Below are positions 1 to 64,000 of a stretch of DNA of 64,000 nucleotides, piece after piece; within the stretch, counting starts at the first letter, position 1, and each line of letters begins with the position of its first letter. The DNA lies in assembly GCA_038087875.1 (NCBI GenBank), contig CM075988.1:22818001-22882000 (forward strand), in the 5' to 3' direction. Under the pieces are notes generated by a model, which worked only from the letters and a program-made list of their open reading frames with translations, did not search any database and was not told where the DNA came from. Made by a program: the position numbers and the translations under genes. This DNA is from Malacoraja senta. Lineage: Eukaryota.

Positions 1-7
1 TTTCTTA

Positions 8-246
8 GTCAAGTCACATTTATTTATATAGCACATTTAAAAAACAACTCTCGTTGGCCAAAGTGCTTTACATTTGTTATAAGAATAGCATAAACAAAAC
101 AAACTACATACATATATACATGTAGCCCTCATTCAGAGGATGTCAGGAAAGGCTTGGGAGTATAGATAAGTTTTTAGTCTTGACTTAAAAGAGTCGATGG
201 AGGGGGCAGTTCTGATGGGAAAGGGGATGCTGTTCCACAGTCTAGT
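8..246 (-). mobile_element. L2-type LINE 3' fragment
   Basis: Pattern tttatttatatagcac...caaagtgctttaca...gtcttgacttaaaagagtc...ctgttccacag resembles the reverse strand of fish L2 3' ends. Confidence 0.6.
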
Positions 247-3200
247 CTTAGCAAAATTTGTCAAAGTAACCTATTCCCTTCTCCTTTATATGTCTGTCCA
301 TGTTTCCTCTAAATGCATCTATCCTATTTGCTTCAATCTCACCCTATGGATCATGTTCTCCATTCTTTCTTTAAGTAGAGATTGTACATTTATTGACTTT
401 CCACTATAGATGGTCTTTAGTTATGTTCATCCCCACATATAGAAATATTCTCCCTGTATCCACCCTGTGAAAATCTTAATAATTCTAAAGATTTTAGCCC
501 CATTTTCACAAGAGAAAAGAGACGCAGACTGTTTATTCTTTACTGACATGTATTCCCTTGGTTTTCTGGTATCACCCTTGCAAATCCTGCCTGCACTTTC
601 TCTAATGCTCACATATAGGTATGATGCCAGCAGTAGTTTTGTATCAAATTAACTGTTTCATGATCGTAAATGCACCCAGTAAGTACATTTGGCTTTGCAT
701 GAGGCTAAATGATTCTGGAGAATATGTTTTGCTTTTTTTATTTTTAATCGTTGACTTTTTAATTATTCAGAAAACAAGTGCAAGTTTAAAACAGCAAAAT
801 TCATATTTTACATATTGAAATACTATCCTTCAAGCACATTTTGACCTGTTTGCTACTGGCACGGTATTTTTATTTAGCTCTAAGCTGGAACTATATTCTA
901 TAATAAGTAATTCCTTGTCTCAAGTTTTGTTAAAAAATAAATAATAAAGGCATAGAAGAAAGATGGAAACTAGCATGGCCATGTTTACAGAGCAGCACGT
1001 GTCACATTCCTTTAGCTCTGCTTAATTGAATGCTGTACAAAGGCCCATCTATAACGGCACACATACAGCACTTTGGCATATACTGCAGAAATTCCACAGT
1101 CACATGGAGGAGAATGCACAGGGTTTTCTGTATTTAGAGCACCATACTTTAAATTTAGAAGATCTCAACGATTCCTATCAGGGATAGAAATGTATCTTTT
1201 GTTGCCGGTGCTAAATGGACATTGTAATAAAATTTGCCTAATATTTGGTTCATTTGAATGAATGAGATTAAATTTTGGGTTTAGCAACCACTGCTATCGT
1301 GCCCATTTAGCACAACTAAGCTAAAGTTAAATTCTATCTCAATTTCGAAGTCATATAGGATGGGATTAGAAGATAGACATAAAATGCTGGAGTAACTCAG
1401 CGGGACAGGCAGCATCTCTGGAGAGATGGAATGGGTGACGTTTCAGGTCAAGACACTTCTTCAGATGCAGTTTCCCAAGAGTAATTGCAATCATTGCAGT
1501 TATTGGGTGAATTGTACATAGTGCATTTTCCTGGCTCTGCACATTCTATGGTGTACATTTTCAGGGGCATATTAATAACAAAAGAGAAAAATAATACTGC
1601 TGTTCTGAAGGGAATGAGGGTAGACACAAATGCTGGAGAAACTCAGCAAGCGAGGCAGCATCTATGGAGAGAAGGAATTGGTGATGTTTCGGGTCGAGAC
1701 CCTTCTACAGATTATTATATTAGTTGAAGTGAAAACATTACATAAATTGCCAGAAATCTGTTGTATGCCTTTAGTTTGTCAGTTTTTAAGTAGTAACACA
1801 AAAGAGTTGGATAATTTTGCAAATAATTTCCCCAATGTGGACCAGCATTCATAAAAATTGCATGTTGGAGTATGTTATCCAATCCCAACCAAGGTTATGA
1901 GAGCGTAGAATGTCTTTAATGATAGTATCATGGAATTATGTCTAAACTATTACAAAAGTGTGTTCCAGGCTTTGCACCCGCTCTCCGTGAATTAAATAAA
2001 TGTACCAATACCATAGATTGCAATTTCACTTTTGGTTGATTAGTATGTCTATATTAGTGTTATTGGCCTGTAATATTGAGTGGACTGAATTTAAAACGGA
2101 CAAGATTTTTTGTTTCTTTTGCATGGGCCATGTCTACCTCCGAATGTAATTTTGACCTCAGCTATTACATAATGGCGGAGGCTCATTTTGTCATTGCTAA
2201 TAAAATGGCTTGGTATCAGAGAAAAACATCCAAATAGAATGCTTATAACCTGGGATTCAATGGTGAAAAACTGGTTTGCACTACAGAATATTTTAGCATG
2301 TAAATCACGGGTTGTCACAGACGGCTGTGGAAGCAGTCATTGGGTTTGTTTAAAGCGGAGATTGACAGTTTCTTAATTAGTAAGGGTATCAATGATTATG
2401 GGGAGGAGGCTGGAGAATGGGTTTGAGGGAAAGATGGATCTGCCTTGGTTGAATGGTGGAACAGACTCGATGGGCCGAATGGCCTAATTCTGCTCCTAAA
2501 ACTTATGAACTTGTCTGTACATTTGCTTGTGGATGGCTTTGCTTTCAGATTTTGTTAACCTACGCGCAATTCAACTTTTCAGTAGTTGTGATTCATTTGT
2601 ACTTTTATTAAAATATAACATCTATCATTTTTTCAGTCCACGAGTCCACTTTAGCATTCCACGTAAAGGTTAAACATTTGTTTTGTTGACTTGGCTGATA
2701 TCATGAGATACTTTTTCATAACATCTGGAATGCTTAGAATTTGGATCAAATCAACATAGAAATATAGGAACAAGAATACACCATTGTTCCAGTCAAGGGC
2801 CTATTTTGCTATTCGTAAAATTGTGACAAATCTGGACCACAAATCCAATTTCCTGCTTTGGTCCAAATTGCTTGATAACTGTACCTAACAGAAATCTCTC
2901 TCTCTCAGTCTTAAAAGCTCTAGTTGTCCTAGCATCCATTGATTTTGAAATACTACCAGCCTTGGACTGAAAATGTGTTTCCTGATTGTGCTAGCTTGCA
3001 TTATAAAACAGTATGGTTGCGAATGTGGACTTAATGCCTCAATTTAGCAATGCTTTTCTGAAAGGAGTGTTTGAAAAGGAAAGAATGACTTGTATTTATT
3101 TAGTGGATTTTCCTTTCTCAGCACTTCAAGCACTTCACAATCAATTAATTGATTTTGAAGTGGAGATGCTGGAAGCCAGTTTACAAACCAAATGCTCCAA

Positions 3201-3414
3201 TGACATTTGAAAGACTTCAGGATAGGCACATGGATATGCAGGGAATGGAGGGATATGGATTATGTGCAGGCAGATAAAAGTTGGTCTTGGCCTCAGGTTC
3301 GGCACAAACATTGTTGACCGAAGGGCCTTGCTTCTGTGCTGTACTGTTCTCTGTTCTAACATAGTGATAATGAGCAGATAAACAGTTTCTGTGATGTTCA
3401 CATAGAACCCTATT

Positions 3415-4305
3415 TAATGTTTGGAACCAAGACCCATCATTTATTTATTTGCCTCTGTACTCCACAATTTGAGATTTGTAATAGAAAAAAATCACATGTG
3501 GTTAAAGTGCACATTGTCAGATTTTAATAAAGGCCATTTTTATACATTTTGGTTTCACCATATAGAAATCACAGCCGTGTTTATACTCATTTCAGGGCAC
3601 CATAATGTTTGGGACACAGCAATGTCTTGTAAATGAAAGTAGTCATGTTTAGTATTTTGTTGCATATCCTTTGCATGCAATGACTGTTTGAAGTCTGCGA
3701 TTCATGGACATCACCAGTTGCTGGGTGTCTTCACTGGTGATGCTCTGCCAGGCCTGTATTGCAGCCACCTTTAGCTTATGCTTGTTTTGGGGGCTAGTCC
3801 CCTTCAGTTTTCTCTTCAGCATATAAAAGGCATGTTCAATTGGATTCAGATTGGGTGATTGACTTGGCCACTCAAGAATTGACCATTTTTTAGCTTTGAA
3901 AAACTCCTTTGTTGCTTTAGCAGTATGTTTGGGATCATTGGTAGACAAAAGTGCTGGAGAAACTCAGCGGGTGCAGCAGCATCTATGGAGCAAAGGAAAT
4001 GGGCAACGTTTTGGGCCGAAACCCTTCTTCGGACTCTTGCTGTAGAATGAATCGCCGGCCAATGAATTTTGAGGCATTTGTTTGAACTTGAGCAGATAGG
4101 ATGTGCCTATACACTTCAGAATTTATTATGCTATTACCATCAGCAGTTGTATCATCAATGAACGTAAGTGAGCCAGTATCTTCAGCAGCCATGCATGCCC
4201 AGGCCATAACACCCCCACCACCGTGTTTCACAGATGAGGTGGTATGCTTTGGATCTTGGGCAGTTCCTTCTCTCCTCCATACTTGGCTCTTGCCATCACT
4301 CTCAT
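3415..4305 (-). mobile_element. Tc1 transposon, 3' half, interrupted by a Penelope-derived insert at 3941-4034
   Basis: ORFs 3649-3948 and 3983-4357 give transposase motifs (KHGGGGVMAWACM, WPSQSPNLNPIE). The terminal repeat matches the element at 9209. Confidence 0.92.
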
Positions 4306-4426
4306 ATGTCCTATCTGGGACACATAATTTCATTGTCCTATCTGGGACACATGACAATAAACACTCTTGAATCTTGAATCTTGATTGTCATACTTGTTGT
4401 AGAAAGTCAAATTGGATTAATTCTTT

Positions 4427-4559
4427 ATGTAGGAAAGAACTGCAGATGCTGGTTTAAACTGAAGATAAACACAAAGAGCTGGAGTAACTCAGTGGGTCCG
4501 ACAGCATCTCAGGAGAAAGGGAATTGGTGACGTTTTGGGTCGAGACCCTTCTTCAGACT
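4427..4559 (-). mobile_element. PLE pLTR-derived short repeat (related copies at about 1371-1465, 1619-1712, 4833-4957, 45620-45805, 53380-53500 and 58270-58495)
   Basis: Shared gctggagtaactcagcggg...gcagcatctctggag...gtgacgtttcgggtcgagacccttcttcagact motif. Confidence 0.75.
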
Positions 4560-5089
4560 TCATTGTTGTGCAGTCTGCGAGGGTTTGAATCTTTCATTTT
4601 TAAAATAGATTGATTCAATTAAAAACTTCAATAAATAATATGCATAATCTTTCAATCTATATGTGCAACGAAACTGAAATAGCAACGTGTGCATTCTGTA
4701 CATTTACAGCTGGATTGCCAGGTATCTCCGACTTTCCTCATGCATAATGACTATCTTTATTACCCATCATTCTTGCAATGGAATACAAATCATTTTCAAA
4801 TGCCAATGGCTAATATTTTTTTGTAATGCTAGCCTCAATGAACTGCAGATGTTGGTTTGCGAAAAAACAACCACAAAGTGCTGGAGGAACTCAGCGGGTC
4901 AGGCAGCATCTCTGGAAGATATGGATAGGTGATATTTTGTTTTGGGATCCTTCAAACTGTAATGCTAGTGTAGGTACTGTGGAGTTCTCATGTCATGGCT
5001 CTTTACAAAGCAAATCACCGACAAGTCTATCTATTTAATTCAATGTGATCCTTAATTGCATCATGGCCCTTATAAAGCCATTTGTGTTG

Positions 5090-5670
5090 ACATCTTCTTT
5101 CTTTCTATTGTGTTTGGACCATATCCTCTTTCCCATCAATGTGCCTGTCCATCCAAGTGTCTTTTAATTGCCTTGATTGTACCTGTCTCTACTAATTCAT
5201 CTGGCAGTTCATTCCATATCCCATTACCCTCTTTGTGAAAAAAAGTTGCCCTTCAGGTTCCAATTAAATCTTTTCTCTCTCAACTTAAACCTATGCCCTC
5301 TAGTTCTTGGAAACTAACAGTACATTCACCCTATCTATTCACCTCATGATTTTATAAACTTCTGTAAGACCACCCCCTCAGCCTTCGGCACTCCAAGGAA
5401 TGATGTCCTAGCCTTGCCAACCTCCCCCTATACCTCAGGCATTCGAGTCCTGACATCCTCATATATCGTCTCTCCACTCTTTCCAGCTTAATGATATCTG
5501 ATATAAGTAGCAGAGTAACTAAAACTGAACACAATACTCCATGTACGGTTACATCAACATCGTGTACAACTGTAACAAAGTCTCCACTTCTATACCCAAT
5601 TCCCTGTGATAAAGTCTAGCATGTGAAAAGCCTTCTTCACCACACCACTTTCTGGGAACTATGCACTATA
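5090..5670 (-). mobile_element. Old CR1-type LINE 3' fragment
   Basis: ORF 5352-5534 reads IIKLERVERRYMRMSGLECLRYRGRLARLG, a CR1 ORF2 C-terminus. Confidence 0.75.
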
Positions 5671-6186
5671 CCAGATGTCGAGACAGGACATTTGGATTTT
5701 GTGTAATTCATAAAGTGTTCCCTAAATTATCAGGCAGTTTTGTTGATAACCATAGAAAATAATAGCTCCATGGTGTATATATATATTCTTCAGGCTTTTC
5801 CTTTATTATTTCTTTATTTTTTAATTTTATTTTCCTTCCGTGCAATCATGCAGACCTTTGATTTTATACCCAATTTCCTCCAGGATTGTATTCTTTAGTT
5901 TTTTCTTCACCATCACCATTCCACTGATATGTGTATGAATGGTTGTTCAGTAGTCCATATGCTTATTGTGAAAGCCATACATCATATTCTGAAAGAAAAT
6001 TAAGTATTCGGCATGATTGTCATTAAATGCCAGCATTGAATTTTAGCAGTTGGGTGCAAAGAGATTCTTCCAAGAAGGCCCTTTGAGTGGAAGGATCAGG
6101 TTTTACCCAGAGAAATTATGTTTTTATTAGTTAAAACCGAAATATTAAAGACCGATAGCATATATAATCTTCGACACTTCTTACAA

Positions 6187-6390
6187 TGTGTAGGGAGGAA
6201 CTGCAGATGCTGGTTTAAACTGAAGACTGATACAAAAAGCTGCATTATCTCAGCAGGTCAGGCAGCATCTCTGGAGAAAAGGAATAGGTGACGTTTCGGG
6301 TCTGAAGAAGGATCTCGACCCGAAATGTCACCTATTCCGTTTATCCAGAGATCCTGCCTATCCCGCTGAGTTACTCCAGCATTTTGTGTC
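6187..6390. mobile_element. Fold-back PLE pLTR insert
   Basis: About 75-bp inverted arms with ctgaagaagg at the apex. Confidence 0.75.
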
Positions 6391-6589
6391 ACTTCTCTTC
6401 CTATGACTTACCCCCGCCAAGAAGATCATTAGCTCACGTTTTTCTCCATCTTGTAAATTGTCCTGAGTTAGATGCTGTCATTGTTCCTTTGTTGTTGTTA
6501 GGTATGCATCCTTGCACTTTTTATTTAGTACCAGTGTCAGAGCTTCAAGGAATGCAACAGATCACAGAGTAAGCCTAAAAAGATGTAGA

Positions 6590-7445
6590 CATCATCATCC
6601 CCTCCAAGCTGGTTACCTAGCTCACCGAACTGGGTCTCTGTACATCCCTCTGCAACTGGATCCTGGACTTCTTCATCATCAGATCACAATCTGTACGATT
6701 TGGCAACAGCACTTCCTCCTTGATAACCATCAGCACAGGAGCACCTCAAGGCTGCAGTCTCAGCCCCTGCTCTACACACTCACAGTTCAAACTCCATCTT
6801 CAGGTTTGCCAACAACACCTTCGTTATTGAACGCATTACAGATAATGATGAGTCAGAGTATAGGAGGGAAATAGATCGACTGACCAAATGGTGCCAGAAC
6901 AACAGCCTTGCTCTCAGCGTCAGTAAGACCAAGGACCTGATTGTGGACTTTGGAAGAGGAAGGACAAGGATCCATAAACATGTCTTCATTGACGGGACTT
7001 TGGTGAAGAGAATCAAAAGCTTCCAATTCTTGGCCCTGCATATCTGTGATGATTTGTCATACCCAGCACATTGAAGCAATCGTAAAGAATGCCTATCGAC
7101 ATCTCTACTTCCTTAGAAGATTAAGGATATTTGGTATGTCAGCGAATACTCTCTTCAAATTCTACAGGTGTACAGGAGAGAACATATTGACTCATTGTAT
7201 CATGACCCGGTTCAGCCGCTCGAATGCCCAAAGAGAAAGATTGCAAAAAGTAGTGAACATTACACAGTCCATCACAGGTACTGACCTCCTACCATTGAAG
7301 GGATCTACAAGAGTCGCTGCTTCAATGCCAAGACTCACACCACCTTGGCCACTTGCTCTTTTCACTCCTGCCATTGGGAAGAAGGTATACGAGCCTGAAA
7401 GCTTTAACGTCCAGTTTCAGGAGCAGCTTCTTCCCTACAACCTCC
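6590..7445 (+). mobile_element. Degenerate Rex1/Babar-type LINE, RT C-terminal fragment
   Basis: Cross-frame motifs [50 protein letters not shown]. Confidence 0.8.
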
Positions 7446-8684
7446 AAACAGGCTCCGAACTCTATTAGCTTGGGGTCATTATTTTTTACTTTGCACTATT
7501 ATTGTTTGTTTATTTGTCTTTTTTGTGTGTGTGTGTGTGTGTGCACGTGTGTGTACCTATATATATAATATCAGCAATCTTTAACTGAATTTGGAAAAAG
7601 GAAGTTTCTGATATTGCCATATGTCCGAAATTGGAAGTCAAAACTGTGCTGTAGAGCATTAAATTGTGCATTTGGCATCACTGTGATTTTTCTCTTTGGT
7701 TGAATGTACAAAATATCCTAAAAGAAAGCCAACCATTCATTGTACATGGTCAGTTTCCCCAGTTGCTGTAAATGTTGCTTTTGAAAATTTACCAGGAAGT
7801 ATGAAAGTTCAGTCCGGCAAAGAGCTACTATTTAACTTTTCTCCTCGAGCCTCAATGTAGCTGTCTACATTTTGGCATCTCCTTCTGTAGCAACCTGAAT
7901 GCAATGAACCTATACACCAGTGATCTAGCATAGAACAGGGATTTATTGTAGTTGGGCTGCGATTTGGAAGTAATGGTCTTTCTGGTAATGTCACAGGGGA
8001 CAGAATGCTTCTTCAAATTATACATACTTAAGGGTTCAATATTCTGGTTTTAACTACTAAAACATTCTTCAGTATTTGCTTTTGGTGGCTTGAATTTGAA
8101 TGTTAGTTATAGTTGGCTTTTCTAAAATATGTTACTGGATGGATATGGTTCCAAACTAAACACTTGCCTAATGGATTAGTTGCCTTTTCTTGACATTAAT
8201 TCTTTTTGTGTTGGTTAAAATAAAATATCTATGAAAAGATTTGTCAGTTGTTCAGGGAGGTAATGCAGTAGCGAAAGTGGAGCATAATGAAAAAGCACAG
8301 GTAGTTCTGCTTTAACGTGTTGCCGTAATATGAATTGTCTACAACACTAGTGATGAATGAGGGAGCATTATATGCACTACGAGCACCAAATCAGCTATAA
8401 CACTATTTCAAGAAGGAATTACCAATTACTTTGGAAATTGACAGGCAGGAAAAGAAAGCTCCTGGCTCCGAATCCCTTTTCACCAATCAACACGATTGGC
8501 TTCATAACTCTATCTTTTCGTAACACAAGGTTTCTTCGGAATGCAACTATTGTTTTATAGCTGAACTCCATGTATGTAGATTTTGCTCTTGATAAATTTA
8601 CCAACAAGTACATTTAACTTTTTGTTTGGTATCACAACAATGTATTGGCTGTGAGCCAGAAAAGTGTGAGGTATCACCTGTTGA

Positions 8685-8909
<225 letters not shown>

Positions 8910-9208
8910 GTATGTAGACTTTAATTTGCCTCTGTTTATAAACTACTGAATTCTATATTAAGTACTTTTGCTTTGTTGCAGAGCAAATGTGACACTAAAT
9001 AAATTATGGTCAAAGTAGAATACAAATGTCATATTTCACTGTTACCTATGGCTGATTTTTTTTGTGCCATTTATTTTTTTCATAAGTATTGTATGATATG
9101 CACTATTTTGCTATTTCTTTTTTGATGAGAACAGATTTGCAAATTTGACATGCTTAACCTTTACATGGTATCTGTGTATAGGAGAAGAGAAAAGAGATAG
9201 GAGATACA

Positions 9209-10838
9209 CAGTGCCCTCCATAATGTTTGGGACATTATTTATATATTTGCCTCTGTACACATTTTGATATTTGTAATAGAAAAAAAATCACACGTGGTTA
9301 AAGTGCACATTGTCAGGTTTTATTAAAGGCCATTTTAATACATTTTGGTTTCACAATGTAGAAATTACAGCAGTATTTATACATAGTCCCCCCATTTCAG
9401 GGCACCATAATGTTTGGGACACGTGGCTTGACAGGCCTTTGTAATTGCTCAGGTGTGTTTAAATGCCTCCTTAATGCAGGTATGACTGCTCTCAGCACCT
9501 AGTCTTTCCTCCAGTCTTTCCATCACCTTTGGGAACTTTTATTGCTGTTTATCAACATGAGGACCAAATTGTGCCAATGAAAGTCAAATAAGCCATTATG
9601 AGACTGAGAAACAAGAATAAAACTGTTAGAGACATCAGCCAAACCTTAGGCTTACCAAAATCAACGGTTTGGAACATCATTAAGAAGAAAGAGAGCACTG
9701 GTGAGCTTACTAATTGCGAAGGGACTGGCAGGCCAAGGAAGACCTCTACAGCTGATGACAGAAGAATTCTCTCTATAATAAAGAAAAATCCCCAAACACC
9801 TGTCCGACAGATCAGAAACACTCTTCATGAGTCAGGTGTGGATTTGTCAATGACCACTGTCTGCAGAAGACTTCATGAACCGAAATACCAAGGCTATACT
9901 GCAAGATGCAAACCACTGGTTAGCCACAAAAAAAATGATGGCCAGGTTACGGTTTAACAGGAAGTACTTAAAAGAGCAACCACAGTTCTGGAAAAAGGTC
10001 TTGTGGACAGATGGAATGAAGATGAACTTATATCACAGTGATGGTAAGAGCAAAGTATGGAGTAGAGAAGGAACTGCCCAAGATCCAAAGCATATCACCT
10101 CATCTGTGAAACAAGGTGGTGGGGGCGTTATGGCCTGGGCATGTATGGCTGCTGAAGGTACTGGCTCACTTATCTTCATTGATGATACAACTGCTGATGG
10201 TAGTAGCATAATGAATTCTGAAGTGTATAGACACATCCTATCTGCTCAAGTTCAAACAAATGCCTCAAAACTCATTGGCCGGCAGTCCATTCTACATCAA
10301 GACAATGATCCCAAACATACTGCTAAAGCAACAAAAGAGTTTTTCAAAGCTACAAAATGGCCAATTCTTGAGTGGCCAAGTCAATCTCCCGATCTGAACC
10401 CAATTGAGAATTCCTTTTATATGCTGAAGAGAAAACTGAAGGGGACTAGCCCCCAAAATAAGCATAAGCTAAAGATGGCTGCAATACAGACCTGGCAGAG
10501 CATTACCAGATAATTCACCCAGCAACTGGTGATGTCCATGAATCAAGCAGCTATTGCATGCAAAAGATATGCAACAAAATACTAAACACTTCTACTTTCA
10601 TTTACATGTCATTGCTGTGTCGCAAACGTTATGGTGGCCTGAAATGGGGTACTATGTATAAACACTGCTGTAATTTCTACATGGTGAAACCAAAATGTAT
10701 AAAAATGGGCTTTATTAAAATCTGACAATGTGCACTTTAACCACGTGATTTTTCTTCTATTACAAATCTCAAATTGTGGAGTACAGAGGAAAATAAATAA
10801 ATGACGGGTCTTTGTCCCAAACATTATGGAGGGCACTG
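9209..10838 (+). mobile_element. Near full-length Tc1 (DD34E) transposon with long IR/DR terminal repeats and a degenerate transposase
   Basis: Ends cagtgccctccataatgtttgggaca and tgtcccaaacattatggagggcactg; inner DR ccataatgtttgggacac near 9406-9422. HTH plus GRPRK motif, VLWTD...QDND-(34)-PIE. Frameshifts and stops are present. Confidence 0.96.
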
Positions 10839-11527
10839 TTTCCTCACAGAATGAAGTGGGAAGTATTTAAAAGAGGAACTATTAATCAAAGAACAGCAAA
10901 GGATAATTATTTTTGCACCTGGTGTAGATGTAAATAGCATTAAGAAATCTCTTCATATCTTTACGAACATCAACCAATGGTTCTTTAAGTACATCTTTAT
11001 CTCCTTGACTTCACCGTGATGTAGTATTTTTTTGCATCTCTAAATCTTGTTTTATTAAATAACACTTTACTATTTGCTCTAATTCATTACATCATTACAT
11101 AAAATGAACAATGCAGTCTAGTATGTGATGATGTTTATATGCCATAGATGCTTCCTTCCACACCAAATATCAACATTACCTTGTATTTCATTCAGTTTTT
11201 TCTTTGCTTAGCTTCCCCTTAATTACATTGCTGCCACATCTTGTGGTAGAAAATTCCACAGTTGTTGGATAAAGAAACTTCTCTATAATTTCCTATTAAA
11301 TGTATTAGTGACAATGTTAGTGTCACCTTACATATGGCAGAGATACAACTTGATACAAGATACAACAGCTTGGAATTATCTAAAAAGTACTAGTGATTGA
11401 TAATGATAATGTCAAAACAATTGAATTGTCATAAAAAGATCTACCTGGTTCACTAATTTCCTGAAGGGGAGGAAATCTGCCTTCCTTATGCAGTGTGCCA
11501 ACAATGATCATGTCCCTGAAAATGAAT

Positions 11528-12104
11528 TAGAAACATAGAAACATAGAAAATAGGTGCAGGAGGCCATTCTGCCCTTCGAGCCAGCACCGCCATTCATTAT
11601 GATCATGGCTGATCGTCCCCTATCAATTACCTGTGCCTGCCTTCTCCCCATATCCCTTGACTCCACTAGCCCCTAGAGCTTTATTAACTCTCTCTTAAAC
11701 CCATCCAGTGATTTGGCCTCCACTGCCCTCTGTGGCAGGGAATTCCATAAATTCTCAACTCTCTGGGTGAAAACGTTTTTTCTCACCTCAGTCTTAAATG
11801 ACCTCCCCTTTATTCTAAGACTGTGGCCACTGGTTCTGGACTCGCCCAACATTGGGAACATTTTTCCTGCATCTAGCTTGTCCAGTCCTTTTATAATTTT
11901 ATATGTTTCTATAAGATGCCCCCTCATCCTTCTAAACTCCAGTGAATACAAGCCTAGTCTTTTCAATCTTTCCTCATATGACAGCCCCGCCATCACAGGG
12001 ATCAATCTTGTGAACCTATGCTGCACTGCCTCAATCACAAAGATGTCCTTCCTCAAATTAGGAGACCAAAACGGTACACAATACTCCAGATGTGGTCTCA
12101 CCAA
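11528..12104 (-). mobile_element. CR1 LINE 3' fragment with (TTTCTATG)n tail
   Basis: LVRPHLEYCV..WSP, LEFRRMRG.LIETYKI; gaaacata repeats at 11528-11550. Confidence 0.93.
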
Positions 12105-12655
12105 CATTTTCACCAACATTAAGTAGCTTCTTATGGCAGCTCCCTTGAAAGATTGTGATGAATCAATTATTCCTCTCCTTTGTCATACTGATTTTGTATT
12201 TGTGTTTTGCAATCTCAGCTTGGCTTTCAATGTGTTTTTACAATGTATTATCTGACTATCAAGGTAATATGTGATCTAAACTAGCAACAGCTTAAAAGAT
12301 TTTAATATTTTAAACTACCTTCAACTATTTGGCTGTTTCTGCTTGGTGTAAGAAACTGCTGTAGTTTTGATAACTACATGAACAATGGGCACAAATGCTA
12401 TCCTAATCCATTTAAATTCCTACTTCCAGATACAAAAGTATTGCTCTCAGCTTAATGGTTGATTTGATTGTGGTATCAGGTTTTATGATAATTTATACAT
12501 GAATCAATTGATCAGATTCTTAGCTAGCTGTTTAGGTTAGATATACACTTGAAATAAACCAGGTGCAATTAGTGCAAGCATGCATCTTAAGGATAATTAG
12601 ACATCCTTCATTAGCAATATAAAAATCTAAGACCTCATTCATCATGTTGGCATAT

Positions 12656-14449
12656 ATCTCTGTTCTCTCTGTCTGTCTGTCTCCCACACTCTCTGTCTCT
12701 GCCTCTCTCTTTGGTCTCTTTCTCAGTCTCTCTGTCTTTGTCTAGTCTCTGTTTCTCCCTCTCTCTCTCTCTCTCCCTCTTTCCCTCTCTCCCTCTTTCC
12801 CTCTCTCCTCTTTCCCTCTCTCCCTCTTTCCCTCCCTCCACCTCTCCCTCCACCTCTCCACTCCCCTACCTCTCTACTCTTTCTCTCGACATTCTCGACC
12901 CTCTTCCCTGACCCTCTCTCTCTCTCTCTCTCTCTCTCTGTGTCTCTCTCTCTGTGTCTCTCTCTCTCTGTGTCTCTCTCTCTGTGTCTCTCTCTCTGTG
13001 TCTCTCTCTCTGTGTCTCTCTCTCTGTGTCTCTCTCTCTGTGTCTCTCTCTGTGTCTCTCTCTCTGTGTCTCTCTCTCTGTGTCTCTCTCTCTGTGTCTC
13101 TCTCTCTGTGTCTCTCTGTGTCTCTCTCTCTCTCTGTGTCTCTCTCTCTCTCTGTGTCTCTCTCTCTCTCTCTGTGTCTCTCTCTCTCTCTGTGTCTCTC
13201 TCTCTCTCTCTCTGTGTCTCTCTCTCTCTCTGTGTCTCTCTCTCTCTCTGTGTCTCTCTCTCTCTCTCTGTGTCTCTCTCTCTCTCTGTGTCTCTCTCTC
13301 TCTCTGTGTCTCTCTCTCTCTCTGTGTCTCTCTCTCTCTCTGTTCTCTCTCTCTCTGTGTCTCTCTCTCTGTCTCTCTCTCTCTGTGTCTCTCTCTCTCT
13401 GTGTCTCTCTCTCTGTGTCTCTCTCTCTGTGTCTCTCTCTCTGTCTCTCTCTCTGTGTCTCTCTCTCTGTGTCTCTCTCCTCTTTGTCTCTCTCTGTGTC
13501 CCTCTGTCTCTCCCTCCCTCTGTCTCTCCCTCCCTCTGTCTCTCCCTCCCTCTGTCTCTCCCTCCCTCTGACTCTCCCTCCCTCCCTCTGTCTCTCCCTC
13601 TCTCTGTGTCGCTCTCTGTGTCGCTCTCTGTGTCCCTCTGTCTCTCCCTCCCTCTGTCTCTCCCTCCCTCTGTCTCTCCCTCCCTCTGTCTCTCCCTCCC
13701 TCTGTCTCTCCCTCCCTCTGTCTCTCCCTCCCTCTGTCTCTCCCTCCCTCTGTCTCTCCCTCCCTCTGTCTCTCCCTCCCTCTGTCTCTCCCTCCCTCTG
13801 TCTCTCCCTCCCTCTGTCTCTCCCTCCTCTGTCTCTCCCTCCCTCTGTCTCTCCCTCCCTCTGTCTCTCCCTCCCTCTGTCTCTCCCTCCCTCTGTCTCT
13901 CCCTCCTCTGTCTCTCCCTCCCTCTGTCTCTCCCTCCCTCTGTCTCTCCCTCCCTCTGTCTCTCCCTCCCTCTGTCTCTCCCTCCCTCTGTCTCTCCCCT
14001 CCCTCTGTCTCTCCCTCCCTCTGTCTCTCCCTCCCCTCTGGCTCTCCCTCCCTCTGGCTCTCCCTCCCTCTGGCTCTCCCTCCCTCTGGCTCTCCCTCCC
14101 TCTGTCCCTCCCTCCCTCTGTCCCTCCCTCCCTCCCTCTGTCCCTCCCTCCCTCTGTCCCTCCCTCCCTCCCTCTGTCCCTCCCTCCCTCTGTTCCCTCC
14201 CTCCCTCTGTCCCTCCCTCTGTCCCTCCCTCCCTCTGTCCCTCCCTCCCTCTGTCCCTCCCTCCGTCCCTCCCTCCGTCCGTCCCTCCCTCCGTCCGTCC
14301 CTCCCTCCGTCCGTCCGTCCCTCCCTCCGTCCGTCCCTCCCTCCGTCCGTCCCTCCTCCGTCCGTCCCTCCTTCCGTCCGTCCTCCCGTCCTCCTTCCGT
14401 CCCTCCCTCCGTCCCTCCGTCTCGTCACTGTCCCTCCCCTCCGTCCCTC
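12656..14449. repeat. About 1.8 kb pyrimidine-rich compound micro/minisatellite
   Basis: (CT)n with GT interruptions, then a 16-nt unit tgtctctccctccctc, then ccgt/ccct units. Confidence 0.98.
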
Positions 14450-14649
14450 NNNNNNNNNNNNNNNNNNNNNNNNNNNNNNNNNNNNNNNNNNNNNNNNNNN
14501 NNNNNNNNNNNNNNNNNNNNNNNNNNNNNNNNNNNNNNNNNNNNNNNNNNNNNNNNNNNNNNNNNNNNNNNNNNNNNNNNNNNNNNNNNNNNNNNNNNNN
14601 NNNNNNNNNNNNNNNNNNNNNNNNNNNNNNNNNNNNNNNNNNNNNNNNN
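14450..14649. other. Assembly gap (200 N)
   Basis: Run of N; the true gap size is unknown. Confidence 0.99.
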
Positions 14650-15619
14650 GCCAAATCTAAATTCTGCTCTTGCCAGGTCTGTTAAAGCACACTGTTGATA
14701 ATATTTCACATACATTTGAATCCCTTAAAATCAGTTTAAGTAATTTCCTCCAAGAAATGTATTGTTTTAAATTATTGATAGAAGCAGATTCAAAGAATAA
14801 TCCTACAAATTGTCTCAATTTCTTCTTTGCAAAATCGGAATGTGTTTGTAACATTTGTAACGTCAGAACAAACAGTGAAGAGCTAAGATAATGATGACTG
14901 CAATGTAATGAACAAAACAGAAAAACACTGTACAATGACCACAGTATACCAATTGTCACAGAATACTGTTTTCTATAATATAGATTTTTAATTTTATATT
15001 TTAAAGATGCATTTTGCTTTATTATACTGTAACAGTAAAATGTTGCATTAGCATATTTTGCCACAAAATAAATATTTACTGTTAAAGTAACTTTAATATT
15101 TTTTTACCATAGAAACTAAGAATTGCTGTTGAGTCTCAAAAAGTAGTGCTATGACCAGTATTAATCATTTGGATGTTTGCTTGAGAAAGTGTTTAAAATA
15201 AGGACTGAATTTAATAGATTTTCTTGATTTACAATGTTTTATGCTCCCATTTCCATCCCCTCTCCTATTTTCATTTGGGTTTTAATGCTGTTGTAAAAGA
15301 ATATTCAGTATTCCACATTTTTAGTTTGATGAAACATAATTTTACGGTCATTACAAATTTTTATTACAAATAATATTTATGATAATGTCACCTCTGTAAT
15401 TGTTGTCCTTTATTTTAATGGGATTAAAACAATATTTTATTGTCCTAATCCCCAAGAAGAATTCACTTGTCAATTGTGAGGTTCTCATAACAGCATTGGT
15501 TCATTGTATGGTGTAGCAAAACTTTGTAGACCAGACACATACTTAAAGTTGTGAACTTAGGAGCCAGCCATTAAAAGGACTTCTAAACGTTCTTACACGT
15601 TTCTATAGTATTACATTCT

Positions 15620-16085
15620 ACCATCTCCCCTGGCAGTGTGTTCCAGGCAATTACTACTCTAGGTGTGAAAAAAATCCTAATCACACATCTCATTTCAACT
15701 TTCACCATCGCGCTTTATAGCTATGCCCTCTGATGTTTAATATTTCCATCCTTGGGCAAATAATTTTGATTATTTATGCCTCTCATAATTGTGTATACTT
15801 CTGCAGGGAACCCCTCAGCCTCCGAAGCTTTAGAGAAAAATAAAACAAGTTTGACCAAAGCTCATCTTTAACTTAAACTCTCTCATCCAGGCAACATCCT
15901 GGTGAACCTCTACTGCTCCCTCTACAAAACCTTCACATCATTCCCATCACGCAGTTAACAAAACTGCACACAGTACTACAAATGTGGCCAGCCAAAGTTT
16001 TATACAGCATGCCTTCATCACATTATACTCAGTGGACTATACGCCTATCTACTTCTGCTGCCACTTTCTGCGAGGTATGGATTGT
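15620..16085 (-). mobile_element. Old CR1-type LINE fragment
   Basis: Degenerate match to other CR1 3' regions (ccaggcaacatcctggtgaacctc...aactgcacacagtactacaaatgtggcc). Confidence 0.65.
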
Positions 16086-16269
16086 ACTCCAAAAGACAAA
16101 CAATAATATTGTATATGGTGCACACTTGGAATGATAGAATAACAGCAATCAAGCTCTTTAGCCCAAAGTGTCTGCAACAACCATCAAATATCTATTTACA
16201 CTAATCTCATTAAAAAAAATCTCCCCACATTGTCATCAACCCCCCCAATTCCACCACTGCAAATTGGGG

Positions 16270-16462
16270 GAAATTTCCAGAAACCCAGAAACCAGTTAAC
16301 CTACTAACTACACGTCATGGGAGGATACTGCAGCACTTGGAGGAAACCCACTTAGTCAGGGGAAAGGATGTGTAAACTGCACACAAACAGCACCAAGGGT
16401 CAGAATTGGATCCAGGTTGCTGAAGCTATACAGCAGCAGTCCTGCTACCTGCACCACTGTGC
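16270..16462 (-). mobile_element. tRNA-derived SINE (HE1/V-SINE type)
   Basis: Reverse-complement similarity to SINE copies at 19229 and 50640 (ggaggaaacccac...aaactgcacacaaacagcacc). Confidence 0.7.
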
Positions 16463-19228
16463 TTCATCCTCTTCTAAATCTAAATTATTTTTGTAAATTC
16501 AGATATTTAAATTCTCTTTCTTAATGAAAAATCTTGCCAATGCAAACAATGAGATTTAAAAAACTAACAAATAAATGTAAATATAGAAGGTTTGATGCAT
16601 TATACTAACTGTGAATGGAATTGAATTGTTGGAGGGAAGCTTAGAAAGCAATATTGTGATAAAGGAATTAAGACGACTCAATGGAGTGCTAGAAATATCG
16701 CCAAAATATGAGTTGAAGAATCTCGAGTGTTTTATTTTCATATATCCCGAAGCGGAACAATGAAATTCATACTTGCAGCAGCACAACAGATAAGTAAACA
16801 TAGTACTCTGTTAAACACCATAAAAACAACAAAAGTTCAGTGTATATAAAAAATAAAAAATATATAGTAAATGCCATCTTTTCACTTGTTCAAATTGAGT
16901 GATATGGTGCACTCTTGTGATATGGTGCACTCTCGTGATATGGCAGAAATGGCGCAAATACAAAGTGGGCACATTCATGCAGTAGTGACGATCAAAAATT
17001 GTGGATTTACTCTCTTGGGAGAGTATTAGTTTGTATGGGAAGTAGTATTCAGTGATACACATCAAGCATAGTTGGGCAACACAGAGAGGACACAATTTAA
17101 TCATAAAACAAACAAAGTAAGAATAAGAATGATTCTTCACCAAAGATTATGTGGGGAAAGAACATTTACACAGATGGTATATTGAAGAACTGAACCGAGT
17201 GACAGGGGAAAGAATAAGAAATACGCTTTTTGGGTTGTGATATCAAGGTTCCAACTGGGTGCAATTCACACTTTTCATCTCACAATCTTTCAGCTTTGTG
17301 GCCTAGAAATTCTTTTATAGTGTTTACTATTCGTGTGCAAAACACTATTGAATTAATCAAAAATATAATCATTAAATTTAATCGGACGCTAAATGTGCCA
17401 GTAATACTTTCTTAAATTAGATGTACGTTAGCTATGCACTCGTCATGGAAATGCCTGCAAACTACTTGCCATGTTCAGTGGAGTCATATACACTGTAAAC
17501 CCCAAATTGTGCAAGATTGTGTGTAGATAAGGCCTGTGAATATGCCTGACCGTTTGGCACAATGTAACCCAGTCCGCCACAACCTTTATACATCCCAATT
17601 CCTGGGCATTTTATTACAATAACATTTTTCAACTTAAAGATGTCAATTAACATTTAATCAAACAAAATTAGTTATAGTAGTATTACTAAGAGTATTGAGA
17701 ACTACCACTTTAAGAGTGCCTATAAGATGGGGGAATTATGTTTCACACTTGACTTTGTGCTTTTTGCATGGTTTCTGTGATACTTATGCATTTTTGCGTG
17801 CAGGGAGATTATTCCCTGAAACTGGCATGAGTTCTTTGTGCAGCATAAGTTTGCCATGTTTTTGAAGTGATTAAAAGTTTCTAGGCATTTGTTTTCCGCC
17901 ACATGCTCCCAAATATATTTGTTTTTCTCAAAATCTGTTGCATAACCGGAAAGATTGTTTTTAACTTAGAACCAAACCACTATTCATCTTATGTCGTGAT
18001 AAATTAAAGTTAGCAAAACAAGGCAAAGAAATATTATGTCTCAGAAATTATCTTTATGAATTCTGTATTGGCAGTTTTAAGACTAAAAATTCTATTGAAA
18101 GTGACTGATAAAGTTCATACTTTCACTGCCTATTACACTGACTATTACACATAGACGGCAGGTATCCACTGATGTGTTAACTTTAGCAAACTGAATCTGG
18201 ATCAGTTTAATCTTTGGTACTTGCCATCATGGTATACTGGATGACTTGGAGTATGTTTTTAACTTTGTTTCCATCTTACTTGATATAAAGGAACTTTCCT
18301 GAATTATAAATCTGTTTATTTCCTGGCATGTTTCGCTTAAAAGACCAAGCTATCTTATTTTTCATGGAAAATGTTGCCTATAAATCCAGATGCATTTAAA
18401 ATTCAAACTGGTGTATTAGTCTCAGGAGATTATGAGATATGTTCCTACCTATATGCCTCCAGTTATGAGTAATTATGTTCATTGGAGCAAGTAAAAGGAA
18501 ACTTGCTAACATCCCTCCTGTTTTAAAAGGTGTTGCAGTGTACAGAGAATTTTATTTTCCACAAACCCTGAAGCATTCCATAACTGCTGCTATAGTGCCT
18601 ATAAATCAAAATTTTGTATTTCCCTTTCTCTTTTGTTCATGCTTAGATCTGTCTGGTGACAAATTGTCATTTTCTTTCTGTTCAAATTCATTCTTTCTCC
18701 TAAAAGTTAAAATTTTCATGCTTTGGTGATATCAGCAAAATGCCTTCAAAATATTATTTTTTCAGACAAAGCATCACAGATTTATAGAAAATGGTTGTCT
18801 AACTATTTGCCAGCATTTCTGTTGAATCCTCAAAATGCCTAAGAATATACTAGTTTTAATAAAAATAAATATTTTATGTAAGTTTGTTTTTAAACCTGAA
18901 CCAGGTACCTGGAATAAACTATCCAATTGTACTTTACAATAATTTTCAGAAATTTTTTTAGGTTTTGATTCTTGAACTTGACTCATTCTCAGAAAAGATC
19001 AGAATGAATTCCCTGATGAGAAGAAAATCAAAGTTAAGATTTCAGGTGCAAAACCTTTATTGAATGGTTTTAGACCTGAAACATTAACTGTTAACTGTTA
19101 AATATTAGTATTAATAGATTTCCAACATCTATAGTTTTGTTGATTTCCATTTAGAATTTGGAAGAGATTTATGTAGTTAATGATCCTCTTGGAGTCGTGA
19201 GCAGAGCATGTGAGAATTCTAGTTAAAA

Positions 19229-19425
19229 GCAGCACAGTGTCACAGCTAATAGAACCACTGCCTCTCAGCTGCAGAGACCCGTCTTCAATCCTAACCTCAG
19301 ATGCTGTTTGCATGGAGTTTGTACATTCTCCCTGTGATGCTGTAGGTTTCCTCTGGGTGCTCCAGTTTACTCCCACATCCCAAAGGCATATGGGTTGCTA
19401 GGTTAATTGGCCACTATAAATTGAG
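19229..19425 (+). mobile_element. tRNA-derived SINE (HE1/V-SINE type)
   Basis: gcagcacagtg head; central tggagtttgtacattctccctgtg...ggtttcctctgggtgctccagtttactcccacatcccaaag. Confidence 0.75.
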
Positions 19426-19429
19426 TTGT

Positions 19430-20145
19430 TGCAAGTGGACTGCGAAAATAGGCCAAAGGCAAGGTCAGTAGATGAGCAATGCAGATATTTAAGCAGCTAT
19501 TGCATGATGCTCAGCAGAAATTTTCTCAAACGGAAGAGGAACTCAGTGAGAAAGTTGAACCATGTGTGTTAACAAAGGAGGTCAAGGGAAATATTAAATC
19601 AAAACTCGAGCATATGAACAATCAAATCTAGTAGTAGACCAGAGAACCAGCAGCAAAAGATTAAAGTTAATGAGGTAAGAGAAATTTGATTTCAAGAGTA
19701 TGATATTTTAGCTACAAAAACACGAAGAAAACTATAGATATATAAAAAGGAATTGGATAGCTAAGGTAGGTGTGGGACCCCATGGGGACTGAGACTGGGA
19801 ATTAATAATGCAAAACATTAAACCAATTTAATCAATAATTTTAAACCAGCACATTAAATCAGTCTTCACAATGGAGGACTCTACAAATATCCCAAGGAAA
19901 ACAGATGGACTATTTTCAAATAGGAAGCAAGAACTCGTAACAATCTGTCAGGGGGAATCAAATATTAGAGGTGATAATGGACGTAAAGGCAGACAGATTG
20001 CCATGCATTCAAGGGTGTTAAAGGAAGTAAATGCAGAAATAATAGAGCCGTTGGTTGAAGATCTTCAAAACTCTAATTTTCAGGAAGGTGCCAGCAGATT
20101 AGTAAACAGCGAATGTGATACCCTTGTTCAAGAAGGTAGGGAGAC
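19430..20145 (+). mobile_element. Old CR1 ORF2 fragment
   Basis: MHSRVLKEVNAEIIEPLV resembles LHPRVLKEVAPEIVDALV in the young CR1. Confidence 0.7.
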
Positions 20146-20152
20146 AACATGA

Positions 20153-20593
20153 TTTAAACCGAAGATAGACACAAAAAGCTGGAGTACTTCAGTGGAACAG
20201 GCAGCATCTCTGGAGAGAAGGAATGGGTGACGTTTCGGGTCGAGCCCCTTCTTCAGACTGGTTAGGGATAAGGGGAAACGAGAGATATAGACGGTGATGT
20301 GGAGAGATAACAAGATGTGGACTAGTATACATCCGGCGAGACCAAACGCAGACTGGGCGATCGGTTTCTCTGAACACCTTTGCTCAGCCCGCGTGAACCA
20401 ACCTGATCTCCCGGTTGCTGGACTCTTTAATTCTCCTTCCCATTCCTACACAGACCTTTCTGTCCTCGATCTCCTCCATTGTCAGAGTGAGGCTAAACGC
20501 AAATTGGAGGAACAGCATCTCATATTTCGCTTGGGCAGTTTACAGCCCAGTGGTATGAATATGAATTTTTCTCACTTCGGGTAGCCCCGGCAT

Positions 20594-20636
<43 letters not shown>

Positions 20637-20890
20637 CTCCCCCACCCAAATCGTACCAGCTTCCCATTTTCACCCTACAAACAGCTTACAATGGCCTGTT
20701 TCTTTTATTATCATTACTTTTTTGCATATCTTTCATTCATTGTTCTTTATCTCTCCACATCACCGTCTATATCTCGTTTCCCTTATCCCTAACCAGTCTG
20801 AAACGTCTCGACCCGAAATGCCACACATTCCTTCTCTCCAGAGATGCTGCCTGTTCCGTTGAATTACTAACAGCTTCTTGTGTCTATCTA
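20153..20890 (+). mobile_element. Penelope-like element (PLE), 5'-truncated, with GIY-YIG endonuclease end and inverted pLTR copies
   Basis: 20327-20584 encodes, with frameshifts, YI.ETKRRLGDRF.EHL...RKLEEQHLIFRLGSLQPSGMN. 20153-20310 is an inverted copy of 20747-20889. Possible TSD aacatgat. Confidence 0.88.
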
Positions 20891-20895
20891 TGATA

Positions 20896-21715
20896 AACAT
20901 GATATCCTCTGCCATTTCTGACAGCTCCAATGTGATCCCACCACCCGTTGCACTCTCCCCCTCACCTTTCTGCAGGGAACTATCTCCATGATCATAGTTC
21001 GCTCATCCCTCCCCATCCATCCTTCCCTTCCCGGTACTTACCCTTGAAATCCATTGGAGTGCAACAGCTATTCCTTCACCTCCTCCCTTACCATCATTCG
21101 GGACCTAAACGGTCTTTCCTGCACCTCTTCCAACCTGGTCTACTGCATTCACACTGCACTCAATGTGGCCGACTCTGCTTTGGTGAAACCAAGCATAGCC
21201 AAGATGACCATTTTGTAGAGTACTGCGCTGTCTTCAAAATCCATCTTCAGCTTCCAGTTGGCTTGCATTTTAACACTTCTTCCCACTCCTACACCGACCT
21301 GCCTGTCCTCACCCTTCTCCGTTGCTGCAGAGAGTCCAAACGCAAATCGGAAGAACAACATCTTTCCATTGGATAGCTTACAACCCAATGGCTTGAACAT
21401 CGAATTTTCCAATGCCAGGTAGCACACACCCCAGTGTTCATCCTCCACATACATACTCACCTAGTGTTTCTTTTCTCCCTTTGTTTCTTTCTGCCATTCT
21501 CCCCTCTACCCAGTTGCATACCCACCTCATCTGGATCCATCAATAACCTACCAGCCTGTACCCACCCTCTTCTCGTGCAAGCAATCTTTCTTAGTCTTGA
21601 AGCAGGGTCTCGCTCTGAAAGGTTGACATGCACCTTTTTGCCTCCACAGATTTTGCTTGAGCTGCTCAGTTCTTCCAGCATTATGTTTTGTTGTTCCAGA
21701 TACCAGCATCTGCCA
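20896..21715 (+). mobile_element. Older PLE 3' fragment (GIY-YIG) with degenerate pLTR
   Basis: SSNLVYCI..CTQCGRLCFGETK...PVGLHFNTSSHS...RKSEEQHL...LQPNGLNIEFS. Confidence 0.85.
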
Positions 21716-22271
21716 TTTCTTTTGTCTTTATTTATTTCCTCTTCATCCATGTGCGAGAGACTCATAAAAAAAAATATATATATATATTAACATTTTTGCA
21801 GAGCTCTGAGTGTATATTCATGTGTTACATTTGTAGGCCTACATTCCTGAACCACCAAAGCTTTGTAATTTTGAAATCAATAGAAGTGTTATTTATTTAA
21901 ATCCAAGTTGTTTGGTTCTCATTATTTGTAATCATGAAATTTGCAATTAAGACTGCAGAGTTTTTCTATTAACAAGTCATTACTCTGCATGAATAAACAT
22001 TGGGCCAGTTGGTATTACATAATCAAAAAATTAAACCATGTATTTAGGGAAATGGACTCAGGAAATGTAAACATAATTAATTACAATTCTCAACTGCTCA
22101 ACTCTTGTGTTTACTGTTGGTGCTTCCTGACTTTTCTTGAGTGCACCCATTCAATGGATTCATTTTGATCACTTCATTTTTTGTGACAAATCATGTATTT
22201 TTAAAATGTGAAAGTGTATACCCATAATGGACTGCAACAAGAATGAAAAATTGTTTTTTTTTTTAAACAAT

Positions 22272-22640
22272 TACATAGAACATAGAACAAACAGTGCAGC
22301 ACAGCCCACAATGCCTGTGCCGAACATGATGCCAAGTTAGACTGTTCTCATCTTCCTGTACATGATCCATTCCCTCTATTCCCTGCATTTCCATGTGCCT
22401 ATCTAAAAGCCTCTTAAATGTCACTATAGTATCTGCCTGTACCATCACCCTTGGAAATGTTTTCCAGGTCCCCACAACTCTGTGTTAAAAACACTTGCCC
22501 TGCACATCTCCATTAAACTTTCCCCGTCACACATTATAGCTATGCCCTCTTGTGTTGGACATTGCCACCCTGGGAAAAAGGTTCTGACTGTCTGCCCTTT
22601 CTATGCCTTTCATCATTTTATATACTTCTGACAAATCTCC
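22272..22640 (-). mobile_element. CR1-type LINE 3' fragment
   Basis: catagaac tail; TFKRLLDRHMEMQGIEG in ORF 22263-22475. Confidence 0.75.
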
Positions 22641-23327
22641 CTCATTTTGTTGTTGGAGAAACGGTTGCAAGCTTTTTGGGGTTCAATTACCGTTACAAAA
22701 TAATGTACCACATTTATTGCTAGATGTCCAGATGAACATTACACAGATTTTATCTGCTTAAACTACTGTGTGTCATGAATTTTACTTCACAATTACAGAA
22801 GCATAATACTCCTGAAGATTCTCAGCAGGTCAAATTACCATCTGTGAAGAGAGAATAAGAGTTAATATTTCAAATTTCCGACCAATTCATCAGCTATGAT
22901 TGTCTCTCTTCACAGATGCTATCAAATATTTCCTACATGTGTCACAGTTTCTGGGAGTAGGACTTTAAAGCTAGAAATGCAAATAATAAATAGATGTATC
23001 CTTTGAGATTGCAATTCATGTGAAATAATAAAAATCAGCATTTTTAATTTATATTAAATATCTAATATATGTTAATATTTTTGCAAAAATGTTTCTGTAA
23101 ATGAATATCCATAGTAAAATTGGACAAAAGAATTAGACAAAACTCCAAAACATTTGCTCATTTATTATTACGTGACAATTTATTATTAGATTATTAGATT
23201 TATAGCAATTCTGTTGAGAAAGTAACATTAAAAGATGTTTATTGATTAGCTTTTGACAATAGGCTAGTTAAAGGGGTTAAATATTGTGTGATTGTTGCAT
23301 AGATGAATAGTTTGATTCAGTTACACA

Positions 23328-23362
23328 GCACACGCACGCACACACGCACACACGCACACACG

Positions 23363-23393
<31 letters not shown>

Positions 23394-23397
23394 ACAC
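23328..23397. repeat. (CA)n/(CACG)n microsatellite
   Basis: Read directly from the sequence. Confidence 0.95.
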
Positions 23398-25041
23398 AAA
23401 TCCATGGCGTACATGCACATGACATGCTTTACTTAACGTAATGAACTTTTGTAAATGTTGACCTTTGTTAGAAGACAATTGTTTAATGTAAATGATTAGT
23501 GCGGGGAACACAGGAAATTAATGGAAGGGAAAGAGCGGAAGATAACATGTAAGTTCTGGAGACCAAATTGATGTTTGGTTTGATTATCATGTGAAGAGTC
23601 CACAGATTGAGTAATTGGCAGAATAGCTTTTAACTATATATGCATCGATTTTGCCAATAACAATACATCTTAAGTGAACTGGCATAAATACAATGCAAAG
23701 ATAGTCTCGTTGACAGAAATTTCTGTCCACTATATAGAGGAATTTAGCAGATTAACTGAAAATATATAAATAATTGATGTAGCAAAGCAAAATTTGTGCT
23801 GTAATTTTGTCCTATTATTAAGTGAGATGGGGGAGGGAGGCATCAATGGGACTTTGTAATTGTGATTATCTAGGTTGAATGCTTTGAAATTCATCTTTGC
23901 GCTAAGTAGAGTAGGCACTTTAATATAGGAAGATTGGTGGAAAGTTTATGTTAGTTAACGTTTTGCAGATTTTGCATTTGCAAAGGTATTGACGTAATAG
24001 GTGAATGAAATTATGAATGGTATCTTACTATGAGTGGACACCAAGTTGTGCTCTACTGCTACCTCCCCAGGGCAGCGCTATATCATTCTCTTCCTTGGTG
24101 AAGTGCCATGATGCCCACAAGTATTGGTGCCATAACGGAAAGTGATCTGAGATAGTGTGGCAGAAATCTGATCTTCCACTGCTGTCTTTAGGTATTCAGT
24201 GGCTTCAACTTGTGATGAAGTTAGTGGAGACATCAGCATCAAGTGATGTATAACAATAATTGGTTGGCATGCATTGTAATAGTGTTGGTTACTGCTTCCA
24301 TGTTGGAAAGGATTGTTGTCATTACACACATTCCTGAGTGATGTTGGAGCTGTACTCCGCTTGCTCTTTGTTAGGATGTTTTAATGTGGAAGAGAATAGA
24401 AAGGCTGATCTGTTTTCCCTGGTGCTGAGAAGATTAAGAGGGGACATGATTGTGATAATTTTATAACATTATTATGAGGAATATTGATAGGGTAGACTGC
24501 AGCAAACTATTCGCATTATCAGAGGTATACCAAGGTTCACCAGAACACATAGACAATGAATATGGCTCTGCAGAAATGCAAAATTCCACATTATCAGATC
24601 TCTTTTGCGATTGTAAACTGCTTTCAGAATTGCTGACCATCAACTCGTCTACTCTTGGGTTTTCTGACCTTCCTCTTCGCCACACCTTGGCCTTTCCACA
24701 CAATCCCAGACCCGATGCTAGCCTGTTTCTGCAGCAGTTTTTGCAGAACAAGCCAATTGTACCGATGAATTGGTGCAATGAATTGCAGGGATTTGCATTA
24801 ATGGACTTTTCCACAAAACCAGTACAATGAAATCATATGAATTTAATTTACTACAAAGACTGTAACATTTTAAGATCACAATTTTTTTTAAATCTTTGGA
24901 GTCTAGATTAACCAAATGTTCTTGTGCTGTTTTTGATTAATTGCTGTTGATGTGATTTTCTTTACATCTGTAGTATGATTATTTAAGGAGAATGGGGGAA
25001 ATAAATGCAGTTAATTGTGTGGACAGGGTTCATACAAAGAT

Positions 25042-25226
25042 GCTATATTTAAGAGGGAATTAGATGTGGCCCTTGTGGCTAAAGGGATCAGGGGGTATGG
25101 AGAGAAGGCAGGTACGGGATACTGAGTTGGATGATCAGCCATGATCGTATTGAATGGCGGTGCAGGCTCGAAGGGCCGAATGGCCTACTCCTGCACCTAT
25201 TTTCTATGTATCTATGTATCTATGTA
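25042..25226 (+). mobile_element. Very young CR1 3' end with (TATCTATG)n tail
   Basis: Reverse complement of 29464-29640, with no differences seen. Confidence 0.93.
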
Positions 25227-26004
25227 TGCTGCCCGATCATATGATTTCCTCCAGCAGTTTGTTTTTTGTTCAGGATTCCAGCATCTGCAGTCACTTGCAT
25301 CTCGAGTGTGCATTATCTGTGTTGGTGAGCCAGATGGAGGTCAAAAATTGCATCATTTCATTTTAATTTTGTTTCCCTTGGCAACTTGCGTTAGAACTGA
25401 TTGTCTTGGGAATTGAAGGAACACATTTGATTTTATCACATTTGTATTCCAGTGTGCTGCTGATAATATTAAATTTTTATGCAGGCTGTGCATTGTAGCC
25501 CTCAAAGGATTTGTGTGGGCTGTTCATTTAATGATCTTGAAACATTAAGGCTGTTAGCTGTAAGAGCTCACATGTCACACATGTGTTTGGTGTATAGTGC
25601 AAATTCAATTGGAGAATTCTGCTAAATGATCACAGATGAGACCGATTTGTCAGCGTGCTAAAATGCAAGAGGAACAGTTTGTGTCAGTTTAATTATCAGT
25701 CAAGTGTGAAAATGAATTGAGGAACATTGCAGGCTACTGCTCTCAGGTTATGGAAATTCACCCTTATGGAATTATCAAATCACTACTCAAAAATGTGAAA
25801 TCTATCTATAACTAAAACTCTCTCTGGTTAGTTTTCCTATTTTCTTCCAAACGCTAGGCCACAGCCTTCCCGTTTTAAACCATCCTAATGACATTTTCCC
25901 CCTCGATGAGATAAACACCTTCCCGTCGCATTCCAACCTCTATTTCCAAAGTTTTTTGTTTTAATCGTTTAAAGTTTTAAAAACACCAAACACCCATTTT
26001 CCGA

Positions 26005-26134
26005 CCGAGTGACGTCACAATGCACTCTCCAGCGCTCCAACGGCACTCCAGATTTTCCCGGGAGGGAGGGGCACTTCACCGCTCCGACGACAGTTTGCAA
26101 AGACGGGCCACTCCGGCCGAGTGACGTCACAATG
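26005..26134. promoter_or_regulatory. Two palindromic CRE motifs (TGACGTCA at 26010-26017 and 26122-26129) in a CpG-rich segment
   Basis: 18-bp direct repeat ccgagtgacgtcacaatg; function unproven. Confidence 0.35.
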
Positions 26135-26677
26135 GCCGGGACATTCCGAGAGGGATGGGCACTCCGGCGCCCGAGACCCGAAGCCCGACGCCTGGTGGGA
26201 GGGTGGTGCTGGAGTGAGGGCCGAGCCCGGGGCTTGGGATGGGGCAGTGACTGGGGCCAAAAGAGAAGCCGCCGCTGGAACCAATGAAAACCTTGGTCCG
26301 GGGTCAGGGACGAGCCTGGAGATGAAGTCGGGGCCTCCACTGGAGCAAGGGCGGCGAAATAAAAATAAGAATAAGTTTAATTTGACACCTAATTCACTTT
26401 CATATCTTCAGTATTAAAAAAGTTATGGCCATTTTCATACTCGGAAATTAGCATCTTGTTCCCTATTGCTTTTCCATTGACTTAACACAAAAGCTGTGAT
26501 CGAAGACAGTCAAAAGCCCATAACTTTCTTAAAAATTAAGAGAACTGAAAGAAATTTTCAGTTATTATAGATTGAAGCATTCTGAAACAAATATGAAACA
26601 ATCTTACTTAGATGACATGAAATTAAAGCATATAATTAGTTAGTTACCTAATTGAAGCTAATTACAAAATTCAATAA

Positions 26678-27304
26678 AAAGCCTGTCTCACGAGTCTGCG
26701 GTGATACAGGAAGTATCTACCGCTCGTGGACCGCCAGAGACCGCTGGTTCGGTCAAACGTCCACCGCCGAGGCCGTGTGGCGTTGGTCCCAACACCGCAC
26801 GGTGCTCACAAAAAGTCAGCACTGTTTAAAAATAATTTCTTACTGCACAGCCGCCGTCAGTGAGGCACGAGTGCGGCACGGTCACCGCCACAGCCGCCGC
26901 CAGTGAGGCACGAGTGCGGCACGGTCACCGCCACAGCCGCCGCCAGTGCAGCACGAGCCCCGTGAGTGGAACTTTCACCGCCACAGCCTCCGCCAGTGAG
27001 GCACATGTGCGGCACGGTCACCGCCACAGCCTCCGCCAGTGAGACACGTGTGTGGCACGGGCGCCACCACAGCGCCGCGATCAGCACTACCGCCGCCACA
27101 GCCCCGCTTGCTTTATTAGAAAGCAAATTTCGATAACACCGCAAGCTCGTGGGACCGGCCGTACTGAGATCACTCAGCCCCCGCGCAGCATCCGTGCGGC
27201 GCTCCCGCGGCATAGGCTCGCCGCTCTCGGGGTTGACGTGCGGTCCCCTCTTCCGGCGACGCCGCGCTTCACCGCCAATGACCGCAACACCATGAGACAG
27301 AGCC
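26678..27304. mobile_element. GC-rich PIF/Harbinger-like MITE nested in the hAT-like element
   Basis: Absent from the paralogous copy, which reads ttcaaTTActagatc. Flanked by TAA and TTA; imperfect TIR core ctgtctca/tgagacag. Confidence 0.65.
26846..27100. repeat. 43-bp GC-rich minisatellite, about 5-6 units
   Basis: Unit cacagccgccgccagtgaggcacgagtgcggcacggtcaccgc. Confidence 0.9.
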
Positions 27305-29463
27305 TTACTAGATCTAAACATCTATCAATTTCTTAAGAATAGATTAACATTTTTTAATAGCCTAAGTGTCCAAATAACATTCACACAAGAATTCACAATA
27401 TAACATAATTTTAAAATCTCATTGTCATGGATTTACAGGCCAAATGGAAGGAATTGAATGTTTAATACCTGTAAATTAATGGGCATTTAAATCATTTTGC
27501 GAGTGAGGTTTTCTAGAACGCGATCATTTGGAACGTTGGAGTTGCGGTGAATTTAACTCCGTATCGGCATGAAAAATACTGCGGGGAATAAAATCACCGT
27601 TTCGCATAAAAAAATGTGAATTAAAGGCTTCTTAAGAAGCACTTTTATACATTAAGCACTTTTATACATTAAAATAAACTACTTTCATTTACCTGTCCCG
27701 TGTGTGAAATCTGTCCCCGTTGTCGGCATTGACGGCTTTCGAAGCTGATTTTAAAATGACTCCAGCGCTGACATTGTCGATTTAATAAAAATAAAAAATA
27801 CACAAAACCCCCGTAGGAACGATTTTTCAGCAAACGCTTGTACTCCAACGAAATATAATACAGGACAAGGTAGGAGAAACCCGCGTTTTAACCCCGACCC
27901 CCCCCCCCTTAAAGGCACCAAAATCGCGCACACGGCCAGTGGCAGAACTGCAGCGCCGCTGAAGGTAAGTATTGTAACATACCTACCACTTGGTCTAGTA
28001 GATAATAAAATTCACGCTTATGAAATTGATGTGGGAAAAAAATAAACAGAAAAGAGAAAAGAAACAGTAAATGTTGCCAACTTTATTTTTAGTACCGCAG
28101 GCGAGTACGATTTCACCTCACTGCATCAATTGGGTTAACAGTGTCAGCCACGTCCCTCCATTGTCTTGCCCTCTCTAGACAGAACAGGAATCTCAGAGGT
28201 CAGCACTACCACGCTCTTCATCTACAAGGCCTTCTCTCTGTGCTGCATTGTGCGGAGCTGCAATAGTCATGGTCAGCTCCTTAAAATAATCCCCTGGCAT
28301 TTACTTCACTTCCACTAAATCGCTGCACTTTAACCCATAATTCCCCTCCCTGAACTTCTACACCATCTCACACCCATGAACTCTGACACTCAAATCCAAT
28401 TCCTTTCACTGATTTCCCTGATCTTCGATTCCAATTCCTTTCCCTCATTTCCAAACTCCTTTCCTATTCCATGTATGTCAGAGAAAATGCCTTGCATATT
28501 CAAGAGCACGACACTGCTGCACTCTGAGATATCTGTTCACATGTCCTTGGATGGGAAAGGAGGTGGCTGTTTTGTTGCCAACCCAATCAATGAGGTGCCG
28601 TTATACAAATCTTATTGCCCCACTATATTAAGTGACTAAAAATAAAAAAATAAGACAAACTTTGTTTCTTTTGAATGAACCATTTCCCCATAGTATAATG
28701 TGGGCCTAAACTGTTAAATACCGATTGTGGTACACTTCATCATCACCAATAAAATGGCTTAACATGAGAGAAAAATGTCCCATAGGAACACGGCTTGTAA
28801 CATGGGATTCAAGGGGAAAAGGGGAAAATTATAGAAAGTCGCGATACAGAGGTTTTCTAGGAATGCAACTCCTCTGTAACGGGGGGTGGGGGGTGTGTGG
28901 GGGGGGGGGGGGGAGGTTGCCTGCAGTTACAGTTACTGGTAGAAATCAACAGTAGCACAAGATATATTTTTTGATGGCCTATTAAAAATATTTCAGTTAT
29001 ATAAGTGTGAGTTGGGAGCTTGAAACCAATTTTCCCAGACCTTAACTTCTAAGACATTGCCAGCATTATGGCAATACAATATGCCCACCACATTGAATTT
29101 ATTGCAAGAAAATTGAAATGCCTTTGAAGTGAAGTAGTCTTGCTGCAAAAATGTGGGATCCTGGTGAAACAACACCAGAAAGAGGATCCCTTAGAGGGGT
29201 TGCAACAAAGGTTATTCATGAGAAAATTTTCCTATTGAATAAAAAAACTCGATTATCTCAGGAGTTCAGAAGAATGAGAAGTGATCCAAATGAAAAATGT
29301 AAAATTCCCCAAATGTTTTATCAGGCAGATATTGACAGCGCCGTTTAACCTGGTTGTAGAATTTAAAAAATAGTCTCAGGATAAGAAACCGATCAGTTAG
29401 AAAAGAAATGTGAAGACACCTCTTCACAAATTCTTCTGCCCCAGACGGTTATGGATGTTGAGT

Positions 29464-31573
29464 TACATAGATACATAGAAAATAGGTGCAGGAGTAGGCC
29501 ATTCGGCCCTTCGAGCCTGCACCGCCATTCAATACGATCATGGCTGATCATCCAACTCAGTATCCCGTACCTGCCTTCTCTCCATACCCCCTGATCCCTT
29601 TAGCCACAAGGGCCACATCTAATTCCCTCTTAAATATAGCCAATGAACTGGCCTCAACTACCCTCTGTGGCAGAGAGTTCCAGAGATTCACCACTCTCTG
29701 TGTGAAAAAGTTTTTCCTCATCTCGGTCTTAAAGGATTTCCCCCTTATCCTTAAGCTGTGACCCCTTGTCCTGGACTTCCCCAACATCGGGAACAATCTT
29801 CCTGCATCTAGCCTGTCCAACCCCATAAGAATTTTGTACGTTTCTATAAGATCCCCTCTCAATCTCCTAAATTCTAGCGAGTATAAGCCAAGTCTATCCA
29901 GTCTTTCTTCATATGAAAGTCCTGACATCCCAGGAATCAGTCTGGTGAACCTTCTCTGCACTCCCTCTATGGCTATAATGTCCTTCCTCAGATTTGGAGA
30001 CCAAAACTGTACGCAATACTCCAGGTGTGGTCTCACCAAGACCCTGTACAACTGCAGTAGAACCTCCCTGCTCCTATACTCAAATCCTCTTGCTATGAAG
30101 GCCAACATACCATTCGCTTTCTTCACTGCCTGCTGCACCTGCATGCCTACTTTCAATGACTGGTGTACCATGACACCCAGGTCTCGCTGCATCTCCCCAT
30201 TTCCTAATCGGCCACCATTTAGATAATAGTCTGCCTTCCCGTTTTTGCTACCAAAGTGGATAACCTCACATTTATCCACATTATACTGCATCTGCCAAAC
30301 ATTTGCCCACTCACCCAGCCTATCCAAGTCACCTTGCAGTCTCCTAGCATCCTCCTCACAGCTAACACTGCCCCCCAGCTTAGTGTCATCCGCAAACTTG
30401 GAGATGTTGCTTTCAATTCCCTCGTCCAGATCATTAATATAAATTGTAAATAGCTGGGGTCCCAGCACTGAGCCTTGCGGTACCCCACTAGTCACTGCCT
30501 GCCATTGTGAAAAGGACCCGTTTACTCCTACTCTTTGCTTCCTGTTTGCCAGCCAGTTCTCTATCCACATCAATACTGAACCCCCAATACCGTGTGATTT
30601 AAGTTTGTATCCTAATCTCTTATGTGGTACCTTGTCGAAAGCCTTCTGAAAGTCCAGATACAACACATCCACTGGTTCTCCACTATCCACTCTACTAGTT
30701 ACATCCTCGAAAAATTCTATAAGATTCGTCAGACACGATTTACCTTTCGTAAATCCATGCTGACTTTGTCCAATGATTTCACCACTTTCCAAATGTGCTG
30801 CTATCCCATCTTTAATAACTGACTCTAGCAGTTTCCCCACTACCGATGTTAGACTAACTGGTCTGTAATTCCCCGTTTTCTCTCTCCCTCCCTTCTTAAA
30901 AAGTGGGGTTACGTTTGCTACCCTCCAATCCTCAGGAACTACTCCAGAATCTAAAGAGTTTTGAAAAATTATCACTAATGCATCCACTATTTCTGGAGCT
31001 ACTTCCTTAAGTACTCTGGGATGCAGCCTATCTGGCCCTGGTGATTTATCGGCCTTTAATCCATTCAATTTACCCAACACCACTTCCCGACTAACCTGGA
31101 TTTCACTCAGTTCCTCCATCTCCTTTGACCCGCGGCCCCCTGCTATTTCCGGCAGATTATTTATGTCTTCCTTAGTGAAGACGGAACCAAAGTAGTTATT
31201 CAATTGGTCTGCCATATCCTTGTTCCCCATGATCAATTCACCCGTTTCTGACTGCAAGGGACCTACATTTGATTTAACTAATCTCTTTCTCTTCACATAT
31301 CTATAAAAACTTTTGCAGTCAGTTTTTATGTTCCCTGCCAGTTTCCTTTCATAATCTATTTTCCCTTTCCTAATTAAGCCCTTTGTCCTCCTCTGCTGGT
31401 CTCTGAATTTCTCCCAGTCCTCTGGTATGCTGCTTTTTCTGGCTAATTTGTACGCATCATCTTTTGCTTTGATACTATCCCTGATTTCCCTTGTTATCCA
31501 CGGATGCACTACCTTCCTTGATTTATTCTTTTGCCAAACTGGGATGAACAATTTTTGTAGTTCATCCATGCAG
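29464..31573 (-). mobile_element. Young 5'-truncated CR1 LINE with an uninterrupted RT ORF2 portion
   Basis: About 670 open codons: KSPGPD.LHPRVLKE, NYRPVSLTS, YLDFQKAFDKV, GVPQGSVLGP, KFADD; 3' UTR and 8-nt tail repeat. Confidence 0.97.
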
Positions 31574-31859
31574 TTACCCATAGACCACAATTCCCCCATC
31601 ATCATAATCATCAAATATAAGTTGATGATTATATTTAAGACTGCGATTAAGAAATCTCTCTGCACTTATAGAATATGGGGGAAATTGCATTAATAAAGTT
31701 CAGCTACAAACTCATTGGATGGCAGCACTCAAATGAGTGAAGAGGAGGGGAACGGGTTGTGTAAGGTATAATATAAAGACACATGTTTAATTACTATAAA
31801 ATGATAATGCACGTAAATGTAGGTTGATGCACAAGCATTCTTTTCCTTTAAGAAGTTAT

Positions 31860-32130
31860 AACAGGATGGTCATTTAAAATAGGTGTGTGGGAATTTCTTC
31901 TCGCAGAGGATAGGGAATCTCTGAAATGTTCTACCCCAGTGAAATGTGGTGGCAAGATTATTGAAAGTATTTAAAGAGGAGATAGATGTTTTTGTAAAAG
32001 ATGGGGGAATTGTGGTCTATGGGTAACTGGCAGTGAAGGAGTTGCAATCTGGGGCCAATCACCTTGATCGGATTGAAGAGTTCGACAGACTTGAGTGGCC
32101 TATTGCATATCCTGCTCCTTTGTTCTTTAA
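31860..32130 (+). mobile_element. Old CR1 3' end
   Basis: aatttcttctcgcagaggatagggaatctctgaaat...tttaaagaggagatagat...gagtggcctatt. Confidence 0.65.
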
Positions 32131-33189
32131 CCTCAATTTTCCTTGTAGAGATGAACATATTTCCTCCAGTGACTATTTCTTTGCATAATTTCATTTAAAA
32201 AGGAAATTCAGTATACAAAACAAAGTTGTTTTATATGCAGGTTTGAATGCATTTTACATGACTGTGGAATACAACTGTTTATATTCAGTTTGCAGCATTT
32301 GATATTGTGTGTTCAGGTAAATCTATTTCCTTTATTGCAGTTAGTTGATTATCAATGGTGCACACAACAGGATAACAAAGTGCAAGGTCTACTGAGAATG
32401 TAGAAGCTGGGTAGCAACTGGAAAATTGTTTACTTGGACACCTACAGCTCTTTTGGCAAAATCAATACATTGATCAGCTTGTTATTAACTCCGTGGCTGT
32501 CAAGAGAAAGAGCCTGTATTTGTTGTGTAGTTTAAGGTTATGTAATGTGACCAATTCCAGTAAAATTCCCCCCACATTGAAAACTCTGGACATAATTGAT
32601 GTAATATTTAATCTTGCTGTTCAGTTGAAATGAACCACTCATGGAATATTATTTCGTATTTAGGATGTTTAACATATTTGCAGAGAATTTAAATATATTT
32701 ATCCAGAATTTCCATTGCTGGAAGGAAAAATGAAATACCTCTGTAATAATTAATTAGATTTCATGCTCCTGAAATGCTTTTGAGAACATTACATTTCCAA
32801 AAAAAAACCAAATTATTTTTAACTTGTTACCTGATTTTTTTTATGCCTTCAAAATCACTCACTCACACTGTGTTTCCAAACCCTTGTATTTTTTTACATT
32901 TCCAATTTTCAGGAATTTCTAATAAAATAATCGTTTGGTGTTACATATGATGTCTTTAATTTTTATTTGATAATGTGACTTTTAAATTGTGCATTTTTCA
33001 TATTTTTAGGTTCGTCTTTCTTTAGAATAGCCGAAAGCCATTCAGCCTATCAAGTCTATTTCAGCTCACAGTGTAATCCTATTCCGGCACTTCCGTCCCA
33101 GTAACTTTGATTGTTTCAAACATCTATACGGTCTCAAATACTGACCATTTCCTGACACTTGATTTCCCCCTGCCATTCACCTGGAGCTG

Positions 33190-33345
33190 GGGTAAATTAC
33201 AGTAGCTAATCGACCCACCACCAACACTTGTTTGGGATGTGGGAGTCTCCAGGGGAAATCCACTTGGTCCAAGGGAGAACGTGCAAACTCCACACAAATG
33301 GCACAGGAGGTCAGGATTGAAGCTGGTCACTGGAGCTCTGATGTA
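33190..33345 (-). mobile_element. Degenerate tRNA-derived SINE
   Basis: tttgggatgtgggag...gggagaacgtgcaaactccacaca. Confidence 0.65.
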
Positions 33346-35455
33346 GTTCTTCATTCATTTGGCAAAACTGTGAGTTCAGTTAGTGAAGAGGAGAATGAAA
33401 TTCAAAATTTAACTCCTTTATTCTTAAAATTGGTTTGTAGTTGAAGCAATATTATGCAGAGATCATTGAAATGTAACCTACTCAATGCACTTCAGAAGCA
33501 CAACATCTACTGTTAATTTTTCATGCCACTTTTCATTTCACTGCACATCCTGTATGTGTATGTGACAAATAAACTTGACTTGACTTAATTAACAATATTG
33601 TGAATAAACCACTGTTCAATCACTTTTTTGGCGCTTAATGGAATAGCCATGACGTTGCTGGAGTAAATTAGGGAGAAAACATAGTTGTACCTAACACAGG
33701 TAGTGAGAGGTGCCTTTGCATATGAAGGTATATTATTGGAAAGAAATATTATTATTATTGTTCTCCTAAATTAGTTGCCCTTTGTTATAGAAACCAAAAG
33801 TTAATGCATTTGACTGAAGTATTGACTGAAAATACCAGATTTTGCCCAATAACCATAATAACACACTGAACTGAATCAAAGTTGAAAATCAACAATTTTC
33901 ATATCTTGCTTTTAATTTCATTGATGTTTTGACGTTGATGTTTTGACCCAGTGATATTGTTTTGTTCCTTATTTTCATTTAAAGTGAAATTTTAAAGATA
34001 ATCCATTGTAATATTAGTGCTGTGAGCTGTCCTGTGTTGCCATGGTTTGTTGGAAGAAAAGTGCAAATTTTCATAATTTCAGGATGCCTATTGAAACGTA
34101 TTCTGCAACAAAGTAGTGTAACGGTTATGTGTTGAGCTTATACAGTTTATGTTGCAAATTGCAATCATAATTTGTACAGGAAAGGAGGAAGCAGGAGAGG
34201 GTAAACAGAGAAAATGAAAGATTAAGAAAATAATTTGAAGAATCATACTTAATAGATGGATGAGAATGGATTAAATAAGGGGGAGGAGAATTTTGACAAG
34301 TTTTACTTTCTTATTTGATTTCTATAAAGCACACAGAGGCTTGATTATCACCTCTCTCCCTCAGTTCACCATTTTCAGTCACCACCACTCCATCTTTCCC
34401 AATTTCTAATGATGGACATCTTTGTTGATGTATTACTGCCAGTTAATATTTAAATACAAAATTATGAAATGCTTTAAGTATTCAAAGCACAGACTGTGTG
34501 TGTTAAATTATAATGACAGCCCTAGTAATTACTGACATGGAAAATAAAATATGTCTGATTAATTTTCCTTTTTCCTTTCACTAAAATGAATAAAGAGAAC
34601 AATTTAAGTTGAAATATGAGTTTTGAATTATCGTTTAAGGTTGCTTAATTGGTAGAATGGACATAAAGTAAGAATACACTGTTGCATTGTGGCCACCCTT
34701 TGGATTTGTCAAATACCCTGAAACCATCTTTTGTTTCATGAGAACTGTGCATGATTTCAGTGCCTGAAACTATATTTGAGTGTACCAGAGCATGAATCTG
34801 CAACTGTTTAACATTACTTAATAAGATATGTTTACAAGTGACTTATAAGCATATAAGCATATCATAAAAGAAGAGACCTCAGATTAAGTAAATATCACAG
34901 AATAGTTACAGCACATAAAGCTATTTGGTTTATCAGGACTGCGTCAATTCTATGCAAGAAAAATCCAGCTAGTCTCAGTGCTGTGCCTTCTCCCCATAAC
35001 TCAGCAACTTTTGAGTAGTTTTCCATTTCTCTTTCAAAAGCCGTCATTGAATCTGCCTCAACTATCCCTCCTGGTGTACATTTCAGATTCTATGCACTTG
35101 TTGCATTATGTTCTTCATGTCGCTTTTGCCAAACACCTCCATTATTGTCCTTGATGTTTCAATAAGAACTACGCATCTTCTCCACTTCAAACCGAAAATC
35201 AGGGGGAAAATGAAATACGAATTGAATTCCAGGCTTTTCATTATCACAGAATAAATGACTGCCTCAATGGTCCTTTGAAATTAGGTTTATTTTGGATTGG
35301 TGGTGGAACAATACATGTACTGTAATTATTGAGCTCAATGTAGTTGAAATGTCACCAAGTGCTTAACACTTTTGTAATCCACTGCTGTTGATGTTGTCTT
35401 TTTTGGAGTTTTCTGTGTGGGACTCTTTCTGATCTCAGGTTTGATTTCTGGTGAT

Positions 35456-35657
35456 AAAAAGGAACTGCAGATGCTGGTTTATACCAAAGATAGACACAAA
35501 ATGCTGGAGTAACTCAGCGTGTCAGGCAGCATCTCTGGAGAAAATTGATAGGAGACGTTTCGGGTTCGAACCCTTTTGCAGACTCAAAGACACCTATCCA
35601 TTTCCTCCAAGGGGTGCTGCCTGGCCCACCAAGTTACTGCAGCATTTTGCGTTTATC
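35456..35657. mobile_element. Fold-back PLE pLTR insert with 16-bp TSD
   Basis: tttgatttYtggtgat at 35440-35455 and 35658-35673. Confidence 0.78.
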
Positions 35658-38248
35658 TTTGATTTTTGGTGATTTTTATTGTGGCATTAACAATATTTTT
35701 GAAAAATGTTTATATGTCAGAGCAATTTCTATCATAGTCTTTTGACTGTTCTATCTGAATTTGATTGAGGAGTTTCTCTATGAATAAGTGGTTTGGTCTT
35801 TGCAGCATGAATGCGATGAAGACTGCCATTTTAAACCTCAAACATGTAACATTCACAATCACTTTGATGCCTTCTGACAATGTTGTACCTACCGTAAAAT
35901 TGCTACTCCAATTTTTGATTTTCAACTTTGAAGCCTATAACCCAATGGTATGAACACTGAATTTTCCAATATCAGGAAACCCACATCACCTGTTTTTTCC
36001 CACTCCTACTGGTACACCTAGATTCTTTCTTCCTTTTTTCCCCTTTTCCATCTTATTCCCCTCACTATCCAGGTCTGTTACCTAAATATCTGTTTATCAT
36101 GCCCATCCATCAACTACTGATCTCTATTTCATTCCACCCTCTCATCTCATTATGCTGGCTGCCTTTCCTCTTCACTCTCAGTCCTGATGTCACTTTTAAT
36201 CTTGACCTGAATCGTTGATCATCCCTTTGCTTGATGAATTCTTGCAGCAGTTATTTTTTTGCTTTAGCTTCCAGTATCAGCAGTTTCTGTTAATCTTTCT
36301 TAATTGTAATTCAGTTCAATTGGAGCAAACTTTTTATTGCTGGATTTATTTTAAAAAAGTGAAAAATTATTCCAATCTTTAATTTTGGTATATTCTTTCC
36401 ATCTGAAAGTATCATGAGTCTTTTATTGACTAATTTCCTCATAGTGAATTTGAATTTACATAAAACAGTTACATATGTCATTTGCCATTTACTGTTTTAA
36501 TAGAAACACTTGTTTTGATGTGTGACCTTTGCTCCATCTTAAGAAATTTGGAGCAGTAATATATGCTTGATTGAGTGGTGGTTTGCTCGAGTGGTGACAA
36601 AAAACATTTGGCGATGACAGAACTAGTCAGTTGCTTAAAATCTTCCATAGAGGAAGGAGTATTTATGCTGTAGTGATCTGTAACTATGAGTGGATAGATT
36701 GGATATGGATTCTATTCCTCATCGTGTCATTCTTTGGTGATAGATAATCAAGTGTTGCAATAGAAAGCGGAGTACAAATATCTGCATAGGCCCTTCAATT
36801 TCATCATGTAAATTCTAGAATATTATTATCAATATGAATACATCAATATAGTGCATTACATAATTGTGCAGTTGTGAGTTGGCTTAATCCTGTAAATCAT
36901 ACCTACCAGATCAGATCTGTGGCAATCTATAAAGTGAGGAGTAAATCTACTACTTGGTAAATATCCTTGATATTGTCCGTTCAATTAAGGAATGTAAATT
37001 TTTGCAATTGACATTTTTCCTGCTTGTCTGGTCTTTCTGATCAGTTCCTTACAGTAGTCTGTTGATACTGTCGGTGTGTGGGTGAGCATAGTCCAAACAA
37101 AAGCTGACAAATGGTTACCCATTTTCAACAAAGGCCCTCTGAACTGTTTATTGCAGCCAATATGATGTAGCAGAGGAAAATCTAATATCCTTTAAACGTC
37201 AGCATAATACCAAAATAATTCACATGGAGATGGCTTGCTTTGTTCAAAAGAGCACAGAACGGAGGGACTTCTCACCTGCTGTTTTAGCTGCTTGGTTCCC
37301 CACTAATTATTTCATCTTTCACTGTCCTTTTAATAACCATTGACCAACAACAACATTCTCTATTTTCAGCTACACAATCCAAATCTCTTTCATATCCATA
37401 CCACTTAATTATATTGAAGAAAAAGGATACAGATTCAAAACAAAGGCCTGGAAATAATCTCATATAGTGCCAGTATTTTAGAACAAAAAATATTTCTAGA
37501 AAGCGAATGTGAGCTTTTTGCACTGATTGCACACTCTGGAGGTTAGGTTCACGTCATTTATCCAAACAATACCAATTTTCCATTCCCTAAATTTGACCAT
37601 TTCTACAATAGGACCATTGTGTTATGACCTTCTCAATTATTTCCCTACCTTCTAAGATGTTCTCTGCCTCCACCTCCACTATGCAGTGATTCTAGTATTC
37701 CTCTCCACACAATCCCCTGCCCACCCCTTTCTGCTGACTTTCGTTTTCCCGGCCTCAATGAATTCCCTTCATGATCTCTACCAATGTAATACGATGGGCA
37801 TTTGCAGAGGAGCAGTCTTTGTGCCCATCTCCTCAAATCAAGGCCTTTTTAGCTATGCACATTGTCTGAGGGAGCCTCATGATAAAATACCTGGGGAGTA
37901 ATAACTGAGAATATTGACTAAAACAGTAATATGTTCTATTCCAGACATATCACTGCTTTTCCTCAACATTGTATTTGATTGCTATGTGTCACGCCATTTT
38001 TAGAACTGCCCATTATTGATTGTACTTGCTTTCATTGGTCTTCTGAATGGCTGAGCAAATCGGGATAGTGGTCATCAGTTATGGGGTTCCAGGTGGTTGC
38101 CACCTAGTGTCCTCCCTCATCTGATGAATCAGTCCCGCAGTAGAACAACACTTGTAAGAAACATTGAAAGTAGCAGGGCAGAATATTCTCTGGATAAGGG
38201 ATTTTGGTGGCCATAATCACCAATGACTGAGTTGGCTTAATCCTGTAA

Positions 38249-38975
38249 ATAGAAACATAGAAACATAGAAAATAGGTGCAGGAGTAGGCCATTCGGCCCT
38301 TCGAGCCTGCACCGCCATTTGATATGATCATGGCTGATCATCCAACTCAGTATCCCATCCCTGCCTTCTCTCCATACCCCCTGATCCCTTTAGCCACAAG
38401 GGCCACATCTAACTCCCTCTTAAATATAGCCAATGAACTGGCCTCAACTACCTTCTGTGGCAGAGAATTCCACAGATTCACCACTCTCTGTGTAAAAAAT
38501 GATTTCCTCATCTCGGTCCTAAAAGTCTTCCCTCTTATCCTTAAACTGTGACCCCCTAGTTCTGGACTTCCCCAACATCGGGAATAATCTTCCTGCATCT
38601 AGCCTGTCCAACCCCTTAAGAATTTTGTAAGTTTCTATAAGATCCCCCCTCAGTCTTCTGAATTCCAACGTGTACAAGCCGAGTCTATCCAGTCTTTCCT
38701 CATATGAAAGTCCTGCCATCCCAGGAATCAGTCTGGTGAACCTTCTCTGTACTCCCTCTATGGCAAGAATGTCTTTCCTCAGATTAGGAGACCAAAACTG
38801 TACGCAATACTCCAGGTGTGGTCTCACCAAGACCCTGTACAACTGCAGTAGAACCTCCCTGCTCTTATACTCAAATCCTTTTGCTATGAATGCTAACATA
38901 CCATTTGCTTTCTTCACTGCCTGCTGCACCTGCATTCCTACTTTCAATGACTGGTGTACCATGACACCCAGGTCT
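38249..38975 (-). mobile_element. Young CR1 3' fragment
   Basis: ORFs 38519-38986 and 38347-38598 are nearly identical in protein sequence to the CR1 at 29464; gaaacata tail. Confidence 0.95.
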
Positions 38976-39394
38976 ATGGCAATCATTAAAGTGAGGAGTA
39001 AATCTACTACTTGGTAAATCTCCTTGATATTGTCCTTTCACCAGTGTAAGGTTGGAAAATGATAGCACAAGAAACAGCACTGCCTGCATATCCATGTAGA
39101 GTTGCTCATCACTTAGAAATGTATTGCTGTTTCTTCACCGTTACTGGGTGTAAGTGTAACTTTCTACCCAACAACACAGTGAATACTTTTACCAGCAGGA
39201 TTTAAACAGTTCAAGTAGACTCACCTCTACATTATCAAGTGCAGTTAACACTGGGCTACAAGCAAGAATAATATCCCATAACATGAATGAAAAATCTTTA
39301 TTGCAAAATACCAGGAAGTTGCATATACATGTCTCTTTTTGTGACAATATTATCTAAAGATAACACAAGCTGTAACGACACTACTTAACACTAA

Positions 39395-39634
<240 letters not shown>

Positions 39635-40189
39635 TAACATCTATAAATTATCCATGAAACCTGTTTGATTTATTGTTAACTCCTTGATGAATTTATGTAT
39701 CATTTCAGTGTGTATTAAGTGATTGAAAGATGATTTTGTTTTCCTAAGTAATCAAGGAACATGTATTTCCACTAGTGTAGACAAACTGAGGTGCTTAATA
39801 TCAATTTTTAAGTTAATTTCCGTGTTCTCATACGTCTTATTCAGAAACATTTCTCCACCCTCTCCCTCTGTCCCTTGTACTGCACTTTTCATAGTCAGCT
39901 TTGCATTAGATAAAACAACTTCTATATTTCATGCACAAAAGTAAGAATATCAACCTATGCATAACAAACATATTTTCTGAATGTAGGATAAATGTTTTGC
40001 GTGATCGGAGAGAATTGTGTCAAATCATCAGTTTATACTTGAAACAATAATCTCAACACTGAGTAATGCACTGTTATGCTTCCAATTCCCTGAAAGATGT
40101 AGAAGCATGTAACTAATCACACCTTATTGTCAATGGAGATATTCGTCTTGCTAGAGTTGAAAGTGGCGGTCAGATTGAAGTGCTGCTGA

Positions 40190-40459
<270 letters not shown>

Positions 40460-42359
40460 TGACATTAATCAATGAGTACATAGGGGCTTTGAAATATTGA
40501 TGGAATTCTGCAATGTAACTGTTGAGGGGTAAACCTAATCATGAGAATATTATTCATGAATTATTGATTCTGAGGTTTTATTAATGCAACAAGTTAAAAA
40601 GGCATCATTTGTGATGCAAGGTATTTAGGTTTTGATGTAAACTTTTATTCTGTATGGAGACAATAAGGAAGCAGATGCCAGTATATTTTTGAGTGTGGCT
40701 TTAAACTAAATCCCATTGTAGTTTCTGTACACACAATGAATAACTGTAGATATATATGATATTTGCCTTTTACAATTTAAAGATGTGGAATATTACTGTT
40801 CCAGTACTTTCCTTACTTTTGATGGGGATGTTGACTATTAAGTAACTAAATTGGCACTTGCGTATGCAATCGAGAATTTTGAAAGTTGCTTTGATTTCTG
40901 AGTAATTTTCATTGTTTTTAATATTTCTCTAAGAATCCTAACGTGAAGGGAATTATTTTGATGAGGACAAATCTCTGAAAATATAATCAAATGTTATGAT
41001 GCTATTTCAAAAGCAGGCATCATTGTTTAAATGGCTACCTTAACTGTAATTCTTAGGGTAGGAAATCTAATCATGAAATATAGCAGATCTTGCTAGCCTA
41101 GGCATTTGAGTGTCAGGGATATGGGGAGAAGGCAGGAAAATGGGGTTAAGAGGGAAGGACAGATTAGCCATGATTGCATGATGGAGTAGACACGATGGGC
41201 CAAATGGCCTAATTCTGCTCCTTTCACATGATCTTATGAAGTGGCAAAGCCTCATCTCCAACTATTCCAAATGAGACTGTTTAAATGTTACTAACTTTCT
41301 GTGACATTTAAACTACTAAAATTGAAGTAAACAATTTATTATAAATTAGAAAAGAAAGAATGACATCAACAATTAAGCTTAACATTATTGTTTCAAAATT
41401 AAGGAATATAACCCATCCCTATGTCTTCTAGTCAACAATATCCCAATCCCTGTTGAAATCAATTGGGTCGCTCTGTTAACTGGTCCGGAAGTTGAAAGAC
41501 AATTTCTGTCTTCAAAACGTCACCCATCCTTTTTCGCCAGGGATGCTGCCAAACCCGCTGAGTTATTCAGCACTTCATGTCTATCCCCAGCACAAATGTT
41601 GGGGAATCTCAGCAAGATGGCAGTTTGCCATCGGATCAGTGGCAGTGCAAGCCCACAGTTTTAGCATTCTGAATCTAAAAATGTCAGAACTTATGTCTTT
41701 CACAATGCATGTGCCGTGGAGTCAAACCTACAACATTTAAGTGGCTACGTGCCTGCATTTGGAACTTTAGGCATTCGCCAAAGTCCCGATACATTATATT
41801 TATTAATTATTTTGAGATGTCGGAAGGATTTATTCCGTTTTGAATACCAATTTGATTTGCACAGCACATTTTCAATGCCAACAGTTGTGTTCAGTATTCT
41901 ATTTCAGAGTTTTCGATGCAGCCGAAAGTGACATGTATAACATGCTGATTGTTGAATTCATTGTAAATTGTGGATGCGTATTTTTTTTAAAAGTCACAAC
42001 ATTGGTCTCAGAAAAATTTACTTGGATTCACATTCTTAAGTATTCTGCCTTTGAGGAATGTGAAAACACAAAAAGTCTAATCTCAGCATTTCTTAGGTAA
42101 GTAAGTAAGTTAGGACAGGACTACTTGAGTGTATTTTTGAATAGTATGTTGCTTTCATTTTGCTGGGGATGCATTGCTGCAGATCTGTATTACATGTTAG
42201 CAGGTAAAACAGCTGGGGAAGAGTCTGGGCTTGATAGAGATGAAAGTTTAGCATCCTGCAAATCTGGAAGTGGTTTAGCATCCTAGAAAGTTAGAACCAT
42301 AGATTTTCTGGAAACTTTAGTGAGTCTAACGTAAAGAACAGATTAAATATTTTTTCATG

Positions 42360-42875
42360 GAGTTGTACAGCATGGAAAGAGAACCGTTGTTCATGCCGAC
42401 CAAGTTGTCTTTCTGAGCGACTCCCATTGGCCTGCATTTAGCCAGTATTCCTCTAAACCTTTCCTACTATGTACCTGTGAAAATATGTTTTAGTCTTTGT
42501 AATTGTACCAGCCTCTACCAATGCTTCTGGCAGCCCTTTTTATGTACCTATCACCCTCTGTGTGGATATTGTTCCCCTCAGGTCCCCTTTAAAACTTTCC
42601 CCTCTCATCTTAAAACTCTGCCCTCTAATTTTAGATGTCCCTACCCTAAGAAAAAGACTGTGACGATTCATCTTATCTGTGCTCTTATCTTATCTCATGA
42701 TTTTATAGATCTCTATAAGGTCACCCCTCAATCATCTTTACCCTAATAAAAACAATTGCAGCCTACGCAGTCTATCCTTATAACACAAGTCCTTCAGTAC
42801 CAGCAACATCCTTGTTAATCTTTTCTGCATCTACTTTAGCTAATTATACATCCTTCCTATTGTATGGCGACCCTT
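42360..42875 (-). mobile_element. Old CR1-type LINE fragment
   Basis: Similar to 5090-5670 (ccctcaggtcccctttaaaactttcccctctcatcttaaaactctgccctcta). Confidence 0.65.
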
Positions 42876-43566
42876 GAACTCCTTCCACCATTTTTGTATC
42901 AAATTATCTTCCTGGCTAAAGCCAACGAGGCGTAAAGGCTGATTGTTTTTTTATATGGATGGGAAGGCAGCCAGCAGTGCAGAGGTGATTCTTACGTGGA
43001 AAGGGGAGGGTAATTTTGGGCGGTTAAAAGGTGGGGATAGAGGAACAGGATAGAGTTTGCGGAGGGCAGAGTTGTACATGAGATATCAATGGAGGATGTT
43101 AGATATGTCTTTGGGATTGGACAGTAGAGGAATGACAGTGTCACATTGGATATTTGGGTGGCAGACGAGTGGGGGAGTCAGGATTTGGATATCAAATTGA
43201 TATTTAAGTGGGTTGAAGGTCCTGGCTTTCTTGACAAAATTGTCTGCAGTGCTTTCATTGTCTTTGTCTGCACTTAAGGATTTAACCACCAAAAGATTGT
43301 TGAAGCTGTGGAGCGACCATCCACAGTAGTCAATGCTTGTAGAAAAGGAGTCGTGTTATAGCATCATATTAGCATACCACAATTTTGTGTTTAAAGCTGG
43401 GATGTGAATATTGTTACCAGCAATATTTTATAATGATTTATTTTGTGCTTTAGTGAATGTTATGCATGATTGTAAATTGTAAAATTTCTCTAAATTTAAT
43501 TCATAGTGCTGCAAAGTTAATGGTAAAATTGCAGTTCGTTCCACAGATGGCATATTATCTAAATCA

Positions 43567-43742
43567 CAAAAAGCTGGAGTAATTCAGCGGGACAGCAGCA
43601 TCTCTGGAGAGAAGGAATGGATGACGTTTCAGGGTCCGAAACGTCACCCATTCCTTCTCTTCAGAGATTCTGCTTGTTACTCCAGCTTTTTGTGTCTATC
43701 TTCGGTTTAAACCAGCATCTGCAGTTCCTTCGTATGCATGTG
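43567..43742. mobile_element. Fold-back PLE pLTR insert with 10-bp TSD
   Basis: atctaaatca at 43557-43566 and 43743-43752. Confidence 0.78.
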
Positions 43743-45047
43743 ATCTAAATCAGTAGCTTTATGCAGCATTTACTGGACAAATGAGATAACGCTTTCTTTC
43801 AAAATGGTAGTTTCTTCATTAACCGTGCAGTTTGAAAATGAATCGGCTATTTTTAATGAGAAAGAATTTATGCAATGGAAATGTGTAAAAGTTATAACTC
43901 AGGATCTCATTTGACCCTTTGCTTGTGTAGCAGTCGACAAACATTTTTATCGTCTAATTGCAGCATGAATATTCAGTTTGCTGCCCTGCAGGTTACAGTC
44001 AAGTATCTATTTGCATGTGTTGAGGGTTTCTCCCTCAGTGCTTCAATCCCTAGCTGCTTCTTGGTGAAAATATGTTCTTCATCATCCTTCTAATCCTCCT
44101 GTTAACTGTTTTAAATCTTTGTCTCAGGATTTCAGCCTCTCCCTACATGGAAATCGCTATGTTCTCTGTCTCTATATTGTTATACATGAGAATTAAGTCT
44201 CCCTCAATACCCTGTGTTCCAAAACATCAAACCCACCAAATATATATATTTGAATACAGATCTGTACCCAATACTCGTAACATAGCCTGACTTGCATTGT
44301 ACATTTTTTTAGTAGAGCTTCTCTGGTTTTATGTTCTATGCCTTGGCTAATAAAGGAGAGCATTCCGATGGTGTTTGCTATTTTTAAGAAACTGTGGGTA
44401 TGAACTCAATTTCCTTTGTTCCTTCACATCATTAAGCTACAACAAAGCTAGGAAATGCACAATAAATCCTCCCAACGTGTATTTCCTACCTTTGTTGCAC
44501 CACTCCAAATGCATTACCTCACACCTCTCTAGATTAACCTCCTTTTGCCTCTTCTGTGTCCAGCTGATCGAACTCTATCTTCCTGCAGATCAAATTCAAA
44601 ACAAGATTTTCTGTCATCCCTCTAGTATGTTTATCGTGTCCTTTGCGTTCAAATCTAAATTATCGATACATAGCACAAAAAGCAAAGGACTGATTACTGA
44701 GCCCAATGGAAGAACTGCATTCCACTTACAATCAGCTGTTCTAAACTGTAAATAAGTACTTGTACTGAATACTCAACAGTCTATAGAGGATTACTCTAAC
44801 ATTCAGTAAATTAGTCTAAATAATAGACCATTGTTATTAACCCCCCAAGGCAATGTTTCCATTCTTTGAGATGAACATCCTTATAATGTCATATTCTCAA
44901 TAGTCCAGTAATGTTTGTTTGAAAGCAATAGCGTACTCAAGTCACTGGCTATATTTGACATTGATTAATACTGACATTAATACAACAACTGGAGACTTAG
45001 TTGTTTTAATGTTGGGTAACTTTTAATTATAGTTATAAGCAATCTCT

Positions 45048-45300
45048 GAGTTTTTTCACCCAGAGAGTTATGAATCTGTGGAATTCTCTGCCACGGAAGG
45101 CAGTGGAGGCCAATTCACCAGATGTTTTCAAGAGAGTTAGATTTAGCTCTTAGGGCTAAAGGAATCAAAGGATATGGGGAAAATACACGAACGGGGTACT
45201 GATTTTAGATGATCAGCCATGATCATATTGAATGGCGGTGCTGGCTCAAAGGGCTGAATGGCCTACTCCTGCATCTATTGTTCGATGTTTTTTTATGTTT
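45048..45300 (+). mobile_element. CR1 3' end
   Basis: FFTQRVMNLWNSLPRKAVEA plus CR1 3' UTR (gatgatcagccatgatcatattgaatggcggtg). Confidence 0.88.
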
Positions 45301-45805
45301 TTAACTTGCCTTTCTAGTCTGAGAGTTTTATTTTGATGTATCTGATTTAGTTAATTTTGACATCTATCTAATCTGTTGTATCCCTTTAGAATTACAGAAA
45401 CATTCTTATTTTTATTTGTTTTTCTCTTGAATAACTTTTAAATGATGAATTAACAATGATTGTATAAGACAAACTAAATGTTAGTAAAGGAATTTTTTTA
45501 TCAATATTTAGATGCCCTTGTCACAATCGCTGTGACATCTTGTATGTTTTTATGCCATTATAACAGTCAGAAGTTTCATTGCTAAAAGTGCCATGTAATG
45601 TTTTCAATAAGCATTATTGTGTAGTAAGGAACTGTAGATGCTGGTTTTAAACCAAAGATAGGCACAAAAAGCTGGAGTAACTCAGCGGGTCAGCAGCATC
45701 TCTGGAGAAAAGGAATAGGTGACGTTTCAGGTCGAGACCCTTCTTCAGACAGAGTTAGGAAAAAGGGAAGTGAGAGAGAGATATAGACGGTGATATAGAG
45801 AGATA

Positions 45806-47530
45806 TGCCCTCCATAATGTTTGGGACAAAGATCCATCATTTATTTATTTGCCTCTGTACCTCACAATTTGATATTTGTAATAGAAAAAAATCACATGTG
45901 GTTAAAGTGCACATTGTCAGATTTTAATAAAGACCATTTTTATACATTTTGGTTTCAGCATGTAGAAATTACAGCAGTGTTTTTTTACATAGTCCCCCCC
46001 ATTTCAGGGCACCATAATGTTTGGGACACAGCAATGTCATGTAAGTGAAAGTAGTCATTTTTACTATTTTGCTGCATATCCTTTGCATGCAATGACTGCT
46101 TGAAGTCTGTGATTCATGGACATCACCAGTTGCTGGGTGTCTTCTCTAGTGATGCTCTGCCAGGCCTGTATTGCAGCCATCTTTAGCTTATGCTTGTTTT
46201 GGGTGCTAGTGCCCTTCAATTTTCTCTTCAGCATATAAAAGGCATGCGCAATTGAGTTCAGATCGGGTGATTGACTTGGCCACTCAAGAATTGACCATTT
46301 TTTAGCTTTGAAAAGCTCCTTTGTTGCTTTAGCAGTATGTTTGGAATCATTAGGTACACAAAAATGCTGGAAAAACTCGGCGGGTGCAGCAGCATCTATG
46401 GAGCGAAGGAGATAGGCAACGTTTCGGGCCGAAACCCTTCTTCATTGTAGAATGAACCGCCGGCCAATGAGTTTTGGGGCATTTGTTTGAACCAGAGCAG
46501 ATAGGATGTGTCTATACACTTCAGAATTCATTATGCTACTACCATCAGCAGTTGCATCATCAAGGAAGATAAGTGAGCCGGTACCTTCAGCAGCCATACA
46601 TGCCCAGGCCAAAACACCCCCACCACCGTGTTTCACAGATGAGGTGGTATGCTTTGGATCTTGGGCAGTTCCTCTCCTCCATACTTTGCTCTTGCCATCA
46701 CTCTGATATGTTAATCTTTGTCTCATCTGTCTACGAGACCTTTTTTACCAGAACAGTGGTTGTCTTTTAAGTACTTCTTGGCAAACTGTAACCTGGCCAT
46801 CCTATTTTTGCGGCGAACCAGTGGTTTGCATGCAGTGTAGCCTCTGTATTTTTGTTCATGAAGTCTTCTGCGGACAGTGGTCATTGACAAATCCACACCT
46901 GACTCCTGAAGAGTGTTCCTGATCTGTCGGACAGGTGTTTGGGGATTTTTCTTTATTATAGAGAGAATTTTGTCATCAGCTGTGGAGGTCTTCCTTGGTC
47001 AGCCAGTCCCTTTGTGATTAGTAAGCTCACCAGTGCTCTCTTTCTTAATGATGTTCCAAACAGTTGATTTTGGTAAGTTTAAGGTTTGGCTGATCTCTCT
47101 AACTGTTTTATTCTTGTTTCTCAGTCTCATAATGGCTTTTTGACTTTCATTGGCACAACTTTGGTCCTCTTGTTGATAAACAGCAATATAAGTTTCCAAA
47201 GGTGATGGAAAGACTAGAGGAAAGACGAGGTGCGGAGAGCTCTATTATACCTGAATTAAGGAGGCAATTAAATGCACCTGAGCAATTACAAACGCCTGTG
47301 AAGCCATGTGTCCCAAACATTATGGTGCCCTGAAATGGGGGGACTATGTATAAACATAGCTGTAATTTCTACATGGTGAAACCAAAATGTATAAAAATGG
47401 CTTTTAATAAAATCTGACAATGTGCACTTTAACCACATGTGATTTTTTCTATTACAAATCTCATATTGTTGGGTACAGAGGGAAATAAATAAATGATGGG
47501 TCTTTGTCCCAAACATTATGGAGGGCATTG
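45806..47530 (-). mobile_element. Near full-length Tc1 of the same family, interrupted by a Penelope-derived insert at 46352-46444
   Basis: Same terminal repeats at both ends; transposase fragments in ORFs 46442-46726 and 46999-47199. Confidence 0.95.
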
Positions 47531-50500
47531 TGAATGAAAGAAATGCAAAAAAAGTTACGATGATCAAGGAAACGGTCTATTGTTGTCTGTGGGCTAGTTA
47601 TACAGACAATGAAACTCACCAGATTCACCACAGTGATGCCAGCAATGTGGGTGTACTAGGAGGAGAGATTGAACAAGTTTGGCTTGTCTCTTCATTCATT
47701 GAAGTTTACGAAAATGAGAAGTAAATAAATTATGCCGAGAGGGATTGACAGGACAAATATTGAGAGGCTGTTTCCTCCCCCTGGAGGGTTTGGAAATAGG
47801 ATTCAGAAGCTCAGGATAATTGTTTGGCCATTTGGGAACAAGATAAGGGTAAGTTTCTCTCAAAGGGGATTTAAAATTATTGGATCCCTGGAGTTTCAAT
47901 ATCATACAATACACATATTGTAGATATGTATCATAGAAGTAAAATCAGTGCTGTGATCAATAGGCTTTTGGACAAGAGGGAATCAAAGTCAGAAAAAATG
48001 GATTTGAGATACAGGGATCAGCTATATCAGCACTGATATTGAATGTCCGTGCCAGCTTAAGGATGTGTGTGAACATGTTCACGAATCTATTTTTATGTTC
48101 TTGTGCTCTTTTGATGAAAATATTTAATAAATATACTGTAGTAGATTGCTCTGAATCTGTACTATTTAAGTTGTGTTAAAAACTCATACTTGCAAACTTT
48201 TTAATCAGTTTACCTCTACCTTTCTCTGTGCTATTAGAAACCTATTGGTTTCTTTAAACACTCTCGTACTCAGTGTTAATTTGAATTAGTCAAAGCTTTT
48301 AGTGGCACCTCAAAGCTTTGACATTCTTTCTAATATCCAAACATAAATTTCTATTGCAAGAAGCACTAGCTTTGCCTCTGCAATTTATACTCATGCATAT
48401 TACATCTAGTTTTATTCTTTTTTAGAGTATTATGTATTTTCTTTTCACTTACATCCCTAATCTCTCAGCTTTCTTATTCAAGTTTTATTTGCTTATCTAT
48501 GTTATCAATTTTTTTGGCTTCCTAGATGTATTAAACTTGTCTACTTAAAACTTTACTGCGTATTTGAGTTTTTATCTTCCGGATGGGTAATGGACCTGTA
48601 CCTTAAACAGTTACTTAAAGTTCTCGTACTTTATGTTTTTATATCATCTGTGAAGTTTGGAGAAATTGTTTGCAGCGTAAGATCAGGTCTTTTAGATCAT
48701 TGTCTGCATTTTGAAGAAACAGAGTGACCTCTCAATGCCTAAAAGTAGACCTGCAAATATATTCTGGTGACAAACTCTGTGGTGTTAAAACAGAGCTTGC
48801 GGTCACATACTTCGAGGACCTGGAAAGAGGCCAGGATCAAGTTCCACCGCTTGAAAAAACACTAAGGTATGAAAATAATATTCTAGTAACACAAAAATTA
48901 TAGATTAAAAAATCACTATTTATATACATGGAGGAAAAAGCTGAGTTTGCGTTTTAAAATGTCACCAGTCAGCTTTGCTAATAAAAAAATATATAGGTAA
49001 AGTGTAGTATAGAAAAAAAATCATGCTCCAAATCACCATGTAGTGATTAACACTGCCGAAAGATAAAATTACCAAATAGGAGAGCATACTTTAATCAAAA
49101 ATGCAGAACTAATTTCAGCAAATGTATGTTCAAAGATCTTGAGAATCAGTGAATTGCAGTTATTTGGAAGCCAATTGTTATACTTTTAACAGTATTTTCA
49201 TTGTAAAGACTTTGAAAACTCATTCCCTTAATTATTTACGTAATGCTGCAATCTCAAATTTAGAAATGTTTATTTATATTCATAATATTCCAATTTTCCT
49301 CTTTGCAGGAGAAGATAATCACAGAAGGAGCACGCGCCACTGGGATACCAATTGTCACCCCTTGCACTTTTATGAAACGGCAGCATTAACATTTGGTGAC
49401 ATAACACCGAGAGCTATGGTGACAATGACATGAATTGGAATTTGATGGTCAGCAGATTTACAGTGAAGGTTCGATGTGCTGATATCTGCTTGCGGATTGC
49501 TTCTGAATGCAGATCTTAAGTGGATGATGTTATCACACATGGGCTGTCTTCATCACTTAACTGCCAACATGCACATGGTATTACAACTTAGTTGGAGAAG
49601 AATTGTGGCTATCCAGGAGAGAGAATTTATGATATCTGCAATATGCCACTCGCCTATGTTTGCATATTAACGTCCACCACAATGCTGTGGACAAGGAGCA
49701 TGAGCAGTAGCTGCCAATTATGGTATTCATTGCTATGAAGAAGGCCTGTGAAAGGAATGGTATACTTCAGCCCCAAAATAATCAAGCACACAGCTAATTC
49801 TGCTTCTGAATCAAGCACACAGCAAATTCTGCTTCTAGCTTTCTGAACTTGATGCATCTTCATCAAGACTTGTGCACCCCAGTTGGCTAAGCAGCTGCCC
49901 ATCATTGCTGTTGGATTCATTATAAGAACACTGGCACATGAGTTAATATTTAGCAACTTGTAAACAGAGAATGAATACGCATAGAATGTCACATGCACTC
50001 ATGAAAATTTAACTTTTGTAGTTCCTAATCTGTTACTGCACAATAAAATGAATTGTTTTTGAAAGGTAACACAGATTAAATGTGTACACATGCAAGTATG
50101 CATGTATGTGTGTATGTGCATAGTATTTTTGTCTCTAGAAGGGTGTGACTGAAACTGCTCATCCTTCTAAGTACCATTTACAAGAGGTACTCATCATATT
50201 GTGAGCTGTGTTCAGACTCAATTCAAAGAGTTAAGAGAGCATTATGGTAACTTGCTATACCACCTAAACCTAAATATTAAAAATATTTCTACCAAATGTA
50301 AAAAATTACATTTTATATGCTTTCATGGTTATTTCTGTTGCTGTGAGAGCAAATGCAAGTTGCATAACTGATTATTTCTGATGCAGATTTTTCATATATT
50401 TACTTCAATTAGAGTGCAGAGGGGAATAAATAGAGTGAGGTATTATGTTGGAAATACATAATACAGTCAAATCTAAAAGAAAGTAGTTTGTTAGACGGCT

Positions 50501-50639
50501 ATTTGTTGTTCACTGATCCTGTTTGACACCAGGGATTCTGCTAAGTGCCAATAAGCCATTCATTACTTGATGCCCATGTGATATATATAGTAAGGTAAAA
50601 TATGTTGTTATAGTTGTTACATACTGTAAGGTATAGTTA

Positions 50640-50939
50640 GGCTGGCACAGTGGCGCAGCGGTGGAGTTGCTGCCTTACAGCGCCAGAGCCCCGGATTTCA
50701 TTCTGACTATGGTTGCTCTTTGTATGGAGTTTGTGCGTTCTCCATGTGGGCGTGTGGGTTTTCTCTGGGTCTTCCGGTTTCCTCACATTCCAAAGACGTG
50801 CAGGTTTGTAGATTAATAGACCTCTGTAAATTGTCCCTAGTGTATAGGACTAGAACCAGTATACAGTGATCGTTGGTCGTCACTGACTCGGTGGGCTGAA
50901 GGGCCTGTTTCCACTCTAATCTATCTCTAAACTAAACTA
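50640..50939 (+). mobile_element. Near full-length tRNA-derived SINE (HE1/V-SINE type)
   Basis: A-box-like tggcgcagcggtgg, conserved central domain, CR1-like 3' end (gggctgaagggcctgtttcc) and (ctaaa)n tail. Confidence 0.85.
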
Positions 50940-51284
50940 CATTTTTTTTTTAAATGTAGCATAATTTGATTCTCATTTTCCATCATGTTGTATATATTGT
51001 ATCTCTGAGCCATTTTAATGGATGGACAATGTATATTTTGTGGTAAGAATGAATATACCAATGCTAATGAAAATTGACAGTTTGCAACTGAATTTCTCTC
51101 TCCCCATGTTAGCGCATGACATTTACAAAGAAACTGAAGCTTTGCTGTATTCAAAATGTTTTGACCTTCTCATTGCAGTGTCCATGTGATTGAGAATCTC
51201 ATACTCAACGTTCAGTGCACACTGGTCACAACTCATACTGTTACAAGACAATAATTAACTGCCCAACTTTGGAAAAAGGCATGA

Positions 51285-51972
51285 TTAGTATGTTTGCTGA
51301 TGACACTAAAGTGGATAGTATCATAGATAACAAAGATGGTCATCCAAAATTACAGCAGGATCGTGAACATGTGTGCAAGTGGACTGAGGAATGATTAATG
51401 GAGTTTAATGCAGATGTGAGCGATGTTGCATTTTGAAAAGTCAAACCAGGGCAGGACCTTCACAGTGAATGGCAGGCCCCTGCAGAGTGTTGTAGAGCAG
51501 ACGGATCTATGATGGCAGGTACATAGTTCCTTGAAAGTGGCTCACAGGTAGATTGGCTGATCAAGAAGGCTTTTGGTATATTGGCCTTCATCAGTCAGGG
51601 TATTGAGTATAGAAGTTGCGATGTTATGTTATAGTTGTACAAAACATTGCTGAGGCTGCATTTGGAGTATTATGTTGAGTTTTAGTTACCCTGACATAGG
51701 AAGGATGTTATTAAGCTGGAAATAGTGCGGAGATTTATGAGAATGTTGCCAGGACTTGAGGGCCTGAGCTATAAGGAGTGGTTGGGGAGGCTAGGACTTT
51801 ATTCCTTGGAGTGCAGGACGATGAGGGGTGATCTTATAGAGGTGTATAAAATTATGAGAGGAATAGATAGGGTAAATGCACGGTCATTTACCCAGAACAG
51901 GTTGAATCAAGAATTAGGGGACATTGGTTTGAGGTGAGAGAGAAAAGATTTAATAGGAACCTGAGGGGCAGT
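51285..51972 (+). mobile_element. CR1-type LINE RT fragment
   Basis: FADDTKV; RFMRMLPGLEGLSYKEWLGRLGLYSLE. Confidence 0.88.
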
Positions 51973-52157
51973 GTTTCTAGCAGTTCAGCAGTGAGGAACA
52001 AACCATTGCTAGACTCTTCACATCCTGCAGTTTGTTCCTCACTGCTGAACTGAGGAGGGGGTGTCACCCTGACCGCACTTTAGGAGAGGAAACTTATTTG
52101 CTTTCCCTATTGCTCATATGAGCAGGTAGATTGAGCAAATGTGTTCAGTCCTCCTAA

Positions 52158-52361
52158 AGCCCCTGTCCCACTTTCACGACCTAATTCACAACCTTTTTTA
52201 CTCGTGGACATTTTTCATCATGCTAGAAAAAACGCCCAACCTACTTGATGCCACGAGTACCTACGACCTCCTACGACCTACCTACGACCATGTTGCGAGT
52301 ATGAGTCAAGGGCAAACTCGCCACAGGTCATGAATTAGGTCGTGAAAGTGGGACAGGGGCT
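52158..52361. mobile_element. PIF/Harbinger-type MITE (204 bp)
   Basis: Perfect 31-bp TIR agcccctgtcccactttcacgacctaattca; TAA TSD at 52155-52157 and 52362-52364. Confidence 0.9.
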
Positions 52362-52974
52362 TAACAAAGAACTGCACCTGAAGGGTTTTAATGGACCCAT
52401 GCAAAAAGAAAAGCATATCTCTTGTACACTATCCATTACTGGTCTCTCCAATCCCAATGAGCCCTGAGAATAATTTCCCATTATGCAGCATCCACTCATT
52501 CAGTAGCACTACTCCCTTATATTTTAAAGAATGTTGATTGTGTATTGGTATGACCCTAAAGAACTGGCTGCAACGGTCATACCTACTGTATTATGTTGAG
52601 GATTGCAAGAACTTGCAGCACATCCCTTCAGAAGGCAACACTAAAATTGATAATGCCAGTTATAGGGCATTGTTTCACAGAAAAACCTGACATGCAATTG
52701 TGTAAATTTTGCAGTTGTAAGTTTTGATTTTATGTAATTTTTATAAACATCATTTGGGTGACCCACGGTGCTGTTTTAATAGCAATAAAATAGTGTGGAA
52801 TTATCAATAGGTCCCATAATAGATTATAGAAAATGCATATTTTTCCAGAATAATCCTGTATCATATTGTCCCATGCAGCAGCAGGCTCTTTTTTAATCTT
52901 CAACCTCCTGCCTTAAAATCCCTGCAAAACATTCCTGTATCCACCCTACAAGATGTCATTATATTTATTTTTAA

Positions 52975-53277
<303 letters not shown>

Positions 53278-55391
53278 TAGCTCCAAGTATAGCAATCCAT
53301 CAATCCTATTTTACCTCTCTTATTTTCCTGTAACTTGTTCTCTCACATGCCCCACGACTCCCTTTTTGATTCTATTTCACACTGAAGAAGGGTGCCAACC
53401 TGAAATATTGCCTATCCATTCATTCTACAGATGCTGTGGCACCCACTGAGTTACTCTAGCACTTTGTGTTTTACTCAAGGTCCCAGCATCAGTAGCTTCT
53501 TGTGTATCCCTTTTTGATTATTTTGCCACTTACCACACAAAAGTGGAAATTTACCATAGTCAATTAACGTACCTGCATAAGTTTGACTATGTGGGAGGCA
53601 ACCAGAGCACCACAATGGAAACTCGTACAACCACAGAGGGAATGTGTAAAACATCCCTGGATCCCCTCTCTCCCACCCCAAAAACATTCACTTTAAAAAA
53701 AAACACTGCCGTTGAAAGAATGTTCAGATTGTTGCTTGACTGTACTGTCAGTGTTATTGTATGGTAATAGATTTTATAGCAAGAATGTTTGACAGTTAAT
53801 TTGATTTATTTGGCTGCAAGTCTAAAATAATCAGTGGCTCAGTCAAGATATAATTAATTGTTTACATTTGGAGATGAAATTGCAATAGTGGACTACCTTA
53901 CTTTAGCTCATTTCCATTTTCTAAAATCTTTGCCCATTTCATTAAAAGAAAGTTCTAAGTCATGTGATACAATCAATTCATGTGGCTTAGATCCACGTAT
54001 TTCATCAATGGATTCTGCTCTGCTGCTCGTGCCTCGGTTATTTTTTCCTCCAAGTAGCTTCAGGTTTTATCTGCAAGCCTTGCTAATTTAATTGATTAAA
54101 TATTACCATCTCCACAGCTGGCCTCAGAATCCCTAACCTTAGGAAAAAACTCCTGTTCTTATAATCTTGTAAAGGTTAGGTGAGGAAAGCAATAGATATA
54201 GCTGCAATGATATATGGGTGAATAATTTGCGAGCAGATATATTTCACTAAATCAATTACTGTCAAGGTTGTGAAACGTGGAGTTCAATCTGAGCTACTTG
54301 CCTGGGAGGTAAAGGAAAAAGCTTTTCCACTGCTGGTGATGATGACAGTTATGATATATATGCACTTTAATACAGATTAAAGGTTATAATGATGAGGATT
54401 TTGATTTTCATATCTAAAGCATCACGGCTAAGTAATGAGTGCCAAAGTTGTGAGCAAAATAATTAGATACAAGTAAAATCTTTATCGTGTCAGTTTCACT
54501 CAATGCTTGTACTTAGCCTATGAGAATGTTATTGATTCAAATCCAAGAACTTGAACAATAGACTGACATTTCAGTGCAGTACATAAGTTGTTAGATATGC
54601 TGCCATCAAATAATAATTTAAACCAAGGTCATGCTGGCCATTAAGGTCAATGACCGAAGAGTACGAGAGGTCTCTCAGTGTCCCGCCCAACATTCATCTT
54701 GCATCCAATCTCACCAAAATCTTATCAAATAGAAAAATGTTTGCATGTGTACTTTTTGCAGCTTCAGGAGATTCAGATGTGCTTCATAGCCAACCAAGTA
54801 CTTGAAATGAAATCGCTGTTAAATGGCAACCATTTTACATATTGTAAAGTACACCAGACAAACAAATAACAGGTTTTTAGCGGTGATCGAAGGAGATTTT
54901 TTTGATCTGAAAACAGCGAGAAATCCCTTGCCTTTAAAGGAGCAATCAGATCTCTTGTTCTCCTGGTGTGAAAGACAACAATACTGATATGGAGCACTTC
55001 ATTGAACTATAACCTAAAACACATAGGCTTTTAATTCAGAAATAAGAATGCTTCCATAGAACATGCTATATACTTATTTGCTATGAACATTTGCTCATAT
55101 CATCACATGAATTGACTTCAAAGTAATTAATTGACTGTTATGGGCCTTGGGAAGTTCTGAGGAGATATAATATGCTATAAAAACCTCTAATTAAACCTGC
55201 AGTGAATTTGAGTGATTCTGCTGTTTTACATCAGTATAATTTAAATTTTCTGAACAAATAACGAGTTAAGCAACTCTTATTTTTATGCATGCTATACATC
55301 GATAAAACTTCCAGTTAATGCAGTTAAAATGCAAATTGCTGTCAAGTTGAAGACAAAGTTATATGTTTAATTATGTTAACGGTGTTCTTAG

Positions 55392-55502
55392 TTAATAACA
55401 GAATCTAAGCAAGTCAAAGTGGAAATCAAGACGGAGCCTCTGAATGAACAAGTACTCGTGTACATGACGGAATTGGGTTTGGAAAGAGAACGCACACTAC
55501 AG
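55392..55502 (+). CDS. SIK3: SIK3 coding exon (start of UBA domain)
   Basis: gttcttAG|; LITESKQVKVEIKTEPLNEQVLVYMTELGLERERTLQ; donor GTATGG; 111 nt. Not in the ORF track. Confidence 0.92.
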
Positions 55503-55833
55503 GTATGGTAGCAATCTTTTATTTTGTGTTCATGTACTGCCCAAACTGTAGAGTTATTCACTTTTTAACATATGAACTCTTACATTTAATTATTTTTGAT
55601 ACATGTTTTTAATACCTTAATCTATGTCAGCATTGATTTTTTTGTTGTTGAATTGTCAACAACAACTAGTTTGCAATTATAAGGTTACCATTGGTAACAT
55701 AATCAGAAAACGTGGCTTGTTGAATGCTGTATGCATTAACAAATTGATCTGGCTCTGAATAAGAGTAAATTGATATATTTCCAATCAGTTTCCATACAGG
55801 TCAGTTTCACATGGGTTTTAATTTTACTTTCAG

Positions 55834-55977
55834 TCATTGAAGACAGATGCCTATGATCACTTCAGTGCAATTTACAGTCTGCTGTGCGACAAGCTAAAGC
55901 GGCACAAGACGTTGCGCATATCTGCACCTCCAAGTGTTCCTCGCTCTATGCCTTTCCAGTCACCTGCAAACGTCCAG
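55834..55977 (+). CDS. SIK3: SIK3 coding exon (end of UBA domain and linker)
   Basis: ttttactttcAG|; SLKTDAYDHFSAIYSLLCDKLKRHKTLRISAPPSVPRSMPFQSPANVQ; donor GTAAAA; 144 nt, phase 0-0. Confidence 0.93.
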
Positions 55978-56049
55978 GTAAAATAGCCGTGAATTTCATA
56001 GATCCTTGTCTAATATTGCATAATTATCTTTGGAAAAATTAACCTGAAG

Positions 56050-56201
56050 AAATGTATAAGAAGAAACTGCAGATGCTGGTTTAAACCGAGACCTTCTTCT
56101 GAAGAAAGATCTTCTGAAGAAGGATCTTGACCCGAAACGTCACCCATTCCTTCTCTCCAGAAATGCTGCCTGAGTTACTCCAACTTTTTGTGTCTATCTT
56201 C
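56050..56201 (+). mobile_element. PLE pLTR insert with 14-bp TSD and hammerhead-like core at 56114-56141
   Basis: aaattaacctgaag at 56036-56049 and 56202-56215; CTGAAGA-aggatcttgaccc-GAAACGTC. Confidence 0.78.
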
Positions 56202-57144
56202 AAATTAACCTGAAGCTTCATTCAGAATAGGTAGCAAAGATTCACATAGAATTGGTCCAGGGATGGCTGGTTTGCTCTCTGGAATATATCAAACTCTGCA
56301 ACAGAGATATAACAATTCTATTTTCATAACCCTTCGTGGCAGGAAGTATCAAAGATTCATAACCTTCTAAGGAAAAAAATATACCATCATATATGGGAAC
56401 ATTATTTTTAAACAGTGACACCTAGTTTGAGATTGTCCCAAAAGATTCTCTCTAGATCCACCCTCTCAACACACCTGTGGTTCTTACTTGACATAGAACC
56501 ATAGAACAGTACAGCACAAGGAGAGGCCCTCAGTCCACAATGATGCTGCTGAACATGATGTGAAGACCATCATTTACCTACCTGCACACAACCCATAACC
56601 CATATCCCTCCATTCCAGGCATATCCATATGCCTATCCAAAAGTCATGTAGATGCCACTAGCATATCTGCACCTAGACCAGCAAAGGAGAGTGGCTTTCC
56701 TGAAGGACATTAGTGAACCAGATAGCATTTTATGGCAGTCCAGTGGAGTCACGGTTAGGCGTCATGAATGTTTTTTTGGTATTTCCAATTTTTTATTCAT
56801 TTCTTTGAATTTACTTTCCTTCACATACAATTTTTGTTGAGGAACAAAACATTTATGAGACTATCAACCACCAATTATATTCATCTCCACACATTCAGTT
56901 TCACTGGAGTCATTGAAACCAAGCATAGAGAGGTGAGGATAACAATTGACTGTGTCTTCGCACACTGTTAGTGCGTTTGATCACTGATCATCTTTCTTTA
57001 TTTGTATGACATATTAAATGTATGTATATATCTCATTAAAACCAGAACATTAGGTACATAGTACATATTATTAATGGAAAGTAGCGATATCAGTGAGAAA
57101 TAAACGTACATTAATAGCGTTTAAAAAATAAATTATGATCTAAC

Positions 57145-58122
57145 TAGCAATGTTACAACATTTTGAGATTTTAAAAATCAAGTCTGCAATTTATCCCATC
57201 AGATAAAGCATAAAAAGAAGTTTAATTTGACACCTAATTCACTTTCATATCTTCAGTATTAAAAAAGGTTATGGCCATTTTCATACTCTGAAATTGGCAT
57301 CTTGTTCCCTATTGTTTTTCCATTGACTTAACACAAAAGCTGTGATCGAGGACAGTCAAAAGCCCATAACTTTCTTAAAAATTAAGAGAACTGAAAGAAA
57401 TTTTCAGTTATTATAGATTGAAGCATTCTGAAACAAATATGAAACAATCTTACTTGGATGACCTGAAATTAAAGCATATAATTAGTTAGTTACCTAATTG
57501 TAACTAATTACAAAATTCAATTACTAGATCTAAACATCTATCCATTTCTTAAGAAAAGATTAACATTTTTAAATAGCCTAAGTGTCCAAATACCATTCAC
57601 ACAAGAATTCACAATATAACATGATTTTTTAATCTCATTGTCATGAATTTATAGGCCAAATGGGAGGAATTTAGTGTTTAATTCCCATAAATTAATGGCC
57701 ATTTTAATCATCTTGCGAGTGGGATTTTGTGGAACGCGACCGTTTGGAACTTTGCGGTTGCGGTGAATTTAAACCCCATATCGGCAGGAAAAACACTGCC
57801 GGTTCGTATATTTACATAATCACATTTTCGCAACGTAAAATTTGGATTAAGGTAATCCTAAGAAGGCTTTCCTTTAGCTGTCCCGTACCTGAAATCCGTC
57901 CCGGTTATCAGCGTTCCCGCGATTAAAAAAAAAAAAAATTCACAGAACAGCATTCGGAACAATTCCTCAGCATTTGCTAGCACCCCGAGAAAATATATCC
58001 AGGACAGGCGATAGAAAACCGCATTTTAACCCCGCCCTCCCCCCCTCAAAGGCGCCAAAGTCGCGCACACGGCCAGTGACAGAACTGCAGTGCCGCTGAA
58101 GGTAAGTTTTGTAACATTCCTA
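57145..58122. mobile_element. Complete non-autonomous hAT-like element (978 bp)
   Basis: TIR tagcaatgttacaa / ttgtaacattccta (13 of 14 match); direct repeat atctaac on both flanks; no coding capacity. Confidence 0.8.
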
Positions 58123-60004
58123 ATCTAACTAATCAACTTAGTGTGTCTTAATATGTCAAGATGTTAAATCCCTACACTGTTCCAGCTTTTTATGACAAGA
58201 AAAATAACAATATAACAATCATTGCACAAAATGTCAGTAAAGAAGACATTGAACAGTTTGATAATAAAAGCAGACAATGCTGGAAATACTCAGCAGGTAA
58301 GACACCATCTGCTGAAGCAGAAACAGAATTAACATTTCAGATCAATGACCTCTTATCAGAATCAGAACTGATGAGAGATCATCAACTTGAAACATTAACT
58401 CCCTTTTCTTCCTCTCCACAGACATTGCCTGACCTGACCTGCTGAGTCTTTCCAGTATTTGTGTCTGTATTTAAAATTTCCAGCATCTGCAGTTTCTTTT
58501 TGCTTTTTGTAACAATTCTCTAATAGAGAGGTACAACTCGCAGCAATGACATTTGAGATGTTGTTCCATTGCTTGATTCAAGTAATATTTGCTTGGGCAA
58601 TTTAATTTTGTAAGTGAACTGTCACATGTTAGACTTGCATGATTTCCTAGAATTTCATACCCCAGATATTAACTATTGGCGTGGCTCAATGCCAGCGTTT
58701 CCCTTTGTAGTGAGGGACCTTGACAAAACAATTAAATTTTCTGTCCATGAAACATACTTTTTACAAAATAGCAGATGGTCATTGCCTGTGCTAGGTTATG
58801 TATGGAGTGCTTTGTTACACGAACATAACAACTTTAGAGGCAAAAAAGGCTATTTAAATAATTGAAGCTATGCCAATTAGTATCTTACCCTTCCAGCAAC
58901 AAACTACATCTTCAGCAACAGTATTTTTGCCTCATTTTTATGCTTGGCAGATTATTAATTGACAGTAGTCTTTAAGAATTTTTTGTTAGTTTTAAATTTA
59001 AGATTAAATGTTAATTTCTACTTGGTTCCATTATTCTTCCCTTTCTTTTCTGTTACTTTGAAGCAATAGTATGGATTTATCAATGTATTTATGTATAATC
59101 AATATAAATTTAAGTCATAGGAGCAGAATTAGGCCATTCAGTCCATCGAGTCAACTTCATGACTCAATTACAACTGACCTATCTTTCCCTCTCAACCCCA
59201 TTTTCCTGCCTACCTTACCCATTTCAAAGAGATCCTTTTTAGCCTGTAAGGCTTTGATCTACCTTCATGATTTATCTTCCTTGTATTTATGCCCTTTTTA
59301 ATTTATGAATAGATTTTTTATGGTAATTTATAAATAGTACCATAAATTACACCACACTAACTGGTTTTGCAAGAGCATTATTAAGTTATCTTTGACAGAC
59401 ATACATTATTTTTATTGGTTTTATCTTCAAAATGTTTAACGGTATTTTAGATTAATAATGAGATAAGTGGAATTGAATATAGTTAGGAATTCCTGCTGTA
59501 CAAGTACTCCTTTAGCTTATTCCTTGGCATAGATTCCATTACATTACCATTATTGATGCTTGGATATTGTTGCAGCGTGTAAATAATGTTAGCTCATTTC
59601 CAGCCAAATGAAAATCTCACGTCCATCAATTGCTCATATAATTTTCTTCCCTAGACTCTCTTTACTTTGGACATTTTACAATAATTTGTCCGAAGATCTC
59701 ATTGACCTTAAATTGTAGCAAGCCTACGTCTTGGATATGGTGATTCCAAGATTTTCTGAAGCATTAGGGATATTAACAAAGTGAACAGCAAATTGGAATA
59801 ATTCTCCAATGAATTCTGGTGAAAAAATATTAGTAAATATCTGTTATTTTGTCTGTAGTATTTATATTACTGAAGTTAATATTTTCACAGATATCTGAAT
59901 GGAAATCTTTAGATGTTAGGTTGTTTGATTTTCATCTTGAGGTTGGAAGCAGAGAGGAACTGATGGATTATTTTCTATTTTTTTCCCTATGATCAATAAA
60001 CCAG

Positions 60005-60082
60005 GCTGAGCAGACGGGTAACACATTGAGTCTAAATGTGCCACAGGTGCAGCTCATTAATCCAGACAACCAGATAGTACAG
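60005..60082 (+). CDS. SIK3: SIK3 coding exon
   Basis: aaaccAG|; AEQTGNTLSLNVPQVQLINPDNQIVQ (the VPQVQLINP motif is typical of SIK3); donor GTTGGT; 78 nt. Confidence 0.92.
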
Positions 60083-61581
60083 GTTGGTTATGAAACTCTT
60101 TTACGTCATTGTGGTTTTATGGTAAATGCCTACTATTCCAATGTGATTCATTTAAATGCTATTGAGTCATTGTACATTTGTTGTGATGTTGCCCATGCGT
60201 GCATAAAATTGAAAATACTTAATTGATTTTGCTGTAATCTTGATGAAATACTTCCGTTTCTTTCTTTCGTATATAAAAGGATGTTAAAGTCACGAAGCTT
60301 CACTGTTGATGATAAAAATGTTTATTTTTGGAGTTCATTTAAAATGGTTTTATGCAATGGATTATCATTCTGAAAGATCTTTATATTTGTGGCAAAAATG
60401 ACTACATGAGTTAGCTTCATATTGATGGCCAGTAGAGAGTATCAGAGCCTAAAAAATTGTACTTTGACATCTGACCTACATGTAACAAAAAAAAAAGTCA
60501 AAATGACAGAAGAGCATTTGAAGAGAAAAGACCAGATCAACAAGCTCACTCCATTAATTTCCCAAAACCCAGGCAATAATCTCCACCAGGAGAGAATTGA
60601 ATTTCTCTCTCAAAACATCTCTAGCATTACCAGTGCCAAATGCCATCTCAAAAACATAACCAGACCACCCATATGTATGCCTCGGCGACGAGAGTGGGTT
60701 ACAGGCAGAGTACTCTGTAGCGAGTGATTTGTCTGACTCCCCAAAACTGTTTCTCCATTTATAACCTAGTAAAAGGGAATATGATAGAATACTCTTTAAT
60801 TTTTAGAAAAAATGCTGTTCTACAACTCTCAAGAAACTTGACACCACCCAGAACAATGCATGTGCTTAATTGATCTCCTAACCACCTTATATATTCACAC
60901 CCTCCACCAAGAATGCATTGTTGGCTCTGTATTTACCTTTTCCAAGATTTCCTTATCAGTTTGACATGGCTTCTATGACAACATTCCCCCCAAGAGTCAA
61001 GAGCAACAATGACATAGCAAAGTAACCTCCAGCAGCGTATCCCTCTATATTTAACATAATCTGATTTGGAAATATATTGCCTTTATTTTATCATCTCTGG
61101 GTCATAATCCAGGAATCTAGTACCGTACAGCAATGTGGGAGTGATTTTGCCACATGGACTGGCCTGGTTTAGGAAGGCAGATGACCACCACTCACTCTCG
61201 GGAGCTATTAGATATGACAAATTTGCTGGTCTTGGCATTAATGCCATCAAGCTTTGAAATAAAAAATAATCTCCTTTTCTGATGAGAAGATGCTTTGATA
61301 ATGTAATGTCAATATGTGTTAACTAAATAGTATTGCAAAATGTAAAGGGTGTTCTATAATACCATACTCACTGCAACATTTTTACATTGGGTACTTACTA
61401 TTTGAGAAATGGAGCACAGATTTTTGCCTGTATGTATGAAAATGGATAATCACTACATCATCTCAGTGCAATTAATAAGGTCCATTGTAAATTGTATTTC
61501 TATTAACCAAAGACGTTATTACATACAGTTGTGGGTTGTGTTTACTTTTTGTGTTTAAAAAAACAAGTTAACCATAATCTT

Positions 61582-62290
61582 AAAAAGACACAAAGTGCTG
61601 GAGTAACTCTGTAGGTCAGGTAGCATCTCCAGAGAACATGGGTAGATGACGGTTTGGGTCGGGACCCTTCTTCAGACTGATTGTAGTGGGGGGGGGGGGG
61701 GAGAGAAAGCTGGAAGTGAGATGGCAGCGGGACAAAGCTTGGCAAGTGATAGGGGGACACGGGTGAGGGGAATTTCTGATTGGTAGATGCTTGAACTAAG
61801 ACCAAAGATGAAAAAAACCCAAAATGTATGAGAAAGAGATAAGGATCGAAGAGGTGGGAAATATGAAGCCAGAGAAAGGAATGTAGGTGGAAAGGGACAG
61901 TGGGAAGGGGAAATGAAGAAATGCATGTGCATCCTGCTGGGGCACAAGGATAAAGAAAAAGGGGGGGGGGAAGGGAGGGCTTGAAACATAGAAGAAACAT
62001 AGAAAATAGGTGCGGGAGGAGGCCATTCGCCCCTTCGAGCCAGCACCGCCATTCATTGTGATCATGGCTGATCGTCCCCAATCAATAACCCATTGAAACA
62101 TAGATGGTTACCAAGAATTGAAAAAGTCAACGGTCACACTGTTGGTTGTAAGTTACTCAATGAAATATGAGGTGCTATTCCTCCAGTTTGCAAGTAGCCT
62201 GCCTCTGGCAATGAAGGAAGCCCAGGACAGAAAGACCAGAATGGGAAGGGAAAATGGTTAGCAACCGGGAGATCCAGCAAACCTTGGTTG
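61582..62290 (-). mobile_element. PLE 3' fragment with pLTR, carrying a nested CR1 tail (61993-62092)
   Basis: Minus strand PVANHF...LSVLGFLHCQRQATCKLEE; pLTR at 61585-61680; TSD accataatctt at 61571-61581 and 62291-62301. Confidence 0.85.
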
Positions 62291-62692
62291 ACCATAATCT
62301 TCTTGATTATTATTATTTCCTATAATTCTAATTCACATTAGACTACTATCGCTGTGGTATTTTCCAGGCTAGTCACTGGCATGAGTCATATTTTATAATT
62401 TTGTTTTCATTTCCAGAGCCTTTTCCTTTCAATCGTAAATTACCAGTGCTAAAAGTATAATTTTTAATTTGAACAGACTTTCGAAAGTGTCTCCAAAATA
62501 TTAGTTTTAAATTCTCTTGTTTAAAAAAAATATAGATTTGGGGAATCACCAAGATTGAGATTTTTTTCCAAGATAAGATGTAGTTTGGAATTTAAATACC
62601 AGTTTAGATCTTATTGTGATGAATGAGATCAAACTGAGAGATTGGGTTATTTCTGCTACTTTCACCATTTATCTGTGTGCGTTCTTTCTCAG

Positions 62693-62802
62693 ACTGATGG
62701 CAACATGAATCTAGACAGCGATGAAGGTGAAGAACCGTCACCAGAAGCGTTGGCACGATATCTTTCAATGAGGAGACATACTGTTGGTGTTGCTGATCCC
62801 AG
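62693..62802 (+). CDS. SIK3: SIK3 coding exon with the RRHT PKA/14-3-3 site
   Basis: ttctttctcAG|; TDGNMNLDSDEGEEPSPEALARYLSMRRHTVGVADP(R); donor GTTGGT; 110 nt. Confidence 0.95.
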
Positions 62803-63931
62803 GTTGGTACTAGCATTTTAGTAACTTCTCATATGCAACCAATACTAAACAAAAAAACTGTTTTGGATGCCTATACATTTGAATTTAATCCAAACCGAAT
62901 GTACTTATCCCTACACATAGGGTTGGTGGCTTTTGTTTATGTGAAATGTGATAAGACTCAAACATATTCAATGATTCAGTGAGACAGGAAAGGTGATTTT
63001 ATTCCTCATTGTTTTTGGATCAGATGTAGCTAATATGAGGAGGTTTAATGCAATCCGCACTGGACTTAAATTTAGTTTTGGATTTGTATGATATTTTAGG
63101 AAATGCATTTTCAACAACAAACTTGTAATTCCCCATGCAGATGTGAAAATCATACAGCAGTCAAGACTGGGAGAGGCAAGAAGAAGAAAGGGAAAATATG
63201 TTGTGTAGGTTGGGAAGTATACTTTACTGGGCATGTAGGCAAACTGGATGTGTCCAAAGAGGAAAAAGCTTCAGTGAATTAGCAGAGCCATGCAGAAGTG
63301 GGATAGGAACAGTGGAAGGAGTTGTTTATCCTTGAAAATTCTTAGGATTTGTGAAGTTTGAACAGAGGAGAAATAACTACTTTTTGAACTGCAATTTTAT
63401 AATTCGACAGCTTAATGTAGTTTTGCTAAAAAACGTACAGCCTTCGTCTTTAAAAAAAAATAGTGTTACAGTGCCCCCTGTGGTCTAGTACAGAAAGCAT
63501 GACTTGGTGTAGCATGGAGTACTTATGCAAGAAGGTTCCAGTTACAGGATCAGATCAATATGCTCTGCCAGCATGATGGAGAGTTTATACCTGGGGTCAG
63601 TGATCTGGTGCTACACAGAAGGAAAAGTGTATATGTTTCCTGTCTTTAATTGCAATTAAGTGATCCTTTCAAGCAAATCTCTACATGAGAGCAATATAGG
63701 AACATGATCAAGCACAGCTATTATTCCATGTACTCCCACCCTCTCCTCAAAAAAGTGGACAGACAAGTTGCAGATACTCACCCTTTGACTCTAGCATCTA
63801 AAATATCAGCTGAAGCTACCACCATTGTGTATGAACAAAATTAAAATACTAAATTCCCTGCTTTGAAGAAAAAGTGGTGAAGCATATAAAGAATAATAAA
63901 ATTAAAGTTCTGATTTTTTTCCCTAATGTAG

Positions 63932-64000
63932 AACTGAAGTTCCAGAAGATCTGCAGAAATGCCACCTGCCTGGTTTTCCACGTACTGTGCCTCAGGCTCC
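63932..64000 (+). CDS. SIK3: SIK3 coding exon, truncated by the window end
   Basis: tttttttccctaatgtAG|; (R)TEVPEDLQKCHLPGFPRTVPQA; phase 2 matches the previous donor. Confidence 0.9.

What the first reader, a model, noticed from the sequence alone, without database searches (positions are those of the whole stretch)
20153..20890. Dispersed Penelope-derived repeat family carrying a minimal hammerhead ribozyme core
Seen: the commonest short repeat in the window (about 15 copies) reads agt-CTGAAGA-a-GGGTC-tc-GACCC-GAAA-CGTC-acc on one strand. Here it forms the terminal repeat of a fragment encoding a GIY-YIG endonuclease end. Established: CUGANGA/stem II/GAAA/UH is the hammerhead core, and Penelope-like elements are known to carry minimal type I hammerheads in their pLTRs, with helix III reduced to a short palindrome (here ACGT) and cleavage proposed as dimers. 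Inference: this is an elasmobranch PLE family whose ribozyme-bearing ends pepper SIK3 introns. Core nucleotides look intact at about 20228-20256 (-), about 45721-45748 (-) and 56114-56141 (+), but helix I is only 2-4 bp in most copies.
Basis: partly seen in the sequence, partly recalled or inferred. Interest (0 to 1): 0.72.

Follow-up and report, generated by a model that had tools for sequence, protein, structure and literature searches.

The report
Skate Penelope repeats carrying minimal hammerheads
A very common short repeat in this skate-like fish's genome is the end of a Penelope-like jumping gene and carries a stripped-down hammerhead ribozyme motif, as already known for such elements in other animals; the copies here, inside introns of the SIK3 gene, look like decaying leftovers rather than working ribozymes.

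Summary
The window has 23 arms of a 90-130 nt repeat; the majority sequence is a minimal type I hammerhead core (CUGANGA, extra A, stem II, GAAA, ACGU palindrome, C17). The focal insertion (20154-20889) has the textbook Penelope-like layout: inverted 5'-truncated pLTR, GIY-YIG C-terminus, 3' region, sense pLTR. Its closest named protein matches are from skates and its relatives have the Neptune-type Cys linker. Corrections: the intact core (20229-20256) is antisense to both the element's own ORF remnant and SIK3; the sense core is broken; stem II is 4 bp plus a tetraloop; helix I is 2 bp. Copies show no excess core conservation (0.87 vs 0.84, p=0.32), no significant covariation, and CpG decay that removes G12 in 4 of 17: neutral fossils. 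No cleavage was tested. This is a new member of a published kind (Cervera and de la Pena 2014). Points of added value: the 2-bp helix I fails the published search descriptor (0 hits), the family is extremely abundant (about 165,000 contigs laid in each of two runs), and short copies begin 1-4 nt before C3, not at the cleavage site, so uncleaved RNA is the likely template.

The parts
20154..20889 (.). Whole focal insertion: inverted pLTR + GIY-YIG C-terminus + 3' region + sense pLTR
   Evidence: Inverted arms 20183-20310 / 20747-20868 at 87-100% complementarity; bounded by a 5-bp direct repeat at 20149-20153 and 20890-20894 (short, so a weak target-site duplication)
20154..20310 (-). Inverted, 5'-truncated pLTR arm (54 nt of upstream pyrimidine-rich region, hammerhead, about 75 nt downstream; only the first bases of the tail)
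20227..20258 (-). Minimal type I hammerhead motif: helix I 5' strand 20258-20257, C3-A9 20256-20250, extra A 20249, stem II from 20248, GAAA, ACGU palindrome, C17 at 20229; predicted cut between 20229 and 20228; helix I 3' strand 20228-20227
   Evidence: All 12 core positions intact; stem II 3 of 4 pairs; helix I 2 bp. Antisense to SIK3
20329..20584 (+). C-terminal part of a Penelope-like GIY-YIG endonuclease, from just after the YIG motif to the stop codon; one frameshift near 20365
   Evidence: tblastn 20335-20367 and 20366-20578; best named hits Leucoraja and Rhinoraja proteins, 64-72% identity; 312 relatives at E<=0.001; alignment
20581..20796 (+). 3' non-coding region with a (CT)n tract; starts with a donor-like GT overlapping the stop codon and ends with a pyrimidine tract and CAG just before the hammerhead (possible pLTR intron; inferred only)
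   Evidence: sequence; alignments of four ORF ends and six upstream regions
20747..20889 (+). Sense pLTR; its hammerhead core (20798-20822) is broken (3-nt deletion in CUGANGA, U16.1 changed, stem II 2 of 4)
20904..21720 (+). Second, older Penelope-like fragment directly downstream: decayed Cys linker, GIY-YIG, 3' region, decayed hammerhead (about 21597-21626) and tail
   Evidence: tblastn 20904-21419; profile hit 21598-21686
45646..45805 (-). Same subfamily, with tail; best-formed hammerhead in the window (45721-45748: core intact, stem II 4 bp with one G.U, helix I 2 bp); interrupted upstream by a Tc1-type transposon
56036..56215 (+). Short insertion with inverted tail, hammerhead 56114-56141 (core intact, stem II mismatch, helix I 1 bp) and a 14-bp target-site duplication
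4822..4968 (-). Solo unit with 11-bp target-site duplication; 5' end 2 nt before C3, 3' end at the tail end
53359..53519 (+). Solo unit with 13-bp target-site duplication and tail; core intact, no helix I
6189..6394 (.). Head-to-head pair joined at a GTC/GAC microhomology between the core start and stem II; tail on one arm only. Similar pairs at 35459-35663, 43564-43730 and 58271-58500 (older subfamily)
   Evidence: the + core here is locked in a hairpin (z -4.5)
61578..62292 (-). Third endonuclease-end + 3' region + pLTR copy (different 3' region); a fourth, very decayed one lies at about 35940-36260 (+)
1368..4559 (-). Four further arms: 1368-1466, 1616-1713, 3935-4036 (inside a Tc1 copy), 4430-4559 (with tail); others at 25224-25262 (+), 41513-41586 (+), 46349-46445 (-, inside a Tc1 copy)
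8748..55990 (+). Host gene SIK3: kinase and following exons near 8748-8910, 39416-39541, 40325-40440, 53095-53215, 55850-55990; the focal insertion is in the intron between 8910 and 39416
   Evidence: the exon coordinates other than 39416-39541 are approximate, from short motif matches

Best explanation
The repeat is the pseudo-LTR end of an endonuclease-bearing Penelope-like retrotransposon of skates, most likely Neptune clade, whose pLTR carries a minimal type I hammerhead. Shown: anatomy, family, abundance, neutral decay. Inferred mechanism: the element's protein nicks a target and starts reverse transcription internally, at one of two sites about 85-90 and about 120-125 nt downstream of the start of stem II (giving copies without or with the 30-37 nt tail), and copies back through the uncleaved hammerhead. 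Most products stop 1-4 nt upstream of C3, giving 90-130 nt solo stubs; some switch template and give head-to-head pairs; a few run on into the upstream 3' region and endonuclease end, like the focal copy. In the parent element the ribozyme is probably weak and protein-assisted (2-bp helix I, zero-loop helix III, a competing fold that pairs the core with the downstream pyrimidine tract). The dispersed intronic copies are dead on arrival and do not cut SIK3 pre-mRNA to any meaningful extent.
For: Layout equals the published PLE arrangement of inverted 5'-truncated copy plus a 30-40 bp tail on one end (Craig et al., passages): in 4 of 4 head-to-head pairs only one arm has the tail; target-site duplications of 11, 13 and 14 bp bound three stubs. 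Relatives join RT, a Cys-x2-3-Cys-x2-Cys linker and GIY-YIG (P0032, P0156), the linker marking Neptune/Nematis. The motif fits the published min-HHR consensus including the extra nucleotide after A9, G10.1-C11.1 and the palindromic 15.2-16.2 (PMC4209133); 7 descriptor hits against 0.155 expected. Uncleaved template: 0 of 23 arms start at the cleavage site (profile positions 33-35); an empty Tc1 site and a TSD fix two 5' ends at -2; in four public runs summed depth falls 5- to 9-fold just upstream of the core and loose ends at 20257-20260 are among the six largest in each run, none shown at 20228-20229; Anolis PAc uses unprocessed RNA, starts internally at two sites 111-118 nt into the ORF that begins at stem II, and its hammerhead cuts only with protein (PMC11167929). 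Neutral decay: core 144 of 166 vs body 829 of 992 identical letters (p=0.32), CpG sites 111 of 168, G12 lost in 4 of 17.
Against: No cleavage, expression or RNA-end data: all four runs laid are contigs, two only guessed to be RNA. No Rfam hammerhead model matches, even at E<=10 on two 170-nt stretches. No covariation beyond shuffles (133 of 500). Forced hammerhead folds are 5-16 kcal/mol above the minimum-energy fold as monomers (7 of 7 copies) and 14-17 as dimers (3 of 3), although these energies ignore the tertiary core. The depth drop at 20259 is confounded by subfamilies with different upstream regions (loose-end consensus at 20260 is purine-rich). No RT is in the window and no RT tree was built, so Neptune is by linker motif only.
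Confidence: 0.85

Rival explanations
1. The hammerhead in this family is vestigial: the letters persist as part of the RT/endonuclease recognition signal or promoter/splice signal of the pLTR and no longer cut, even in the parent element.
For: Helix I 2 bp, below the 3-bp minimum of the published descriptor; competing core-pyrimidine tract duplex beats shuffles at p<=0.014 in 4 of 10 copies; the best-conserved columns lie downstream of the cut site as much as in the core; PAc hammerhead mutants still insert in vitro; 8 of 9 Xenopus retrozyme dimers did not cleave.
Against: The core is kept in at least three diverged subfamilies in the window whose stem II/loop 2 and upstream regions differ; 2-bp helix I also occurs in D. 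virilis and Culex motifs, and an extended D. virilis motif showed some cleavage.
Confidence: 0.3
2. The short stubs are a self-propagating non-autonomous family (SINE-like or retrozyme-like), transcribed from their own start site and mobilised in trans, rather than truncation products of the autonomous element.
For: Uniform length and sharp 5' end; an initiator-like YCAGTCT at -4 to +3 (consensus recalled); non-LTR retrozymes derive from pLTRs and occur in one chondrichthyan (bioRxiv 10.64898/2026.07.22.740005); a 35-nt tandem repeat of the core appears in 3+2 contigs.
Against: No head-to-tail tandem of the unit among the 23 arms; stubs and endonuclease-bearing copies share the same sequence and ends; a solo stub starting at -2 has lost whatever lies upstream.
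Confidence: 0.2
3. Some intronic copies are active or domesticated ribozymes that process SIK3 (or other host) pre-mRNA, like the conserved intronic hammerheads of amniotes.
For: Three sense-strand copies keep all core letters (6302, 53382, 56114).
Against: The two copies that pass the descriptor with a 2-bp helix I are antisense to SIK3; of the sense three, one is locked in a hairpin, one has no helix I, one has 1 bp and a stem II mismatch; no strand depletion (10 + vs 13 -); no excess conservation.
Confidence: 0.03
4. The hammerhead likeness is chance.
For: No Rfam match; no covariation; one ancestral sequence copied many times counts as a single event.
Against: It sits exactly where published PLE hammerheads sit, in the pLTR after the endonuclease, and shows features outside the core that the published consensus lists; kept across subfamilies.
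Confidence: 0.03

Closest known systems
Minimal type I hammerheads (min-HHR) in pLTRs of metazoan Penelope-like elements (Cervera and de la Pena 2014, PMC4209133)
   Same: Core CUGANGA-H, G10.1-C11.1, GAAA-N-palindrome-UH with no helix III loop; place in the pLTR; mostly single or opposite-strand pairs 100-700 bp apart; closest listed look-alikes by eye are the Crassostrea, Culex and Xenopus(2) rows of Fig. S3
   Different: Helix I 2 bp (descriptor needs 3-7), stem II 4 bp; no chondrichthyan among the 56 motifs of Fig. S3 or in Table S1; density of 1 arm per 2.8 kb here is far above the 4,000-9,000 motifs per genome reported for coelacanth and Xenopus (different counting rule)
Neptune clade of endonuclease-bearing Penelope-like elements
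   Same: C-terminal GIY-YIG with two Cys between the motifs, Cys linker in close relatives, inverted pLTR, one-sided tail, variable target-site duplications
   Different: Only 3' remnants in the window; no RT or full ORF seen; Nematis shares the linker and was not excluded by phylogeny
PAc (Poseidon of Anolis carolinensis; Frangieh et al. 2024, PMC11167929)
   Same: Hammerhead about 100-125 nt upstream of two 3' ends that bracket the tail; copies include the uncleaved ribozyme
   Different: Poseidon clade; there the ORF starts at stem II, here the first ATG lies 21 nt after the cut site and runs 17 codons to a stop in the focal arm; PAc cleavage was shown, this one was not
Drosophila virilis Penelope
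   Same: 2-bp helix I; intron 416-491 ends 5 nt before C3 at 496, like the pyrimidine tract plus YAG that ends 1 nt before C3 here
   Different: Splicing shown there, only inferred here; D. virilis has a bulged stem II and a short helix III
Animal non-LTR retrozymes (PMC7229834; bioRxiv 10.64898/2026.07.22.740005)
   Same: pLTR-related, non-coding, type I hammerhead
   Different: Retrozymes are head-to-tail tandems of mostly 150-450 bp giving circular RNAs; these are solo or head-to-head stubs

Membership tests
min-HHR of PLE pLTRs | Core CUGANGA / GAAA / UH intact | tested here: met
   All 12 positions in the focal copy, in 6 of 17 aligned copies and in the column majority
min-HHR of PLE pLTRs | Stem II of 3-7 bp starting G10.1-C11.1, with an extra nucleotide after A9 | tested here: met
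   Extra A in 17 of 17; G-C or G-U at 10.1-11.1 in 16 of 17; 4 bp in 8 of 17
min-HHR of PLE pLTRs | Palindromic 15.1-16.1 without loop | tested here: met
   A-U in 15 of 17, 15.2-16.2 complementary in 14 of 17
min-HHR of PLE pLTRs | Helix I of at least 3 bp (published RNAmotif descriptor) | tested here: not met
   0 hits at >=3 bp, 2 hits at 2 bp. The same paper lists 2-bp cases (D. virilis, Culex and others), so this lowers fit to the descriptor, not to the class as the authors drew it
min-HHR of PLE pLTRs | Located in the pLTR of a PLE | tested here: met
   Follows the GIY-YIG stop by about 175-430 nt in 4 of 4 endonuclease-end copies
min-HHR of PLE pLTRs | Covariation in the helices | tested here: inconclusive
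   Score reached by 133 of 500 shuffles; 17 related copies, two of them misaligned by one column
Hammerhead ribozyme (functional) | Self-cleavage after H17 | not testable with these tools
   No assay; no raw RNA reads listed
Rfam hammerhead families | Covariance-model match | tested here: not met
   None at E<=1 in the window or E<=10 in two local stretches; expected for motifs without full helices I and III
Endonuclease-bearing PLE | C-terminal GIY-YIG endonuclease with CCHH-type Cys pair | tested here: met
   C-terminal half in the focal copy; Cys-x2-Cys and His in the second fragment and in relatives
Endonuclease-bearing PLE | pLTRs, inverted 5'-truncated copy, one-sided 30-40 bp tail | tested here: met
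   the focal insertion itself has almost no tail
Endonuclease-bearing PLE | PLE-type RT in the same ORF | tested here: inconclusive
   Absent from the window (truncated); present, below Pfam's cut-off, in relatives P0032 and P0156 at 43-49% identity to the fragment
Neptune clade | Cys-x2-5-Cys-x2-Cys linker between RT and endonuclease | tested here: met
   Intact in close relatives, decayed in 21030-21070; the focal copy is truncated after it; shared with Nematis
Neptune clade | RT phylogeny | not tested
   No RT in the window, no reference set at hand
Non-LTR retrozyme | Head-to-tail tandem units each with a hammerhead | tested here: not met
   0 of 23 arms in head-to-tail tandem units; only a minor 35-nt repeat joint in public contigs

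The most novel reading that the evidence does not exclude
Skate genomes hold several hundred thousand hammerhead-bearing stubs that published searches could not see (2-bp helix I), and their ends record the PLE life cycle: the main 5' end 1-4 nt before C3 marks a fixed RNA boundary (a transcription start, or the 3' splice site of a pLTR intron running from the endonuclease stop codon to the ribozyme), which itself limits helix I to 2-3 bp and leaves the ribozyme switched off by a competing fold until the element's protein binds; and a minority of inverted arms that begin at 20228-20229 in public contigs are copies of cleaved RNA, the first genomic footprint of PLE hammerhead cleavage in vivo.
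Probability: 0.15. Interest if true: 0.65.

Novelty: new member of a known kind. Interest (0 to 1): 0.3.

Why it matters
The class is known, so a specialist would not be surprised that a skate PLE has a minimal hammerhead. The value is as material: the role of PLE hammerheads is still described as unclear (PMC8557442), and no RNA ends at the cut site were found in Anolis. A family with on the order of 10^5 or more insertions gives a natural census of cDNA 5' ends, so a junction map in one skate assembly could show at no bench cost whether cleaved RNA is ever copied and what fixes the boundary at the ribozyme's 5' edge. It also shows that a 3-bp helix I filter can miss what may be one of the largest hammerhead-motif families in vertebrates.

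Tried and rejected
Whole-genome analysis: no genome is held, so all copy statistics are from 17-23 window arms plus summary tables of public contigs. Rfam, three searches: only chance miRNA/snoRNA/lncRNA matches, rejected. Pfam and PDB on the focal fragment: nothing, because the GIY-YIG motif itself is cut off. RNAalifold on 17 copies does not recover the hammerhead; it gives one 4-bp helix downstream. Monomer folds of 7 cores are no better than shuffles except the one locked in an inverted junction. Expression and cleavage ends: no RNA holder listed; the two runs guessed to be RNA are contigs. Splicing at the donor-like site (20581) and acceptor-like sites (20796; also the AG before the downstream ATG): no such joint among the 15 of 288 joints shown and no high-agreement loose end among the 24 of 2007 shown; kept as a lead only, and the donor-like letters may simply be a last Arg/Gly codon plus stop. 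Cleavage as the source of the main 5' end: rejected (0 of 23 arms). The 1.6-kb inverted-repeat element first taken for a MITE is a Tc1-type transposon. Earlier findings: none by sequence or place. Literature: searches for hammerhead with shark, Callorhinchus or skate, Penelope with elasmobranch, Leucoraja or cartilaginous fish, and Neptune with shark listed no paper describing this family; only listings were seen for most hits; Repbase and Dfam could not be searched, and the supplements of the 2026 preprint, which covers one chondrichthyan genome, are closed and may list it.

Full report
1. Observation. The repeat is real. A profile HMM built from 12 copies (which match it by construction) finds 23 arms at E<=0.0013; two weaker hits (E 0.28, 0.5) were dropped; the reversed window gives nothing better than E 2.4. 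The arms are 40-130 nt, cover 3.2% of the window and lie 10 on +, 13 on -. They give the deepest self-match pile-up among the dispersed repeats listed. A relaxed minimal-hammerhead descriptor gives 7 hits, one of them a composite across an inverted junction, against 0.155 on average and at most 2 in 200 dinucleotide shuffles. That shows the motif is in the family; being one family, it is one evolutionary event, not seven.

2. Host context. Kinase exons on the + strand identify SIK3: 39416-39541 matches human SIK3 at 41 of 42 residues, E 9e-26, well above MARK kinases; further exons lie near 8748, 40325, 53095 and 55850. The focal insertion is in the intron between about 8910 and 39416. The four hits that carry an organism name, among 11 relatives of the element's protein remnant, are from Leucoraja, Rhinoraja (two) and Amblyraja, so the host is very probably a skate; the species was not determined.

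3. Anatomy of the focal insertion. From left: a 5-bp direct repeat (20149-20153); an inverted pLTR arm on - (20154-20310) with the intact hammerhead core at 20256-20229; the end of a GIY-YIG endonuclease on + (about 20329-20584, one frameshift near 20365); a pyrimidine-rich 3' region with a (CT)n tract; the sense pLTR (20747-20889), whose core at 20798-20822 is broken; the 5-bp repeat again (20890-20894). A second, older fragment follows at 20904-21720 with decayed Cys linker, GIY-YIG, pLTR and tail; two more endonuclease-end copies lie at 61578-62292 (-) and about 35940-36260 (+). The fragment alone has no Pfam or PDB hit, but has 312 relatives at E<=0.001; of 14 relatives that I chose for length or rank, 9 hit GIY-YIG PF01541 (2 above the curated cut-off) and 2 hit RVT_1 below cut-off. 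They show RT, a Cys-x2-3-Cys-x2-Cys linker and a GIY-YIG with a Cys pair between the motifs. Craig et al. (bioRxiv 10.1101/2021.04.23.441226 and PMC8557442, passages) give the linker as the mark of Neptune and Nematis, and the inverted 5'-truncated copy and one-sided 30-40 bp tail as typical of PLEs; Li et al. (bioRxiv 10.64898/2026.07.22.740005, parts 1-3 of 5) found only Neptune and Poseidon in vertebrates. Neptune is therefore the likeliest clade; no RT tree was made.

4. The other copies. Four head-to-head pairs (6189-6394, 35459-35663, 43564-43730, 58271-58500) have the tail on one arm only. Three short insertions have target-site duplications of 11, 13 and 14 bp. Two copies of a second subfamily sit at the same place inside Tc1-type transposons, and a third Tc1 copy gives the empty site. 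At least three subfamilies differ in loop 2 and upstream region.

5. The ribozyme motif. Numbering follows established hammerhead usage. The column majority of 17 copies has C3-A9, an extra A (17 of 17), a 4-bp stem II closed by a tetraloop, GAAA, the ACGU palindrome without loop, C17, and a helix I of U-A and G-C followed by an A.C mismatch. This fits the consensus of Cervera and de la Pena (PMC4209133; parts 1-2 of 4 of the text and the whole supplement PDF) in the features they list outside the core. It does not fit their RNAmotif descriptor, which needs helix I of 3 bp or more: 0 hits, 2 hits (20256-, 45748-) when relaxed to 2 bp. Their Fig. S3 has 2-bp cases (D. virilis, Culex and others) and no chondrichthyan row. 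Rfam hammerhead models do not match.

6. Tests that went against function of the dispersed copies. Core positions outside CpG are identical to the majority in 144 of 166 letters, the downstream body in 829 of 992 (one-sided p=0.32); CpG positions in 111 of 168; G12 is lost in 4 of 17, as CpG decay predicts (two older copies are misaligned by one column there, which slightly understates core identity). Covariation is not above shuffles (133 of 500; pairs kept 78.7%, 49 of 500). Only 6 of 17 copies (7 after realignment by descriptor) keep all core letters. Both copies that pass the 2-bp descriptor are antisense to SIK3; the three sense copies with intact cores are locked in a hairpin, lack helix I, or have 1 bp and a stem II mismatch. 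Forced hammerhead folds lie 5-16 kcal/mol above the best fold in 7 of 7 monomers and 14-17 in 3 of 3 dimers, with the caveat that such energies ignore the tertiary core. The preferred fold pairs the purine-rich 5' half of the core with the pyrimidine tract after the cut site; this duplex beats shuffles at p<=0.014 in 4 of 10 copies and not in the other 6.

7. Genome-wide view. 466 nt of the locus were laid at 80% likeness on four of the 24 runs listed; all are contigs, and the tool says some differences went uncounted. About 165,000 contigs were laid in each of X1 and X9, 14,000-16,000 in X22 and X23; contigs are not copies, but the family is clearly huge. The window's density, 1 arm per 2.8 kb, would mean several hundred thousand arms in a genome of about 2 Gb (size recalled; one window may not be typical). 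The focal stem II mismatch at 20245 is private: 94-98% of depth reads the pairing base. The 30-nt tail appears as a loose end at 20153 in all four runs (agreement 0.6-0.7). Summed depth falls 8.6, 6.6, 5.1 and 6.2-fold between the bin holding the core start and the next bin upstream, and loose ends at 20257-20260 are among the six shown for every run (24 of 2007 rows shown); those at 20258-20259 in X1 and X9 have AT-rich, low-agreement consensus (0.32), as unrelated flanks would, while those at 20260 partly reflect other subfamilies' upstream regions. None shown lies at the cut site. Among 15 of 288 joints shown, one joins 20228 to 20260 on opposite strands (4, 5, 1, 1 contigs) and one 20189 to 20229 (1, 1); among 12 of 297 rows with letters between, two in X9 join 20261 or 20266 to 20229. 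A joint at 20216 is commoner (19 contigs), so the cut-site joints are a hint only.

8. Mechanism. Shown: family, layout, ends, decay. [quoted passage not shown] In the window 0 of 23 arms start at the cut site, and 7 arms start 1-4 nt before C3 into unrelated flank or a junction (1464, 1710, 4032, 4556, 4957, 6302, 35581), two of them fixed at -2 by an empty site and a duplication. Why there? Three readings: a transcription start (the letters fit an initiator consensus, recalled); a 3' splice site (pyrimidine tract plus YAG ends 1 nt before C3 in 4 of 4 endonuclease-end copies, a donor-like G|GT overlaps the stop codon in 3 of 4; in D. virilis the pLTR intron 416-491 ends 5 nt before C3, PMC2377424 passages); or RT release at the edge of a protein-bound structure. 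I cannot separate them, and no spliced joint was seen.

9. Comparison and novelty. It works like, and by core, stem II, palindrome and position belongs with, the minimal hammerheads of PLE pLTRs; it fails the published descriptor on helix I and has no activity data. It is not a retrozyme (no head-to-tail units). Li et al. report retrozymes in one chondrichthyan genome; their supplements are closed and may bear on this family. My searches listed no paper on hammerheads in shark or skate PLEs; PMC6155905 and PMC7229834 (passages) do not mention them; Arkhipova et al. 2013 (PMC3846280, passages) describe the same inverted, tailed layout. Repbase and Dfam were not available, and the repeat is probably catalogued there as a Penelope-like family. 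An earlier AI note from another genome (e1-7788996) describes like stubs; it is not independent evidence.

10. Verdict. Observation confirmed, interpretation supported with corrections. New member of a known kind; interest 0.3. The dispersed copies are neutral fossils; the worth of the family is as a very large record of cDNA ends for asking what PLE hammerheads do.

Noticed in passing
window 9208-10839, 45806-47535, 3415-4309: Tc1-type DNA transposon copies with about 225-bp inverted termini and broken transposase frames (family label from recalled motifs). Two copies carry a hammerhead stub inside the transposase gene at the same place, the third is empty: the stub probably hitchhiked with the transposon.
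   Followed up: partly
window 45806: The stub-carrying Tc1 copy is itself inserted at a TA in the upstream region of the PLE copy at 45646-45805; a weak match at 47531-47593 may be its continuation.
   Followed up: partly
window about 8866: The SIK3 kinase exon changes frame just after HRDLKAE, one base short in a run of A; most likely an assembly error.
   Followed up: no
window 20207-20228 (-): After the predicted cut site come a pyrimidine tract, an almost invariant AG and an ATG (17 codons to a stop in the focal arm); acceptor-like in all subfamilies, with the cut site next to a branch-point-like A. No splice evidence found.
   Followed up: partly
tail-bearing copies, e.g. 4430-4559 (-), 45626-45753 (-): The downstream GAUGCUG can pair either with a proximal CAGCAU or with a second CAGCAUCU in the tail; each of the two 3' ends lies 20-27 nt after one of these motifs, a candidate signal for the two RT start sites.
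   Followed up: no
window 6299-6304 and probably 35585: Head-to-head junction made through a 3-nt microhomology between the start of the core and the 3' strand of stem II.
   Followed up: partly
proteins P0001-P0003, P0011: Skate gene models (an RT fragment, RTP3-like, neuromedin-U receptor 1, DCC) include pieces of this endonuclease: exonised repeat or annotation artefact.
   Followed up: no
window 11525-12104, 25042-25226, 29461-30184, 38246-38975, 45052-45304: Another dispersed repeat family of about 5-6 copies, not identified.
   Followed up: no
window 26365-27985 and 57210-58122: Two related stretches of a longer repeat, 81-96% alike, not identified.
   Followed up: no
window 13470-14650: Long purine-rich simple repeat next to an assembly gap of 200 N at 14450-14649.
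   Followed up: no
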